From the NCBI GenBank assembly GCA_010015805.1, contig ML978146.1, forward strand, positions 124,001 through 168,830: a DNA stretch of 44,830 bases. Direction: 5' to 3'. The number at the start of each line of letters is the position of its first letter. The first letter of the stretch is position 1. This document shows positions 1 through 44,830 of the stretch, in pieces. Below the pieces are notes generated by a model. It saw nothing but the letters and a program-made list of their open reading frames with translations, did not search any database and was not told where the DNA came from. The position numbers were made by a program, and so were the translations under genes. Source of the stretch: Rhizodiscina lignyota. Lineage: Eukaryota.

Positions 1-1167
1 CTAAAGTCAACTTCGTCGCACCCTCAAGCTCCCGATTTGATACATATTTCTCTAGTTTGTTCGGCTTCCCCTGGATGAGCTTGACTATGTTACTAGCGAC
101 TACTGCAGCCTGCATATGACCAGCGCGGCCCATCTTGGGAGCCCCAGTCTCGGCAACATCCCCAACAGCGAAGACGTGAGGCGCTTCGTCTCCGAGATTT
201 TCAAGTCGAAGGTTTGGGTCGACGAGGATGCGTTTGGTTTCCTTTGACACGGACTGCGGCGACCAATCCATGATGAGCCCGGAATTTGGAGTCTGGCCCG
301 TGCACCGGATCTTGAACGACATTCAGTCAACTATCCAACTTGCGGCACGGGAGAACTTACGATCAAATCGTAGCTGGAAGTCTGACCGTCTCCGAACCTC
401 AGCTCTCCAGATCCTGGAGCGACAATTTGCGGCCGCTCGCCCAGAATGACTTTTATGTTTTGCTTCCTGATGGCGCCTAAAGCATATGATTGCAGTCGCG
501 GGCCAAATTGGGGCAAGATGTGATCTCTTGAGTTGATCAAGGTAACATCCTTCTCCGGACGAAAGCTCTTTATATCGGTGGCCATCTCAATGCCAACAGC
601 TCCACCGCCAACAACAGCAATCGAGTTAGCATTCTGAATGTTTTCTTGAGCAGTCTGTAGTTCTTTACACGCCTCTTCTTTATGTGTCGCCGACAGTTTC
701 GCGGGCGGGAGCTGCGATGTTCCCGTTGCGATGGTCAGGTACTCGTACGGCAATTCTTCCCCAGATGCCAGGATCACTGAATCGTCTGAGATTCTAACCA
801 CCTCGTCTTGGACAAGTTGAAATATGCCCTTGGGCGCATTTCGAGCGATGCCACTGTAAGGAATGAAGGCGCCCTTTTCGTATCCGGAAACCACACTGAA
901 ACGAGGAAATGCGAAAACGTAGTGCAGGTGCGAATTCTTTTCCACCAGGACGACTCGGTAGCCTGTTGGAAGGCTCTCACATAGTCTCTTTGCGAGTTCG
1001 AAACCTGCAAACGATCCTCCTACAATGACCACGTTCTTTGGTGATGGTATTGCCTTGTATGTCCAACGGTGGTACGACGCTTGGATCCGCTCGATGATGA
1101 TTCGGCCGAGGAATGGGATCGCAACTCTGAAAATCTCGACGAAGAGCTTGATTTTATCTGGAAGCAT
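1..1167 (-). CDS. AIF/AMID-like FAD-dependent pyridine nucleotide-disulfide oxidoreductase (3' end runs off the window)
   Basis: Two Rossmann motifs (VVIVGGSFAG, IAVVGGGAVGIEMA) and IATGT. Intron 360..311 (GTAAGT...CAAG) restores the frame into IRCTGQTPNS...VFAVGDVAETGAPKMGRAG, which stays open to position 1. Likely start ATG 1167 (MLPDKIK); the upstream part of the listed ORF looks non-coding. Confidence 0.88.
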
Positions 1168-1782
1168 ATTGAAAAGAGTTCTAATCTCATAGAGAATCGA
1201 AATCAGCTTTACAAACTGAAAAAAATGAAAAGAGAGAGAATCAGAAAGTTTATGATCTGATAAGATTAACTCCGCGAAGCCGTGGAGCCGTGGAGCGTCC
1301 ATGAACGAAATGTCTGTCTGTCTCTCCGATGTCGGAGCAACACGAATCGCAAGGGACTTTCGGATCCCCGGAGACTTGAGTTACCGGACTACTAAGTAGG
1401 CTTTACGCAGTACAATAGGATTTCTCCTATTTTATAACACTTCTTCGGCATCTTGGCTACAATTCTAATGACATATAAAAGGAAACAAACGAATGAATGA
1501 AGTAGGGAAAAGTATGCCACGGGGAGGGTTGGTGGTTTTATAGACGATCGATGGCGACAGGGGTATCCATCGAGGCGCTTTACCCGAAATGTGAGGCACC
1601 TTCATTATTCTTCGGAAAATACGATGGACGTACATTACAGTCACGCTTTATGAGTTTTCAAGAATCGTTTCTGACCTTGCAAATTTCTATATACGCTTCT
1701 TCTGCACATTAGAAACTGGACGAAGAACTTGCAGCGAGTTACGTACAGATGACGTGACAGCGACGCGTGAACTCAGCAGCCT

Positions 1783-3633
1783 TTAGACGTACGCGAGTGT
1801 GATGCCAGCATAAGCGCCTTCTCCATCATAGATTTTCTTCCTATTGCTACCATCCATGTCAAACCTATAGACTGTACCTCCCAGATCAGTCAGGTAAATG
1901 TGCTGGTTCTTCTCATCCAGCTTCAGTCCAATCGCTTCGTGCAGGTTCCGTGCAATGATGTCGTAATCCTTGCTAGGCATGCTAACCGTCTTTCCTTCGA
2001 CAGGCTTTAGCTTGCTAATTGCGACCTTGTTCAGGCTGTTGCCAAGCGGTAGCTCGCCTCTATCCGTCCAGAAAAGGGTGTTGGTGTGCTCGTCGATCTC
2101 CAAGTCGATTGGCTCTGGCAGGCCTTGGAAGAGACACTCGATGTCTGTGCGCGTTGACGCATCCTGGCCGCTCGGGATGTCGATGCCAGCGCGGAAAATA
2201 CGGCCTTGAGATCCCTTTGATGGGCCCTTTTGAGTCCAGTAGAACTTGCCGCTCTCCGGAGAAACAGCGATACCGACGCACCACTTGGTCTGGTCGGTGG
2301 CATCCTTCTCATCCTGCCAATCGCCAGTGCAGATAATGGTTTCTAGGTTCGAGCCGTCCAGATCGCATCGCATAACGCGCAAGCCTTCACGGTCGGAGAA
2401 GTAGAGCTTCTGGTTGACCTGGTCAAGGTAGGTCTGCTTCGGCGTGTGGGTGGCACCCTTTGGAACAATCTCCTTCACGTCGCTGCCGTCCAGGTTGCAA
2501 GAACGGATGGAGCCGTCGTTCTTACTCGGTATCCCCATGCTTGTCCACAAGAGCTTGCCAGCGGGCAGAGAAATTGCAATACCATCGGGGAAGTGCTCGT
2601 TCTCGACAAGTGTTTGCGGCTTGCGCCCGTCTGGTGCACCGACCAAAATGCGTCCCTTGCTGAACACTTCCTGGGGGACGTTGGCAAGACCAATGTCGAG
2701 GAAATAGAGTACCGGAGCGTGGAGGTCATCGTGATGACTTTTGGGCTCCCCAGCTGCCTTGGTAGTATAACCGGGTGGGTAAAGACCGCCTTTGCTTGAC
2801 TTGGCTCCAAGCCTGCCCTCGTCCAGATACTTCTTCAGGAAGTCGACAGTCTTCTCTCCGGACAAGCCGCGCTCCGTCATGTAATGCTGCTCAATGAAGG
2901 ATACCGTGTCCAGACCGACTGCGTCCATCATAGCACACGGCCCAGCACGCCCGTTGGAGAACATCTCGATCCAGACAGAGTCGAGTTCGGGCGGCACAGA
3001 CACACCTTCCGACAAGATGGTCAACGTCTCTCGCTTGATTGCGGCCCAGAGTCGATTGATCACAAAACCGGTGGATTCCTTCCGGGCAACTACAGGGTGC
3101 ATGCCAACTTCCGTCAGGCGATTAGACAGGAATTGGAATATCTCTGGTTCTGTTTGACCGTCTGTCATCAACTCGACGATGCGGTTTTCCGGCGGCATCA
3201 TGTAGTGCATGTTGCAGATGCGCTCCGCCGTGGCCGGGCCGACTTTCTCCAGCATCTCTCGAGACTTGTAGCTTGACGAGTTTGTGCACAGAATGGCATC
3301 CTTCGGTGCGACTTTCTCGAGGTCTGCGAATGTGCTGATCTTGAGTGGGAGCTTCTCCGGAACACACTCGATGATCAGCCAGGCATTCTCAACTGCAGTC
3401 TCCAAATCTTCAAACGCTTTGACGGCCCCGTACTTGGCGTCTTCGGACTTGAGGAACTTTGCGATGCTCGTCTCGAAGTAATGGACAGCCCCTGTGCGCT
3501 GCTCGGCGCTGGGATCTCGAACTCGAACATCATAGCCACCTGCAGCCCACACGCAAGCAATGCGGCGGCCCAGCACGCCTCCTCCCAGGACAACGACAGG
3601 ACGACCTTCGTACGAGGGTACTTTGAATGTCAT
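1783..3633 (-). CDS. 3-hydroxyacyl-CoA dehydrogenase-like domain fused to a C-terminal YWTD/LDL-receptor-class-B-like beta-propeller
   Basis: Intronless 616 aa ORF. HAD motifs: GGGVLGRRIA, ECVPEKLPLK, CTNSSS, NMHYMMPP (catalytic His), GFVINRLWAAIKRE. C-terminal half has repeated blade motifs LLWTSMG, LYFSDREG, FYWTQKG, LFWTDRG, IYLTDLG. Confidence 0.9.
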   Translation of the reverse strand: MTFKVPSYEGRPVVVLGGGVLGRRIACVWAAGGYDVRVRDPSAEQRTGAVHYFETSIAKFLKSEDAKYGAVKAFEDLETAVENAWLIIECVPEKLPLKISTFADLEKVAPKDAILCTNSSSYKSREMLEKVGPATAERICNMHYMMPPENRIVELMTDGQTEPEIFQFLSNRLTEVGMHPVVARKESTGFVINRLWAAIKRETLTILSEGVSVPPELDSVWIEMFSNGRAGPCAMMDAVGLDTVSFIEQHYMTERGLSGEKTVDFLKKYLDEGRLGAKSSKGGLYPPGYTTKAAGEPKSHHDDLHAPVLYFLDIGLANVPQEVFSKGRILVGAPDGRKPQTLVENEHFPDGIAISLPAGKLLWTSMGIPSKNDGSIRSCNLDGSDVKEIVPKGATHTPKQTYLDQVNQKLYFSDREGLRVMRCDLDGSNLETIICTGDWQDEKDATDQTKWCVGIAVSPESGKFYWTQKGPSKGSQGRIFRAGIDIPSGQDASTRTDIECLFQGLPEPIDLEIDEHTNTLFWTDRGELPLGNSLNKVAISKLKPVEGKTVSMPSKDYDIIARNLHEAIGLKLDEKNQHIYLTDLGGTVYRFDMDGSNRKKIYDGEGAYAGITLAYV

Positions 3634-4432
3634 GTTTGAAACGGTTAGTTGGACAAGAGGAATTGAGACGAGTTGCGAGGCGGATTGGAGGGAGAGAAGT
3701 AGCAGAACGGACGGATTCTTGTTACCCTAAACCTCGTACCCATAATGCTTCACCGGCGCACTGCAGGAAAGCTATCAATGCCTGGAAATCGGCCGGTTCA
3801 GCCGATGTTGATGCCACACCCACCGCATCTCGAGGGGGAGTTGGATTGACGCTGTGTACGGGCTTAGTAACTGCTGACAAGTCGCGCAGCGGCCGCGAGA
3901 GTCGGCCGGCGACCAGGAAACCATTGCCCCGGAGATGCTCGCGACGGCATTCTGCATACGCGACGCGTGCCTTGGTGTTTCGCGTTAGATTTTGCGAGGC
4001 GGAGAGATGGGTGAAGCTGCTCCTGACGCGATGTCTGCTCTCCTGCAAATCAGTGCATCTCGGCCGGGTGCGCTAGCCCCGATTCGGCCGAGCGGCCGCC
4101 GGGGAAACCTCCTTAACGTCGCAACATCTTTCAGCACCTCTATGTCTCTGCCTTCTCGGACGAGCGACGGCAGACGGTGGGCCTTGTTGATCGCGGCAGA
4201 AGACGGCGAAACCGGTGAGTGGCCTGTTGACGGTGACATGCTCCAGCGCCATCCTTGCTGGTCCACCTTGTGCGGGAGTCGAAGAGAGGCTCTGTGCACT
4301 CCATCTTCACTGTTGGGCAATGTAGTGTCACGTCGAAATGTTGGCACAGCCATGTTCGTATTCCATCATTGCATATTCGACATGTTCTAACAATTTACGC
4401 CTATAGAGGAGTACATAATCAATTTGTGGCCC

Positions 4433-6270
4433 TTACTCAGCTGCCTTCGACTTCTCTGGCCACTCCGTCCTGCGCTTCGCTCGAACGTACAGGTTCATTG
4501 GCCGGATGAGCTGGAACATGGGATCGTACTCGACCGGATCCTCGCTGGCCTTCTCCCACTTGTAGCGGTAGATCAGCTTCGGCAGGAACGTCTTTACCTC
4601 AGTCAGCGCAAAGTTGAAGCCAATGCACATGCGGCCTCCGTGTGCGAAAGGAATGTAGGCACATTTGTGTCGCTGCTTCGTCTCGTCGCGGTCCCAGCGG
4701 TCTGGGTCGAACTTGTGAGGATTATTCCAGATCTCGGGGTTGTTGTGGATGTGGTGAAGGGCGATAATCATCACAGCCTCTGCCGGGATTTTGTAACCTC
4801 CAGGCAAGATGCAGTCAACCCTGGCAGTGCGTCCGGGCTGGTACGAAGGGTTGTGTAGCCTTTGCACTTCCTTGACGAAATTTTCCTGGAAATGAAGTTC
4901 AGCCACCTCGTCAATGCCCCACTCGGTGTTCTCATCGATCCCGTGGTCAATGTACTCCTGTAGCAAGCGCTCCTGCATCTCTGGATATGTAACGCAGCAG
5001 TAAAGAAGCCAGGAGAGAAGACTGGAGGTCGTGGCGAAACCAGCCCCAATGACCACGGCCAGGATAGGGACAACGTTCTCCTTAGGGACCTTGTTGCCTT
5101 GAGTGTCAACAGCACGCTGGACATAGTCGACAATGCAGGATGCTTGGAGAGCAGCATCCTGGAGTGGAAGGTCTCCAGTGCTGGACGCCTTGACCTCGGA
5201 GGCAGAAGCCATGATAAGCTCTGCAAGTCGCTTCTGAGTCTCACGCAGCTTTGCAGGGTCGCCAAATGGCAGGTGAGAGTACCAGTCACCACGTGAAACA
5301 ACTTTCTTGTTCAGCACGAGGCCATCCGCCACAGTCTTTACAAGCGGATGAATTGCAGCATCGGTGCCGTCGAAATGGTGCAGGTTCAAATTCAGTGCAA
5401 ATTTGCCAATGGCTTGCGAGCCGAGCTTCAACATGTACGGGTAGACGTTGAAAGCCTCTCCGCGCTCATCGAATTCGTCAAACACCGTAAAGGCCTCTCT
5501 GATGGTATCGTAGAAGAGAGGGGTGTAGTGACGAATGGCCTTGGGCGTAAAAGCCGGAGTAATAAATTTGTGGGTGATCTTCCACTCCGGCGCGTCCGAG
5601 TCCGCAATGAAGAGACCAGCTTCATTATGCTTGATGCCGTAAAGGGGATGGTCTTTGTTGATCTTCTTGGTGAAAAATGGCGACTCTTCAAAAGCAATTG
5701 CAGCAATCGCCGGGTCATTCGTCAGGTACGTGGTTCTGCCCATGTCCGTGGTCTTGATGACCGGACCGTATGTTTCGAACATTCGCTGATGGTTTCCCAA
5801 GTGCTGCCACCCATGAGACAACGCACTCCAAGCACATTCAAAGCAACTCACATCCGGAAAGACTTCGTAGAATGATCCCACGAAGGGTAAGCCTTCAGGC
5901 CCTGGCGGCACTCTGATCGTATGTTTGTCGATTGTGACTCCTCTGTGATTGGGATTCTCAGCGGTTTCCATAACTTCTGCTGTTAAGGCGAAGCCTCACA
6001 TTGCATCTTTGCTTTCCGCAATGTCGTCAATGTCATCAAGTGTGTTGTGTCCCGCATCTTCAAATGCGATGCCTGAACTCGATTAGCTTCATTCCGGCAT
6101 GTCAAGGACTGAGTCCAAGTAGCGTATTCAGATATACCTGATGGCGTTACAATGGCAAATGCAGCTCCGACTGCATCTTGAAGCGCGCTGAGATCTTGCA
6201 GAGAAGCAACGTCAAGCTCAATTGCTGCCGCTGTCTCATCCCCAATAAGGTGGAAGGTTTTGACTGCCAT
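4433..6270 (-). CDS. Cytochrome P450 without N-terminal membrane anchor (tentatively CYP540-like)
   Basis: Heme motif FAHGGRMCIG, I-helix AGFATTS, EVQR, FDPDRW. Exons 6270-6138, 6072-6000, 5942-5852, 5803-4433 joined by GT-AG introns of 65, 57 and 48 nt (the last is in frame). The family assignment is from memory. Confidence 0.9.
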
Positions 6271-6812
6271 TGCTCTCGAACAGTTTCTCGAGTTGAATGA
6301 TTACAGAGGAAATAGCAGATTCCAATGATGGTGATTCAATTTCGAAGCAAGTCAAACGCAATATGTTGAACGCAGAGCAGGGTAGTTGTCAATGCTCCGA
6401 AATGCAAGACTGCTTATCTGCGAGCTTGTTCATTGAATTATGCACAACAGCATTTGCCTCGCTCTGCCAAGCTATCAAGTCATACCACTCACGAGTTATT
6501 TGTGGGGAAAGAAGTCGCTTATTCAGAAGAGGCGGATATCCGGCCGAGATGCAGGCAACACGACGAGCCTGTTCGCTTCTGATACCCTGCATTTCCACCA
6601 ACTCTGCTGTGTAATGTTAGGGTTGGCGGCAGATGAGCATTGAAATCGTAGCATGTGCTCGGGTGCACAGTGATTTTCTGGAGCTCCTTGTTGGCGTGTC
6701 GACCGAATCATCAACAGTCGATCACAAATCTCTCTCCTCTCCGAAACTTTCTTCCATTCTCTTACAATCCATCTCTTGCACTGCCAATTGACTGTTGTAC
6801 AGTTGCCAAACA

Positions 6813-8396
6813 ATGGAGGACGCTAAAGCTTATAGCCTTTCTGAGGTTTCGACTCACAAGTCCAGGACGGACGTTTGGATTGCCATCCACGGTAAAGGTA
6901 CGTGAGTCGAAAACATTTCCTCGTCCTGTACGGAATGTCCATTGAGAGTCTACGCGTATTTTTATGACGAGTGCTGCACCATCTGGAAGCCGTGCGTGCC
7001 TTTGTGGCATCAACGTGCTGACGAATGTTCGCAGTGTACAATGTCTCCAAATACCTTGACGAGCACCCCGGCGGCATTGACGCGATTATGGAGGTCGCCG
7101 GCTCCGACGCAACAACCACTTTCGAAGACGTCGGTCACTCGGAAGACGCTAGAGAGGTTATGGAGCAGTATTTCGTTGGCACTGTAGAGGGGCATGTTCC
7201 CACTGCTCCAGCGGTCCGAGGGCCTGCTCCACCTGCCGCTGCGACTGTTGCTCTCGCTGCCCCAGCTGCAAATGCTTCCTCGTCCACCCCAGCGTCCAAA
7301 CCAACGCACAGCCCAATGACACTGCTCATCCTCGGGGTCCCGGCTGCGGCGATTCTGGGTTACCAGCTTCTCGTTCGGATGCCTGGTGGTCACTCTGTGT
7401 CTGGCCATGGCCACGGTCATTCAGGAGGATTCTGGACGGGCTTCTTGATTTCCAGCACGCTTGGAACGTTCGTCCTCGCGACCGCCATCATCCGCCTGGA
7501 GAAGGCATTCAGCATCTCTCGCGACATTGGCTCTTTCCCAACTCACATCACCCCGACGAACCCGGTCACTGTCCAAGTGACGACGAACAAGGGCGTGTTG
7601 AATCCCAAGGAGTACCAGCGCTTCCCCTTGGCAAGAAAGGAGATGATGAGTCCTAACGTATGTCTGTTTGTGTTCCGCCTGCCGACTCCACGCTCTATTC
7701 TTGGTCTACCCATTGGTCAGCACATCGCCATACGTGCCACTGTCAACGGGAAACAGATAAGTCGATCGTACACGCCAGTGAGCAACAACACGGATAAAGG
7801 AGAGCTGCGTAAGTTTACCACGATACTTATGCACCACAGTGGCTGCTAACAGAAAATCAGGACTCGCAATCAAACTCTACTCCAATGGCCAGCTCACAGG
7901 CGGTTACCTTGCGAACCTCCAAATCGGCGACGAAGTCGAGTTCCGCGGGCCTAAAGGCACAATGCGCTACCGCAAGGGACACTTCAAGCAGCTCGGCATG
8001 ATTTGCGGCGGTACAGGCATCACGCCCATGTTCCAGCTCATCCGCGCCATCTGCGAAGATCCCGCCGATGATACAAACATCAGTCTCCTCTTCGCCAACG
8101 CGACCGAGAACGACATCATCATGCGCGACATGTTGGAGGAGTGGCGGGCTAAAAACCCGAAGCAGTTCAAGGTGTGGTACAAGCTTGACCACCCGCCGGA
8201 AGGGTGGACTTATGGAAAAGGGTATATTGCGAAGGATGATATTTTGACGAGGTTGCCTCCGCCAGCGGCGGGTACGCAGATCCTACTATGTGGGCCGCCA
8301 GGCATGGTGAAGGGTGCCTCGAAGAGTTTGCTCGAGCTGGGTTATGAGAAGCCGAATGCTGTGTCAAAGGCGGCGGATCAGGTCTTCTTGTTCTAA
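6813..8396 (+). CDS. Cytochrome b5 - NADH:cytochrome b5 reductase fusion protein with two central hydrophobic segments
   Basis: Exons 6813-6897, 7035-7808, 7861-8396. b5 heme motifs [21 protein letters not shown] and FEDVGHS; Pro/Ala linker; hydrophobic segments LLILGVPAAAILGYQLLV and FWTGFLISSTLGTFVLATAII; reductase motifs RSYTP, GGTGITP, CGPPGM. Confidence 0.92.
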
Positions 8397-8849
8397 AGTA
8401 GTTGCTGTGAGGGTTGCGTTGTCAGCGTGTCGCGCGAGAGAACCGCCTTTCGCCGAGGGTGGAGAAGACTCCGCTCTTCTCCGCTCCCAATCGAATAATG
8501 TATCATCTCTGTGGCGTAGCCTGAAAAATCTCTTCGTAAAATTAATTTGTTATCCCTCTTGGATTTGGAGTACACGATGGTCAGGTTTAAAATCCTTCCC
8601 GCAATTCTTTTTATATGGCCGAGAGAATGCACGTCGGCGGCCGCAACTGCGTGAACCGTCAGCTTACGTTGCCTCGAACTTCGGGCAGTCGGCGACAGCA
8701 TTGTACATACCCACTAGGGAAATAATCAAATACATTGCTCTGGGATTTACTATGTTTCAATAAAGTCTGTCGTGTTTGAAACCAATGCTCGATCATGAGG
8801 TTTGGATCAGCATTTCTTTCTTTAATCCGCCCTCGCCGGTCCCTTGTAC

Positions 8850-10808
8850 ATGCCGATGGACGCCGAGCACTTTCTCAACCATTACTTTGATTTCCTCATC
8901 ATCGGCGGCGGTACAGCTGGTTTGACTCTCGCAAGCCGCCTTTCAGAACTGGACGATGTCGTCGTTGGCGTTATCGAAGCGGGTTGTGATCGAAAGGACG
9001 ACCTCTCCGTTGACGCACCGGGACTTTTCATGACGCTCTTTGAACAAGATAAATATGACTGGCAGTTCCAGACGGTCCAGCAGGTACAAATCATGTTATT
9101 GCCTACATCCGAGCGCATGAATTGATCAAGCAGCGCAGAAATTAGCCGACGGCCGCGTCCATGGCTGGGCACGAGGTAAAGGACTCGGCGGCAGCTCTGC
9201 CCTTAACACCATGATGTGGAGCCATCCATCGCGCCGCGATCTCGACAATTGGGTAACACTTGGGAACGAAGGCTGGGGCTGGGATGACCTGACACCATAT
9301 TTTCGAAAGACAGAGGCATTCCACCTTCCGGATCTCTCGGTGTATGAGAGTCACTATCTCCAGCCTGACCTGCACGGTACGAATGGCCCTGTTCAAGTGT
9401 GTCTTCCGCAACAGGGTGGTTCTTGGGTGGCAAAGATGTGGCCGGATACGGTGAAAGCTCTGGGGTATCCAAAGGCGACGGATCCTCGGTCTGGTTCGGC
9501 GCTGGGTGGATTCAATCAGTTGGTTAGCGTTGATCCGAAGACAAGCACGAGGAGCTACGCCGTGTCTGCATATTACGCTCCGGTTTCCGGGAGGCCGAAT
9601 CTTCATGTTATCACAGATGCGATTGTGACGAGGATTCTTTTTGCTCAGCAGCTTGGTGAAGAAGATATCGTGGCAGACGGAGTGGAATTTATCGTTGGTA
9701 GGAACAAGTACACTGCGCGAAGCAAAAACGTTATAGTCTGTGCTGGTTCGGTACAATCTCCCCAGGTCCTCGAACTATCAGGCATTGGCAATCCAGAAAT
9801 CCTCGCCAAAGCTAAAATAGAGACGAAGATCCCGAACGTGAATGTGGGCGAAAACCTACAGGATCACCTCTTCATGGCAATAGGATGGGAAGTCGCCGAC
9901 GGTGTAGAGACATTCGAGTCTCTTCGTGATCCAGCAATGATCGAAGCCATGGTGAAAGAGTATGCAGAGAGTAGGACGGGAGTGCTAGCGACTTCCGTCA
10001 CAAGCACTGCGTTCGTCTCGTATGCAGGGCTTGGTTCGTTCTCGACACATGAAGAGCTGGAGAAGAATGTCCATGAGACGGCGGCAGAGCCTGCTCAAGG
10101 AACCCAGCTACCCCAGGCGCAGCTCGATCTCATTTCAGCTCAGCTTGCTGATCCCACGCAGGCAGCGGTGCAGGTTGTTCTTTGGTCCTGCACACTGGCA
10201 GATTCAATTAACTGATTTCTACACAGGTCGTCCCAATGCCCGCAGGTGCGGATATGAGCAAGTCGAACACGTCTGGCGGTATCACAAAACATTCCTGGCC
10301 CGGTGCATACGTGACCATTGGTATTGCAACGACCCGCCCGTTTTCTCGAGGGAGCGTGCATATCAGCTCGCCGTCTGCATCTGATAAGCCGCGAATTGAT
10401 CCGGAATATCTCTCGCATCCAATGGACGTAGAGGTCTTGGCTCGAGCAGGCATGCATGTGCAGCAGTATGCCGACACAGAGCCGTTCGCCTCGTACTTGA
10501 AGGATGATGGTAAAGGTGGGAAGGCCCTGATGCCGGGAACGCGAAAGTTTGACAGCTTGGATGACGCCAAGGAGCATGCAAGGACGAACAGTGCGACGGA
10601 GTATCATCCGATTGGTACTTGTTCAATGTTGCCGCGAAAGGATGGCGGTGTCGTTGGAACCGATTTGAGGGTTTATGGGACAGCAAATGTGCGGGTTTGT
10701 GACGCCAGTATCTTCCCATTGCATGTGCAGGGTAATATTCAGAGCCTGGTATACGCGGTTGTGGAGAAGGCGGCTGAGATGATCAAGAAAGAAATAACTC
10801 CTTCTTAG
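8850..10808 (+). CDS. GMC (AA3) oxidoreductase, no signal peptide
   Basis: Exons 8850-9083, 9139-10173, 10227-10808. Motifs FDFLIIGGGTAG, RGKGLGGSSALN, CAGSVQSPQVLELSGIG, VGENLQDH, EYHPIGTCSM, GTANVRVCDAS and QGNIQ (His/Asn catalytic pair). Confidence 0.9.
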
Positions 10809-11006
10809 GCCGGCGTTTTGAGCTGCCCATGAGAACTCTGATGGTGTTGTCCTCGTGAATGGATGATCGATTCGTCAAGCTGGATCTGTCGGTGCTGCAT
10901 TTCATTGTACCTCTTGAGGCAGTCTGAAATGAAATGACTGCATGTAGGCTACCGGCGTAGTTGGGTACATAACCACCGGTGGCTTTGTCTGTCGCGTCTT
11001 CAATCC

Positions 11007-11743
11007 TCATCGCATGACCGGAGGCCTGCTCTCCTTATTCCATCTAACTCTTGAACACAGCCAGTCCACAGCTTCTTGCACCCCGGTGCCTGTCAACGCA
11101 CTGCAAGGCAGCACTCTGCTGTCTCTCACGCTGCCTCCCTTCCCACCCTCAAATACTCTCCTCACCAGTCCCTCTTTTATCCTGACTACCTCCACACAGT
11201 CCTCCCGATCCTGCTTGTTCGCAAGCACTAGAATTGGTACACCCTCTGCGTCTTCATTTTGCAGCACATCTTCCAGCACCAGTCTGCATTCTTCCAGCCT
11301 TCCCAGCTCTTCAGTCCTGTCCGGGATGCTCCTGTCGCCGTCATGTCTTGCGGCCAACTTCTCGATATCTGCATCGCCGACATCTGTGCTGTCAATGACG
11401 AAGACTATGGCGTGACATGAGGAATAGTACGACTGCCAGAGACCTCTGAGGGAATGCTGGCCTCCGACATCCCAAATCTTCAGGTACATGTCCGGTAGAG
11501 CGATGGTGGAGACATTTTGACCGACGGTTGGAACGGTCTTGAGATTTGGGTGATGCTGGGAGTTTGCATTGGTGGGGAGTGCTTTTACTTGTTCGATAAG
11601 GGTTGTCTTGCCGGCGTTGTCGAGGCCGAGGAGGAGGATGGAGTATTCTTGGATATTATTAGGAACATTCTGGTGGAGGGCAAGGAGATACTACCTTCTT
11701 TGCTGGTTGCGTACAGGTAGAGGCCTTTCATAAGGTGATACAT
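11007..11743 (-). CDS. ARL3: ARF-like GTPase Arl3 (ARFRP1 orthologue)
   Basis: Exons 11743-11695 and 11647-11007 (47 nt intron). MYHLMKGLYLYATSKEEYSILLLGLDNAGKTT (no Gly2 myristoylation site), PTVGQN, WDVGGQHSLR, ANKQD, CSALTG. Confidence 0.93.
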
Positions 11744-12055
11744 CTTGTTGTAGTATGCAGCGACCTCTGCGATGCTGTACTGTCTTTGAAGATTATATGT
11801 TGCTCATTGGCGGTGAATTCAACATTCATATGTCCAAGATGCTGCAATAGTCTCCCGTATATTCAGCCTTACGACGTCACTACCGTAAACAACCTGGAGC
11901 TTGGAACGCGCCAGAGCTCGCATCTCTTCCTTCCATCTCTTCCTTCCCACATAAATATTACGCCTTCACTGCTACGCGTTCGTAGAAGCTGGAGATCACC
12001 GCCATGCTCGTACACCAAAGGTGACAGAACGACCTTTACCACAGCCTCACACACC

Positions 12056-13804
12056 ATGGCGCCAGTCGAGCCTTCGTTCCTCAACTCCAATGCCGGCCCT
12101 CTCGCGCAGCTCTACACCCAAATCGCCGTCGCCGGCACGCTCCTCGCCTTCATATGCGGCAACATCTCTAATGCGCACCTCAATGTTCCTCCCGCACAGC
12201 ATACGCGCAGCCAGCATACGCTCCACCGTCGCGGCATCATCATCTTTGCGACCCTGGCCCTGCTTGGCCTCGTGCTGAGCGCGTACTTTGCCGTCGCTCG
12301 GCGCGTGCTGTCGTACCGGCAATGGGCTGAACAGGGCGGCGAGAATGTGCCCGGCACGCTGTGGACGGGATGGTACACGAAGACGGCGGATGGCAAGCTA
12401 ATTCCAAATGAGGAGGTGGTGTGGCAGCTGGGGCGGTGGATGCAGGACACGAATATCTGGGTTGAAGGGGACTCACTTGCGCTCACGTCGGCGAAGGCGT
12501 GGTGGTGGACGCAGCAGCAGTTCGCCGCCAGCCTGGCGTGGAGCGCGTATGTGGGCATTGAGGCGCGCCGACGACATATGCCCACCTTCACCATCATGTC
12601 GTTCATTGTCCTCTCCTCGCTTGTTGGATTGAATGTCGCACAGAATCTCTTCTATATTGCGCTTCTGCTCACTCCAGACACTGCGCCCTCCGATAAGTCG
12701 ACCTCTGACCCTCTTTGGGCTCCAATCGGGGGAGTTCAGGCAGTCTACAGCGTCCTTCCTTCGCTTTTACTGGCCTTTACGCCGCATCTTCCTTCGGCGC
12801 TCACATTGCTTACCTTTCAGCGTTGGATACTACCTCTCCTACGTGCCAACATTAGCATTATAGTTCCAAAGGCCCTCAAACACAGATTCAACTCCACAGG
12901 CGCCGCGCGTCGCTCATACACCCCTCTCTTCTCCATCCTCGCAGTGTTCGCACTCGTCATGCACATACAGCAGACCTTCCTTGCCTTTGGCGAGAACACT
13001 CCTCGACATCGACGCTCGCACTTCAGATTTATCTGGGGCCATCAAGAAGCAGACCAATCATATGGCAGCCTAGAAAGAGCTGGATTGGCAGCAGGAAAGG
13101 TTCTCGATGTCCTCCATACACATCCAGCAATCAGTGCGGCTGCTTGGGACGTTCTACTCTCTGCGTTCAGCTTTTGCATTTATGCCGCGGTTCGCGGCAT
13201 TGATCCGAGCGGAATGTTGAAGTATAGCCTTGCGCCCTGGCTTAAATTACACGACCATGCGGAGGAACATGAAACTTCGAGCGCGACGAAGATGGACGAA
13301 CCAAGCAAGTCCAAACGAGGACGAAAGCCTTCCTCGTCCGCATCGAATGCGCTGACCTCCAGCGCAAAGGCTGTCGCAGATGCAGTCAAGGCCCCACAGA
13401 AGCGCAAGCCGAAGGGGAGACGTGGTATACCAGCAGACGCCGACGATCCCATCACGAAAGTCACGACGGCGAATATTCTGGACGATGCAGAAACACCTGC
13501 TGCAAGTACAAGGAGGAGTATGCGCGTGAAAAATGCGGGCAGAACTCCACGCGCCCCACGGACTATTATCCACCGAGAAGAAGAGGAGGAGGATGATGAG
13601 GAGGACGAAGAAGAAGAAGAAGAAGTTGATGAGGAATACAGGCCAACGCCTGCTACGCAAAGGGCTGTGGAGAAGGTCGTACACAATGTCGTCGAGTCAG
13701 AGGATGCGGCGACAGCAGGTGAGGCAGCTGCGCTGGGATGGGGCTTGTTTGTGCTGGGCGGGTTAGGAGTCCTGAGTGCGGCGGTTTGTGGGGCGGATGG
13801 ATAA
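12056..13804 (+). CDS. Uncharacterised multi-pass membrane protein with a Lys/Arg-rich then acidic disordered region and a C-terminal hydrophobic helix
   Basis: Long ORF with ATG at 12056 in good context (acaccATGG), many hydrophobic segments, an E/D tract near 13575-13635 and the C-terminal AALGWGLFVLGGLGVLSAAVCGA. In-frame introns cannot be excluded. Confidence 0.75.
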   Translation: MAPVEPSFLNSNAGPLAQLYTQIAVAGTLLAFICGNISNAHLNVPPAQHTRSQHTLHRRGIIIFATLALLGLVLSAYFAVARRVLSYRQWAEQGGENVPGTLWTGWYTKTADGKLIPNEEVVWQLGRWMQDTNIWVEGDSLALTSAKAWWWTQQQFAASLAWSAYVGIEARRRHMPTFTIMSFIVLSSLVGLNVAQNLFYIALLLTPDTAPSDKSTSDPLWAPIGGVQAVYSVLPSLLLAFTPHLPSALTLLTFQRWILPLLRANISIIVPKALKHRFNSTGAARRSYTPLFSILAVFALVMHIQQTFLAFGENTPRHRRSHFRFIWGHQEADQSYGSLERAGLAAGKVLDVLHTHPAISAAAWDVLLSAFSFCIYAAVRGIDPSGMLKYSLAPWLKLHDHAEEHETSSATKMDEPSKSKRGRKPSSSASNALTSSAKAVADAVKAPQKRKPKGRRGIPADADDPITKVTTANILDDAETPAASTRRSMRVKNAGRTPRAPRTIIHREEEEEDDEEDEEEEEEVDEEYRPTPATQRAVEKVVHNVVESEDAATAGEAAALGWGLFVLGGLGVLSAAVCGADG

Positions 13805-14327
13805 GACCGATTGTGGTATATGATGGGTTTGGTATGGGCACTATGGTAGGGGAGGCTGGGCCCTGCATTTGCTGTGGAGTTTATGGTGTGGTGTTTTGAT
13901 ATCCGCAGGTTTGGCAGATAGTGGGTTATGGGACGAAAGGACGGTGGGACGACGGGACTAGATTATGATGGTTACGTTTCTGGAAGAGTTGCGCTGGCGT
14001 TGCTGGGTAACGGATGCAAGAAGGTCATGATATTCGAACTCGTGGGAGTAAATGGATTGTGGTAGTTGGTATAATGAAGGGCAACAGGCCTCTTCACCTG
14101 CGCATCATCCCCTCCTAATGATCAGATCATCAATGGTATTTTGTATGGAAACTATCGCAATTGAGTCAGTACTTCATTGCATGTACTCGACGCATGTCAG
14201 ATACTCACTTTCAACGAACAAACTCCAGCGCTATGCTTCGGACTGGGATTATCATGTCTCAGTCCGATATACAAATATACAATACTCCGCATGCTCGAAT
14301 CCAAGCCGCGCAGTCAACCAACTTCCC

Positions 14328-14742
14328 TCAAGCCCCATTCTCCTCCTTCCATCGCTGCAGATATCTCTCCCCAGTTATCGCAAACTGAGGATCCCACCAC
14401 ATCCCCCTCTTGATCGCATGCGGTCGGTCGATCTTCTCGGTCACGAATGGCGTCAACTATCCACGCTTCCAGTTAGCGTCGTCTTCAACACTTCACATCT
14501 TCTCTCCTCTAACTTTTCAATTCAAACAGCAAGGGAAGGTAGCAGCATACCTCAAAGTCCGCCAACCCATCCGGCACAATGTACGTTCGCACCTTCGACG
14601 CGTCGAGCTTGTATTTTCCGAACTTGCCGAAGGTGCCCATTGATCCAGTCCGGTTGCCCTTGTAGTAGCCCTTGCGCGCTTGCTTGGTTGTTAATTGCAG
14701 GCGCTTGATGGCTTTGAGGAGGGGTTGGGTTGGATAAAACAT
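14328..14742 (-). CDS. MRPL27: Mitochondrial ribosomal protein L27 (mL41)
   Basis: Exon 14742-14551 (MFYPTQPLL...RLQLTTKQARKGYYKGNRTGSMG...KVRTYIVP), intron 14550-14457 (GTATGC...GCTAAC...TAG), exon 14456-14328 (LTPFVTEK...RWKEENGA*). Confidence 0.92.
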
Positions 14743-14939
14743 GGTGTCGGCGCGTTTATAATTGTCAATGGGCGATATCAAAGTTGCGCTTTTAGTGGTG
14801 AGGAAAACTTGAAGCTGTTCGGCGCTGGCAGAATATCGGCCCGGAGTCGGGAGCTCTACAAAAAGTTCGAAATCTTGGCATTGCAGATATATTTTTTGTG
14901 CGATTCACTCTACAACCATTCAATTCCATACCAACAAAT
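14743..14939. promoter_or_regulatory. Compact bidirectional promoter between MRPL27 and UTP14
   Basis: Only 197 bp separate the two divergent start codons. Confidence 0.6.
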
Positions 14940-17771
14940 ATGCCCGCGAGATTATCGAGGAGCTCTGTCTCCACCGAGGAACCGCACTCGAAGCGCAAGC
15001 GCGTCCAGAAGCGTGCGCTGAACGCCCTCTCCATCGCGGAAGAGGAAGAGCCTGACCGACCGCGAGTGCGACAACACCGCCTGGGCGAATCAGAAGGTGG
15101 CGAGTCGAGATGGAAGCGTCGAAGACTTGAACATGATGAGGAAGAAGATGAAGAGGAGGATGGAGATTCGGCATCAAGGCGCAGACAAAAGCATGACTCG
15201 CGCCGCGAAAGAGGGGACGAGCTAGATGTGTCGGAGGGGAGCGACAGCGAGGGGAATACTTGGCAGATGGGGCATGTGGATGAGGATGACGATAGTGATA
15301 TTGATAGCGATGATGCTTTTGGGGATAGCGACGAAGAAAGATTTGAAGGGTTCACGTTTCGAGGCTCGTCGACGAACAAACCGAAACCAAAGCGAGACAG
15401 AGCCTCCGATGGTGATGATGAGGACCTTTTGGATGAGGATGGGAAGGGCGATGCAGACAACGACGATGATGATGAGAGTCTTGGAGAAGAGGCGGTGGAT
15501 CTTGCTACAATGCTAGATAATTACGAAGAGGAGGAGGAGGAAGAGCAGGGCGGACGGCGTTCAGGAGCGCAGCAAAAAGGCTCTCAGGACGACAAGGAAG
15601 ATATATGGTCTCCCTCTGAGGATGAAGCAGAACCCGACGAATCTGCTGGGCTTGCAAAAATGAGCGCAATTGTATCAGCTCTACCCGTGGAGGATGACGA
15701 TGACACGACACAGCGCAAGTCCTTCACGAGTCAAGGATTACAACCTGGGAAGACCGCCACCAAACAGAAAGTGACATTTGACGATCTACTCGGGAAGAGT
15801 ACCGGTACCGATATCGCGGTTTCGAAACGCGCTCGCAAACTGGCGACAATGAATGACAGACCTTCCAAGAATAGTGGAGCATCTGGAAGACTTGATGTGG
15901 CCCCAGCAAAGAGAGTGAAAGATCAGAACGAGCGCAAGGCAGCAGACAAGAAGGCGAGGGAAACACTGGACCGCTGGGTCGACACTGTCAAGCACAACAG
16001 GCGAGCAGAGCATGTATCGTTTCCACTTGCCGATCCAACGATGTCTACACCGGCTGGAGCGAAGCGACTGCTTCCCACTTCGGCATCTCTTCCGGCTACG
16101 GATTTGGAGAGCGCCATCTCGAACATCCTGCAGGAAAGTGGTTTGGGAGGGCCTGGCAAGAAGGATGAAGAAGAAGAGATTCAGGAATTCGAAGAGCTTC
16201 AGATGCGCAAGATGCCGATTGAGGAGGTCGAAGCTCGACGCGCACAACTGCGAATGGCACGAGATCTCATGTTCCGAGAGGAGATCCGGGCAAAGCGGAT
16301 CAAGAAGATCAAGAGCAAGGCATACAGACGTGTCCATCGGAAGGAGAAGGAACGAGCTGCGCTCAGAGATGCAGATATCTTTGGCGAGGGGGAGATGTCT
16401 GACGACGAGCGCGAAAGACTAGATCGACGTCGAGCGGAAGAGCGAATGGGCGCTAAGCATCGAGACAGTAAATGGGCAAAGAGTATGAAGCAGGCTGGTA
16501 GAGCGGCTTGGGATGAAGACGCTCGTGCCGGTATTGTGGATATGGCGAGGCGGAATGAGGAGTTGCGGAGAAGGATCGAGGGGAAGGAAATGCGAGAGGA
16601 GAGTGATGAGATTTCAGAGTCGAGTGATAATGAGGAGGGGGACGACGATGAGGGAGCGACGAGGAAGATGCAGCAGAAGTTGAACAATTTGCAGCGTACG
16701 GACGACTCCAAGCTGTCCGGCATAGCTGGCATGAAGTTTATGCAGGTTGCTGAAGCAGCGCGCAAGGCTCAGAACGACGAAGACATCGATCGACTGCGGC
16801 GAGAGCTGGCTGGTGAAGATTCTTTTGAGGACAAGTCCAACGACGAAGAAACAAACGTTCAAGGACGACGGAAGTATGGGCCGAAAGAAAGACAAGCTTC
16901 AAAATCTGCGATTACGGCAGCCCCTCAAAATCGCAGCGAATTCGAAGAGCGCAATGAGTCTGACGGCGACGATCAGGGCGAAAATGATGAGGTTGGAATC
17001 GCCATGGAACGCAATGACCAAGCTACACAGTCAAACAAGTTCAAGCAGAAATTCAGGCTGCCAAACAAGCTAAGCAACAATGTTGATCAGCAGGTCATCG
17101 AACATGACGAAGAAACCGAGAACCCTTTCCTGAACCCGAAGAAGCGCAACAGAAAGAAGAAGGCAGAAACACAGGCTTCAGTCGATGTCTCCAAGAAGGG
17201 AGCCTCTCCTGATGCTGCTACCGATACCGACGGCTGGATCACGGTATCTCACAAGCAAAATGGTGCTGAAACCGGGGTCAGCGACAATGAGGAGGAACCA
17301 CCTACTCTCTCTCGCAACGAGCTGCTCGTCCAACAAGCCTTCGCCGGCGACTACACCGCAGAGGATTTCGAGAAGCAAAAGAATGCCGTCATCGAAGAAG
17401 AAGACGAGAAGGTCATCGACAACGCTCTGCCTGGCTGGGGTTCCTGGGCCGGCGCTGGCGTCTCCAGGCGCGAACAGAATCGCAACAAGGGCCGCTTCCT
17501 CACGAAGCAAGACGGTGTGAAACTCCAGGACAGGAAAGACGTGAAACTCAAGAACGTTATTATTAACGAGAAGAGAGTCAAGAAGAATGGCGCATATCTT
17601 GCGTCTCAGCTACCGTTCCCGTATGGGACGAGGGAGGAGTATGAGAGGAGTATGAGGATGCCGGTGGGTGGGGAGTGGAATACAAAGGTCACGTTGCAGG
17701 AGAATGTTAAGCCGAGGGTGCTGGTTAAGCAGGGAATGGTGATTAAGCCTATTGAGAAGCCGTTGGTGTAG
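14940..17771 (+). CDS. UTP14: U3 snoRNA-associated SSU processome protein Utp14
   Basis: Intronless acidic/basic ORF with Utp14 signatures RAKRIKKIKSKAYRRVHRKE, ERMGAKHRDSKWAK, LPGWGSWAG, VIINEKRVKK, QLPFPY and EYERSMRMPVGGEWNT. Confidence 0.95.
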   Translation: MPARLSRSSVSTEEPHSKRKRVQKRALNALSIAEEEEPDRPRVRQHRLGESEGGESRWKRRRLEHDEEEDEEEDGDSASRRRQKHDSRRERGDELDVSEGSDSEGNTWQMGHVDEDDDSDIDSDDAFGDSDEERFEGFTFRGSSTNKPKPKRDRASDGDDEDLLDEDGKGDADNDDDDESLGEEAVDLATMLDNYEEEEEEEQGGRRSGAQQKGSQDDKEDIWSPSEDEAEPDESAGLAKMSAIVSALPVEDDDDTTQRKSFTSQGLQPGKTATKQKVTFDDLLGKSTGTDIAVSKRARKLATMNDRPSKNSGASGRLDVAPAKRVKDQNERKAADKKARETLDRWVDTVKHNRRAEHVSFPLADPTMSTPAGAKRLLPTSASLPATDLESAISNILQESGLGGPGKKDEEEEIQEFEELQMRKMPIEEVEARRAQLRMARDLMFREEIRAKRIKKIKSKAYRRVHRKEKERAALRDADIFGEGEMSDDERERLDRRRAEERMGAKHRDSKWAKSMKQAGRAAWDEDARAGIVDMARRNEELRRRIEGKEMREESDEISESSDNEEGDDDEGATRKMQQKLNNLQRTDDSKLSGIAGMKFMQVAEAARKAQNDEDIDRLRRELAGEDSFEDKSNDEETNVQGRRKYGPKERQASKSAITAAPQNRSEFEERNESDGDDQGENDEVGIAMERNDQATQSNKFKQKFRLPNKLSNNVDQQVIEHDEETENPFLNPKKRNRKKKAETQASVDVSKKGASPDAATDTDGWITVSHKQNGAETGVSDNEEEPPTLSRNELLVQQAFAGDYTAEDFEKQKNAVIEEEDEKVIDNALPGWGSWAGAGVSRREQNRNKGRFLTKQDGVKLQDRKDVKLKNVIINEKRVKKNGAYLASQLPFPYGTREEYERSMRMPVGGEWNTKVTLQENVKPRVLVKQGMVIKPIEKPLV

Positions 17772-18016
17772 GTGCAGTGTGAGACAGGATGATGGCCGCA
17801 TGGACTCACGGAGTTTGGTACTACGAAATCTAGTCATCTGAATGATGCTCACGCATTTACCTAAAAGGAAGATAAACCTTGATTGGCTGCACATCTTCGA
17901 GCCGAGCATCAAATTATTACCACCAGAGCATTGGCACACAAATTGCCCCGGACCGCTTCACTGTGCCTAGGACGCTTCTCAATTGGCGCCGAGACCTCTT
18001 TCCCATTTCATATTCC

Positions 18017-19471
18017 TCAAATATTGATGTGTGGTATATACATGGACCAGTCAACAGACACGAATGCGCTTACTGGAAGCCGCCGTAAGGAGATAATGTC
18101 TTCGATCAGGATATATATCCGGAAGATCGTGTACAGGGCACACAGCGGTGTGGTGAAAAGCAGAGCATGAAGTGGAATTTCGAGGGCTGGATCCTGGTCT
18201 GGACTGTTGTTCCGCGTCTTGGAAAGTAGTCGTTTAAGCGTGCTCAGCTTCTTTTCCTTTGAAGGTCTGGCCGGCGCTCCTGGTTGCTTGGTCTGTTCAA
18301 TATCGCGCGGCACATCGACTTCCTCTGAGATCTGATTGGGTCTCAGAAACATGTATGAGGCTTCGAAGATCGCCCCAATGACTACAACTACCAAAGTGCC
18401 CAGAGTGGAGATTCGCCACAATAGCCTTTCTACGTTCGAAGGATAATATAGATTCCACCCTGCTACAAAAATCCCAGTGTACGAGAATGACAATAGCAGC
18501 ATCAAGAAGACCATCGGCCGGGTAAGCCTGGGAAATTAGAACGAAGTAAACCTTTACACTGGCTTAACTCGTGGCCGGATTATCACAACTCTCATTCGTC
18601 GAAGGATGTTAACATAGTAGACCCAAAGTTGACTGCCAATCCATTCCTTTCGGCTGATACACTCCAGTGGCGTGAGATGGTACTCCTCGAGGCTTGCTCC
18701 AGGAAACTCGCTGACGATCTTCTTCAATTCCGATTCGCATTGCAGTGTTACAGGGTATAGAATATCCATTGGTTTGTTTCTCCAGAAGCAGAGTGTGCCC
18801 AAGGCGCAGAAGATGTACCCCAATGTCGTCAGTTCCAGTGTGGTAACCGCTAGCCGCTGGGTTGGACGAGCTATCGTGTTAAGTGTGAACCAGAACATTT
18901 GAACGGAAGAGATGATCCTGTAAAGCTGTTAGCATGTGTTCTTTGCTTGCTCCAATTGTACTAGCCGTGAAAGTCCGTCACGCTTGTTTTTGTCCTTGAT
19001 CACATCCAAGGTTAAATGCGAAGGATACTGAAGATACTCTTTGGCAACGAGATAGTGCAATTGTTCAGCGTTAACCGGAAATGCGTTGCAGCCATCGAAC
19101 TTCACATGAACGCCTCCCATATCAGCAAAATATGAGTGCCTCATGGTCCAATCGTCTGTAGGCTGTGATTTCTTAACTGTCCTGAATTTCTGAGTGGCAG
19201 TCTTTGCGCAACAATACTGTCCAATTGCTGACATGAGGACGAACTCAGGACCGAGAATTCCAAGGCAGAACATATGCCATCGGTCTTGGATGATGTCCCT
19301 GGATCCTTTACCAGGAGCTGGTACATTAACGCAAGCACAGGTCCAGATGCAAAGGAAGGTGGTAATCGCGCAAGAAGTCAGAATGTCTAGCGTCCCTCGA
19401 TCATTGGATTGTGGTACCCAACCTCGAGTGCCTCCATGTTGTACAGTTGTATTGAGCGTAGTTGAGTTCAT
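18017..19471 (-). pseudogene. Uncharacterised fungal multi-pass membrane protein family member (RGTLDIL-SC...NVP type); interrupted by two in-frame TAA, so either a pseudogene or rescued by a 30-nt intron
   Basis: Three collinear ORF pieces: GWVPQSNDRGTLDILTSCAITTFLCIW...WTMRHSYFADMGG...DKNKRDGLSR; LAVTTLELTTLGYIFCALGTLCFWRNKPMD; WNLYYPSNVERLLWRIST...SVDWSMYIPHI. The first join needs intron 18965-18918 with a GC donor. The second join carries TAA at 18556-18554 and 18538-18536. Confidence 0.65.
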
Positions 19472-20477
19472 CGGCAGCTCGAACAGCAATCTAGCGGTAG
19501 TTGTCGTGGTATTACACTTGAAGACGTGAGTAAGGAGAGTCTAACCTCTCCACTGCAATAAACCTCTGGAGCATATAATTATACTCTGCCGCGAAGTTCA
19601 GACTCCACACGGCCAATGCGCATCAGCGCTGAAACATTGCGGCACAGCACCGCGCATGCGCACCCACACTTTGACAACTACACCAGCCTAGGACTCAGAC
19701 AGATCGAAAACATAGACTGCTGTAGCTCGTGCGACTGGAGATGACAAAATATGTCGGATCTGAGCCCCCACGCTCCTCGTCAGTTGCCATGATTGGTGTA
19801 TAGACGGTCAAGGAGACTGTTTCGAGCAGATAGGCGCCGTAGATAGACGCCGAACCCTTGCCAACCGCGATGGCTCCCTGCAAGACGATGGCCGGCTCAT
19901 TGGGCAAAGTTGTGTGGTTTAATTCCGGATGAGACTTCGGTGGCGTGGACAAGCGCTGAGATTCGCTCTCAACTCCCTTCAAATGCAGGGGGCCTTGGTG
20001 GTGGTCATCCACACCTGCGGCTCCTAGCTACGCTGATGGATTGATGAGTCGGCTTGGTGCATTCGAAGCGTGCAACAATTTCATGGTGCAATCTGAATGT
20101 TTGAAAGCAAAGCAACGAAAGAAAAGAATCTCCATTTGAGCAATGTATTCTTGGGAGCGATGCTTCCCTGTTTTCATCAGCAGAAATTGCAAAGCCTGTA
20201 CGAATTACCGAGATGCAACATGTTGATCGGACGGAGACGCTGCAAGAATGTAAGAACTTGGAAAGTCAGATCAAGTCTGGATATGCACAGGGTAAAATGT
20301 CATCTGCACAATACATCCAAGTGCCGTCCAGAGGGCCGCTTATATAATCATGGTCGGTGCCTGGCAGTCCTGTATGATTGTTGATTTCCGCAACCCCACA
20401 AAACAATCCATCACGCATCATCCAGCCCTCACCCTTTCTCAAATCCGTACCTACGGGCTTCTGCATAGTCTGCGGCA

Positions 20478-21514
20478 ATGTCCGATAGCCGTCCGAGACG
20501 GTTCCGACTGCGCTATGTAGCGGCGGTGCTCGCACTGTTTGCCGCTGTAATAATGGGTAGGTGGAGTTTCTTCTCTCAATGCTGGACAGGAAGCATGATC
20601 AGGACTTTTCCAAAGCTGCTTCAACCTCAACCTGTCCCACTCAACGCCGCTATTTGATCGTAGATGCTAAGTCTTCCGTCTTTACAGGCCTGGTCGCGAG
20701 TAATGGCGCAGAATCTCCATCCGTGGAAGATTATTACAGCTCTTTCGAGTCCCGACTTGGGTATTGGTTGCTACTGGGCAACACCAGACACTGCGGACTA
20801 TACAAAAAGGGACAGCTTTCTCCATTCCCTATCTCGAGAGCGCAACGCGCAATGGAGGAGAAACTTTACACACGTCTTGGGCTAAAGGAAGGAGCCCGGA
20901 TCCTGGATGCAGGCGCTGGCTCCGGCTATGTTGCTATATATATGGCGCGGAAGGGTCTTAATGTCCAAGCAATCGATGTTACACCCCACCACTTAGTAGA
21001 TGCCCAAAAAAATGTTCGAGAGAATGGACTAACAGAGAAGATCGCCGTCGATTACGGCGACTATCACAATCTGACGACGTTCAACGACGAATCCTTCGAC
21101 GGCATTTATACTATGGAGACGTTTGTCCATGCAGACGATCCTGTCAAAGTGCTCAATAACTTCTATCGCCTTCTGAAACCTGGTGGTGTACTAGTCCTCC
21201 ATGAAGCTGATTTCAACCGGAACTCGCAGAGGCTGCAAGAGGTCCTCCGTCTATCCCACTGTGGGAATACACTGGAAGAAGGCGAGTATCGTAAGCTCGC
21301 CGAAGAGGTCGGATTCAAAGATTTTACCTTGGAAGACCTAACGGATGAGGTCTTGCCAATGTGGCGGCTCTTTGGTGTTGTTGGCTATGTTCCGTACCAG
21401 CTCTTCAAATTGCTTGGGATTGCTCATAGATTTACAAATGTTATGGCTGGAGTTGAAGCATGGTTGAATTGGGGAGACGGCAGGTACATTTCAGTGCGTG
21501 TTGTCAAACCTTGA
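20478..21514 (+). CDS. Class I SAM-dependent methyltransferase (sterol-methyltransferase-like) with N-terminal signal anchor
   Basis: Exon 20478-20556 (MSDSRPRRFRLRYVAAVLALFAAVIM), intron 20557-20687 (GTAGGT...GCTAAG...TACAG), exon 20688-21514. Motif I ILDAGAGSG, plus FDGIYTMETFVHA and LLKPGG. Confidence 0.87.
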
Positions 21515-21655
21515 CCGTTGAAACAGGAAGGTTTCCGTCAAAATCTTCGTCTATCCCCGTGTATATAGTATAGTACTAGAGGAAACTCAATGGCAGATAG
21601 ATTGCCGGCCCTAACCTCGGATACCACGGGAGGTTCACGAGACTGCTACGAGATC

Positions 21656-21797
21656 GGAGGAGTATGAGAGGGAAAGTTGGCCCGTCCGTGCCACGGTAAG
21701 GAGTGGAATACGAAGGTCATGCTGCAAGATGTTTAGTTGAGGGTGTCAATGAGGTAGGGGATGGTGATCAACCCCTATTGAGAAGCCGTTGGTGTAG
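21656..21797 (+). repeat. Degenerate direct duplicate of the UTP14 3' end (copy of about 17633-17771)
   Basis: 24 bp identical (CCTATTGAGAAGCCGTTGGTGTAG at 17748-17771 and 21774-21797), 16 bp identical (GGAGGAGTATGAGAGG at 17633 and 21656) and an alignable GGAGTGGAATAC...AAGGTCA stretch between them. The copy has two in-frame TAG, a 3-nt deletion and a +1 shift. Confidence 0.9.
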
Positions 21798-23354
21798 AGC
21801 ACATTAGATTGTGTGCAATAAATAGTATCGCAGTTGCAGCTTGCTTCATGTCCACGAGTGTTGAGTGTTCTGCCACTCTAGTCAAGTGCTATGCTATTAA
21901 GGTTAACGCGTAGGTTTTAGTTTCGGGCTATTCTAAATCCAATTGCACTTCGAGATTTATGAATTTCGATGAATATCGGAAGCGCAATTAAGCACACTCA
22001 AACACCATTGCAAGCCTACATGTGGAACCGTTGAGCCGCAATCAGGTCCTCTACAATAATAACTCTTCACAATGGGGTTTCTACGCTTTGAGCGCAGCCA
22101 GATGGCAACAGCTGAAATTGAACAGTCCGACCCGATATATATATGTACAGTTGTACACAAAAGAACGTGTGATGAGGCATTGTTTAGATGGATCGGCTCT
22201 CCGCCACCTTATCAGGCTTCTATACTAATGTTTTATCTGTAAGTTAAGACCCTCCACTTGTTCTCTGCTCTTATTCTTTATTTCATTTCGTTTCTGCTCA
22301 CCAGTACTACAGGAACCTGTGATACTACCTTCTGCCAGGTCATCAGATGTAGGCATTCGTACGAGACGGCCAACCTGAAACATTTCTTACGAGTGTTTGA
22401 ACTTTGAGACGGCCTTTAGTTAAGCTTAATTTTCAAAAGACCAATAAGAGGGCCTCGTCTTGATTGAATTAGTCGTCGTTATCTTGCCATAACTTAGGCC
22501 CGGCGAGTGGCGCGTAGTGTTGCACATTTTGCATGTGCAATTTGGTGTAACCACCAATCAAGTATCGCGGCCTCTGTTCATTCACCATCTTCTCAAATGG
22601 ACCCTTGAATCAAATCATCCGCCTCGCCTATCTCATCCATCTCACCGTAGTAATTGCCACTTTACGTCTTGCGTCAAAAGTCTGATCTAATTTGTGGCTG
22701 CGGTATTTGCGTGCTGACAAGCTCTTTAAACTGCATACCACAACCTTGTTGTTCCTTGATTCGGGGCGTCAACCGCGCAAGATACAAGATTTTCGTTTCA
22801 ACTCCGAGCGACTGAGATCCGAAGGCTTCTTCCAAGAGGCTAGTATGGCTACCAGCCGCGACGATTCGGAGGTTACTGTCGATCTTTCCTACATTCCAGA
22901 GCGCATACCAGGCCGCGTCGCCTCAAGACCATGCTCTTGAGCAATTCGTCTCCACCTTGGAGTCTCCACCTACCTCTTGTCCTTGGCGTTCAGTGCGCCC
23001 TATTCGATGTTGTCCAAAATGAATCGCTTTGTAGTGGAGCTGAGGGAGAATGGTCACGGGTGAGGCGCTGAAGGCGCTACCATTGAGACAGAATTTCTCT
23101 ACTGTTCTTATACACGAGGTGCAGTTGCTGATCCCACGGCTCTTTTCTCACCACTCATTCCAACAGTTCTTCTTACCAGTCATTCTTTTGTCTGTCCTTA
23201 CCAAAGTCACTCTTTGACGACTTTTGTGCGTCGTTCTTTAACAAGTCACTCCTTAAACAGCATCTTTTCAGCCTCTCCTTTGCAGGAGGTTTACCGGGGA
23301 GACCCCAAATTCCACAGAATCCATTCCTTCCGACCTTTGAAAAACATCACAACC

Positions 23355-24800
23355 ATGCGTGGTCTCACAACACTAGCATTAGGGGCTGTAGGCTGCTTGA
23401 TCGGAAGATCGCTGGCTGTTCCTACGCCTGTGGTAATTGTGACTCCAGGGGATGCTAGTGATGTTGTGATTTCATCGAACAATACGGTGAATGCCACGGC
23501 TCCTGCGCCCTCGACCCCTCCTTCGACCAAGAGCCATACTATTGTTACGCCTAGAGATACAGCAGACACTGTCATTACGGCAAGAAACGTTTTGAATGCG
23601 ACAACGAGTGGTTCAGCGGCGGATGCCAACTTGGTCGGCAGGTCAACTGGCCAGCTACCCCTTTCTCTGGTCAACAACTTTGCTGGATCAATCAACGCCT
23701 ATGTTACTGGTTTGGATGTTAACGGCCGGCTCGTTATGCTCCAACCAGACGGTACATTTCTCTATCCGTCCTGCGACAGTGCTCAAAGCACGCCTCAGCT
23801 CATTACGGACAATATCGCTATCCCACTTGGTGCGAAGGGCAGCACATTAAACATTACAATCCCAGGATACATATCTGCGGCTCGAGTGTGGTTTGCAGCG
23901 GGTGACCTGAAGTTCTTCGCCGTCTGGAACCCTGCGACCAATGCACCGTCACTTGTCGAGCCTTCCTCGGTGAACCCTTCAGACCCATCTGCTGCCGTCA
24001 ACTGGGGCTTCGTTGAACTCACGTACGTTGAGAACGGTGGCTTGTATGCGAATATTAGCTACGTCGACTTTGTGGGCCTCATCTTGGGGATGTCACTCGC
24101 TGTTACCGATGGCTCTGGCACCCAGTCAGCTCTTGGCCTTGCGGCGGATGCGATCTCAAATATATGCAGTGCCCTTGAGTCACAGGGCAAGAGCGATGGC
24201 CAAGAATGGGGCAACCTCTGCATGGCCGACAGTGAAGGAAATTTATTGCGTGTCATTGCTCCAAGCGACTATGTCTCTTCCAATCCAGACGCTTTTAGCA
24301 CTTTCTGGAATGAATACATCGACGACGTCTGGGAGCAGTTCACCACGGATGTGCTCAGCATTGATACCCAAATGAGTGCCGGCATTGTGAACTGCACAGT
24401 GCAGACTGACGATCTCTTGCATTGCGACGGCGACAGTCGTGGCTACGCTAAACCTGTGGCTGCTGATATATTTGGATGCAACACCGGGCCTTTCGGAATT
24501 GAAGCTGGTGACAACGACGTCCATAGCGCTGTTGTTCCTCGCCTCTGTGCGGCCTTTGATCGCACCACTCTTTCGATGGAAGGTGGAAATATCCAGCCTA
24601 GCCTTGCAGCACAGAGCTACTACCAAAGCGCACCCACGAACTGGTACAGCAAGTTTGTGCACCAGCATGAGGTCGATGGCAAGGGGTATGCATTCTCATA
24701 CGATGATGTTAACCCTGACGGAGATGTCAACCAGAGTGGTGTGGTCGCAAGCGCAAATCCCGAGACATTGACGGTTATTGTTGGAGGTCCTCTTTCGTAG
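23355..24800 (+). CDS. Secreted GH64 beta-1,3-glucanase with repeated N-terminal pro/linker region
   Basis: Signal peptide MRGLTTLALGAVGCLIGRSLA. GH64 motifs WGFVELT, LYANISYVDFVG, IFGCNTGPF, PRLCAAF, TNWYSKFVH, GKGYAFSYDDV. Confidence 0.9.
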   Translation: MRGLTTLALGAVGCLIGRSLAVPTPVVIVTPGDASDVVISSNNTVNATAPAPSTPPSTKSHTIVTPRDTADTVITARNVLNATTSGSAADANLVGRSTGQLPLSLVNNFAGSINAYVTGLDVNGRLVMLQPDGTFLYPSCDSAQSTPQLITDNIAIPLGAKGSTLNITIPGYISAARVWFAAGDLKFFAVWNPATNAPSLVEPSSVNPSDPSAAVNWGFVELTYVENGGLYANISYVDFVGLILGMSLAVTDGSGTQSALGLAADAISNICSALESQGKSDGQEWGNLCMADSEGNLLRVIAPSDYVSSNPDAFSTFWNEYIDDVWEQFTTDVLSIDTQMSAGIVNCTVQTDDLLHCDGDSRGYAKPVAADIFGCNTGPFGIEAGDNDVHSAVVPRLCAAFDRTTLSMEGGNIQPSLAAQSYYQSAPTNWYSKFVHQHEVDGKGYAFSYDDVNPDGDVNQSGVVASANPETLTVIVGGPLS

Positions 24801-26689
24801 GGATATCGTACAGGGTCAACTCGGTTTGTTTGCGCTTCTGTGTTTCGGTCAACCTGCATGTGCAACAAGCGGCCTTGATGGCGGCATGCAGTTTTGTTCG
24901 TGTCAATATTTGCTCATGTAATATAAAAACACATGTTGGATTAAAAGGGCTTGGGAAAAATAGGGATTGGCCCAAATAAGGAACTGGCTTCGTAACCTGT
25001 CGTTTTGTCAGAAGCGATCTGGTTGATACAACAGAGAATCCTTGAAGGACTCACTTGCGCCAATCGCGTAAACTTGATTAAAAAAAAAAGTATGACAGAT
25101 ATATTCACCGATGCATACCTTCTGTCAATATCCCTCTATTTAGCATCAAATTGCAGACACAGACGAAGGATCCGGCCTCTACATCGCGACGCTAGCAGCT
25201 CCGAAGTGTAATAGCCAGCCCGCAAACCATACCGCAGAGTTCGATCTCAATAATCCAAGGAAGCTTCTAACAATTAGTCCGAGACGTAGCACGAAGCCAG
25301 TGCGCAATGAAAAGAATGTAATAACCTCTTAGACTATGCCGACTATGTCATTCATCCGTTATGCGACGACGCCAGTTGCAATGTTTCTCGCGCCTCGAAT
25401 AACAAGGATACCGAGCATACATATTCTACGATGGAGCAGCTCTTCGTTGCCGTGAATTTTGAGAGAGAGGGATTCAAACGTCATGCCCGAAAACCACGAG
25501 TTTTGAATTCCGGAGCCTACGCCCTTCTGAGGGCTTGATGGTTCCGTTGACGACTGTTGGCGCCATTTTTGAATTCGTGTCCTGTGGGATCGACGACGAC
25601 GGGTCATGCTCGATTGCTCACAGATGAGGCTGGAGGAAGAGGAAGGACTGAGATGTACATACCGTCAAGAGGAGACGATATTTATCTATTGCGCGACAGC
25701 CTACATTCTCGATCCATGCGATATTGTGGCGCAGCAACATCGAAGGGTTCTGGCTGGCGTTTGCAGGATCGAAGCATGAGAAGACTGAAACAGACGAACA
25801 ACGCAGAATATAGGCTGGTAGACACTTGGGTGCGAGGTAATGTCAACATCCTTTTCATGAATGCCATAGTGAATTGATGATAGATTCGGCACTGCGGATA
25901 TTTCACTGCCCTACACCTGCACGGATGAGAGAGGAGATATAGCAATGGAAGCCTATGACGCCATTAAAAAGTTCTATTAGCGTAGGCACATGAAGGAAGA
26001 GAGATGCAGACAAATATCGGACAAAATGATTTCAAGTCGAAGCAAACGACGTCGATGTCTGAGGTTGCGGAGTATCGTGAACGAATTCGCCCGACTCAGG
26101 CGGTGCTTTGATCATTTTTCTGGTGGACACTGAAACTGAGTATGGCTATACAGCTCCAATAGCGTATCATAACTCGGGAACGTCCGAGAAGAGTGGGGCC
26201 CCTCGGCCTAACGAGGCTACGTGCATCAAACGCGAGAGAAGGATTCAGACTTGCCCTGATCTAGTTGTTCGGCCAGAGGCTGGACAATTTGATCTGCTGC
26301 CAATAAAGCAAAAAATTAGAGGCGCATATATCGTGATTCTGCTGGGTATCTTATCGTTTGATACATATAGCCGAAGCTCTTAGACTTGTGCGATCTGGAT
26401 GGTTCACAAGGCGCAGGCTACAAGTCAGGGTGCTTCTACCCTATCTCACCGGAAAGATGAAACAAGCCGAGGCGCAATAATACGATAACTTCGCTTGTTG
26501 CGTATGATGACATCGTATCAAGCGGCGTTGAACGGAACTATCGAAATAGGAGATAGAAGAACGTTCACGATTAGTATGCAATGCAATCGTGATGGTTGTC
26601 ACTAAATAAGCCTCTCAAATCCTGCACAAGTAAATACCCATTGCAAGGGAACAAGCGCCCTCTACATATACATGAAGCTATGATTCTTC

Positions 26690-28438
26690 TCATCTCCCTC
26701 CATATCCCGGTGTTGGATCATGCGGCATCACAGAACCGGGCATCTCCATCGCATGCTCCGGCCCTGCCAGCTCCGCTGGATCTTGCACCAGCTCTGCTGG
26801 TTGAGTTTGATGGTTTCCACCCTTGTACACGTATTTCTCGTCACCGCGTGAAGTATTCGCGAGTTCCGACCTTGCTGTGCGTTGCTTTCGTCGATGTCGA
26901 AGCCAGAGAAAGGCGGCGATACCGATGACGGCTAATGCGCCGAGAGCAACCCCAACACCGATGCCAGCTTTCGCGTCTGTGGACAGTCCGGAGGTGCTTG
27001 TGCCGTTGTTGTTGGAGTTGCCGCCTGATTGCACTTTATTCGGGAGAGGAAGAGGCGTCCAGTGGGTGGCCCATGTATCGTTGAACCTTTGGTCAGGGTG
27101 GCCTGAAGTGGTCGTGGTAGGGTATTGGACATTGTCATCTATGTCGGTCCAGGCAGGACCTGATTGTTGGATATTTGGACCGGGTGCTTGAGCAATCCAC
27201 GCTGTATTTTCTCCGAGATTTGCCCCAGTATAAGCTGCTTGCAAAAAGGCTCGGCCGAGAGAGTACGCAGCAGGGCCAGCAGGATTGTTCGTGTCGAGGC
27301 AGGGGAAATATTGTGTCGGCGTGTCCACAATTCCCACGTCCAATGTCAAGTTCAGCAGGATGAAAGGCACTTTGATGACGACGGGGTTGGTCTCCGTAGT
27401 CAGGTAGTTTGGTGGAAGTGTGAAGCTTAAGTATGATGCTGATGTGACAATCTTCTTGTAGGCGGGATCCGACGTCCGCCATAGCCAGAACTTGAGCTTC
27501 GTGTCGAACTCGATGGGAAGATAGTTGCTCAGCTCATGGCAGGTTGCGTTTGGTAACAGGAGATACGGTGTGGTGGGATCAATTGCAACTGTCACTGGGC
27601 CAGGCTCGCTCTGATTCGTCATCAAAATGCCGCTCTTGTTGGTGAATGAGAACGGTGAGCCACCAGTTTCCACACCGATTCCGATATCTCTCAGTTGTAC
27701 TACACCAGCATCGTGTTCGTAGGTCGATATGGGTCCGATCATTCGAGCGGCATCATAGCCACCAAGAACGAGGGATCCTCCATATCCAAGAGAAGCGGAA
27801 CCGTAGTGAAGGCCGTAAGAGTACGATGGAATATAGCTGTTGTTGTACAGACCAGCGATTGGCATCTCTATCTTGAGACTTGGCTCGTCGATAGAAGTTC
27901 GATCAAACTCCTGCGCGGGATTGTTGCCGCCGAGAGAAAAGCCTCCAAGTTCGGGTACTCTTCTCGAGCCATCAGGATTTGTTACCGTGATGTTCGAGTA
28001 GGATATGAGATTGGCGTTGTAGACGGTGAAATTGTCTGGAGCATTTTTGGCATATACAGAGAGTGCCTGCTCGGTAAACCAATTACCATCTGCGCCATTT
28101 GATGGCCCTCCCGTTGGAGAGATGAAGACATTCAGACTGTCTGAATAGAGGACGGGATCCCAGGTAGTACCAGGACGGCCGCATTGTGGATTCGGTGTGG
28201 ATTCGGCGTTGCATGCCTGTGAAGTCGGGATGTAACTCGACCACATTCCTCCGGGAAGCACATCGACAGAGGTCTGGTTGACAGGATTGTATGACGAGTT
28301 GCCACCAACTGAGATTGTAATTGCATTCCATGGGCCATCAGGGCCGTAGCCGTTGGGGCTCCAGTTCAATGCGAGGTTTTGTGGTGCGCTCCGGACTGAG
28401 AGTGCAAAGCATGAGAACAAATAACTTCGAGCCCTCAT
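26690..28438 (-). CDS. Type I membrane aspartic-peptidase (A1)-fold protein with degenerate catalytic motifs
   Basis: Signal peptide MRARSYLFSCFALSVRS. Motifs YGPDGPWNAITISVG, PSYSYGLHYGS, GSLVLGGYD, LGRAFLQAAY, IAQAPGP. TM AGIGVGVALGALAVIGIAAFLWL followed by RHRRK. VLPGG and IDPTT occupy the D[TS]G positions. Confidence 0.85.
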   Translation of the reverse strand: MRARSYLFSCFALSVRSAPQNLALNWSPNGYGPDGPWNAITISVGGNSSYNPVNQTSVDVLPGGMWSSYIPTSQACNAESTPNPQCGRPGTTWDPVLYSDSLNVFISPTGGPSNGADGNWFTEQALSVYAKNAPDNFTVYNANLISYSNITVTNPDGSRRVPELGGFSLGGNNPAQEFDRTSIDEPSLKIEMPIAGLYNNSYIPSYSYGLHYGSASLGYGGSLVLGGYDAARMIGPISTYEHDAGVVQLRDIGIGVETGGSPFSFTNKSGILMTNQSEPGPVTVAIDPTTPYLLLPNATCHELSNYLPIEFDTKLKFWLWRTSDPAYKKIVTSASYLSFTLPPNYLTTETNPVVIKVPFILLNLTLDVGIVDTPTQYFPCLDTNNPAGPAAYSLGRAFLQAAYTGANLGENTAWIAQAPGPNIQQSGPAWTDIDDNVQYPTTTTSGHPDQRFNDTWATHWTPLPLPNKVQSGGNSNNNGTSTSGLSTDAKAGIGVGVALGALAVIGIAAFLWLRHRRKQRTARSELANTSRGDEKYVYKGGNHQTQPAELVQDPAELAGPEHAMEMPGSVMPHDPTPGYGGR

Positions 28439-29504
28439 GTCGGAAAGATTGACCAGCAAGAGGGTCTTGAAACAAAGTATTGGAAAGTGTGAGGCATCAA
28501 GAGAGAACGCGTTCACTCAACAGGATGTGACAACAAGGTTGGCAGTGCACCTCCAACAAGGAAGGAACGTCTCAAAGCAGAGTTGGCATGAGGAAGTCGC
28601 GACGGAAGGCATCGTGGGGTTTTGTTTCAACACACACAAGGCTGCTTGGAAATGCTTGCCCTTGTTCATGGCGCTGCTTAAGGGCAGATGGCGTCCAAAT
28701 TCACTTCGGGAGCTCCGGGCTTCCATGCAGCCAACGTGCTCCGGTGGAGAGACGGGAATCCTCAATTCGCTGATCAGCAATGATCCCGGATGTCCAGCAC
28801 TACGGGAGGCTGGGTGTGCTTCCTTCATGCCAAGGAAACGGTTGAAGACTCGGAGAGTTGTTTGCCCACTCTCTCGTCGCCGATTGCTTAATGAAACCAT
28901 TAAAGGCTCCGAAGCTTCTTCCTGTACTCCGTAAACTGACAACCAGAAGTGCCATTTGACACGGATGAAATTGAAGTGAGAGATCAGACCAAGCGTGAGG
29001 ACAAACCTACTGGTTCATTGCGACTGGCTGAGCTCGTAGGATCATTATCCACGCTGGATGGCAATAAGGCAGGGCTCTGCTGGGCTGCAGAGGTGCGATG
29101 CACGTAGGTTCGTGCTCAGCCTCAAGAGGTACTGGTGATGAGATTTCAGTGTCTCGATTGGAGCAAAATTACAGCGTTTTGTATCAAATCCCTGCTACCT
29201 CGGCAAACTCTGGAGCCATCCCTTAAGAGGCTTAGTCCAGGGGCACGCGACACTTCGGCGTCTCGCCACGATGAATACGAACTTGTCAGATGGGCATTGC
29301 CCTTTTTTCACGATCGGTAGCCTATTCGTAGCGTATAAGTTGTGGCGATTTCCTCCTTCTTTTCTTTGTCTCTTCATCCAGTCACTCGTTTCTTTGTGCT
29401 GTCGCTCGTTCGCATCCACTCGTTCGAATTTACCGTCGTTTACCTACCTAATCGTCGACACTAATCCCACAAACATCCCATTCTCCGCTGCCAATCTCTT
29501 CAGA

Positions 29505-30152
29505 ATGCTGTCCCAACTCATCGTCGTCGCTCTTGGCGCTTCGCTCGCCCTCGCGAAAACGGATATCGCTGGTTGCACCTCGTCGCAAACGACCGATCAA
29601 TGGGGAGAAGCGTCCATGATCTACTGGCTGCCTGGCAGCGGCGAAATCTGCGCGTTCCTCGACTGCGGCGGTGGCATGGCCCCTCCAAAGACGGACGTTC
29701 CCGGCTGCGCTGCCTACTCTGGCACTGCTACATACTCTCCCAGCTACATGCCAGGTTGGGGATCGGCGTCGGCGACCTCTGCCGCAGCGGCATCTACCTC
29801 TGCATATGCGTCGATGACTGAGTCCTCCCTCTCCTGGAGCGACGCCCTCACAATCACGGCCACTGCCTCTGCATACTCGACATCCTCGCCCTCGTACTCC
29901 TCGTCCATAAGCGAAGCACCGAGCGTAATCACGTCCGTCATTGGTGGTACTTCCGCTGCCGCAATCACACCCGCTCCATCTGTTGGCGGCACAACTGCTG
30001 CTGCTGGGAATGGTACAACTGGATCTGTCACAAAGGGCTCCCCGTCAGCATCACCAAGCCAGTTTGAGGGTTCTGCGAGTGGAATGGGCATTGGCATGGT
30101 GCAGGCCTTTGGAGTTGCGGTGGGAGTCCTGATCGCAGCAATTGCACTGTAA
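29505..30152 (+). CDS. Secreted Ser/Thr/Ala-rich, probably GPI-anchored cell-wall protein with a small Cys-containing N-terminal domain
   Basis: Signal peptide MLSQLIVVALGASLALA; domain KTDIAGCTSS...GEICAFLDCGGG...VPGCAAYSGT; S/T-rich stalk; hydrophobic C-terminus after FEGSAS. Confidence 0.85.
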   Translation: MLSQLIVVALGASLALAKTDIAGCTSSQTTDQWGEASMIYWLPGSGEICAFLDCGGGMAPPKTDVPGCAAYSGTATYSPSYMPGWGSASATSAAAASTSAYASMTESSLSWSDALTITATASAYSTSSPSYSSSISEAPSVITSVIGGTSAAAITPAPSVGGTTAAAGNGTTGSVTKGSPSASPSQFEGSASGMGIGMVQAFGVAVGVLIAAIAL

Positions 30153-30473
30153 TCCGGCGAGGTGTATTAGATAATGACTAGCATTTGGAATGGCTTGCAT
30201 CAGGATTGGCGTTCTTTGTATTAGTCTCCATCAGTATCCATGTCGACTGTCTGTATGCATTGCATTGGCGCTCTGTTAGGATTCGTCTGGAATTTTAGTC
30301 CCGTAGACATAATCGTAGTTCAGCATTAATTCAGAAAGCCTGTTTGCATAGCGACTCATTATTCATTCAGGAGTACGTTGCGTTGTATAACTTGTTCTAC
30401 CACTGTCATTCCTCGAGCGAAACGGAGCGGCTCTGGAATTTCTCCGCAGTCACCGAACCATCACCGAACAAAT

Positions 30474-32456
30474 TTAAAGAGTAGTTTGGATGAGCTTGCG
30501 GTTGACAAACTCTCCAATACCCAACTCCGACAGCTCCCGACCAAAGCCAGAGTTCTTGATACCGCCAAAGGGCACCTCAGGACCCGTGTTGGCACAGGAG
30601 TTGACGAAAACCATACCGGAGTCGACCTTTGATGCAACTTCTTGCGCATGCTTCACATTGCCGCCGAAGACTGAGCCCCCCAGTCCAAATTTCGTCGCAT
30701 TGGCTAGCTTAATAGCCTCTTCTTCGGTATCAACGGCATAGAATGATGCGATTGGGCCAAATGTCTCCTCCTGGTAGAGCGGGTTGTCTGGCTTGATGTC
30801 CGTAATAATGGTCGGCTCCATGTACCAGCCAGGACGGTTAATCCGCTTTCCACCGAGCACTACTTTGGCTCCATGTGCCTCTGCTCGTTCTACTTGTTCA
30901 AGCAGACCCACGAGAGCACGCTTGGCGAACAGTGGACCCAGAGTCGTTTTGCTGTCGGATGGGTCTCCTGCCTCGAGTGCGGCCATGCGCTTGATCATGC
31001 CGTCGAGGAAGATCTTCGCACGATCCTTTCCAACGACAATAAAACGCTTTGAAGAGACACACGCTTGGCCCATACAAATCATTCGGCCCATCACGCCTTG
31101 ATTGATTGTGCTTTCAAGATCAGCATCAGGGAGAACAATGAGTGGATCGCTACCGCCAAGCTCAAGGACGACCTTCTTCAGATTCCGACCCGCTCGCTCA
31201 GCAACGGATGCGCCAGCCCTCTCACTGCCAGTCAATGTTACTCCGCGGATACGGAAATCATCGATCAGCATGTTAATCTGAGGGATTGTGCTGAACAAGT
31301 TCGTGTAGACGCCCTTTGGCGCGCCAGCCTCATCGAAGAGCTTCTCAAACGCCAGCGCACACTGCGGTGTGCTTGGGGCATGCTTACACATGAGAACATT
31401 TCCAGCAACGATTTGTGGAGCTGCGACGCGAACTAATTGGTAGTATGGGAAGTTCCACGGCTCGACAGCGAGGATAGCACCAATTGGTTCTGTTGCGAGA
31501 ATTGCACCTGGTGCTTCTGGGACCTCCTTCGTTTCCAAGAACTTCTCGCCGTGTGTGGCGTAGTAGTCGAGTATATCTACTGTCAGGTTAACTTCGTACC
31601 GCGACTGGTCAATGAGCTTGCCCATTTCGTGCGTCATCAGCTGCGAGTACTCTTCGGCCTTTTGACGCAGGATGGCACCAGCTCTGCCGACAATTGCCGC
31701 TCTCTCCTTGACTGGACGTAGCTTCCAGTCGTTTTCGTAGACGTGGTGCGCCCTTTCCAATAACGACATGACCTCTTCGTCTGTCGTCTCGGGGAAGACC
31801 TGCTCAAGCTTTTCCGTTACGGGGTTGAGCGTCTGGTACTCGCTGACATGTGCTGGCTTTGAGGGTGCAGGTGCAGACTTCTCCACGGGTGCTTTCACAT
31901 CGAATCCGTTCAGTGTCACAGAGACGAGGAGGTACGAACCAACCAGATAGACGAGTTCGCGGTACCCATCTTCGCCGAGCAGCTTCACTGCGTTGTTGTA
32001 GATGGCATCTGGCACCACACCGCCACGAGTAAGAGAATCGGTGACATCGTACGCAGCGGCCTCTTTTCCTTGGACACTGGCAGGCCGTGCGCCCTTTGCG
32101 AGCGTATCGATCTGGGCCTTGTTGATCCCGAGTTCCTTGGAGAGACCGGTATGGGCGTATAGCTCGTATGCCGCCTTGAAGTGCGAGCCGACTTTGAGAA
32201 TGGCGACTTGTCGCACGCTTTGAGGCAGCTTGGCTTGAGTCGTGATGACTTTGACGAAGTTCCAAATCGCACCGCATGTGGAAGGATCTTGAAGCCAAAC
32301 ACTCCATGGTCCCGTCAAGGCGCCTTGGTCTGTCTCCGTCTGGAAGCCATGCAGATCAGAGGCGATGACGGATTTCATGTCATTATGAAGGGCGAGTTGC
32401 TGTGCCGACAGCTGGTTGGGTGGAATGGGTGGCGCACGCATGCTGGAAGTTGGCAT
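30474..32456 (-). CDS. Fusion of a carboxymuconolactone-decarboxylase/AhpD-like domain (about aa 6-188) and an NAD(P)-dependent aldehyde dehydrogenase of the succinate-semialdehyde dehydrogenase GabD1/Sad type (about aa 208-660)
   Basis: Single intronless 660 aa ORF. N-domain GALTGPW...RQVAILKVGSHFKAAYELYAH...LVGSYLLVSVTLNGFDV; linker KAPVEKSAPAPSKPAH; ALDH motifs EPWNFP, KHA, TGSERAG, LELGGSDP, GQAC, EETFGP, PFGGIKNSGFGRE. Start may be 32456 or 32441. Confidence 0.88.
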   Translation of the reverse strand: MPTSSMRAPPIPPNQLSAQQLALHNDMKSVIASDLHGFQTETDQGALTGPWSVWLQDPSTCGAIWNFVKVITTQAKLPQSVRQVAILKVGSHFKAAYELYAHTGLSKELGINKAQIDTLAKGARPASVQGKEAAAYDVTDSLTRGGVVPDAIYNNAVKLLGEDGYRELVYLVGSYLLVSVTLNGFDVKAPVEKSAPAPSKPAHVSEYQTLNPVTEKLEQVFPETTDEEVMSLLERAHHVYENDWKLRPVKERAAIVGRAGAILRQKAEEYSQLMTHEMGKLIDQSRYEVNLTVDILDYYATHGEKFLETKEVPEAPGAILATEPIGAILAVEPWNFPYYQLVRVAAPQIVAGNVLMCKHAPSTPQCALAFEKLFDEAGAPKGVYTNLFSTIPQINMLIDDFRIRGVTLTGSERAGASVAERAGRNLKKVVLELGGSDPLIVLPDADLESTINQGVMGRMICMGQACVSSKRFIVVGKDRAKIFLDGMIKRMAALEAGDPSDSKTTLGPLFAKRALVGLLEQVERAEAHGAKVVLGGKRINRPGWYMEPTIITDIKPDNPLYQEETFGPIASFYAVDTEEEAIKLANATKFGLGGSVFGGNVKHAQEVASKVDSGMVFVNSCANTGPEVPFGGIKNSGFGRELSELGIGEFVNRKLIQTTL

Positions 32457-34160
32457 TCAAGTGGTCGACTGTTGTCTCTGCTGGAGGTGCTGGAGGCTGT
32501 GGGGCCGACGACAATCGCGCTGGACGAAGAAAGGCCTGCGGGTTGAACTTGAAGGATTGTTGTGAAGAGGTGGATTGTTGCTGGTCGCTCATGAACTCCT
32601 CCGAGAGTGCTGGGCTTAAGTACCTGCAGAGCCATGAGTACGAGTCTTCAGAGCCTCATCCAGACCCTCAAATGCTTGTTTAGCATCGAAAGAGCCACCA
32701 CTCACGAGCTGCAATTCACTCGGCCGGCTACTTACTAATGATCAGTTCACTTGTGTCCGGGATCTCCGGAGACGACTCTCGCACACACGGGACTTCTCAA
32801 ACGGGTTGTAGATTCATTTAAAACGTCGCGCCCTCGGGTGCTCGAAGGGAGAGCAAGAAGCTAAATAGTGGCGAGTCAGCAGCGGCCGCCGCAGGGGTGA
32901 TGGAGCGCAAACCAGAAGGGGTAAGGGTCTGATCAGTCCACAATTCCATAATACACTGAGCAGTGCTAACAATCGCATAGGCTATTAGTAATTGCTGAGT
33001 TTGATATATTCTCGGTCCTCCGATTACATTAAGCAGTTCGACGGAGAGCGAAAACCGTTGAAAGCGCGCCGGCGGCAGACCACTACCACGACTATACACC
33101 ATTATCAAACAATTTGCTGCACGAGAATTATCTCTAGCTCGATTCGGATTTCAAAGCAATGTAGACGAACCATCCATTGGACAGGCGAAGGGATGATGAA
33201 CCGTGTGGTACACGTAACGCCATACTTAGTGGCGGAGTTTTAACCTCGAACATGGCCTGACGAGACGATACGGAGTTATCAACCGTTGCAACCCTGGCTC
33301 TGGATAAAGCTGCCTCTCGTGCTGTCAGCTCCACTAAGATGCTGCATGATCTGGACGTTGAATTGATTATGGATGACAATTCAGAAGAGCATGCCAGGTT
33401 GGAGTTGAACCGACCCGAGCAGAGTTACGGCCGCAGAAATTCGGAGCGGAGAATAAAGGGAGCACGATGCTCCTCCTCGAACAAACGAAGCGGACATCGA
33501 ACACACGCAATTGCTATGAAGCAGGCCGCAGGAACTTCTCGCGCAATACAGTACAGAACCTCATTGTCTCAGTGGAGTCTCGCGCGATAACCCCTAGCGC
33601 CGCGGACTTAACCAGAATGGAGATGTGCCTAGCGGCATCCTGCTGGCCCGCTAATTGAATCAGCTAAGGATCTCTCTGTTTGATTGGGCTGCAAAAGCCT
33701 GACCGAGCCCAGATGTGCGATTAAACAAGCTTCTTCTGGACCCCTTTTCGGAGGCATGGGCGCAGGCGCATGATACATTAGGCAGATGAGACTCGGACGG
33801 ATTAATGCCGTAATCAATCGATAGTCTCAACATGTACAAGCCCAGTCACAAGCCATGCTCCTTATGCACGATGGCCTCTGAGAGCTGCTTTCTCCACAAC
33901 TCCACGACGGTCTTCCTGCAGTGACTAAGAATTAACCAATCTTTGTCTTTGCAACATCTAGAATGACCTTCCAATCGCGATCACATCGATCATACGACTT
34001 CACGTCGGCAGCCTGAGCCCGTTTTCTTGGCTCGCCTCCTTACCTCCGACACATTCCAACGGACTGTCTCCCGAGAGAAAAGTACAAAGGAATACCACGG
34101 CCTCCATGTCTAAATTCGAACAATTCAGATTTACATCAGCAGGATAAACAATCTGTCAGG

Positions 34161-35523
34161 ATGGCGGAAGAAATTCCCGAGTTTTGCAAGGCTGGAGTGG
34201 TCACCAAATATGGTCCTGACTTTGAGGTCAAGGTTGAGATGGTTCCAGTTCCAGAGCCTGGTGAGTATCGACGCCAAGATAACAGTGCCTGAACTTTGAT
34301 CAACCGTATCCAGGGCCTGAAGAACTTCTCATAAGGCTCAATGCGACCGGAATCTGCTTCACCGATCTTCACTATGCAATGGGAGATATGGCGTTTCCCA
34401 AGATGGAGGAGTTTGGCGTTCGCTCTCCTGGCCAGTGAGTCATCCCTTTAGGACGTCAGAATGTCTTTTGGGAGAGAGAAATAACAGTCTTTTTCACAGC
34501 GAAGGAGCAGGTGTCGTCGTCAAACTGGGATCAAATGTGACGGGTTGGACAATCGGTGAGCGGGCTGGAATCAAGCCGGTTTGGAATACCTGTGGAAGCT
34601 GTGAATTGTGTTTTGGAAACAAGGAAACGTACTGTCCATTTGCACAGTGGACAGGTCTCTCAAAGGCAAGTTCCAAGAGCCCTGAGAGCTTATGGCTGTT
34701 GAAGCTGACCGCGATTCCAGCCGGGTACATATCAGCAATATATTGTCTCTCCTGCACGATACACAACACGGATTCCAGAAGGTGTCAGCGATTATGTAGC
34801 TGGACCAGTGATGTGTTCTGCATCCACTGTTTACCGATCGCTTGTGGAAGCGGAACTCAGGGCTGGCGATTGGGCTTGCTTTCCTGGAGGAGGTGGTGGC
34901 GTTGGCATCCAAGGAGTTCAGTTGGCGAAGGCGATGGGTTATCGCCCCGTTGTTGTCGACTCTGGAGACGACAAACGGAAACTGTCTATGGATATGGGCG
35001 CCGAAGCCTTTGTGGACTACAAACAAGCAGAGGATGTGGCGAAAGAAGTCGTCAGGGTCTGCGATGGCGTGGGAGCGCATGCTGTCTTTGTAACTGCGGT
35101 ACAGGCATATCGGACCTCGATTAGTCTCGTTGGTACAAGAGTCGGAGCCAAAGTTATGTGCATTGGGCTGCGTGAGTATTTCCATCGTTATTTTCAAAGA
35201 ATCCTTGGTTTGGCTGACAGGTTGAATCAGCCGCCGCCAATTCAGTCACGATCAGTACCGATCCTTTCTTTGTCGTGCTCAAGAACTTTGAGCTGAAAGG
35301 CACGCTCGTCGGTTCAATGGAAGATACGTCTCGAGCATTGGATTTTGCTCGAAGGGTAAGTTGCTTTATGCTGTGGATTATGCAACAATGGAAGCTCACT
35401 CAACATCAGGGCCTCCTTCATCCGATCTACGAGCTTTTCCCAATAGACCGTCTACCTGAAGCGGTTGAGAAGCTGAGACATGGTCATGTGGCCGGTCGCT
35501 GTGTCGTGGACTTTAATGCTTAG
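34161..35523 (+). CDS. Zinc-dependent (MDR) alcohol dehydrogenase
   Basis: Exons 34161-34260, 34314-34434, 34500-34665, 34721-35171, 35231-35355, 35410-35523. Motifs GICFTDLH, GHEGAG, structural Zn CGSCELC-x7-C, PVMC, GGGGGVG and GRCVVDF. Confidence 0.92.
34666..34720 (+). other. Non-canonical GC-AG spliceosomal intron in the ADH gene
   Basis: AAG|GCAAGT donor, GCTGAC branch point, CCAG acceptor. Removing this 55 nt joins TGLSK to PGTYQQY in frame. Confidence 0.85.
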
Positions 35524-36271
35524 GGAAATGGGTGGGCCGCTGAGCGGAGTCGACTGAGCAGACCGCACAATAAGTGAGCACTTTTAAACGCCAACAACAC
35601 CTGAATCCTCCTCAAGATGACTCGAACGCAACCGAACCAAGAACGACATGTAGCATCTATGCATAGAGTAGTTGTTAATCAATGACACGACTTGACTGAC
35701 TCATTTCGAATTTGATGACATTCAAATCGAAAATGCGGGGACGAGAGTTGGCCCAACGATCGGTTCGAGTTTGAGATAATGTTCTATCAATATCTCCCAA
35801 CGGCAATTAAGTGTCTGAAGAAGAAAGTAAGTGCGCGAGCGCCTCAGCTTTCGGGTGAGGTGGAAATAGACGTAAATTACATAAGCCAGAGGACATAGCA
35901 GTTCGCGCTAGGAGCTAACGCTAGGAGATAACTGGATACGCTGCATCGCTGAATGGTCGGCGGAGATTGAAATGGTCGTCCACCTTTGCCTATCATATCT
36001 CAAGCTCGGATCCTTGTAATCAGTAGTAAGCGTCTCTTCTCTTCAACCTTTTCTAAACAATTTCAACAAACTGCGCTCAACGATTCTCTGCGATGGGACA
36101 TTCAGCGGCGTCTCCAAAACAGCTTAGTGTCCTTTTCGCCGACCAGGATGGCCGCCAAGGCTCGGCGACGTTGGCGCAATCTTCGCGTGGGCGTATCTGC
36201 ATCATCATCCCTCGTTTCTGCGCGTGAGGACATGTGCATTCCGCTGCTTGGTAATGTGATACCAATTCGAA

Positions 36272-38689
36272 ATGCCGACGACCGTATCTTCGCAAGAAGG
36301 AGACTCTGCTACTGCGGAACCCAGGCGGAAGCGATGCAGGATTACTTTCAGCTGTACCAACTGCCGCCGGAGCAAGCAGCGAGTTCGTGCGACCAGCGGC
36401 CAGCTTGTCTTTCCGTGACATCTGTAGAGCTGACCCATCTCAGTGTGATCGAGAGAACCCGTGCCGAACCTGCGTGATCCGCGGAAAGCAGGACACCTGC
36501 CAGTATGAGGAGGGCATTTTCGAGTAAGCGCCTGTCAAACCCTGCGGAATTGCATTTTGGACCCAAGTTGAACGACATAGTGCTAGGGACAATCGTGTAT
36601 CACCTGTGCTCCTGCCTTCTCAGGAGAAGCGCCAACGTGACAGCCCACATTCCTCGTCTCATCATAAGGACCTGTCCTCTTTCGGATATTCCAATCTATA
36701 TGACCACAATGCTCTCGGAATACTAAAGAAGCTGCAGCGATTTGACGTAGGCACGAATGTCTCTTCGCTCGGATCTGAGGAGTCGGGAGTATTCTTGCCG
36801 GAACGGTATCGAGATGAATACAAGGCCGTTCTCCAACGGCTCCCTTGCCAGCAGTGCACCCAAGCGTTGGTGGCTATTTTCTTTAAGGAATTCAACTGGA
36901 ATTACAGGTATACTCCACTGATGCAATCGAATTTTGAAGAAGTGCTGATGTTCTTCAACAATGGCAGCCTGTTAGATGACGCTTTCTTTGATGACGAGCT
37001 TCGACGCTTTTACGACCGCACCGTTGGCAGTGCTCTGCAACGTCTCGACGTTGGGAATCTAGTATTTCCTACTCTGCTGTTTCAAGTTATTGCCCTCGCA
37101 TTGCAGTTTATGCCCTCGGAGCATGAACGGTGCCTTGACGAGCATGGCTGCATTGACGCCTCGCGCTCAGATGGCGGCAAATTCTTCAGTGGACTTGGTG
37201 CACGACTCTGGACTCTATTTGAGAAGAATGCCACTTGTTTTTTGTCCGTACAAGCGTCATTTCTGAGAGTCTGCTGGCTGAAGAACAGTGGTCGTGTCGT
37301 TGAGTCCTGGCATGGCCTTGCCCAGGTTGCCATGGATGCGCAGGATATTGGACTGCACCGAGAAGATGGAAGGATTGAAGCCACAGATGCGGAGACTGCT
37401 GTTGCTCGGTCATGGGAAGTCGTTTTGCGACGACGGCTGATAGTCAATCTGTTTCTGTGGGAAACGTACGACCACCTCTCTCTCAGAACATGTCCGAGAG
37501 TTTACTGACATTTCACAGTCAGATGGCGATGATCCTTGGCAAGTCCATAAACCTTTCACTTGGTGACTTCCATATCATCCCTCCTGTAGACACTGCGATT
37601 CCCAAAAATCGGACGACGTCACTTCCATTTGCTCGGAGGGACTTGGAGAAGCCGAATTCGTTCACCGCGCGACTTTTGGAATACCGCCTTCAGGTTCACC
37701 TGCCGCGGATTATCGCACTCGAAGCTGACGGGCCGTTTCCGAAGGACTACACGAAGGTTGAGAAGCTTCATCAGGAGGCGTTGGACTATATCGATTCACT
37801 TCCACCGATATACCGGTTCGAGAATCCAGATACGTCATTTGATGCTGAATGTCAGTGGCTTCCTGCGCAACGAGAGTTTCTCTGCACAGTCACTTGGCTT
37901 TTCGTCCTTCTTCTCCACCGGCCATATATTTTCTCCATTGCCAGAAGCCGCACGGAAATAGTCAAAGCCAGCATCGAAATGCTCTCTGCTCAGCAGCGAA
38001 TCCTCTATCGCTTGCGCCCGAACCAATACAGGTTCTTCATTCTCTCCTTCATCAGCGTGGAAGCCTCTATCTCCCTGTTGGCAGTGTTCATTGCATATCC
38101 TAGTGAGAATAAGGCACTCCTGTCGGAGGCTTTCCGCTGTGTGAAGGAGACTTATTTCCGACTGAACGTCGTCATGCGAGATTTGAACGGCTTCGCTCGT
38201 CCCGGCGCCGATGTCATTCGGACTCTTTTCGCGCGGGCTGAGAAGATTCATGGCGTCGTGTCAGGGAATGACAGTCAAGCGGCTGGCACTCTGCATGCCA
38301 AGCCGACATCTTTCTCCGACACTGTGCCTGCTTCTGTGGTGCTTGATAATGACCGAAGCGGACCTCGGGTGAATCCAAACGATCATTCAGCTGCCAGCGT
38401 ACCTTCGAATTTGCAGTCCACGCCATATGACGCTCCATCGGCGCCAATTGATACTTTCGAGGACGTGGATTACGGCTTTTTGGCGATGCCTCTACATCCG
38501 TCAGCGGACCTTATGTACAATAATCTTGCGCCGGTTCAAAGTGGTGAACCTAGCACAGCACACAGCACTTTTCACCAGCCGTCAGTGGAGGACGACATTG
38601 ATGCAACGGATCATACTGAAATTCCTCAACAGTTTACTGGGTCATTTGGGGAGCACTCGTTCTGGAACTTTGTCAACGAAGGCTTGTAA
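36272..38689 (+). CDS. Zn(II)2Cys6 transcription factor with fungal-specific TF middle domain
   Basis: Exons 36272-36382, 36444-36523, about 36581(or 36587)-36907, 36968-37465, 37519-38689. The spliced cluster reads CTNCRRSKQRCDRENPCRTCVIRGKQDTC. Middle-domain motifs AQDIGLHRE, RRRLIVNLFLWE and LLLHRPY. Confidence 0.9.
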
Positions 38690-39170
38690 GGCTCGTTATG
38701 TGAAAGGCTACACTTTTAAAACGAAGTTTGCTATCAGGGCGCCTACCGTTTCAGTGTTTCACTTTGTGGTGTTGTGGAAATGTATACACAATGGTAGAGG
38801 CGGTACCTCAAGCCAACACTCCCCAACACAGATTTACGGCCTTTGCTCGCTGGCTTTATCTTTCTTTCTGCAAGACTCTGGATATATCCTCACCACTAAC
38901 GAGTGAATCGCTAGCCGTACACTTTACGCATATCGGCTTCATTGCTCTCTCCAAGCTACTCCTCGTAACAGTATCCGCTGTTAGCCAGAGCGAATCGCGT
39001 ATACAAGCATTTCCTCTTTCCAAATACACCAACGGAATCCGTCGCAAGACACACTCTACTCTTACAACAACGTCTGATCGAACATTTCCTTCTTACCTTC
39101 CTTGGCAACTCAGACATCCATCCTCTGATATACAACATTCGGCATTCGTGTCGCTCTTCGAATAAGCAAG

Positions 39171-40142
39171 ATGGAACGATCAGGAAATCCGTCAACCCAG
39201 CCAGGACGTGGCCAGGCATCGGCTCAGCGGAATAGTCTTCATGGTTCTGTGTATTCTCGCTCCTCGCCTCCTCTCGAGCAGGCCCAGTTCCATAGCCATA
39301 CTCAGCCTCGCGCATCTCTCTCACAGCTGCCTCAGTTCCATAGCCATACTTTGCCTCGCGCAATTCTCTCACAACAGCACGATCATCCTGGTCATGCTCC
39401 GGCCTCCGAGCCTCCTTTTAAGCAGAACAACCTCTTTCATGGTCATACTCTGCCCCCCTCGGCCACCACCGGAGAGACTGCTGCGTATCACTCCACGACT
39501 CCACCATCTTCTCCATCTACAAATAGAATGAAGGACACTTTCGGTGATGCTGTGTCCATCAACCGCACTCCTTACCACGCACCTGGGCCTCGTCCGCAGC
39601 CGAATGTCTTTCGTCATCCTTCTGCTGCTTCTGCTCCCATCAGGCCTCAGCCATCAATTCAGGCTCCCTCGTATCCGGTCGCTCCATCTCACACTACCAT
39701 CAGTCACGCATTATATCAGCGTCCGGCCCAGAATTCCGCTCAGTATCCGTCCAAGTATCCGGCCCAGCATCGGGCTGAGCATGCTCGAACTCCATCTACT
39801 TTTCGTCCACGCCAACATTATAGCAACCCTCAGCCCGCACCTCTCGCTGTGGCCAACCCTCCATTCTCCGCATACCAAATCCCCCCGACTTCCGGTAGTC
39901 GTCTTCCGTTTGAAATGACCCACCCATACGAGCCAGGTTTTACACTCATTCCGGTACCAGAAGGACCACCAGAGTGCATCCTTCAGGTTGAGGGTGAGGG
40001 AGAAGAGAATTTTGTCTGGCATTGTTGGACGATTGGCGACTATACCTTCCGTGAGAAGCGGTTCAAGCGTGGCAAGCATTCTGGATCCCCTGGTTCCAAC
40101 GGCAAGAAGGCTGGCGAAGTCAAGATCGAGTATCATCGTTAG
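39171..40142 (+). CDS. Hypothetical Pro/Ser/His/Gln-rich protein with internal tandem repeats
   Basis: 323 aa open frame, low complexity, with in-frame 48-bp and 12-bp repeats; no recognisable domain. Confidence 0.55.
   Translation: MERSGNPSTQPGRGQASAQRNSLHGSVYSRSSPPLEQAQFHSHTQPRASLSQLPQFHSHTLPRAILSQQHDHPGHAPASEPPFKQNNLFHGHTLPPSATTGETAAYHSTTPPSSPSTNRMKDTFGDAVSINRTPYHAPGPRPQPNVFRHPSAASAPIRPQPSIQAPSYPVAPSHTTISHALYQRPAQNSAQYPSKYPAQHRAEHARTPSTFRPRQHYSNPQPAPLAVANPPFSAYQIPPTSGSRLPFEMTHPYEPGFTLIPVPEGPPECILQVEGEGEENFVWHCWTIGDYTFREKRFKRGKHSGSPGSNGKKAGEVKIEYHR
39285..39380 (+). repeat. 48-bp tandem duplication (QFHSHTQPRASLSQLP / QFHSHTLPRAILSQQH)
   Basis: CAGTTCCATAGCCATACT is repeated exactly at 39285 and 39333, each followed by GCCTCGCGCA...CTCTCACA. 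Confidence 0.9.
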
Positions 40143-40840
40143 CCGATCGAATATTTATCGGACTTCTTTTCACGGCAGGCTCTGAAATCACCTTTTCCAT
40201 GATCACACTCTTTTATCATGCTTCTGACGATTTTGAATTTCTCATTACTATCGTGACCCTGCGACTGTGAGCTGACAACCTTCTCACTTCTCTCACAACG
40301 GTGAAAGAAGTTCAAGGAATTTGACTACTCATCATTGCAAAGGCCTTCAATTTCTCATGACAGTTGTGACTGATTTCTGGGAGTCTCATCTGCTTCGGCG
40401 ACTTTATTACTTTCGCGTCCACATGGACACAGCGGAGTTGCACAAATCGCAGGTTGTATTTGAATTTTGAAAGTATGTATCAAAAGAAGGTGAATACTTC
40501 GTGAGAGCTATTCTCACATCTCCTCATTACGCTTGGCGTTGAGGAGATTCCATGATTCAGAGGCAGCCAAGCATCGTAAAGAAGCCATATTACTCGCAAG
40601 ACATCGACGACGCGGTATCGCCACGACTTGTAAGATCCATGAACACTTAAAAAGTAACAGCCATTCCTAATATGCCCATGACGTGTTCTCCGCCACACTA
40701 TTACCGCCTTTTGGTCCCATACCCATGACGCTTTCCTAGCCACATCACAACGATCTCCTTGTCCAGTCTCAAGTCCCATGAAGCCCTTCGTGCCATGCCA
40801 TGAAATTCTTGTTGGTCTCATGGTTATGCGGTCTCGTGAA

Positions 40841-41713
40841 TCATTTGCTGCCCCCGTGAAGCTTTTCGAGAGAGCTTTCCTCCTGGCGGAAGTATATCCA
40901 CATGGTCTGCAGAGTGAACATTGCCAACGACCATGCTTCGTCTCGCTTATCAATGTTCTTTAGTGACGCATCAGGATACATTTGCTTTCCGACTCTACAG
41001 CTTCTCTTTGGAAATAGAAATCCTCTCGCGACAGCTGCCAATCCTTGAATATCCTTATCCAACGCCATACCTGCCTTTTCAACAAGTTGCTCAGTCATAC
41101 CCAAGCTTGCTGTCACCCCAGGAGCAGGGATAGGGCTGGTAAGGTCCTGCAACAAGCGAGAAATGTTGTGTCCGACATATAGTAGGGGATCTCTGTCTGG
41201 TAGGATCGACGCTAACAGCGGTTTCTTGATAATGCACGGAGTGAATAGAAAGGTCTTTGTTGTAATGTAATCGACCGCTTTAGGTGCATCTAGTACTTCA
41301 ATGTCAAAGATTGAGAGGAAAGCTGTGTCTACACGATTGAACCGCGGGTCTTGGGCGAGTAGTTTGATGTGTTCGGCCCCGTGACTCAACCTGTAAAGTA
41401 ATTCGACGACATCAAGGAAGAAGATTAATTGAAGCATAGAACTGGTCCATTTGTAATCATTTTCAACATGGAATGATCCGAGCGCCATGCAAATAGCTGA
41501 GTCGACGTGGTGGTGATCGTCTTCGTTGCATGTTGTGAACAATGGCCCGAGGTCTTTTTCGAGAACCGAGAGAATGATTTCGCGGAAAGGGGATTTCTGC
41601 CACTTGATTCGCGCATTAGTGAAGAGGCAGCAGAGCTCATCCACTTCTTTTTGGATTGTGGCTTCGTCTTTATTGTCGCAAGAGTATCTGCGGGATAGAT
41701 TTGGAGTGGACAT
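40841..41713 (-). CDS. SRR1-domain protein
   Basis: SAICMALGSF...SSMLQLIFFLDVVELL...IKLLAQDPRFNRVDTAFLSIFDIEVL...TFLFTPC matches the SRR1 domain pattern. Start placed at ATG 41713, uncertain. Confidence 0.7.
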   Translation of the reverse strand: MSTPNLSRRYSCDNKDEATIQKEVDELCCLFTNARIKWQKSPFREIILSVLEKDLGPLFTTCNEDDHHHVDSAICMALGSFHVENDYKWTSSMLQLIFFLDVVELLYRLSHGAEHIKLLAQDPRFNRVDTAFLSIFDIEVLDAPKAVDYITTKTFLFTPCIIKKPLLASILPDRDPLLYVGHNISRLLQDLTSPIPAPGVTASLGMTEQLVEKAGMALDKDIQGLAAVARGFLFPKRSCRVGKQMYPDASLKNIDKRDEAWSLAMFTLQTMWIYFRQEESSLEKLHGGSK

Positions 41714-42645
41714 GCTGTCTGTGGTCTCGCATTTTAGGGAAAACGGTGCATAAAAAACTTGGAGCGTTCCTTCCTCTTCGAGAGTAACGCTTGTTGAAGA
41801 AGTTTCTGTGACTATGAACTTGTGAAGAATGTTCTGATGTAACACAGTGTTGCAAAGTTTTGATCACCTCGTGGATCACATCGTGCTCGTTACCGCTATC
41901 TCAGTTTCACCGAATATAGTGAATGTATCTATGAATATGGAAACGCGCAAAGCGGAGGCGATGTGGACTTGTTCCCCATTGCACTTTAGTGTCTAGCACA
42001 TCAGCTCAAAAAAATGTGTGAGTTGGAAGGGAATCACTTGTTGCGGTGCAAAATTGTATGCTGCTAGCGGGGCAGAAGAGTACGTGTCAACGTAACATAC
42101 TTGTTCGGCTCATTGTTGCGATTTCTCGAGTCATGCCCAAAATATCAATATTAGGGGGAAAGGAGGAGGGGCAATTATAAATCGCGCGAGGCTGAAAGAA
42201 GAATACTAGAATGAAGGAAATGATCACAGCCTGCACAGTGAATAATACTGTCTTGTTGCAAAGCTGGGCTGGTCGCAATTCGAAGCCGGCCTTTTTGGAA
42301 GCCGGGCCAGCCACGGAGTTCTTCCCGAGTTCCGACCAGCTGTTGTAAAGATGTAATATGCCCTGCTTATGATTTCCATGTATGATCCACAACAGTGTGG
42401 ATAATCGCATGAGAATGGCTTCTTTAGGCACGACGTTTGAAGAAGGCGGGTCCCTGGCGGCCGCCGGAGCTTCGGAGGAGTCATCTCACGTAACTTGCCG
42501 ACTGATATCCGTCCGAACCAATTACAGCGAACGTAATATGGCCTTACAGTTTGACTGATTAACATATCTGTGCTTTGGTATCTGTACGTGATGTAGAAGA
42601 TGATGACGCAAGCTCTTCTTCAACTTGTACCTCTACCGAAGAATC

Positions 42646-44532
42646 ATGAGTAGCAAAGACTCGCGCTCATGGTCCTTTCTCCGTCTTCCTCAACGGCTGC
42701 TGCGGACAGGCGACGATGCTGGGGAGTATGCAAGACTACCACAAGAACACAACGGCCAGAGAGCTGTACCTCTCTCTGATGTTGCGAAAGAAGGACCCTC
42801 AGCGGCTGATCACGAAGACTTGCATGCTGAGAATGCCACATCGTCGAGCAAGACGTTTGAAGCTGACCCCGTTGAATCTCGAGCCGTCCTCAAAAAGATT
42901 GATATTGTGTAAGTTTCCAGCTACGGAGATTTGTCCTTGGTCTTATGAAACTCAGATTGATGCCATTGTTGACCTTTTGCTATTTGCTACAATTTCTGGA
43001 CAAGCAATCACTGAGCTATGCGACGCTTCTGGGGCTCATCGAAGACACGGTACTTATCGTGCGAATCTCAACGGAGATGTTCAACTGACATTCTCTTCCA
43101 GAATCTGCAAGGAAACGAATACTCATGGGTTGCGTCGGTTTTCTACTTTGGCTATCTCCTCTGGGAGGGACCAACATCGTACTTGATGGTACGATTTCCG
43201 CTTGGGAAATATCTGTCATGGAGCGTGTATGTGCCCTCTCCGTCTCGACCTTTTAATCCTGTTTTGCTCAGCTGACTGAGATATCTTGCAGGCTTATTTG
43301 GGGCACCGTACTAATGTTTCACGGAGCATGCAACTCGTTCACTGGACTGATGATAACCCGCTTCTTCCTCGGCGTCGCAGAAGCGTCAGTGGCTCCTGGC
43401 TTTTCGCTCATGATGGGCATCTTCTACAAGCGGTCGGAGCAACCTTTTCGACATGGTCTCTGGTTCTGTGGGAATTCGCTTGCGCATTTCGTCGGGAGCA
43501 TCCTCGGCTTCATCATCGGCAATACCAATGCTGGAATTGCGCCATGGCGTCTGCTGTTCATTATATTCGGAGCGATCACTGTGTTCTGGGCTGTGATAAT
43601 GCTGCTACTCCTCCCAGATAGCCCGTCGGACGCGAAATTCCTTTCCGCGAGAGACAAACAGGTCGCAATTGCTCGAGTTGCGGAGAACAACACTGGCATC
43701 CGGAGCCATCAGTTCAAACCGGAGCAAGTGATGGAAGCCTTGAGAGATCCCAACGTTTGGCTGCTGACTCTCTACAACTTTTGCATCAATCTTCCGAACG
43801 GGGGCCTGACTTCGGTTTGCGCTCTTGCAACGATGCATAAGAACAGTGCTGACACTTGACGAACAGTTTGGATCACTCGTGATCAAAGGCTTTGGCTACG
43901 GCCGTCTTCGCTCTCTACTTCTCCAGATGCCCAGCGGGTTTATTCAACTTGGAATTGTCATTCTGGTCACCATTCTCCCTTCAAAAATACGCAATATTCG
44001 TACGCTCTTGATGTTTGTCGCTGTCATGATCAGCAATCTCGGCATCGCCATAGTCTACTTTGTGGACCCGGCATACAAACACGTAAGACTGGCGGGTTAC
44101 TACCTCTGTGTCTCATACGGAGCACAATTTCCGCTCGGATTGTCGTTGGTATCTTCGAATGTTGGTGGATTCACAAAGAAAGCTACTGTCACGGGTCTGA
44201 TGTTCGTGTCATACTGCGTGGGGAACATTGTCGGGCCTCAATTCTACTTCCCATCTGAGGCACCGCGATACACGGTATGTCGGATGAACGAGAATTAGGC
44301 GTATTGAATACTGATCGAGCTCTCGCAGACTGGAATCGCATCGGCTCTTACTGGATTCAGTGTTTCATGCTTGCTTCTGATCGTACTTCGAATACATCTA
44401 ATTCGGGAGAATAAGCGAAGAGATCGAGCTATAAACGCGGACACAGTAGATGTAGAGGTAGAAGAAGGATTAGATTCAAGGATTAGCGACCTGACTGACT
44501 GGCAACGGCCGAGTTTTCGATATGTCTATTAA
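42646..44532 (+). CDS. MFS transporter, anion:cation symporter (Dal5 allantoate permease-like) family
   Basis: Exons 42646-42908, 42956-43049, 43102-43226, 43292-43814, 43867-44274, 44329-44532. Motifs LQFLDKQSLSYA, YSWVASVFYFGYL, RFFLGVAEA, FYKRSEQPFR, LPDSPSDAKFL, SNVGGFTKK, GNIVGPQ, RENKRRD and DLTDWQRPSFRYVY. Confidence 0.92.
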
Positions 44533-44565
44533 GTAGTTTATTTAGTCTATAGTCCCTATGCCTAC

Positions 44566-44745
44566 ACGCGTTGCTTACTCAAGCATTCTACTCTGGAACG
44601 CGTCGCCTTCCCGCAACTTGCCCCATTTCACCCCCTTGTTGACACCTAGGAACGCGTCGCCTTCCCAATTTCACCCGCCTGCCCCCCATGTTACGCGCAC
44701 GGATCGCGTCGCGATTCACTGCCCTCTGGGAACCCGTCGCGAATC
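44566..44745. repeat. Direct repeat cluster containing ACGCGT (MCB-like) boxes
   Basis: GGAACGCGTCGCCTTCCC is exact at 44595-44612 and 44649-44666; a further ACGCGT at 44566; degenerate copies GGATCGCGTCGCGA at 44701 and GGAACCCGTCGCGA at 44729. Confidence 0.75.
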
Positions 44746-44830
44746 CCTCTCCCCCTGAATCTGGGCTTGTATGGCCTGTGCGCTGCGCGCCCGTCCGCAC
44801 TTGATAATAACTACTTTAACTACTATCATA

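What the first reader, a model, noticed from the sequence alone, without database searches (positions are those of the whole stretch)
17633..21797. A ~4 kb two-gene module bracketed by direct copies of the UTP14 3' end: an integration-like footprint at an essential gene
Seen: the last ~140 bp of UTP14 recur about 4 kb downstream (21656-21797) in the same orientation. The copy ends exactly at the stop codon with 24 identical bases but contains two TAG stops, a 3-nt deletion and a frameshift. Several differences are synonymous relative to the UTP14 frame (ACA/ACG, TTG/CTG, CAG/CAA, GGA/GGG, ATT/ATC). Between the copies lie two divergent accessory genes. Inference: a DNA segment, possibly a circle carrying a homologous UTP14 tail, integrated by single crossover into the 3' end of UTP14, regenerating the gene and leaving a displaced tail. 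This is analogous to prophage/ICE integration at gene 3' ends. An old local tandem duplication with decay is the alternative. No recombinase or transposase is visible in the module.
Basis: partly seen in the sequence, partly recalled or inferred. Interest (0 to 1): 0.8.

Follow-up and report, generated by a model that had tools for sequence, protein, structure and literature searches.

The report
Old gene-pair insertion scar behind UTP14
In a fungus, a two-gene block that sits in different places in other fungi lies just behind an essential ribosome-building gene, with a decayed copy of that gene's tail on its far side; this is most likely the scar of a one-off insertion, not an active mobile element.

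Summary
The last ~140 bp of UTP14 (17633-17771) recur, decayed, at 21656-21797 (147 columns, 74.8%, E 9e-17). It is the only other copy found in this fungal genome. The genes between the copies, a membrane protein of no named family (probably a pseudogene) and a SAM methyltransferase, are a conserved divergent pair. They are neighbours in 7 other named fungal genomes and occur together in 13 of 51 metagenome loci, none of which shows UTP14. That supports arrival by insertion. A foreign tail is not supported: the copy carries a motif unique to this UTP14 (1 of 265 tails), and synonymous changes are not enriched (8 of 19, P 0.20). The pair is not bracketed by repeats elsewhere (0 of 8 loci), no nuclease or recombinase was found, and a similar tail remnant lies elsewhere on the same scaffold. 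Best reading (0.55): a one-off insertion by host break repair that copied the resident gene end. The layout matches yeast WHO elements, but their defining features were not met. The empty site could not be tested.

The parts
14940..17771 (+). UTP14, intact, 943 aa, single copy in the genome
   Evidence: Pfam PF04615 E 1.2e-193; no second copy of 14940-17632 found in G000
17633..17771 (+). Resident UTP14 3' end that is duplicated (weak extension back to about 17605)
17748..17771 (+). 24 nt identical in both copies, ending in the UTP14 stop
   Evidence: chance of a run this long: 0.074 anywhere, 0.002 at this end
18017..19471 (-). Fungal multi-pass membrane protein of no named family. Probable 48-nt GC-AG intron at 18918-18965. 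Two in-frame TAA stops (18554-18556, 18536-18538) in a motif kept in all 12 aligned homologues: probable pseudogene
   Evidence: no Pfam family over cut-off in 103 members; helical model pLDDT 89. Intron limits read from the sequence and the homologue alignment, no RNA data
20478..21514 (+). Class I SAM-dependent methyltransferase, 301 aa, hydrophobic N-terminus, intron 20557-20687, intact
   Evidence: Pfam Methyltransf_11 E 3.7e-20; database protein P0001 matches; nearest solved relatives are small-molecule and lipid-headgroup methyltransferases at E 1e-18 to 1e-15
19472..20477 (.). Divergent promoter region of the gene pair; no remnant of a third gene found
21656..21797 (+). Decayed direct copy of the UTP14 3' end (2 TAG stops, several indels); weak extension to about 21616
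23355..24800 (+). GH64 beta-1,3-glucanase, the next gene; presumed earlier downstream neighbour of UTP14 (inferred, not shown)
   Evidence: Pfam PF16483 E 1.1e-129

Best explanation
A fossil of a single insertion. A DNA piece with the conserved membrane-protein/methyltransferase pair was joined into the chromosome at the 3' end of UTP14 by host break repair (staggered break filled in, or copying from the sister chromatid with a template switch). The last 140-190 bp or more of the resident gene end ended up on both sides, like a very long target-site duplication. The upstream copy stayed the working UTP14 end and was held by selection. The downstream copy drifted neutrally (about 0.15 changes per non-synonymous site, plus indels). 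Any duplicated UTR drifted in both copies and is no longer alignable, so the match appears to stop at the stop codon. Shown: the duplication, its origin from this lineage's own UTP14, neutral decay, the pair's conservation and its changing neighbourhood. Inferred: that insertion and duplication were one event, the repair route, and that 21798 onward is the old UTP14 downstream flank. Whether the pair came from elsewhere in the genome or from another fungus is open.
For: The pair are neighbours in other fungi. Accessions lie 1-2 apart in all 5 genomes looked up (Trematosphaeria, Byssothecium, Amniculicola, Lophiostoma, Lindgomyces), and locus tags are consecutive in Rhinocladiella and Myotisia. 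The pair is divergent in all of L020-L025. Flanking genes differ from locus to locus (read by eye from ORFs), and 0 of 51 loci hit UTP14. The block fills the space between the copies closely. The copy shares GMVI with the resident alone, 1 of 265 tails; the closest relative P0122 has GRVI. Synonymous share is neutral. No remnant of a second gene pair right of the copy. Insertions of 2.8-6.6 kb that duplicate a host gene's 3' end and leave it intact are described in yeast (PMC7282813, section 12).
Against: No empty site was seen: no related genome is held and no related UTP14 locus could be fetched. Most of the 51 loci are short. Only one close orthologous locus (L020) has over 1 kb on both sides, so 'never beside UTP14' is weakly sampled. 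A second gene-tail remnant about 6 kb from its parent lies on the same scaffold and is part of a repeated 300-bp unit, so such remnants also arise by other routes. The perfect 24-nt end (P 0.002 at that end, 0.074 anywhere) is not explained by uniform drift. The trees do not show a foreign donor: the membrane gene branches outside the Pleosporales group.
Confidence: 0.55

Rival explanations
1. Uncoupled local rearrangement. The pair reached UTP14 first, and the tail copy arose later: pasted from the nearby template at a break 4 kb away, left by a tandem duplication of tail plus pair whose second half was deleted, or left at reused inversion breakpoints.
For: A similar remnant (M20 amidohydrolase tail, 95 nt, 80%, about 6 kb downstream, two genes between) lies on the same scaffold; 2 such cases in 968,830 bases scanned, both on C26. 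Dothideomycete genomes are shuffled by inversions (recalled; PMC3516569 seen only as a search listing).
Against: The copy sits within 100-140 bp of the methyltransferase stop in a 1.8-kb intergenic region and in direct orientation. No trace of a second pair in 21798-23354. The RIP index TpA/ApT of the methyltransferase exon (0.76) lies within that of five close orthologues (0.63-0.82), so no scar of a former tandem duplicate.
Confidence: 0.28
2. One reading: a circle carrying a UTP14 tail plus the two genes integrated by one homologous crossover, replacing the gene's end and displacing the old one. The 24 identical bases would mark the crossover.
For: The layout fits. The 24-nt identical end is unusual.
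Against: The donor must already have had the pair beside a UTP14 tail, which only moves the question back. The tail is this lineage's own, there is no synonymous excess, and the resident tail is not unusually diverged from the closest relative (41 of 46 identical vs 79 of 94 just upstream).
Confidence: 0.11
3. Relic of a WHO-like homing element that targets UTP14, its nuclease lost or supplied from elsewhere in the genome.
For: Same order as WHO loci: essential gene, cargo, decayed 3' fragment (PMC7282813, sections 10 and 12).
Against: No Hom_end match in G000 (incomplete genome, weak control). No nuclease family in the cargo. Only one fragment, no cluster. No accelerated tail evolution. No bracketing repeat at 8 other loci of the pair.
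Confidence: 0.05

Closest known systems
WHO homing elements at FBA1 in Torulaspora and Lachancea (PMC7282813, passages and sections 10 and 12 read; bioRxiv 10.64898/2026.08.13.744650, abstract only)
   Same: Essential host gene, then inserted genes, then a decaying direct copy of the host gene's 3' end; host gene stays intact.
   Different: No endonuclease in the cargo, one fragment of about 140 bp rather than clusters with ~400-bp fragments, no fast-evolving or replaced 3' end, filamentous ascomycete.
WHO10 insertions at BXI1 and E1850 in Torulaspora globosa (PMC7282813, section 12)
   Same: Insertions of 2.8-6.6 kb that duplicate the 3' end of an unrelated host gene without disrupting it, by a route the authors call unclear; the size matches the 3.9-kb block here.
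   Different: Those carry an intact WHO nuclease, are recent and strain-specific; this one is old and has no nuclease.
Break-repair insertions with long flanking duplications (general knowledge; fungal repair papers PMC9684475 and PMC9779921 seen only as search listings)
   Same: No element-encoded enzyme, single event, duplicated flank longer than a transposase target site.
   Different: No difference shown; the route itself is inferred.
Starship elements (PMC9156397, PMC10104507; search listings only)
   Same: Move accessory fungal genes between sites and species; could have carried the pair earlier.
   Different: No DUF3435 captain on this scaffold (matches only on C2); block only 3.9 kb; the short direct repeats typical of Starships (recalled) differ from a 140-bp gene tail.
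Prophage/ICE integration at gene 3' ends
   Same: Gene end duplicated and regenerated.
   Different: No integrase, no conserved attachment core, single copy, eukaryote.

Membership tests
WHO homing element | Duplicated 3' fragment of the host gene downstream of the inserted genes | tested here: met
WHO homing element | Element encodes an intein-like LAGLIDADG endonuclease with zinc finger | tested here: not met
   Cargo is a methyltransferase and an all-helical membrane protein; nothing else coding found between the copies; PF05204 has 0 matches in G000 (the genome may be incomplete)
WHO homing element | Host gene 3' end replaced, so unusually diverged or discordant | tested here: not met
   41 of the last 46 residues identical to P0122 vs 79 of the 94 before; protein level, one relative only
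WHO homing element | Clusters of several elements and fragments at the locus | tested here: not met
   One fragment only by nhmmer and by a profile of 120 UTP14 tails
WHO homing element | Presence/absence polymorphism and allele-specific cleavage | not testable with these tools
   One run holds the stretch; no relatives held
Starship | DUF3435 tyrosine recombinase captain at the element's start | tested here: not met
   PF11917 matches only on contig C2, none on C26
Integrase-driven island (prophage/ICE-like) | Integrase gene and same attachment site reused | tested here: not met
   No such gene in the block; 0 of 51 methyltransferase loci hit UTP14; 0 of 8 loci with both genes have bracketing repeats (three have flanks under 600 bp on one side, five are distant paralogous pairs)
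Break-repair insertion with long target duplication | Duplicated flank derives from the resident chromosome | tested here: met
   GMVI motif unique to the resident among 265 tails and present in the copy; neutral synonymous share
Break-repair insertion with long target duplication | Empty site in relatives with one copy of the flank | not testable with these tools
   No related locus could be fetched
Horizontally acquired gene pair | Cargo trees nest the genes inside a distant lineage | tested here: inconclusive
   Methyltransferase falls in a Pleosporales plus Lophium group (SH-aLRT 99, nesting only 86); the membrane protein is sister to, not inside, the Pleosporales group; quick trees, no AU test run

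The most novel reading that the evidence does not exclude
Filamentous fungi have a nuclease-free, WHO-like route of gene gain: accessory gene blocks land repeatedly at the 3' ends of genes, copying the gene tail so that the host gene survives, and the tail copy then serves as a homology arm for spread between alleles or for clean excision through the 24 identical bases. The second gene-tail remnant on the same scaffold would be another case.
Probability: 0.08. Interest if true: 0.75.

Novelty: new member of a known kind. Interest (0 to 1): 0.3.

Why it matters
As it stands it is a readable fossil of how an accessory gene pair reached a new place in a fungal chromosome without breaking an essential gene. 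If sister genomes show the empty site, it is a clean example of captain-free gene gain by repair, and short decayed gene tails become a searchable marker for such events. The by-product may matter more: a membrane protein of no named family and a membrane-anchored methyltransferase stay paired across Dothideomycetes and Eurotiomycetes. A search of six of their identifiers found no paper.

Tried and rejected
Assembly artefact: rejected (copies 25% apart; one contig spans the region). Segmental duplication of the whole block: rejected (insert, rest of UTP14 and right flank are single copy). Foreign tail: rejected. RIP as the cause of decay: not supported. 16 of 19 changes are transitions, but by my reading of the list they show no CpA preference, and the RIP indices match orthologues. 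Third gene between the pair, suggested by one skipped accession in three genomes: no remnant found. Bracketing repeats at the five paralogous membrane-gene sites in G000: none in the scan. UTP14 loci of relatives: none in viral contigs or genome contigs; the one metagenome scan went to the methyltransferase. Placing UTP14 relative to the pair by accession numbers: the 10 UTP14 proteins looked up included none of the pair-bearing genomes. The contig length of the closest UTP14 relative (30,987) is not among those of the 120 of 226 methyltransferases or 120 of 295 membrane proteins listed; too weak to count as an empty site. Expression: no RNA holder listed. Excised circle: contigs only, no joint shown, no evidence either way. 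Fold of the membrane protein: no Foldseek match at E 0.001 or better; best Z 8.5, rmsd 5.5, 162 aligned to Hrd1, within noise for helical proteins. ESM Atlas: only unnamed ascomycete clusters. PF14527 was searched by mistake for a homing family and is not used. Literature: searches found no report of this locus or of UTP14 as an insertion site; the library lacks most subscription papers, and no supplements were read.

Full report
Setting. The window is G000:C26:124001-168830, the end of a 168,830-base scaffold of a 33.4-Mb genome. The genes are fungal. The database proteins matching the two cargo genes are labelled Rhizodiscina lignyota, and the nearest named UTP14 proteins are from Dothideomycetes. 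No related genomes are held, which limits every comparative test below.

The observation. blastn finds 17633-17771 again at 21656-21797, same strand, 147 columns at 74.8%, E 8.8e-17; the score is 106 against at most 30 in 100 shuffles. The last 24 nt through the stop are identical. The copy has two TAG stops, a 3-nt deletion, a 1-nt insertion and several more indels in its 5' third. nhmmer carries the match weakly back to about 17605/21616. An anchored extension to the left is reached by 5 of 200 shuffles, to the right of the stop by 34 of 200, so no UTR similarity is shown. The genome search finds only these two copies, and single copies of the rest of UTP14, of the insert and of the right flank. 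One Logan contig spans 13000-26000 unchanged, though it may come from the same data.

Whose tail is it? The copy reads (stop)-G-M-V-I then PIEKPLV. GMVI occurs at this place in 1 of 265 UTP14 tails, the resident's (the 11 other rows printed matched an unrelated QGM upstream). The closest relative, P0122 (78% over the C-terminal 184 aa), has GRVIAPVEK. One difference points the other way: the copy has GKEW where the resident and P0122 have GGEW, and P0175 has GKEW; two G-to-A changes suffice to explain it. In the well-aligned part 8 of 19 substitutions are synonymous against 5.95 expected if only the copy drifted (P 0.20); over the whole alignment 9 of 24 against 6.9 (P 0.21). The resident also drifts at silent sites, so no excess is left for a foreign or once-functional tail. 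The resident's tail is no more diverged from P0122 than the part before it (41 of 46 vs 79 of 94). A run of 24 identical columns has probability 0.074 somewhere in the alignment and 0.002 at this end. It may be chance, since local alignments end in matches, or a later conversion tract; it remains unexplained.

The cargo. The plus-strand gene (20478-21514, one intron) is an intact SAM methyltransferase with a hydrophobic N-terminus. The minus-strand gene (19471-18017) belongs to a fungal membrane family without a Pfam name. Its model is confident and almost all helical (pLDDT 89) and has no clear fold match. It has two in-frame TAA codons six codons apart, in a stretch that all 12 aligned homologues keep as coding. 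The public gene model removes them as a 30-nt gap, which I take for a predictor's artefact (inference; no RNA data), so the gene is probably a pseudogene.

The two genes are a conserved pair. Accessions lie 1-2 apart in all 5 genomes looked up and locus tags are consecutive in two more. Of 51 metagenome loci fetched with the methyltransferase, 13 also hit the membrane family; in L020-L025 the arrangement is divergent as here (L020 and L021 look like one organism). Even methyltransferases only 42% identical sit beside members of the same membrane family (L033, L034, L041-L043, L045, L048). Neighbours differ between loci, and 0 of 51 loci hit UTP14 or the GH64 gene, though most loci are short. 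None of 8 loci with both genes and DNA on both sides has a bracketing direct repeat, while the same test finds the window's; three of the 8 have short flanks and five are distant paralogous pairs. The methyltransferase groups with Pleosporales and Lophium (SH-aLRT 99), apart from Glonium. The membrane protein is sister to the Pleosporales group. Lindgomyces and Lophium, of different orders, share a 90% cluster, a hint that the gene moves between fungi, but the trees do not show transfer into this genome. They are quick trees; I used 37, 26 and 32 selected rows.

How common are such remnants? In 968,830 bases of G000 (2.9% of the genome) there were 95 repeat pairs under 30 kb apart. Nearly all are repeats within genes, paralogues or inverted repeats. 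By my reading two are a gene tail with a non-coding copy over 0.5 kb away: this one, and an amidohydrolase tail (C26:73456-73550, copy at 67377-67471, 80%, two genes between). The latter copy is part of a 300-bp unit that recurs, AT-enriched, at C26:11406-11724. Both are on C26, which also has transposon remains. Tail remnants are thus uncommon but not unique, and not tied to UTP14 or to this cargo.

Mechanism. The pair comes from elsewhere, the copy is the resident's own, and the pair fills the space between the copies closely. The simplest single event is an insertion by host break repair that left the last 140-190 bp or more of UTP14 on both sides (0.55). The match ends at the stop because only coding sequence was held constant in one copy (inference). 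The main rival is a later, separate pasting or duplication-deletion (0.28); the close fit and the lack of any second-pair remnant speak against it, the amidohydrolase case for it. Homologous integration of a tail-bearing circle (0.11) needs a donor that already had the linkage. A homing relic (0.05) lacks a nuclease.

Comparison with known systems. The layout is that of yeast WHO elements, and especially of WHO10 insertions of 2.8-6.6 kb that duplicate the 3' end of a host gene (PMC7282813, passages and sections 10 and 12; abstract of bioRxiv 10.64898/2026.08.13.744650). It looks like a WHO locus but is not one: endonuclease, cluster and replaced tail were tested and not met. It is not a Starship (captains only on C2; papers seen as listings) and not an integrase-driven island. 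Searches found no report of this locus; the library is incomplete and no supplements were read.

Verdict. Observation confirmed, interpretation partly supported. An old one-off insertion scar, a new member of a known kind, interest 0.3. The bold reading, a nuclease-free gene-tail integration route in filamentous fungi, is not excluded (0.08) and is testable by a genome-wide count of 3' fragments and by the empty site in sister species.

Noticed in passing
G000:C26:73436-74742 (L078) and 67341-67632 (L077): M20 amidohydrolase gene with a decayed 95-nt copy of its tail about 6 kb downstream in the same orientation, with a Zn-cluster-like regulator and an FAD oxidoreductase between (names read by eye from ORFs); the copy is part of a 300-bp unit that recurs AT-enriched at C26:11406-11724.
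   Followed up: partly
window 18017-21514; L020-L025, L033, L034, L041-L043, L045, L048: The unnamed membrane-protein family and this methyltransferase family are paired across Dothideomycetes and Eurotiomycetes, even in distant subfamilies; function unknown, possibly methylation at a membrane coupled to transport.
   Followed up: partly
window 18536-18565 (- strand): The stretch with the two stops reads GT...CTAAT...CAG over 30 nt, like a very short intron; the public gene model splices it. Possibly an exon piece turning into an intron, more likely an artefact.
   Followed up: partly
window 18918-18965 (- strand): Probable GC-AG intron of 48 nt; the public model uses a GT donor 12 nt further on, which leaves four residues that homologues lack.
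   Followed up: partly
P0002 and P0243: Methyltransferases of Lindgomyces and Lophium, of different orders, fall in one 90% identity cluster: a candidate horizontal transfer.
   Followed up: no
window 4503-4522 and 8025-8044: Perfect 20-nt inverted repeat, 3.5 kb apart, inside a P450-like and a cytochrome b5 reductase-like ORF; both encode PMFQLIR. Probably coincidence.
   Followed up: no
G000:C2:2387634-2388940 and C2:1464181-1465035: DUF3435 (Starship captain) matches, one strong and one weak.
   Followed up: no
G000:C26:18200-21100 and 21998-22468 (L072, L073): LINE-like retrotransposon ORF remains (read by eye) and a 470-bp palindromic element; the scaffold looks rich in repeats and accessory genes.
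   Followed up: no
window 14740-14940: UTP14 is head to head, about 200 bp apart, with a gene that looks like mitochondrial ribosomal protein L27 (name recalled, not searched).
   Followed up: no

Follow-up and report, generated by a model that had tools for sequence, protein, structure and literature searches.

The closest described relatives of the gene reported here fall into two groups, one for each half of its product. AhpD and AhpD-like proteins (2prr, 6k40, 6e8l and PA0269, 2o4d/7xw1) have an all-helical fold of about 190 residues, which the N-terminal half of our protein shares over its whole length with a sequence identity of just 12–17%. In M. tuberculosis AhpD, the proton relay includes both cysteines of the CxxC motif, Cys130 and Cys133, replacement of Cys130 is taken to abolish the peroxidase activity, and most AhpD-like proteins form hexamers, trimers or dimers, according to PMC3141380. 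The second relative of this half is PcaC (TIGR02425), a protein of about 130 residues that is found in pca clusters, as in locus L081, where it lies by ORFs resembling protocatechuate dioxygenase subunits. In the PcaL-type fusions of actinobacteria, a carboxymuconolactone decarboxylase (CMD) domain is joined to 3-oxoadipate enol-lactonase, which provides a precedent for fusion to a neighbouring pathway step. PcaL differs from the fusion described below in that it is bacterial, contains a true PcaC as its CMD domain and has as partner an alpha/beta hydrolase and not an aldehyde dehydrogenase (ALDH).

For the C-terminal half, the comparison set consists of Sad/YneI-type enzymes, namely 3vz0 (a putative NAD-dependent ALDH), 4ogd (succinate semialdehyde dehydrogenase, SSADH, of S. 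pyogenes), 3vz1-3 (Synechococcus SSADH) and 8qmq (Sad). In the Synechococcus enzyme, Arg139 adjoins the carboxylate of the substrate in a site made up of Trp135, Arg139 and Ser419, as described in PMC7510979. All these enzymes lack the extra N-terminal domain of about 200 residues that is present in the fusion.

The window, i.e. the whole stretch of 44,830 nucleotides of Rhizodiscina lignyota DNA that was analysed, contains on its reverse strand a single uninterrupted ORF (30474–32456, stop codon at 30474–30476), as the original prediction had stated. It encodes 660 residues from Met1, and its frame runs through the linker with no stop. A TGA codon stands directly upstream of Met1, so that an in-frame extension is impossible. 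The likelier start is Met6 (32439–32441), which yields a protein of 655 residues: the resemblance of the start, MRAPPIPP, to that of bacterial stand-alone proteins was borne out, since Met6 aligns with their start, and the database copy P0002 also begins at Met6. The protein comprises an AhpD/CMD-fold domain (residues 6–190; 31887–32441), a linker rich in Pro, Ala, Ser and Lys (residues 191–205, as approximately delimited; 31842–31886), close to the predicted Pro/Ala/Lys composition, and a complete Sad/YneI/GabD1-like ALDH (residues 206–660; 30477–31841). In the full-length structure model, the linker is disordered (pLDDT <50 for residues 193–201) and the two domains are packed against each other without confidence (pTM 0.72). 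The channelling of a substrate from one to the other, as had been suggested, would be a possibility only. A complex prediction with the separated ALDH and CMD halves gave a score of 0.00, which we counted neither for nor against binding. The sequence and the length of the linker vary among the groups of fusions. The two modules, each of which is also known as a separate gene, are thus truly fused; the gene is real and intact, and we consider the identity and architecture of its two domains to be practically certain.

The ALDH half is complete, as had been proposed. It matched the Pfam family PF00171 with 419.8 bits (cut-off 23; E 1.5e-125), residues 205–655 covering positions 7–460 of the 461 of the profile, and its C-terminal 460 residues aligned over their full length with 3vz0 (477 bits), 4ogd (429 bits) and a further Sad/YneI-type protein (360 bits). 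Alignment, together with PMC7510979, identified Glu432 of the LELGG motif (31161–31163) as the general base and Cys466 of GQAC (31059–31061) as the nucleophile, corresponding to Glu228 and Cys262 of the cyanobacterial enzyme. Both residues, as well as Tyr339 and Arg343 (31428–31430), are invariant in the 55 aligned sequences of the family. At the carboxylate site, Arg343 corresponds to Arg139 of Synechococcus SSADH, whereas Trp135 and Ser419 are replaced by Tyr339 and Thr624; the same three positions are occupied by Tyr, Arg and Ser in the S. pyogenes enzyme (4ogd). The equivalent of Ser157, in the cofactor site, is Pro361, as in 3vz0. All equivalog cut-offs of NCBIfam were missed (NF006915, 444 versus 730 bits; NF010575, 379.7 versus 855 bits). 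An SSADH-like class of substrates is slightly favoured for the ALDH half.

Full-length fusions accounted for 8 of the 120 homologues listed, and all those with a taxon label are fungal (Fonsecaea, Scytalidium, Paecilomyces). To these are added two partial models, what looks like a split pair of adjacent genes in Trichoderma viride, and a copy in decay. When the CMD half was compared with longer proteins, seven matches were found, six of them fungal fusions and the seventh a bacterial TagF_N protein. In T. viride, the CMD-like and the ALDH proteins carry consecutive locus tags, and the longest contig is equally long for both, which makes them an apparent adjacent pair. The decaying copy, in the fungal metagenome locus L102, has a TAG at a conserved Tyr codon and a change of frame in the linker, followed by an intact ALDH; these two lesions, one of which lies within a G7 run, could be assembly errors. 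At its N-terminal end, the ALDH of Xylogone is similar to the linker of the Scytalidium fusion. The architecture is rare and patchily kept. The precomputed Pfam annotation of all eight fusions shows the ALDH domain only, so that domain-architecture searches built on it miss the fusion. The view that the architecture is uncharacterised agrees with the full-text literature, in which, as judged at the abstract level, no description was found of this architecture or of the CMD subfamily in these fungi; a similar search on the transfer of SSADH genes in fungi returned nothing relevant.

The N-terminal half was recognized only weakly by the Pfam CMD profile (PF02627), with 14.5 bits for a gathering cut-off of 23. 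Among its relatives, P0122 of T. viride (15.6 bits) and P0126 (19 bits) also scored below the cut-off, while the close bacterial relatives P0136 (31.2 bits) and P0140 (25.1 bits) passed it. The domain is nevertheless real. Stand-alone relatives of 188 residues are 50–54% identical to it, its AF2 model had a pLDDT of 95.2 and a pTM of 0.90, and a Foldseek search with this model gave 19 matches at E<=0.001 which, among the matches listed, were all AhpD/CMD-type or peroxidase-related. The AhpD-type structures had TMq values of 0.72–0.77, the all-helical AhpD-like fold being thus reached at the superfamily level. The wider family counts 2882 representatives at E<=0.001, and the nearest Atlas clusters are 82–100% bacterial. 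As predicted, the CxxC motif is missing and the motif AYELYAH is present (residues 96–102, with Glu98-x3-His102 at 32151–32165). In a comparison with chain 2ouw, Ala95 and Glu98 occupy the positions of the two CxxC cysteines and His102 that of a following His, so that AxxExxxH stands in place of the CxxCxxxH of AhpD. In an alignment of 62 members of the family, most of which are stand-alone proteins of about 190 residues, His102 is invariant and Glu98 nearly so.

We considered the possibility that the Glu and His of this AxxExxxH motif act as in PcaC. PcaC belongs to the same Pfam family as the close bacterial relatives P0136 and P0140, and the ExxxH of a genuine PcaC (TIGR02425, 188 bits) falls within one position of that of the CMD-half family in the coordinates of the Pfam CMD profile; the two differ in length, by the values given above. 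Residues 1–201 matched no NCBIfam family at E<=0.1, including TIGR02425. An hhalign comparison of the family profile with true PcaC gave a spurious match of 30 columns (probability 1.7%) with the motif unaligned, and a local pairwise alignment likewise placed the motif out of register. No pca genes were found near the fusion gene, its neighbours in the window being an ADH, a regulator and a Ser-rich protein. The basis of the analogy is a short motif together with its Pfam coordinates, and a PcaC-like catalytic role of the N-terminal half is offered here tentatively.

Alternatively, the N-terminal domain might not be an enzyme at all and serve as an oligomerization or regulatory module, for instance as an AhpD-type trimer or hexamer on which dimers or tetramers of the ALDH assemble, or as a ligand sensor. 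This would agree with the oligomeric state reported for most AhpD-like proteins (PMC3141380), and the flexible linker and the pTM of the full-length model do not indicate a fixed juxtaposition of two active sites. An approximately unbiased (AU) test rejected a single clade for the 12 CMD-linked ALDHs (delta lnL 233, p 2.75e-73), which indicates that the CMD half was lost repeatedly, as it is being lost in L102 while the ALDH stays. The ALDH thus works without the CMD half, and this would be compatible with an accessory, non-catalytic role as well. Yet the conservation of His102 and Glu98 extends to proteins that are mostly stand-alone, and thus speaks for a conserved site that has a function of its own; moreover, in the comparison with 2ouw, they fall on the second cysteine of the CxxC motif and on a His that follows it. 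A purely non-enzymatic role therefore appears unlikely.

Phylogenetic analysis grouped all 10 fungal CMD halves and one further row in a single clade (SH-aLRT 95 in a tree of 75 rows, with support from a quick search; a tree of 212 rows was set aside because of long branches and noise). This clade adjoins or nests in a large, mainly proteobacterial family of stand-alone proteins of 188 residues, and its three subgroups match subgroups of the ALDH tree; both trees were midpoint-rooted, obtained by quick searches and contained many rows without a taxon label. The ALDH half lies in a fungus-rich clade, 60–69% identical to enzymes of Burkholderiaceae, the closest of which (67–69%) are from Caballeronia, Paraburkholderia (P. 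caballeronis) and Burkholderia. Its family is common, in unfused form, in Pezizomycotina, and for each half the nearest relatives come from fungi. GC3 was 0.61 and 0.58 in the two halves, compared with 0.46–0.65 in the neighbouring genes; this ordinary composition implies that any transfer is old. The horizontal acquisition that had been proposed therefore stands in part: it is supported for the CMD half, with its bacterial-type relatives and a fungal clade beside a proteobacterial family, and it is not supported for a joint gene pair or for a recent transfer into the source genome, the latter being disfavoured by GC3, by the fungal nearest relatives and by the frequency of the ALDH family in Pezizomycotina. 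The absence of introns in the fusion gene says little, by itself, about its origin. The CMD half probably has a single bacterial origin, and one old transfer from a bacterium to a fungus fits the data.

To locate the origin of the junction, we turned to bacterial neighbourhoods. It had been asked whether the bacterial best matches of the two halves are adjacent genes; no CMD–ALDH pairing of the same subfamilies was found in 174 bacterial or bacterial-looking loci. An ALDH of any kind was present near the CMD-like gene in 1 of the 80 genome loci (31% identity) and, L102 being set apart, in 1 of the 79 metagenome loci (34% identity), in both cases a distant one. Conversely, a CMD-like gene lay next to the ALDH in none of 14 Burkholderiales loci nor in the single locus on a Paraburkholderia plasmid. 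Locus L019 was left out of the neighbourhood analysis, as no ORF overlapped the match. The scan of genome contigs retrieved relatives with alignment A1 as query and none with a single fungal sequence. No partner of the bacterial CMD-like gene was conserved: the family seen most often beside it occurred in 9 of 79 loci, and the bacterial neighbours named by Pfam were of unrelated, housekeeping type (dnaN, recF-like, recJ, UbiA, Coq4, patatin), so that these surroundings point to no particular pathway. Strong matches to the ALDH half were found in 8 of 401 sampled Burkholderiales genomes, the best being 59% identical; the genes of Caballeronia and P. caballeronis with 67–69% identity lie outside this sample.

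Both halves might still have come together from a bacterium in a single transfer, as an operon pair or a ready-made fusion. Each has close bacterial relatives (50–54% identity for the CMD half, 67–69% for the ALDH), the three subgroups agree across the two trees, and the apparent T. viride pair looks like an operon. Against this stand the lack of any pairing in the loci just described and of any bacterial fusion among the matches listed, the fact that the best bacterial relatives belong to different groups (Sphingomonadaceae and other Alphaproteobacteria for the CMD half, Burkholderiaceae for the ALDH) and the many fungi that have the ALDH without any CMD half. A joint transfer is accordingly improbable. 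The absence of a bacterial pairing indicates that the join probably arose in fungi, and we hold a fungal origin of the fusion to be likely.

One bacterial relative of the CMD half, H29 (39% identity), shares its gene cluster with two ADHs, two members of the catalase family and an amidotransferase of DJ-1 type. This setting, and the fact that the best fold matches are AhpD-type proteins, would be in line with an antioxidant function, the N-terminal half acting as an alkylhydroperoxidase or thiol reductase that guards the ALDH or clears peroxides along with aldehydes. However, the replacement of both CxxC cysteines by Ala95 and Glu98 makes the thiol chemistry of AhpD impossible in the CMD half, since the relay of AhpD includes the two cysteines (PMC3141380), and no conserved Cys was found among the fungal copies. 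On its sequence, the N-terminal half cannot be a thiol peroxidase, and a protective role of this kind is very improbable. As to an annotation or assembly artefact, or a locus yielding two proteins, for which the split or broken loci of T. viride and L102 might be invoked, the single stop-free frame in the window DNA, the same ORF of 653–665 residues in seven other independent sequences and the lack, at the fusion junction, of an equivalent of the start Met of stand-alone ALDHs leave it hardly any room.

The surroundings of the fusion gene suggest how it may be controlled. An intergenic region of 1.7 kb (32457–34160) separates it from a divergent gene for a zinc-type ADH on the forward strand (34161–35526; ADH_N and ADH_zinc_N, with exon pieces in several frames), which is followed on the same strand by a gene for a Zn2Cys6/Fungal_trans transcription factor (36272–38689; Fungal_trans domain and Cys pattern). 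Both genes are spread over several reading frames and are thus multi-exon, in agreement with the introns ascribed to them earlier. A homologue of the regulator adjoins the CMD–ALDH gene in L102, where collinear tblastx matches (L102 2378–4643) reached 53% identity over 215 residues, and a Zn2Cys6 regulator is therefore linked to a CMD–ALDH gene in both fungal loci that were read. By tblastx, the zinc ADH was not found in L102, and the regions upstream of the fusion gene in the window and in L102 had no common word of at least 11 bases.

Taken together, we somewhat favour the view that the protein is an enzyme of two domains, put together in fungi, which carries out two coupled steps. According to this proposal, fungi would have acquired a Cys-less AxxExxxH domain of AhpD/CMD fold a single time, with a proteobacterium as the most likely donor, as the trees and neighbourhoods suggest. 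Its gene would have become linked to a resident gene for a Sad/YneI-like ALDH, much as in the apparent T. viride pair, before the two fused through a flexible linker. The fusion would have survived in a small number of lineages (the source of the window and other Chaetothyriales-like fungi, Paecilomyces and Scytalidium), the CMD half being lost or decaying elsewhere while the ALDH was retained. The Zn2Cys6 regulator appears to travel with the gene and probably controls its expression, the zinc ADH lying here between the two. The ALDH half would oxidize an omega-carboxy aldehyde, e.g. succinate semialdehyde, by means of Cys466 and Glu432, its carboxylate being held by Arg343. Using Glu98 and His102, the CMD half may perform a PcaC-like acid/base decarboxylation or isomerization of a carboxylated compound, either a precursor or a side-product of the ALDH's own pathway. 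The whole protein would thus contribute two steps to a catabolic or detoxification route that is inducible.

As to function, we infer from sequence a non-redox, possibly PcaC-like step coupled to the oxidation of an omega-carboxy aldehyde. In a bolder version, which we regard as a long shot, the Cys-less AxxExxxH family would be an undescribed class of cofactor-free decarboxylases or isomerases converting a carboxylated lactone or enol precursor to a reactive semialdehyde that is oxidized at once, and the fusion would form, with the Zn2Cys6 regulator and the zinc ADH, a new inducible catabolic module of partly bacterial origin, acquired by fungi whose genera are associated with toxin- and hydrocarbon-rich habitats.

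Both domains belong to known families, and the significance of the finding is moderate. One small family appears to display a probable transfer from bacterium to fungus, linkage, fusion, repeated loss and one decaying copy. Furthermore, the large family of 188-residue proteins to which the CMD half belongs (2882 representatives) carries no assigned function, and its joining to an ALDH of SSADH type offers one of few clues to the role of this Cys-less branch of the AhpD fold.

The fusion gene consists of one uninterrupted reading frame of 660 codons (window 30474-32456, minus strand), as the original prediction had stated, and all the motifs named in that prediction were present (AYELYAH at residues 96-102, LELGG, GQAC and EYQTLNP at residues 206-212, counted from Met1). 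The codon directly 5' of Met1 is TGA, so the frame cannot be extended upstream. The frame offers two possible starts, Met1 and Met6, within 32439-32456 on the same strand. Because the bacterial stand-alone relatives start at the position aligned with Met6 (MRAPPIPP), as does P0002, the 655-aa database copy of the window protein, this residue is the likely translation start as judged from sequence. The public protein model takes Met6 as well, and the first five codons may therefore be 5' UTR. In the full-length AlphaFold2 model (58-row alignment; mean pLDDT 90.8, pTM 0.72), the protein is predicted as a pair of well-folded domains connected by a flexible tether, without confident packing; residues 193-201 had a pLDDT below 50.

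A whole-protein search identified eight full-length fusions among the best 120 homologues listed, each 653-665 aa long and covering at least 99% of the window protein. They comprised the window copy and those of Fonsecaea monophora (74%), Scytalidium lignicola (63%), Paecilomyces lecythidis (59%) and P. variotii (58%), plus three more. The precomputed annotation of all eight gave PF00171 alone, and the proteins are already public as 'hypothetical protein' or 'aldehyde dehydrogenase domain-containing protein'. The architecture, a combination of two known families, had been thought uncharacterised; in agreement with this, we found no description of it in the literature searched or in the precomputed Pfam annotation. 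Part of the CMD half is kept in a Rhinocladiella mackenziei model (504 aa) and in the homologue P0012; P0012 and a 150-aa CMD piece, P0142, each lie on a 2235-base contig. When longer proteins were searched with the CMD half alone, the seven matches were six fungal fusions and one bacterial TagF_N protein. Trichoderma viride has both modules as separate genes (ACHAQJ_001208 and _001209), which appear to be adjacent, the longest contig being of the same size for both.

The C-terminal half matched the full Pfam aldehyde dehydrogenase domain (residues 205-655, 419.8 bits), with Glu432 in LELGG and Cys466 in GQAC. Its best solved relative was 3vz0, a putative NAD-dependent ALDH (477 bits), followed by the SSADHs of S. 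pyogenes (4ogd, 429 bits) and Synechococcus (3vz1-3, 360) and by Sad/YneI (344). For cyanobacterial SSADH, a passage of PMC7510979 places Trp135, Arg139 and Ser419 near the substrate carboxylate and gives Cys262 as nucleophile and Glu228 as base. By alignment with the Synechococcus enzyme, these correspond to Tyr339, Arg343, Thr624, Cys466 and Glu432 of the fusion; the three carboxylate positions are Tyr, Arg and Ser in S. pyogenes SSADH. Arg343, Tyr339, Cys466 and Glu432 were invariant in 55/55 aligned family members, and the cofactor determinant Ser157 is replaced by Pro361, as in 3vz0. No NCBIfam equivalog cut-off was reached by the fusion protein (best 444 vs 730). The ALDH half is predicted from its residues to work like an SSADH-type enzyme, and we keep it apart from proven SSADHs.

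The Pfam CMD score of the N-terminal half (residues 68-140) was sub-threshold, at 14.5 bits against a cut-off of 23. This half is nevertheless a real domain. With residues 1-196 as query, 34 of 146 candidate proteins of 107-343 aa matched at E<=0.001, most of them 188 aa long with 40-54% identity and most labelled at source as 'carboxymuconolactone decarboxylase family' or 'alkylhydroperoxidase family'. An exhaustive HMMER search gave 2882 representatives at E<=0.001 and 26 at E<=1e-30, and two bacterial family members passed the Pfam cut-off (31.2 and 25.1 bits). The AlphaFold2 model of the CMD half (62 family sequences) had a mean pLDDT of 95.2 and a pTM of 0.90. Foldseek returned 19 PDB matches at E<=0.001, those listed being AhpD/CMD-type or peroxidase-related, and among them 2prr, 6k40 and 6e8l matched over the full length (TMq 0.72-0.77, identity 12-17%).

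When profile-aligned with the AhpD-core chain 2ouw, the domain has Ala95 and Glu98 at the CxxC cysteines and His102 at a following histidine. His102 was invariant in the 62-sequence alignment and Glu98 nearly so, and no conserved cysteine was found among the fungal CMD halves. An excerpt of PMC3141380 assigns Cys130 and Cys133 of AhpD to a proton relay and takes TTHA0727, in which the Cys130 equivalent is replaced, to be without peroxidase activity. As the relay cysteines are absent, AhpD-type redox chemistry is excluded for the N-terminal half. We also considered PcaC. A genuine PcaC from a Jiella genome (TIGR02425, 188 bits), whose gene adjoins ORFs resembling protocatechuate dioxygenase subunits, carries an ExxxH motif that falls, by Pfam coordinates, within one profile position of the Glu/His pair of the present family. 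The two did not align in hhalign, and NCBIfam has no family for the N-terminal half; the PcaC analogy is a lead rather than membership. The CMD-like family is also present in CN_hydrolase (nitrilase-type)+CMD, PGRS-repeat+CMD, TagF_N+CMD and tandem CMD proteins (P0265, P0158, P0172 and P0304; tandem forms 376-439 aa), none of which contains an ALDH.

In a tree of the close CMD family (75 rows, LG+C20 PMSF, quick search), 10 fungal sequences and one long-branch row formed one clade (SH-aLRT 95). Next to it stood a 46-row clade in which 21/21 named rows were Pseudomonadota, including Sphingomonadaceae, Aurantimonadaceae and Oxalobacteraceae. The fungal sequences fell into three subgroups: window, Fonsecaea, P0004, P0005 and P0142; Scytalidium, P0007 and T. 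viride; and Paecilomyces. The ESM Atlas clusters nearest to the CMD half were 82-100% bacterial. Seven other coding stretches of the window ranged in GC3 from 0.46 to 0.65, and the two halves (0.61 and 0.58) fall inside this range; there was therefore no compositional sign of recent arrival. The original interpretation is partly supported, in that the gene is a fusion whose CMD half probably came from bacteria, though long ago.

The ALDH tree contained the same three subgroups, with unfused fungal ALDHs interspersed (Exophiala sideris, Elasticomyces, Rhizodiscina, Xylogone, Trichoderma and Sugiyamaella, and other Fonsecaea and Cladophialophora paralogues). A single group of 12 CMD-linked ALDHs, chosen after the tree was seen, was rejected by the AU test under LG+G4 (delta lnL 233, p 2.75e-73). 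The nearest bacterial ALDHs were those of Caballeronia, P. caballeronis and B. cepacia (67-69% identity). Two of the unfused ALDHs, P0013 and P0014, are attributed to fungi of different classes, Elasticomyces elasticus (Dothideomycetes) and Exophiala sideris (Eurotiomycetes), yet their end branches measured just 0.007 and 0.008. Such near-identity suggests either that a transfer took place very recently or that one assembly is mislabelled or contaminated.

If both halves had been transferred together from bacteria, their relatives might be adjacent there, but no close pairing was observed in the loci covered. Any ALDH was found near the CMD-like gene in 1/80 bacterial genome loci (up to 4 kb per side; 31% identity) and in 2/80 metagenome loci, L106 (34%) and the fungal L102. 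Conversely, tblastn and the family HMM found no CMD-family ORF in 14 Burkholderiales ALDH loci (1.5 kb per side), and none lay near a Paraburkholderia largidicola plasmid ALDH, whose surroundings comprise genes of acyl-CoA metabolism and, close by, GFA, alkene-reductase and zinc-ADH genes; these loci cover homologues of 31-59% and 61.7% identity, respectively. No neighbour of the bacterial CMD-like gene was conserved, the commonest family occurring in 9/79 loci. Judged from these loci, joint transfer is unlikely, and the join was probably made in fungi rather than imported. In one bacterial locus (L100:4895-6615, Sphingomonas aliaeris plasmid NZ_CP061037.1), the CMD-like gene (39% identity) extends over the stop codon of an NAD(P)-ADH. 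Clustered with these two on the same strand are a second ADH, a DJ-1-like type-1 glutamine amidotransferase, an alpha/beta hydrolase and two genes of the catalase family. This single case hints at carbonyl or oxidative-stress metabolism or detoxification.

L102 comprises 12.5 kb of a 297-kb metagenome contig with intron-containing fungal genes, and its orthologous locus (5929-7984, plus strand) encodes a CMD-like half and an ALDH. The CMD-like half (55% identity) has an in-frame TAG (6448-6450) at the conserved Tyr153 of the window protein, and the frame shifts in the linker at a G7 run (6563-6569); the ALDH ORF is intact (6539-7984, 481 codons, 66% identity) and is represented by P0032, called from an internal start. 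These lesions could be assembly errors, so that L102 represents either such an error or decay of the CMD half in progress. At its N-terminus, the Xylogone ALDH is similar to the linker in its sister, the Scytalidium fusion. Given the single CMD clade, the AU result and the L102 and Xylogone sequences, the most economical account is that the CMD half was linked or fused once, early on, and was later lost several times.

Utp14, GH64 and Fungal_trans matches confirmed the fungal nature of the window. A zinc-type ADH (34161-35526, plus strand; ADH_N, ADH_zinc_N) and a Zn2Cys6/Fungal_trans regulator (36272-38689, plus strand; Pfam) are each spread across several reading frames and therefore contain introns, as predicted. 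When window 26-41 kb was compared with L102 by tblastx, the fusion and the regulator alone were matched (regulator, 36305-38689 vs 2378-4643, e.g. 53% over 215 aa), the latter in a different orientation. What the two fungal loci have in common is therefore the regulator together with CMD-ALDH. An ADH did not turn up in L102, and the one in the window may be a local addition. L102 otherwise has an Atg3-like gene and a gene with a weak TFIIB-repeat match as neighbours, both unrelated to those of the window, where Utp14 (14802-17771), a class I SAM methyltransferase (20561-21514) and a GH64 beta-1,3-glucanase (23064-24800), all on the plus strand, are ordinary fungal genes (0/3 shared). Directly downstream of the fusion stop codon, a Ser/Thr/Ala-rich ORF (29271-30152, plus strand) had no Pfam match and a hydrophobic stretch at each end; its product resembles a wall protein that is secreted or GPI-anchored.

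The gene thus encodes a single polypeptide with an SSADH-type active site that is intact at the sequence level and an intact, conserved, Cys-less AhpD-fold domain, and it is linked to a pathway-type regulator. The ALDH half would oxidise an omega-carboxy aldehyde. In the N-terminal half, Glu98 and His102 may perform non-redox acid/base chemistry, possibly a PcaC-like decarboxylation or an isomerisation, on a related carboxylated metabolite; such a protein would be bifunctional and might channel a reactive aldehyde, as originally proposed. Alternatively, the N-terminal half may be an oligomerisation or regulatory module.
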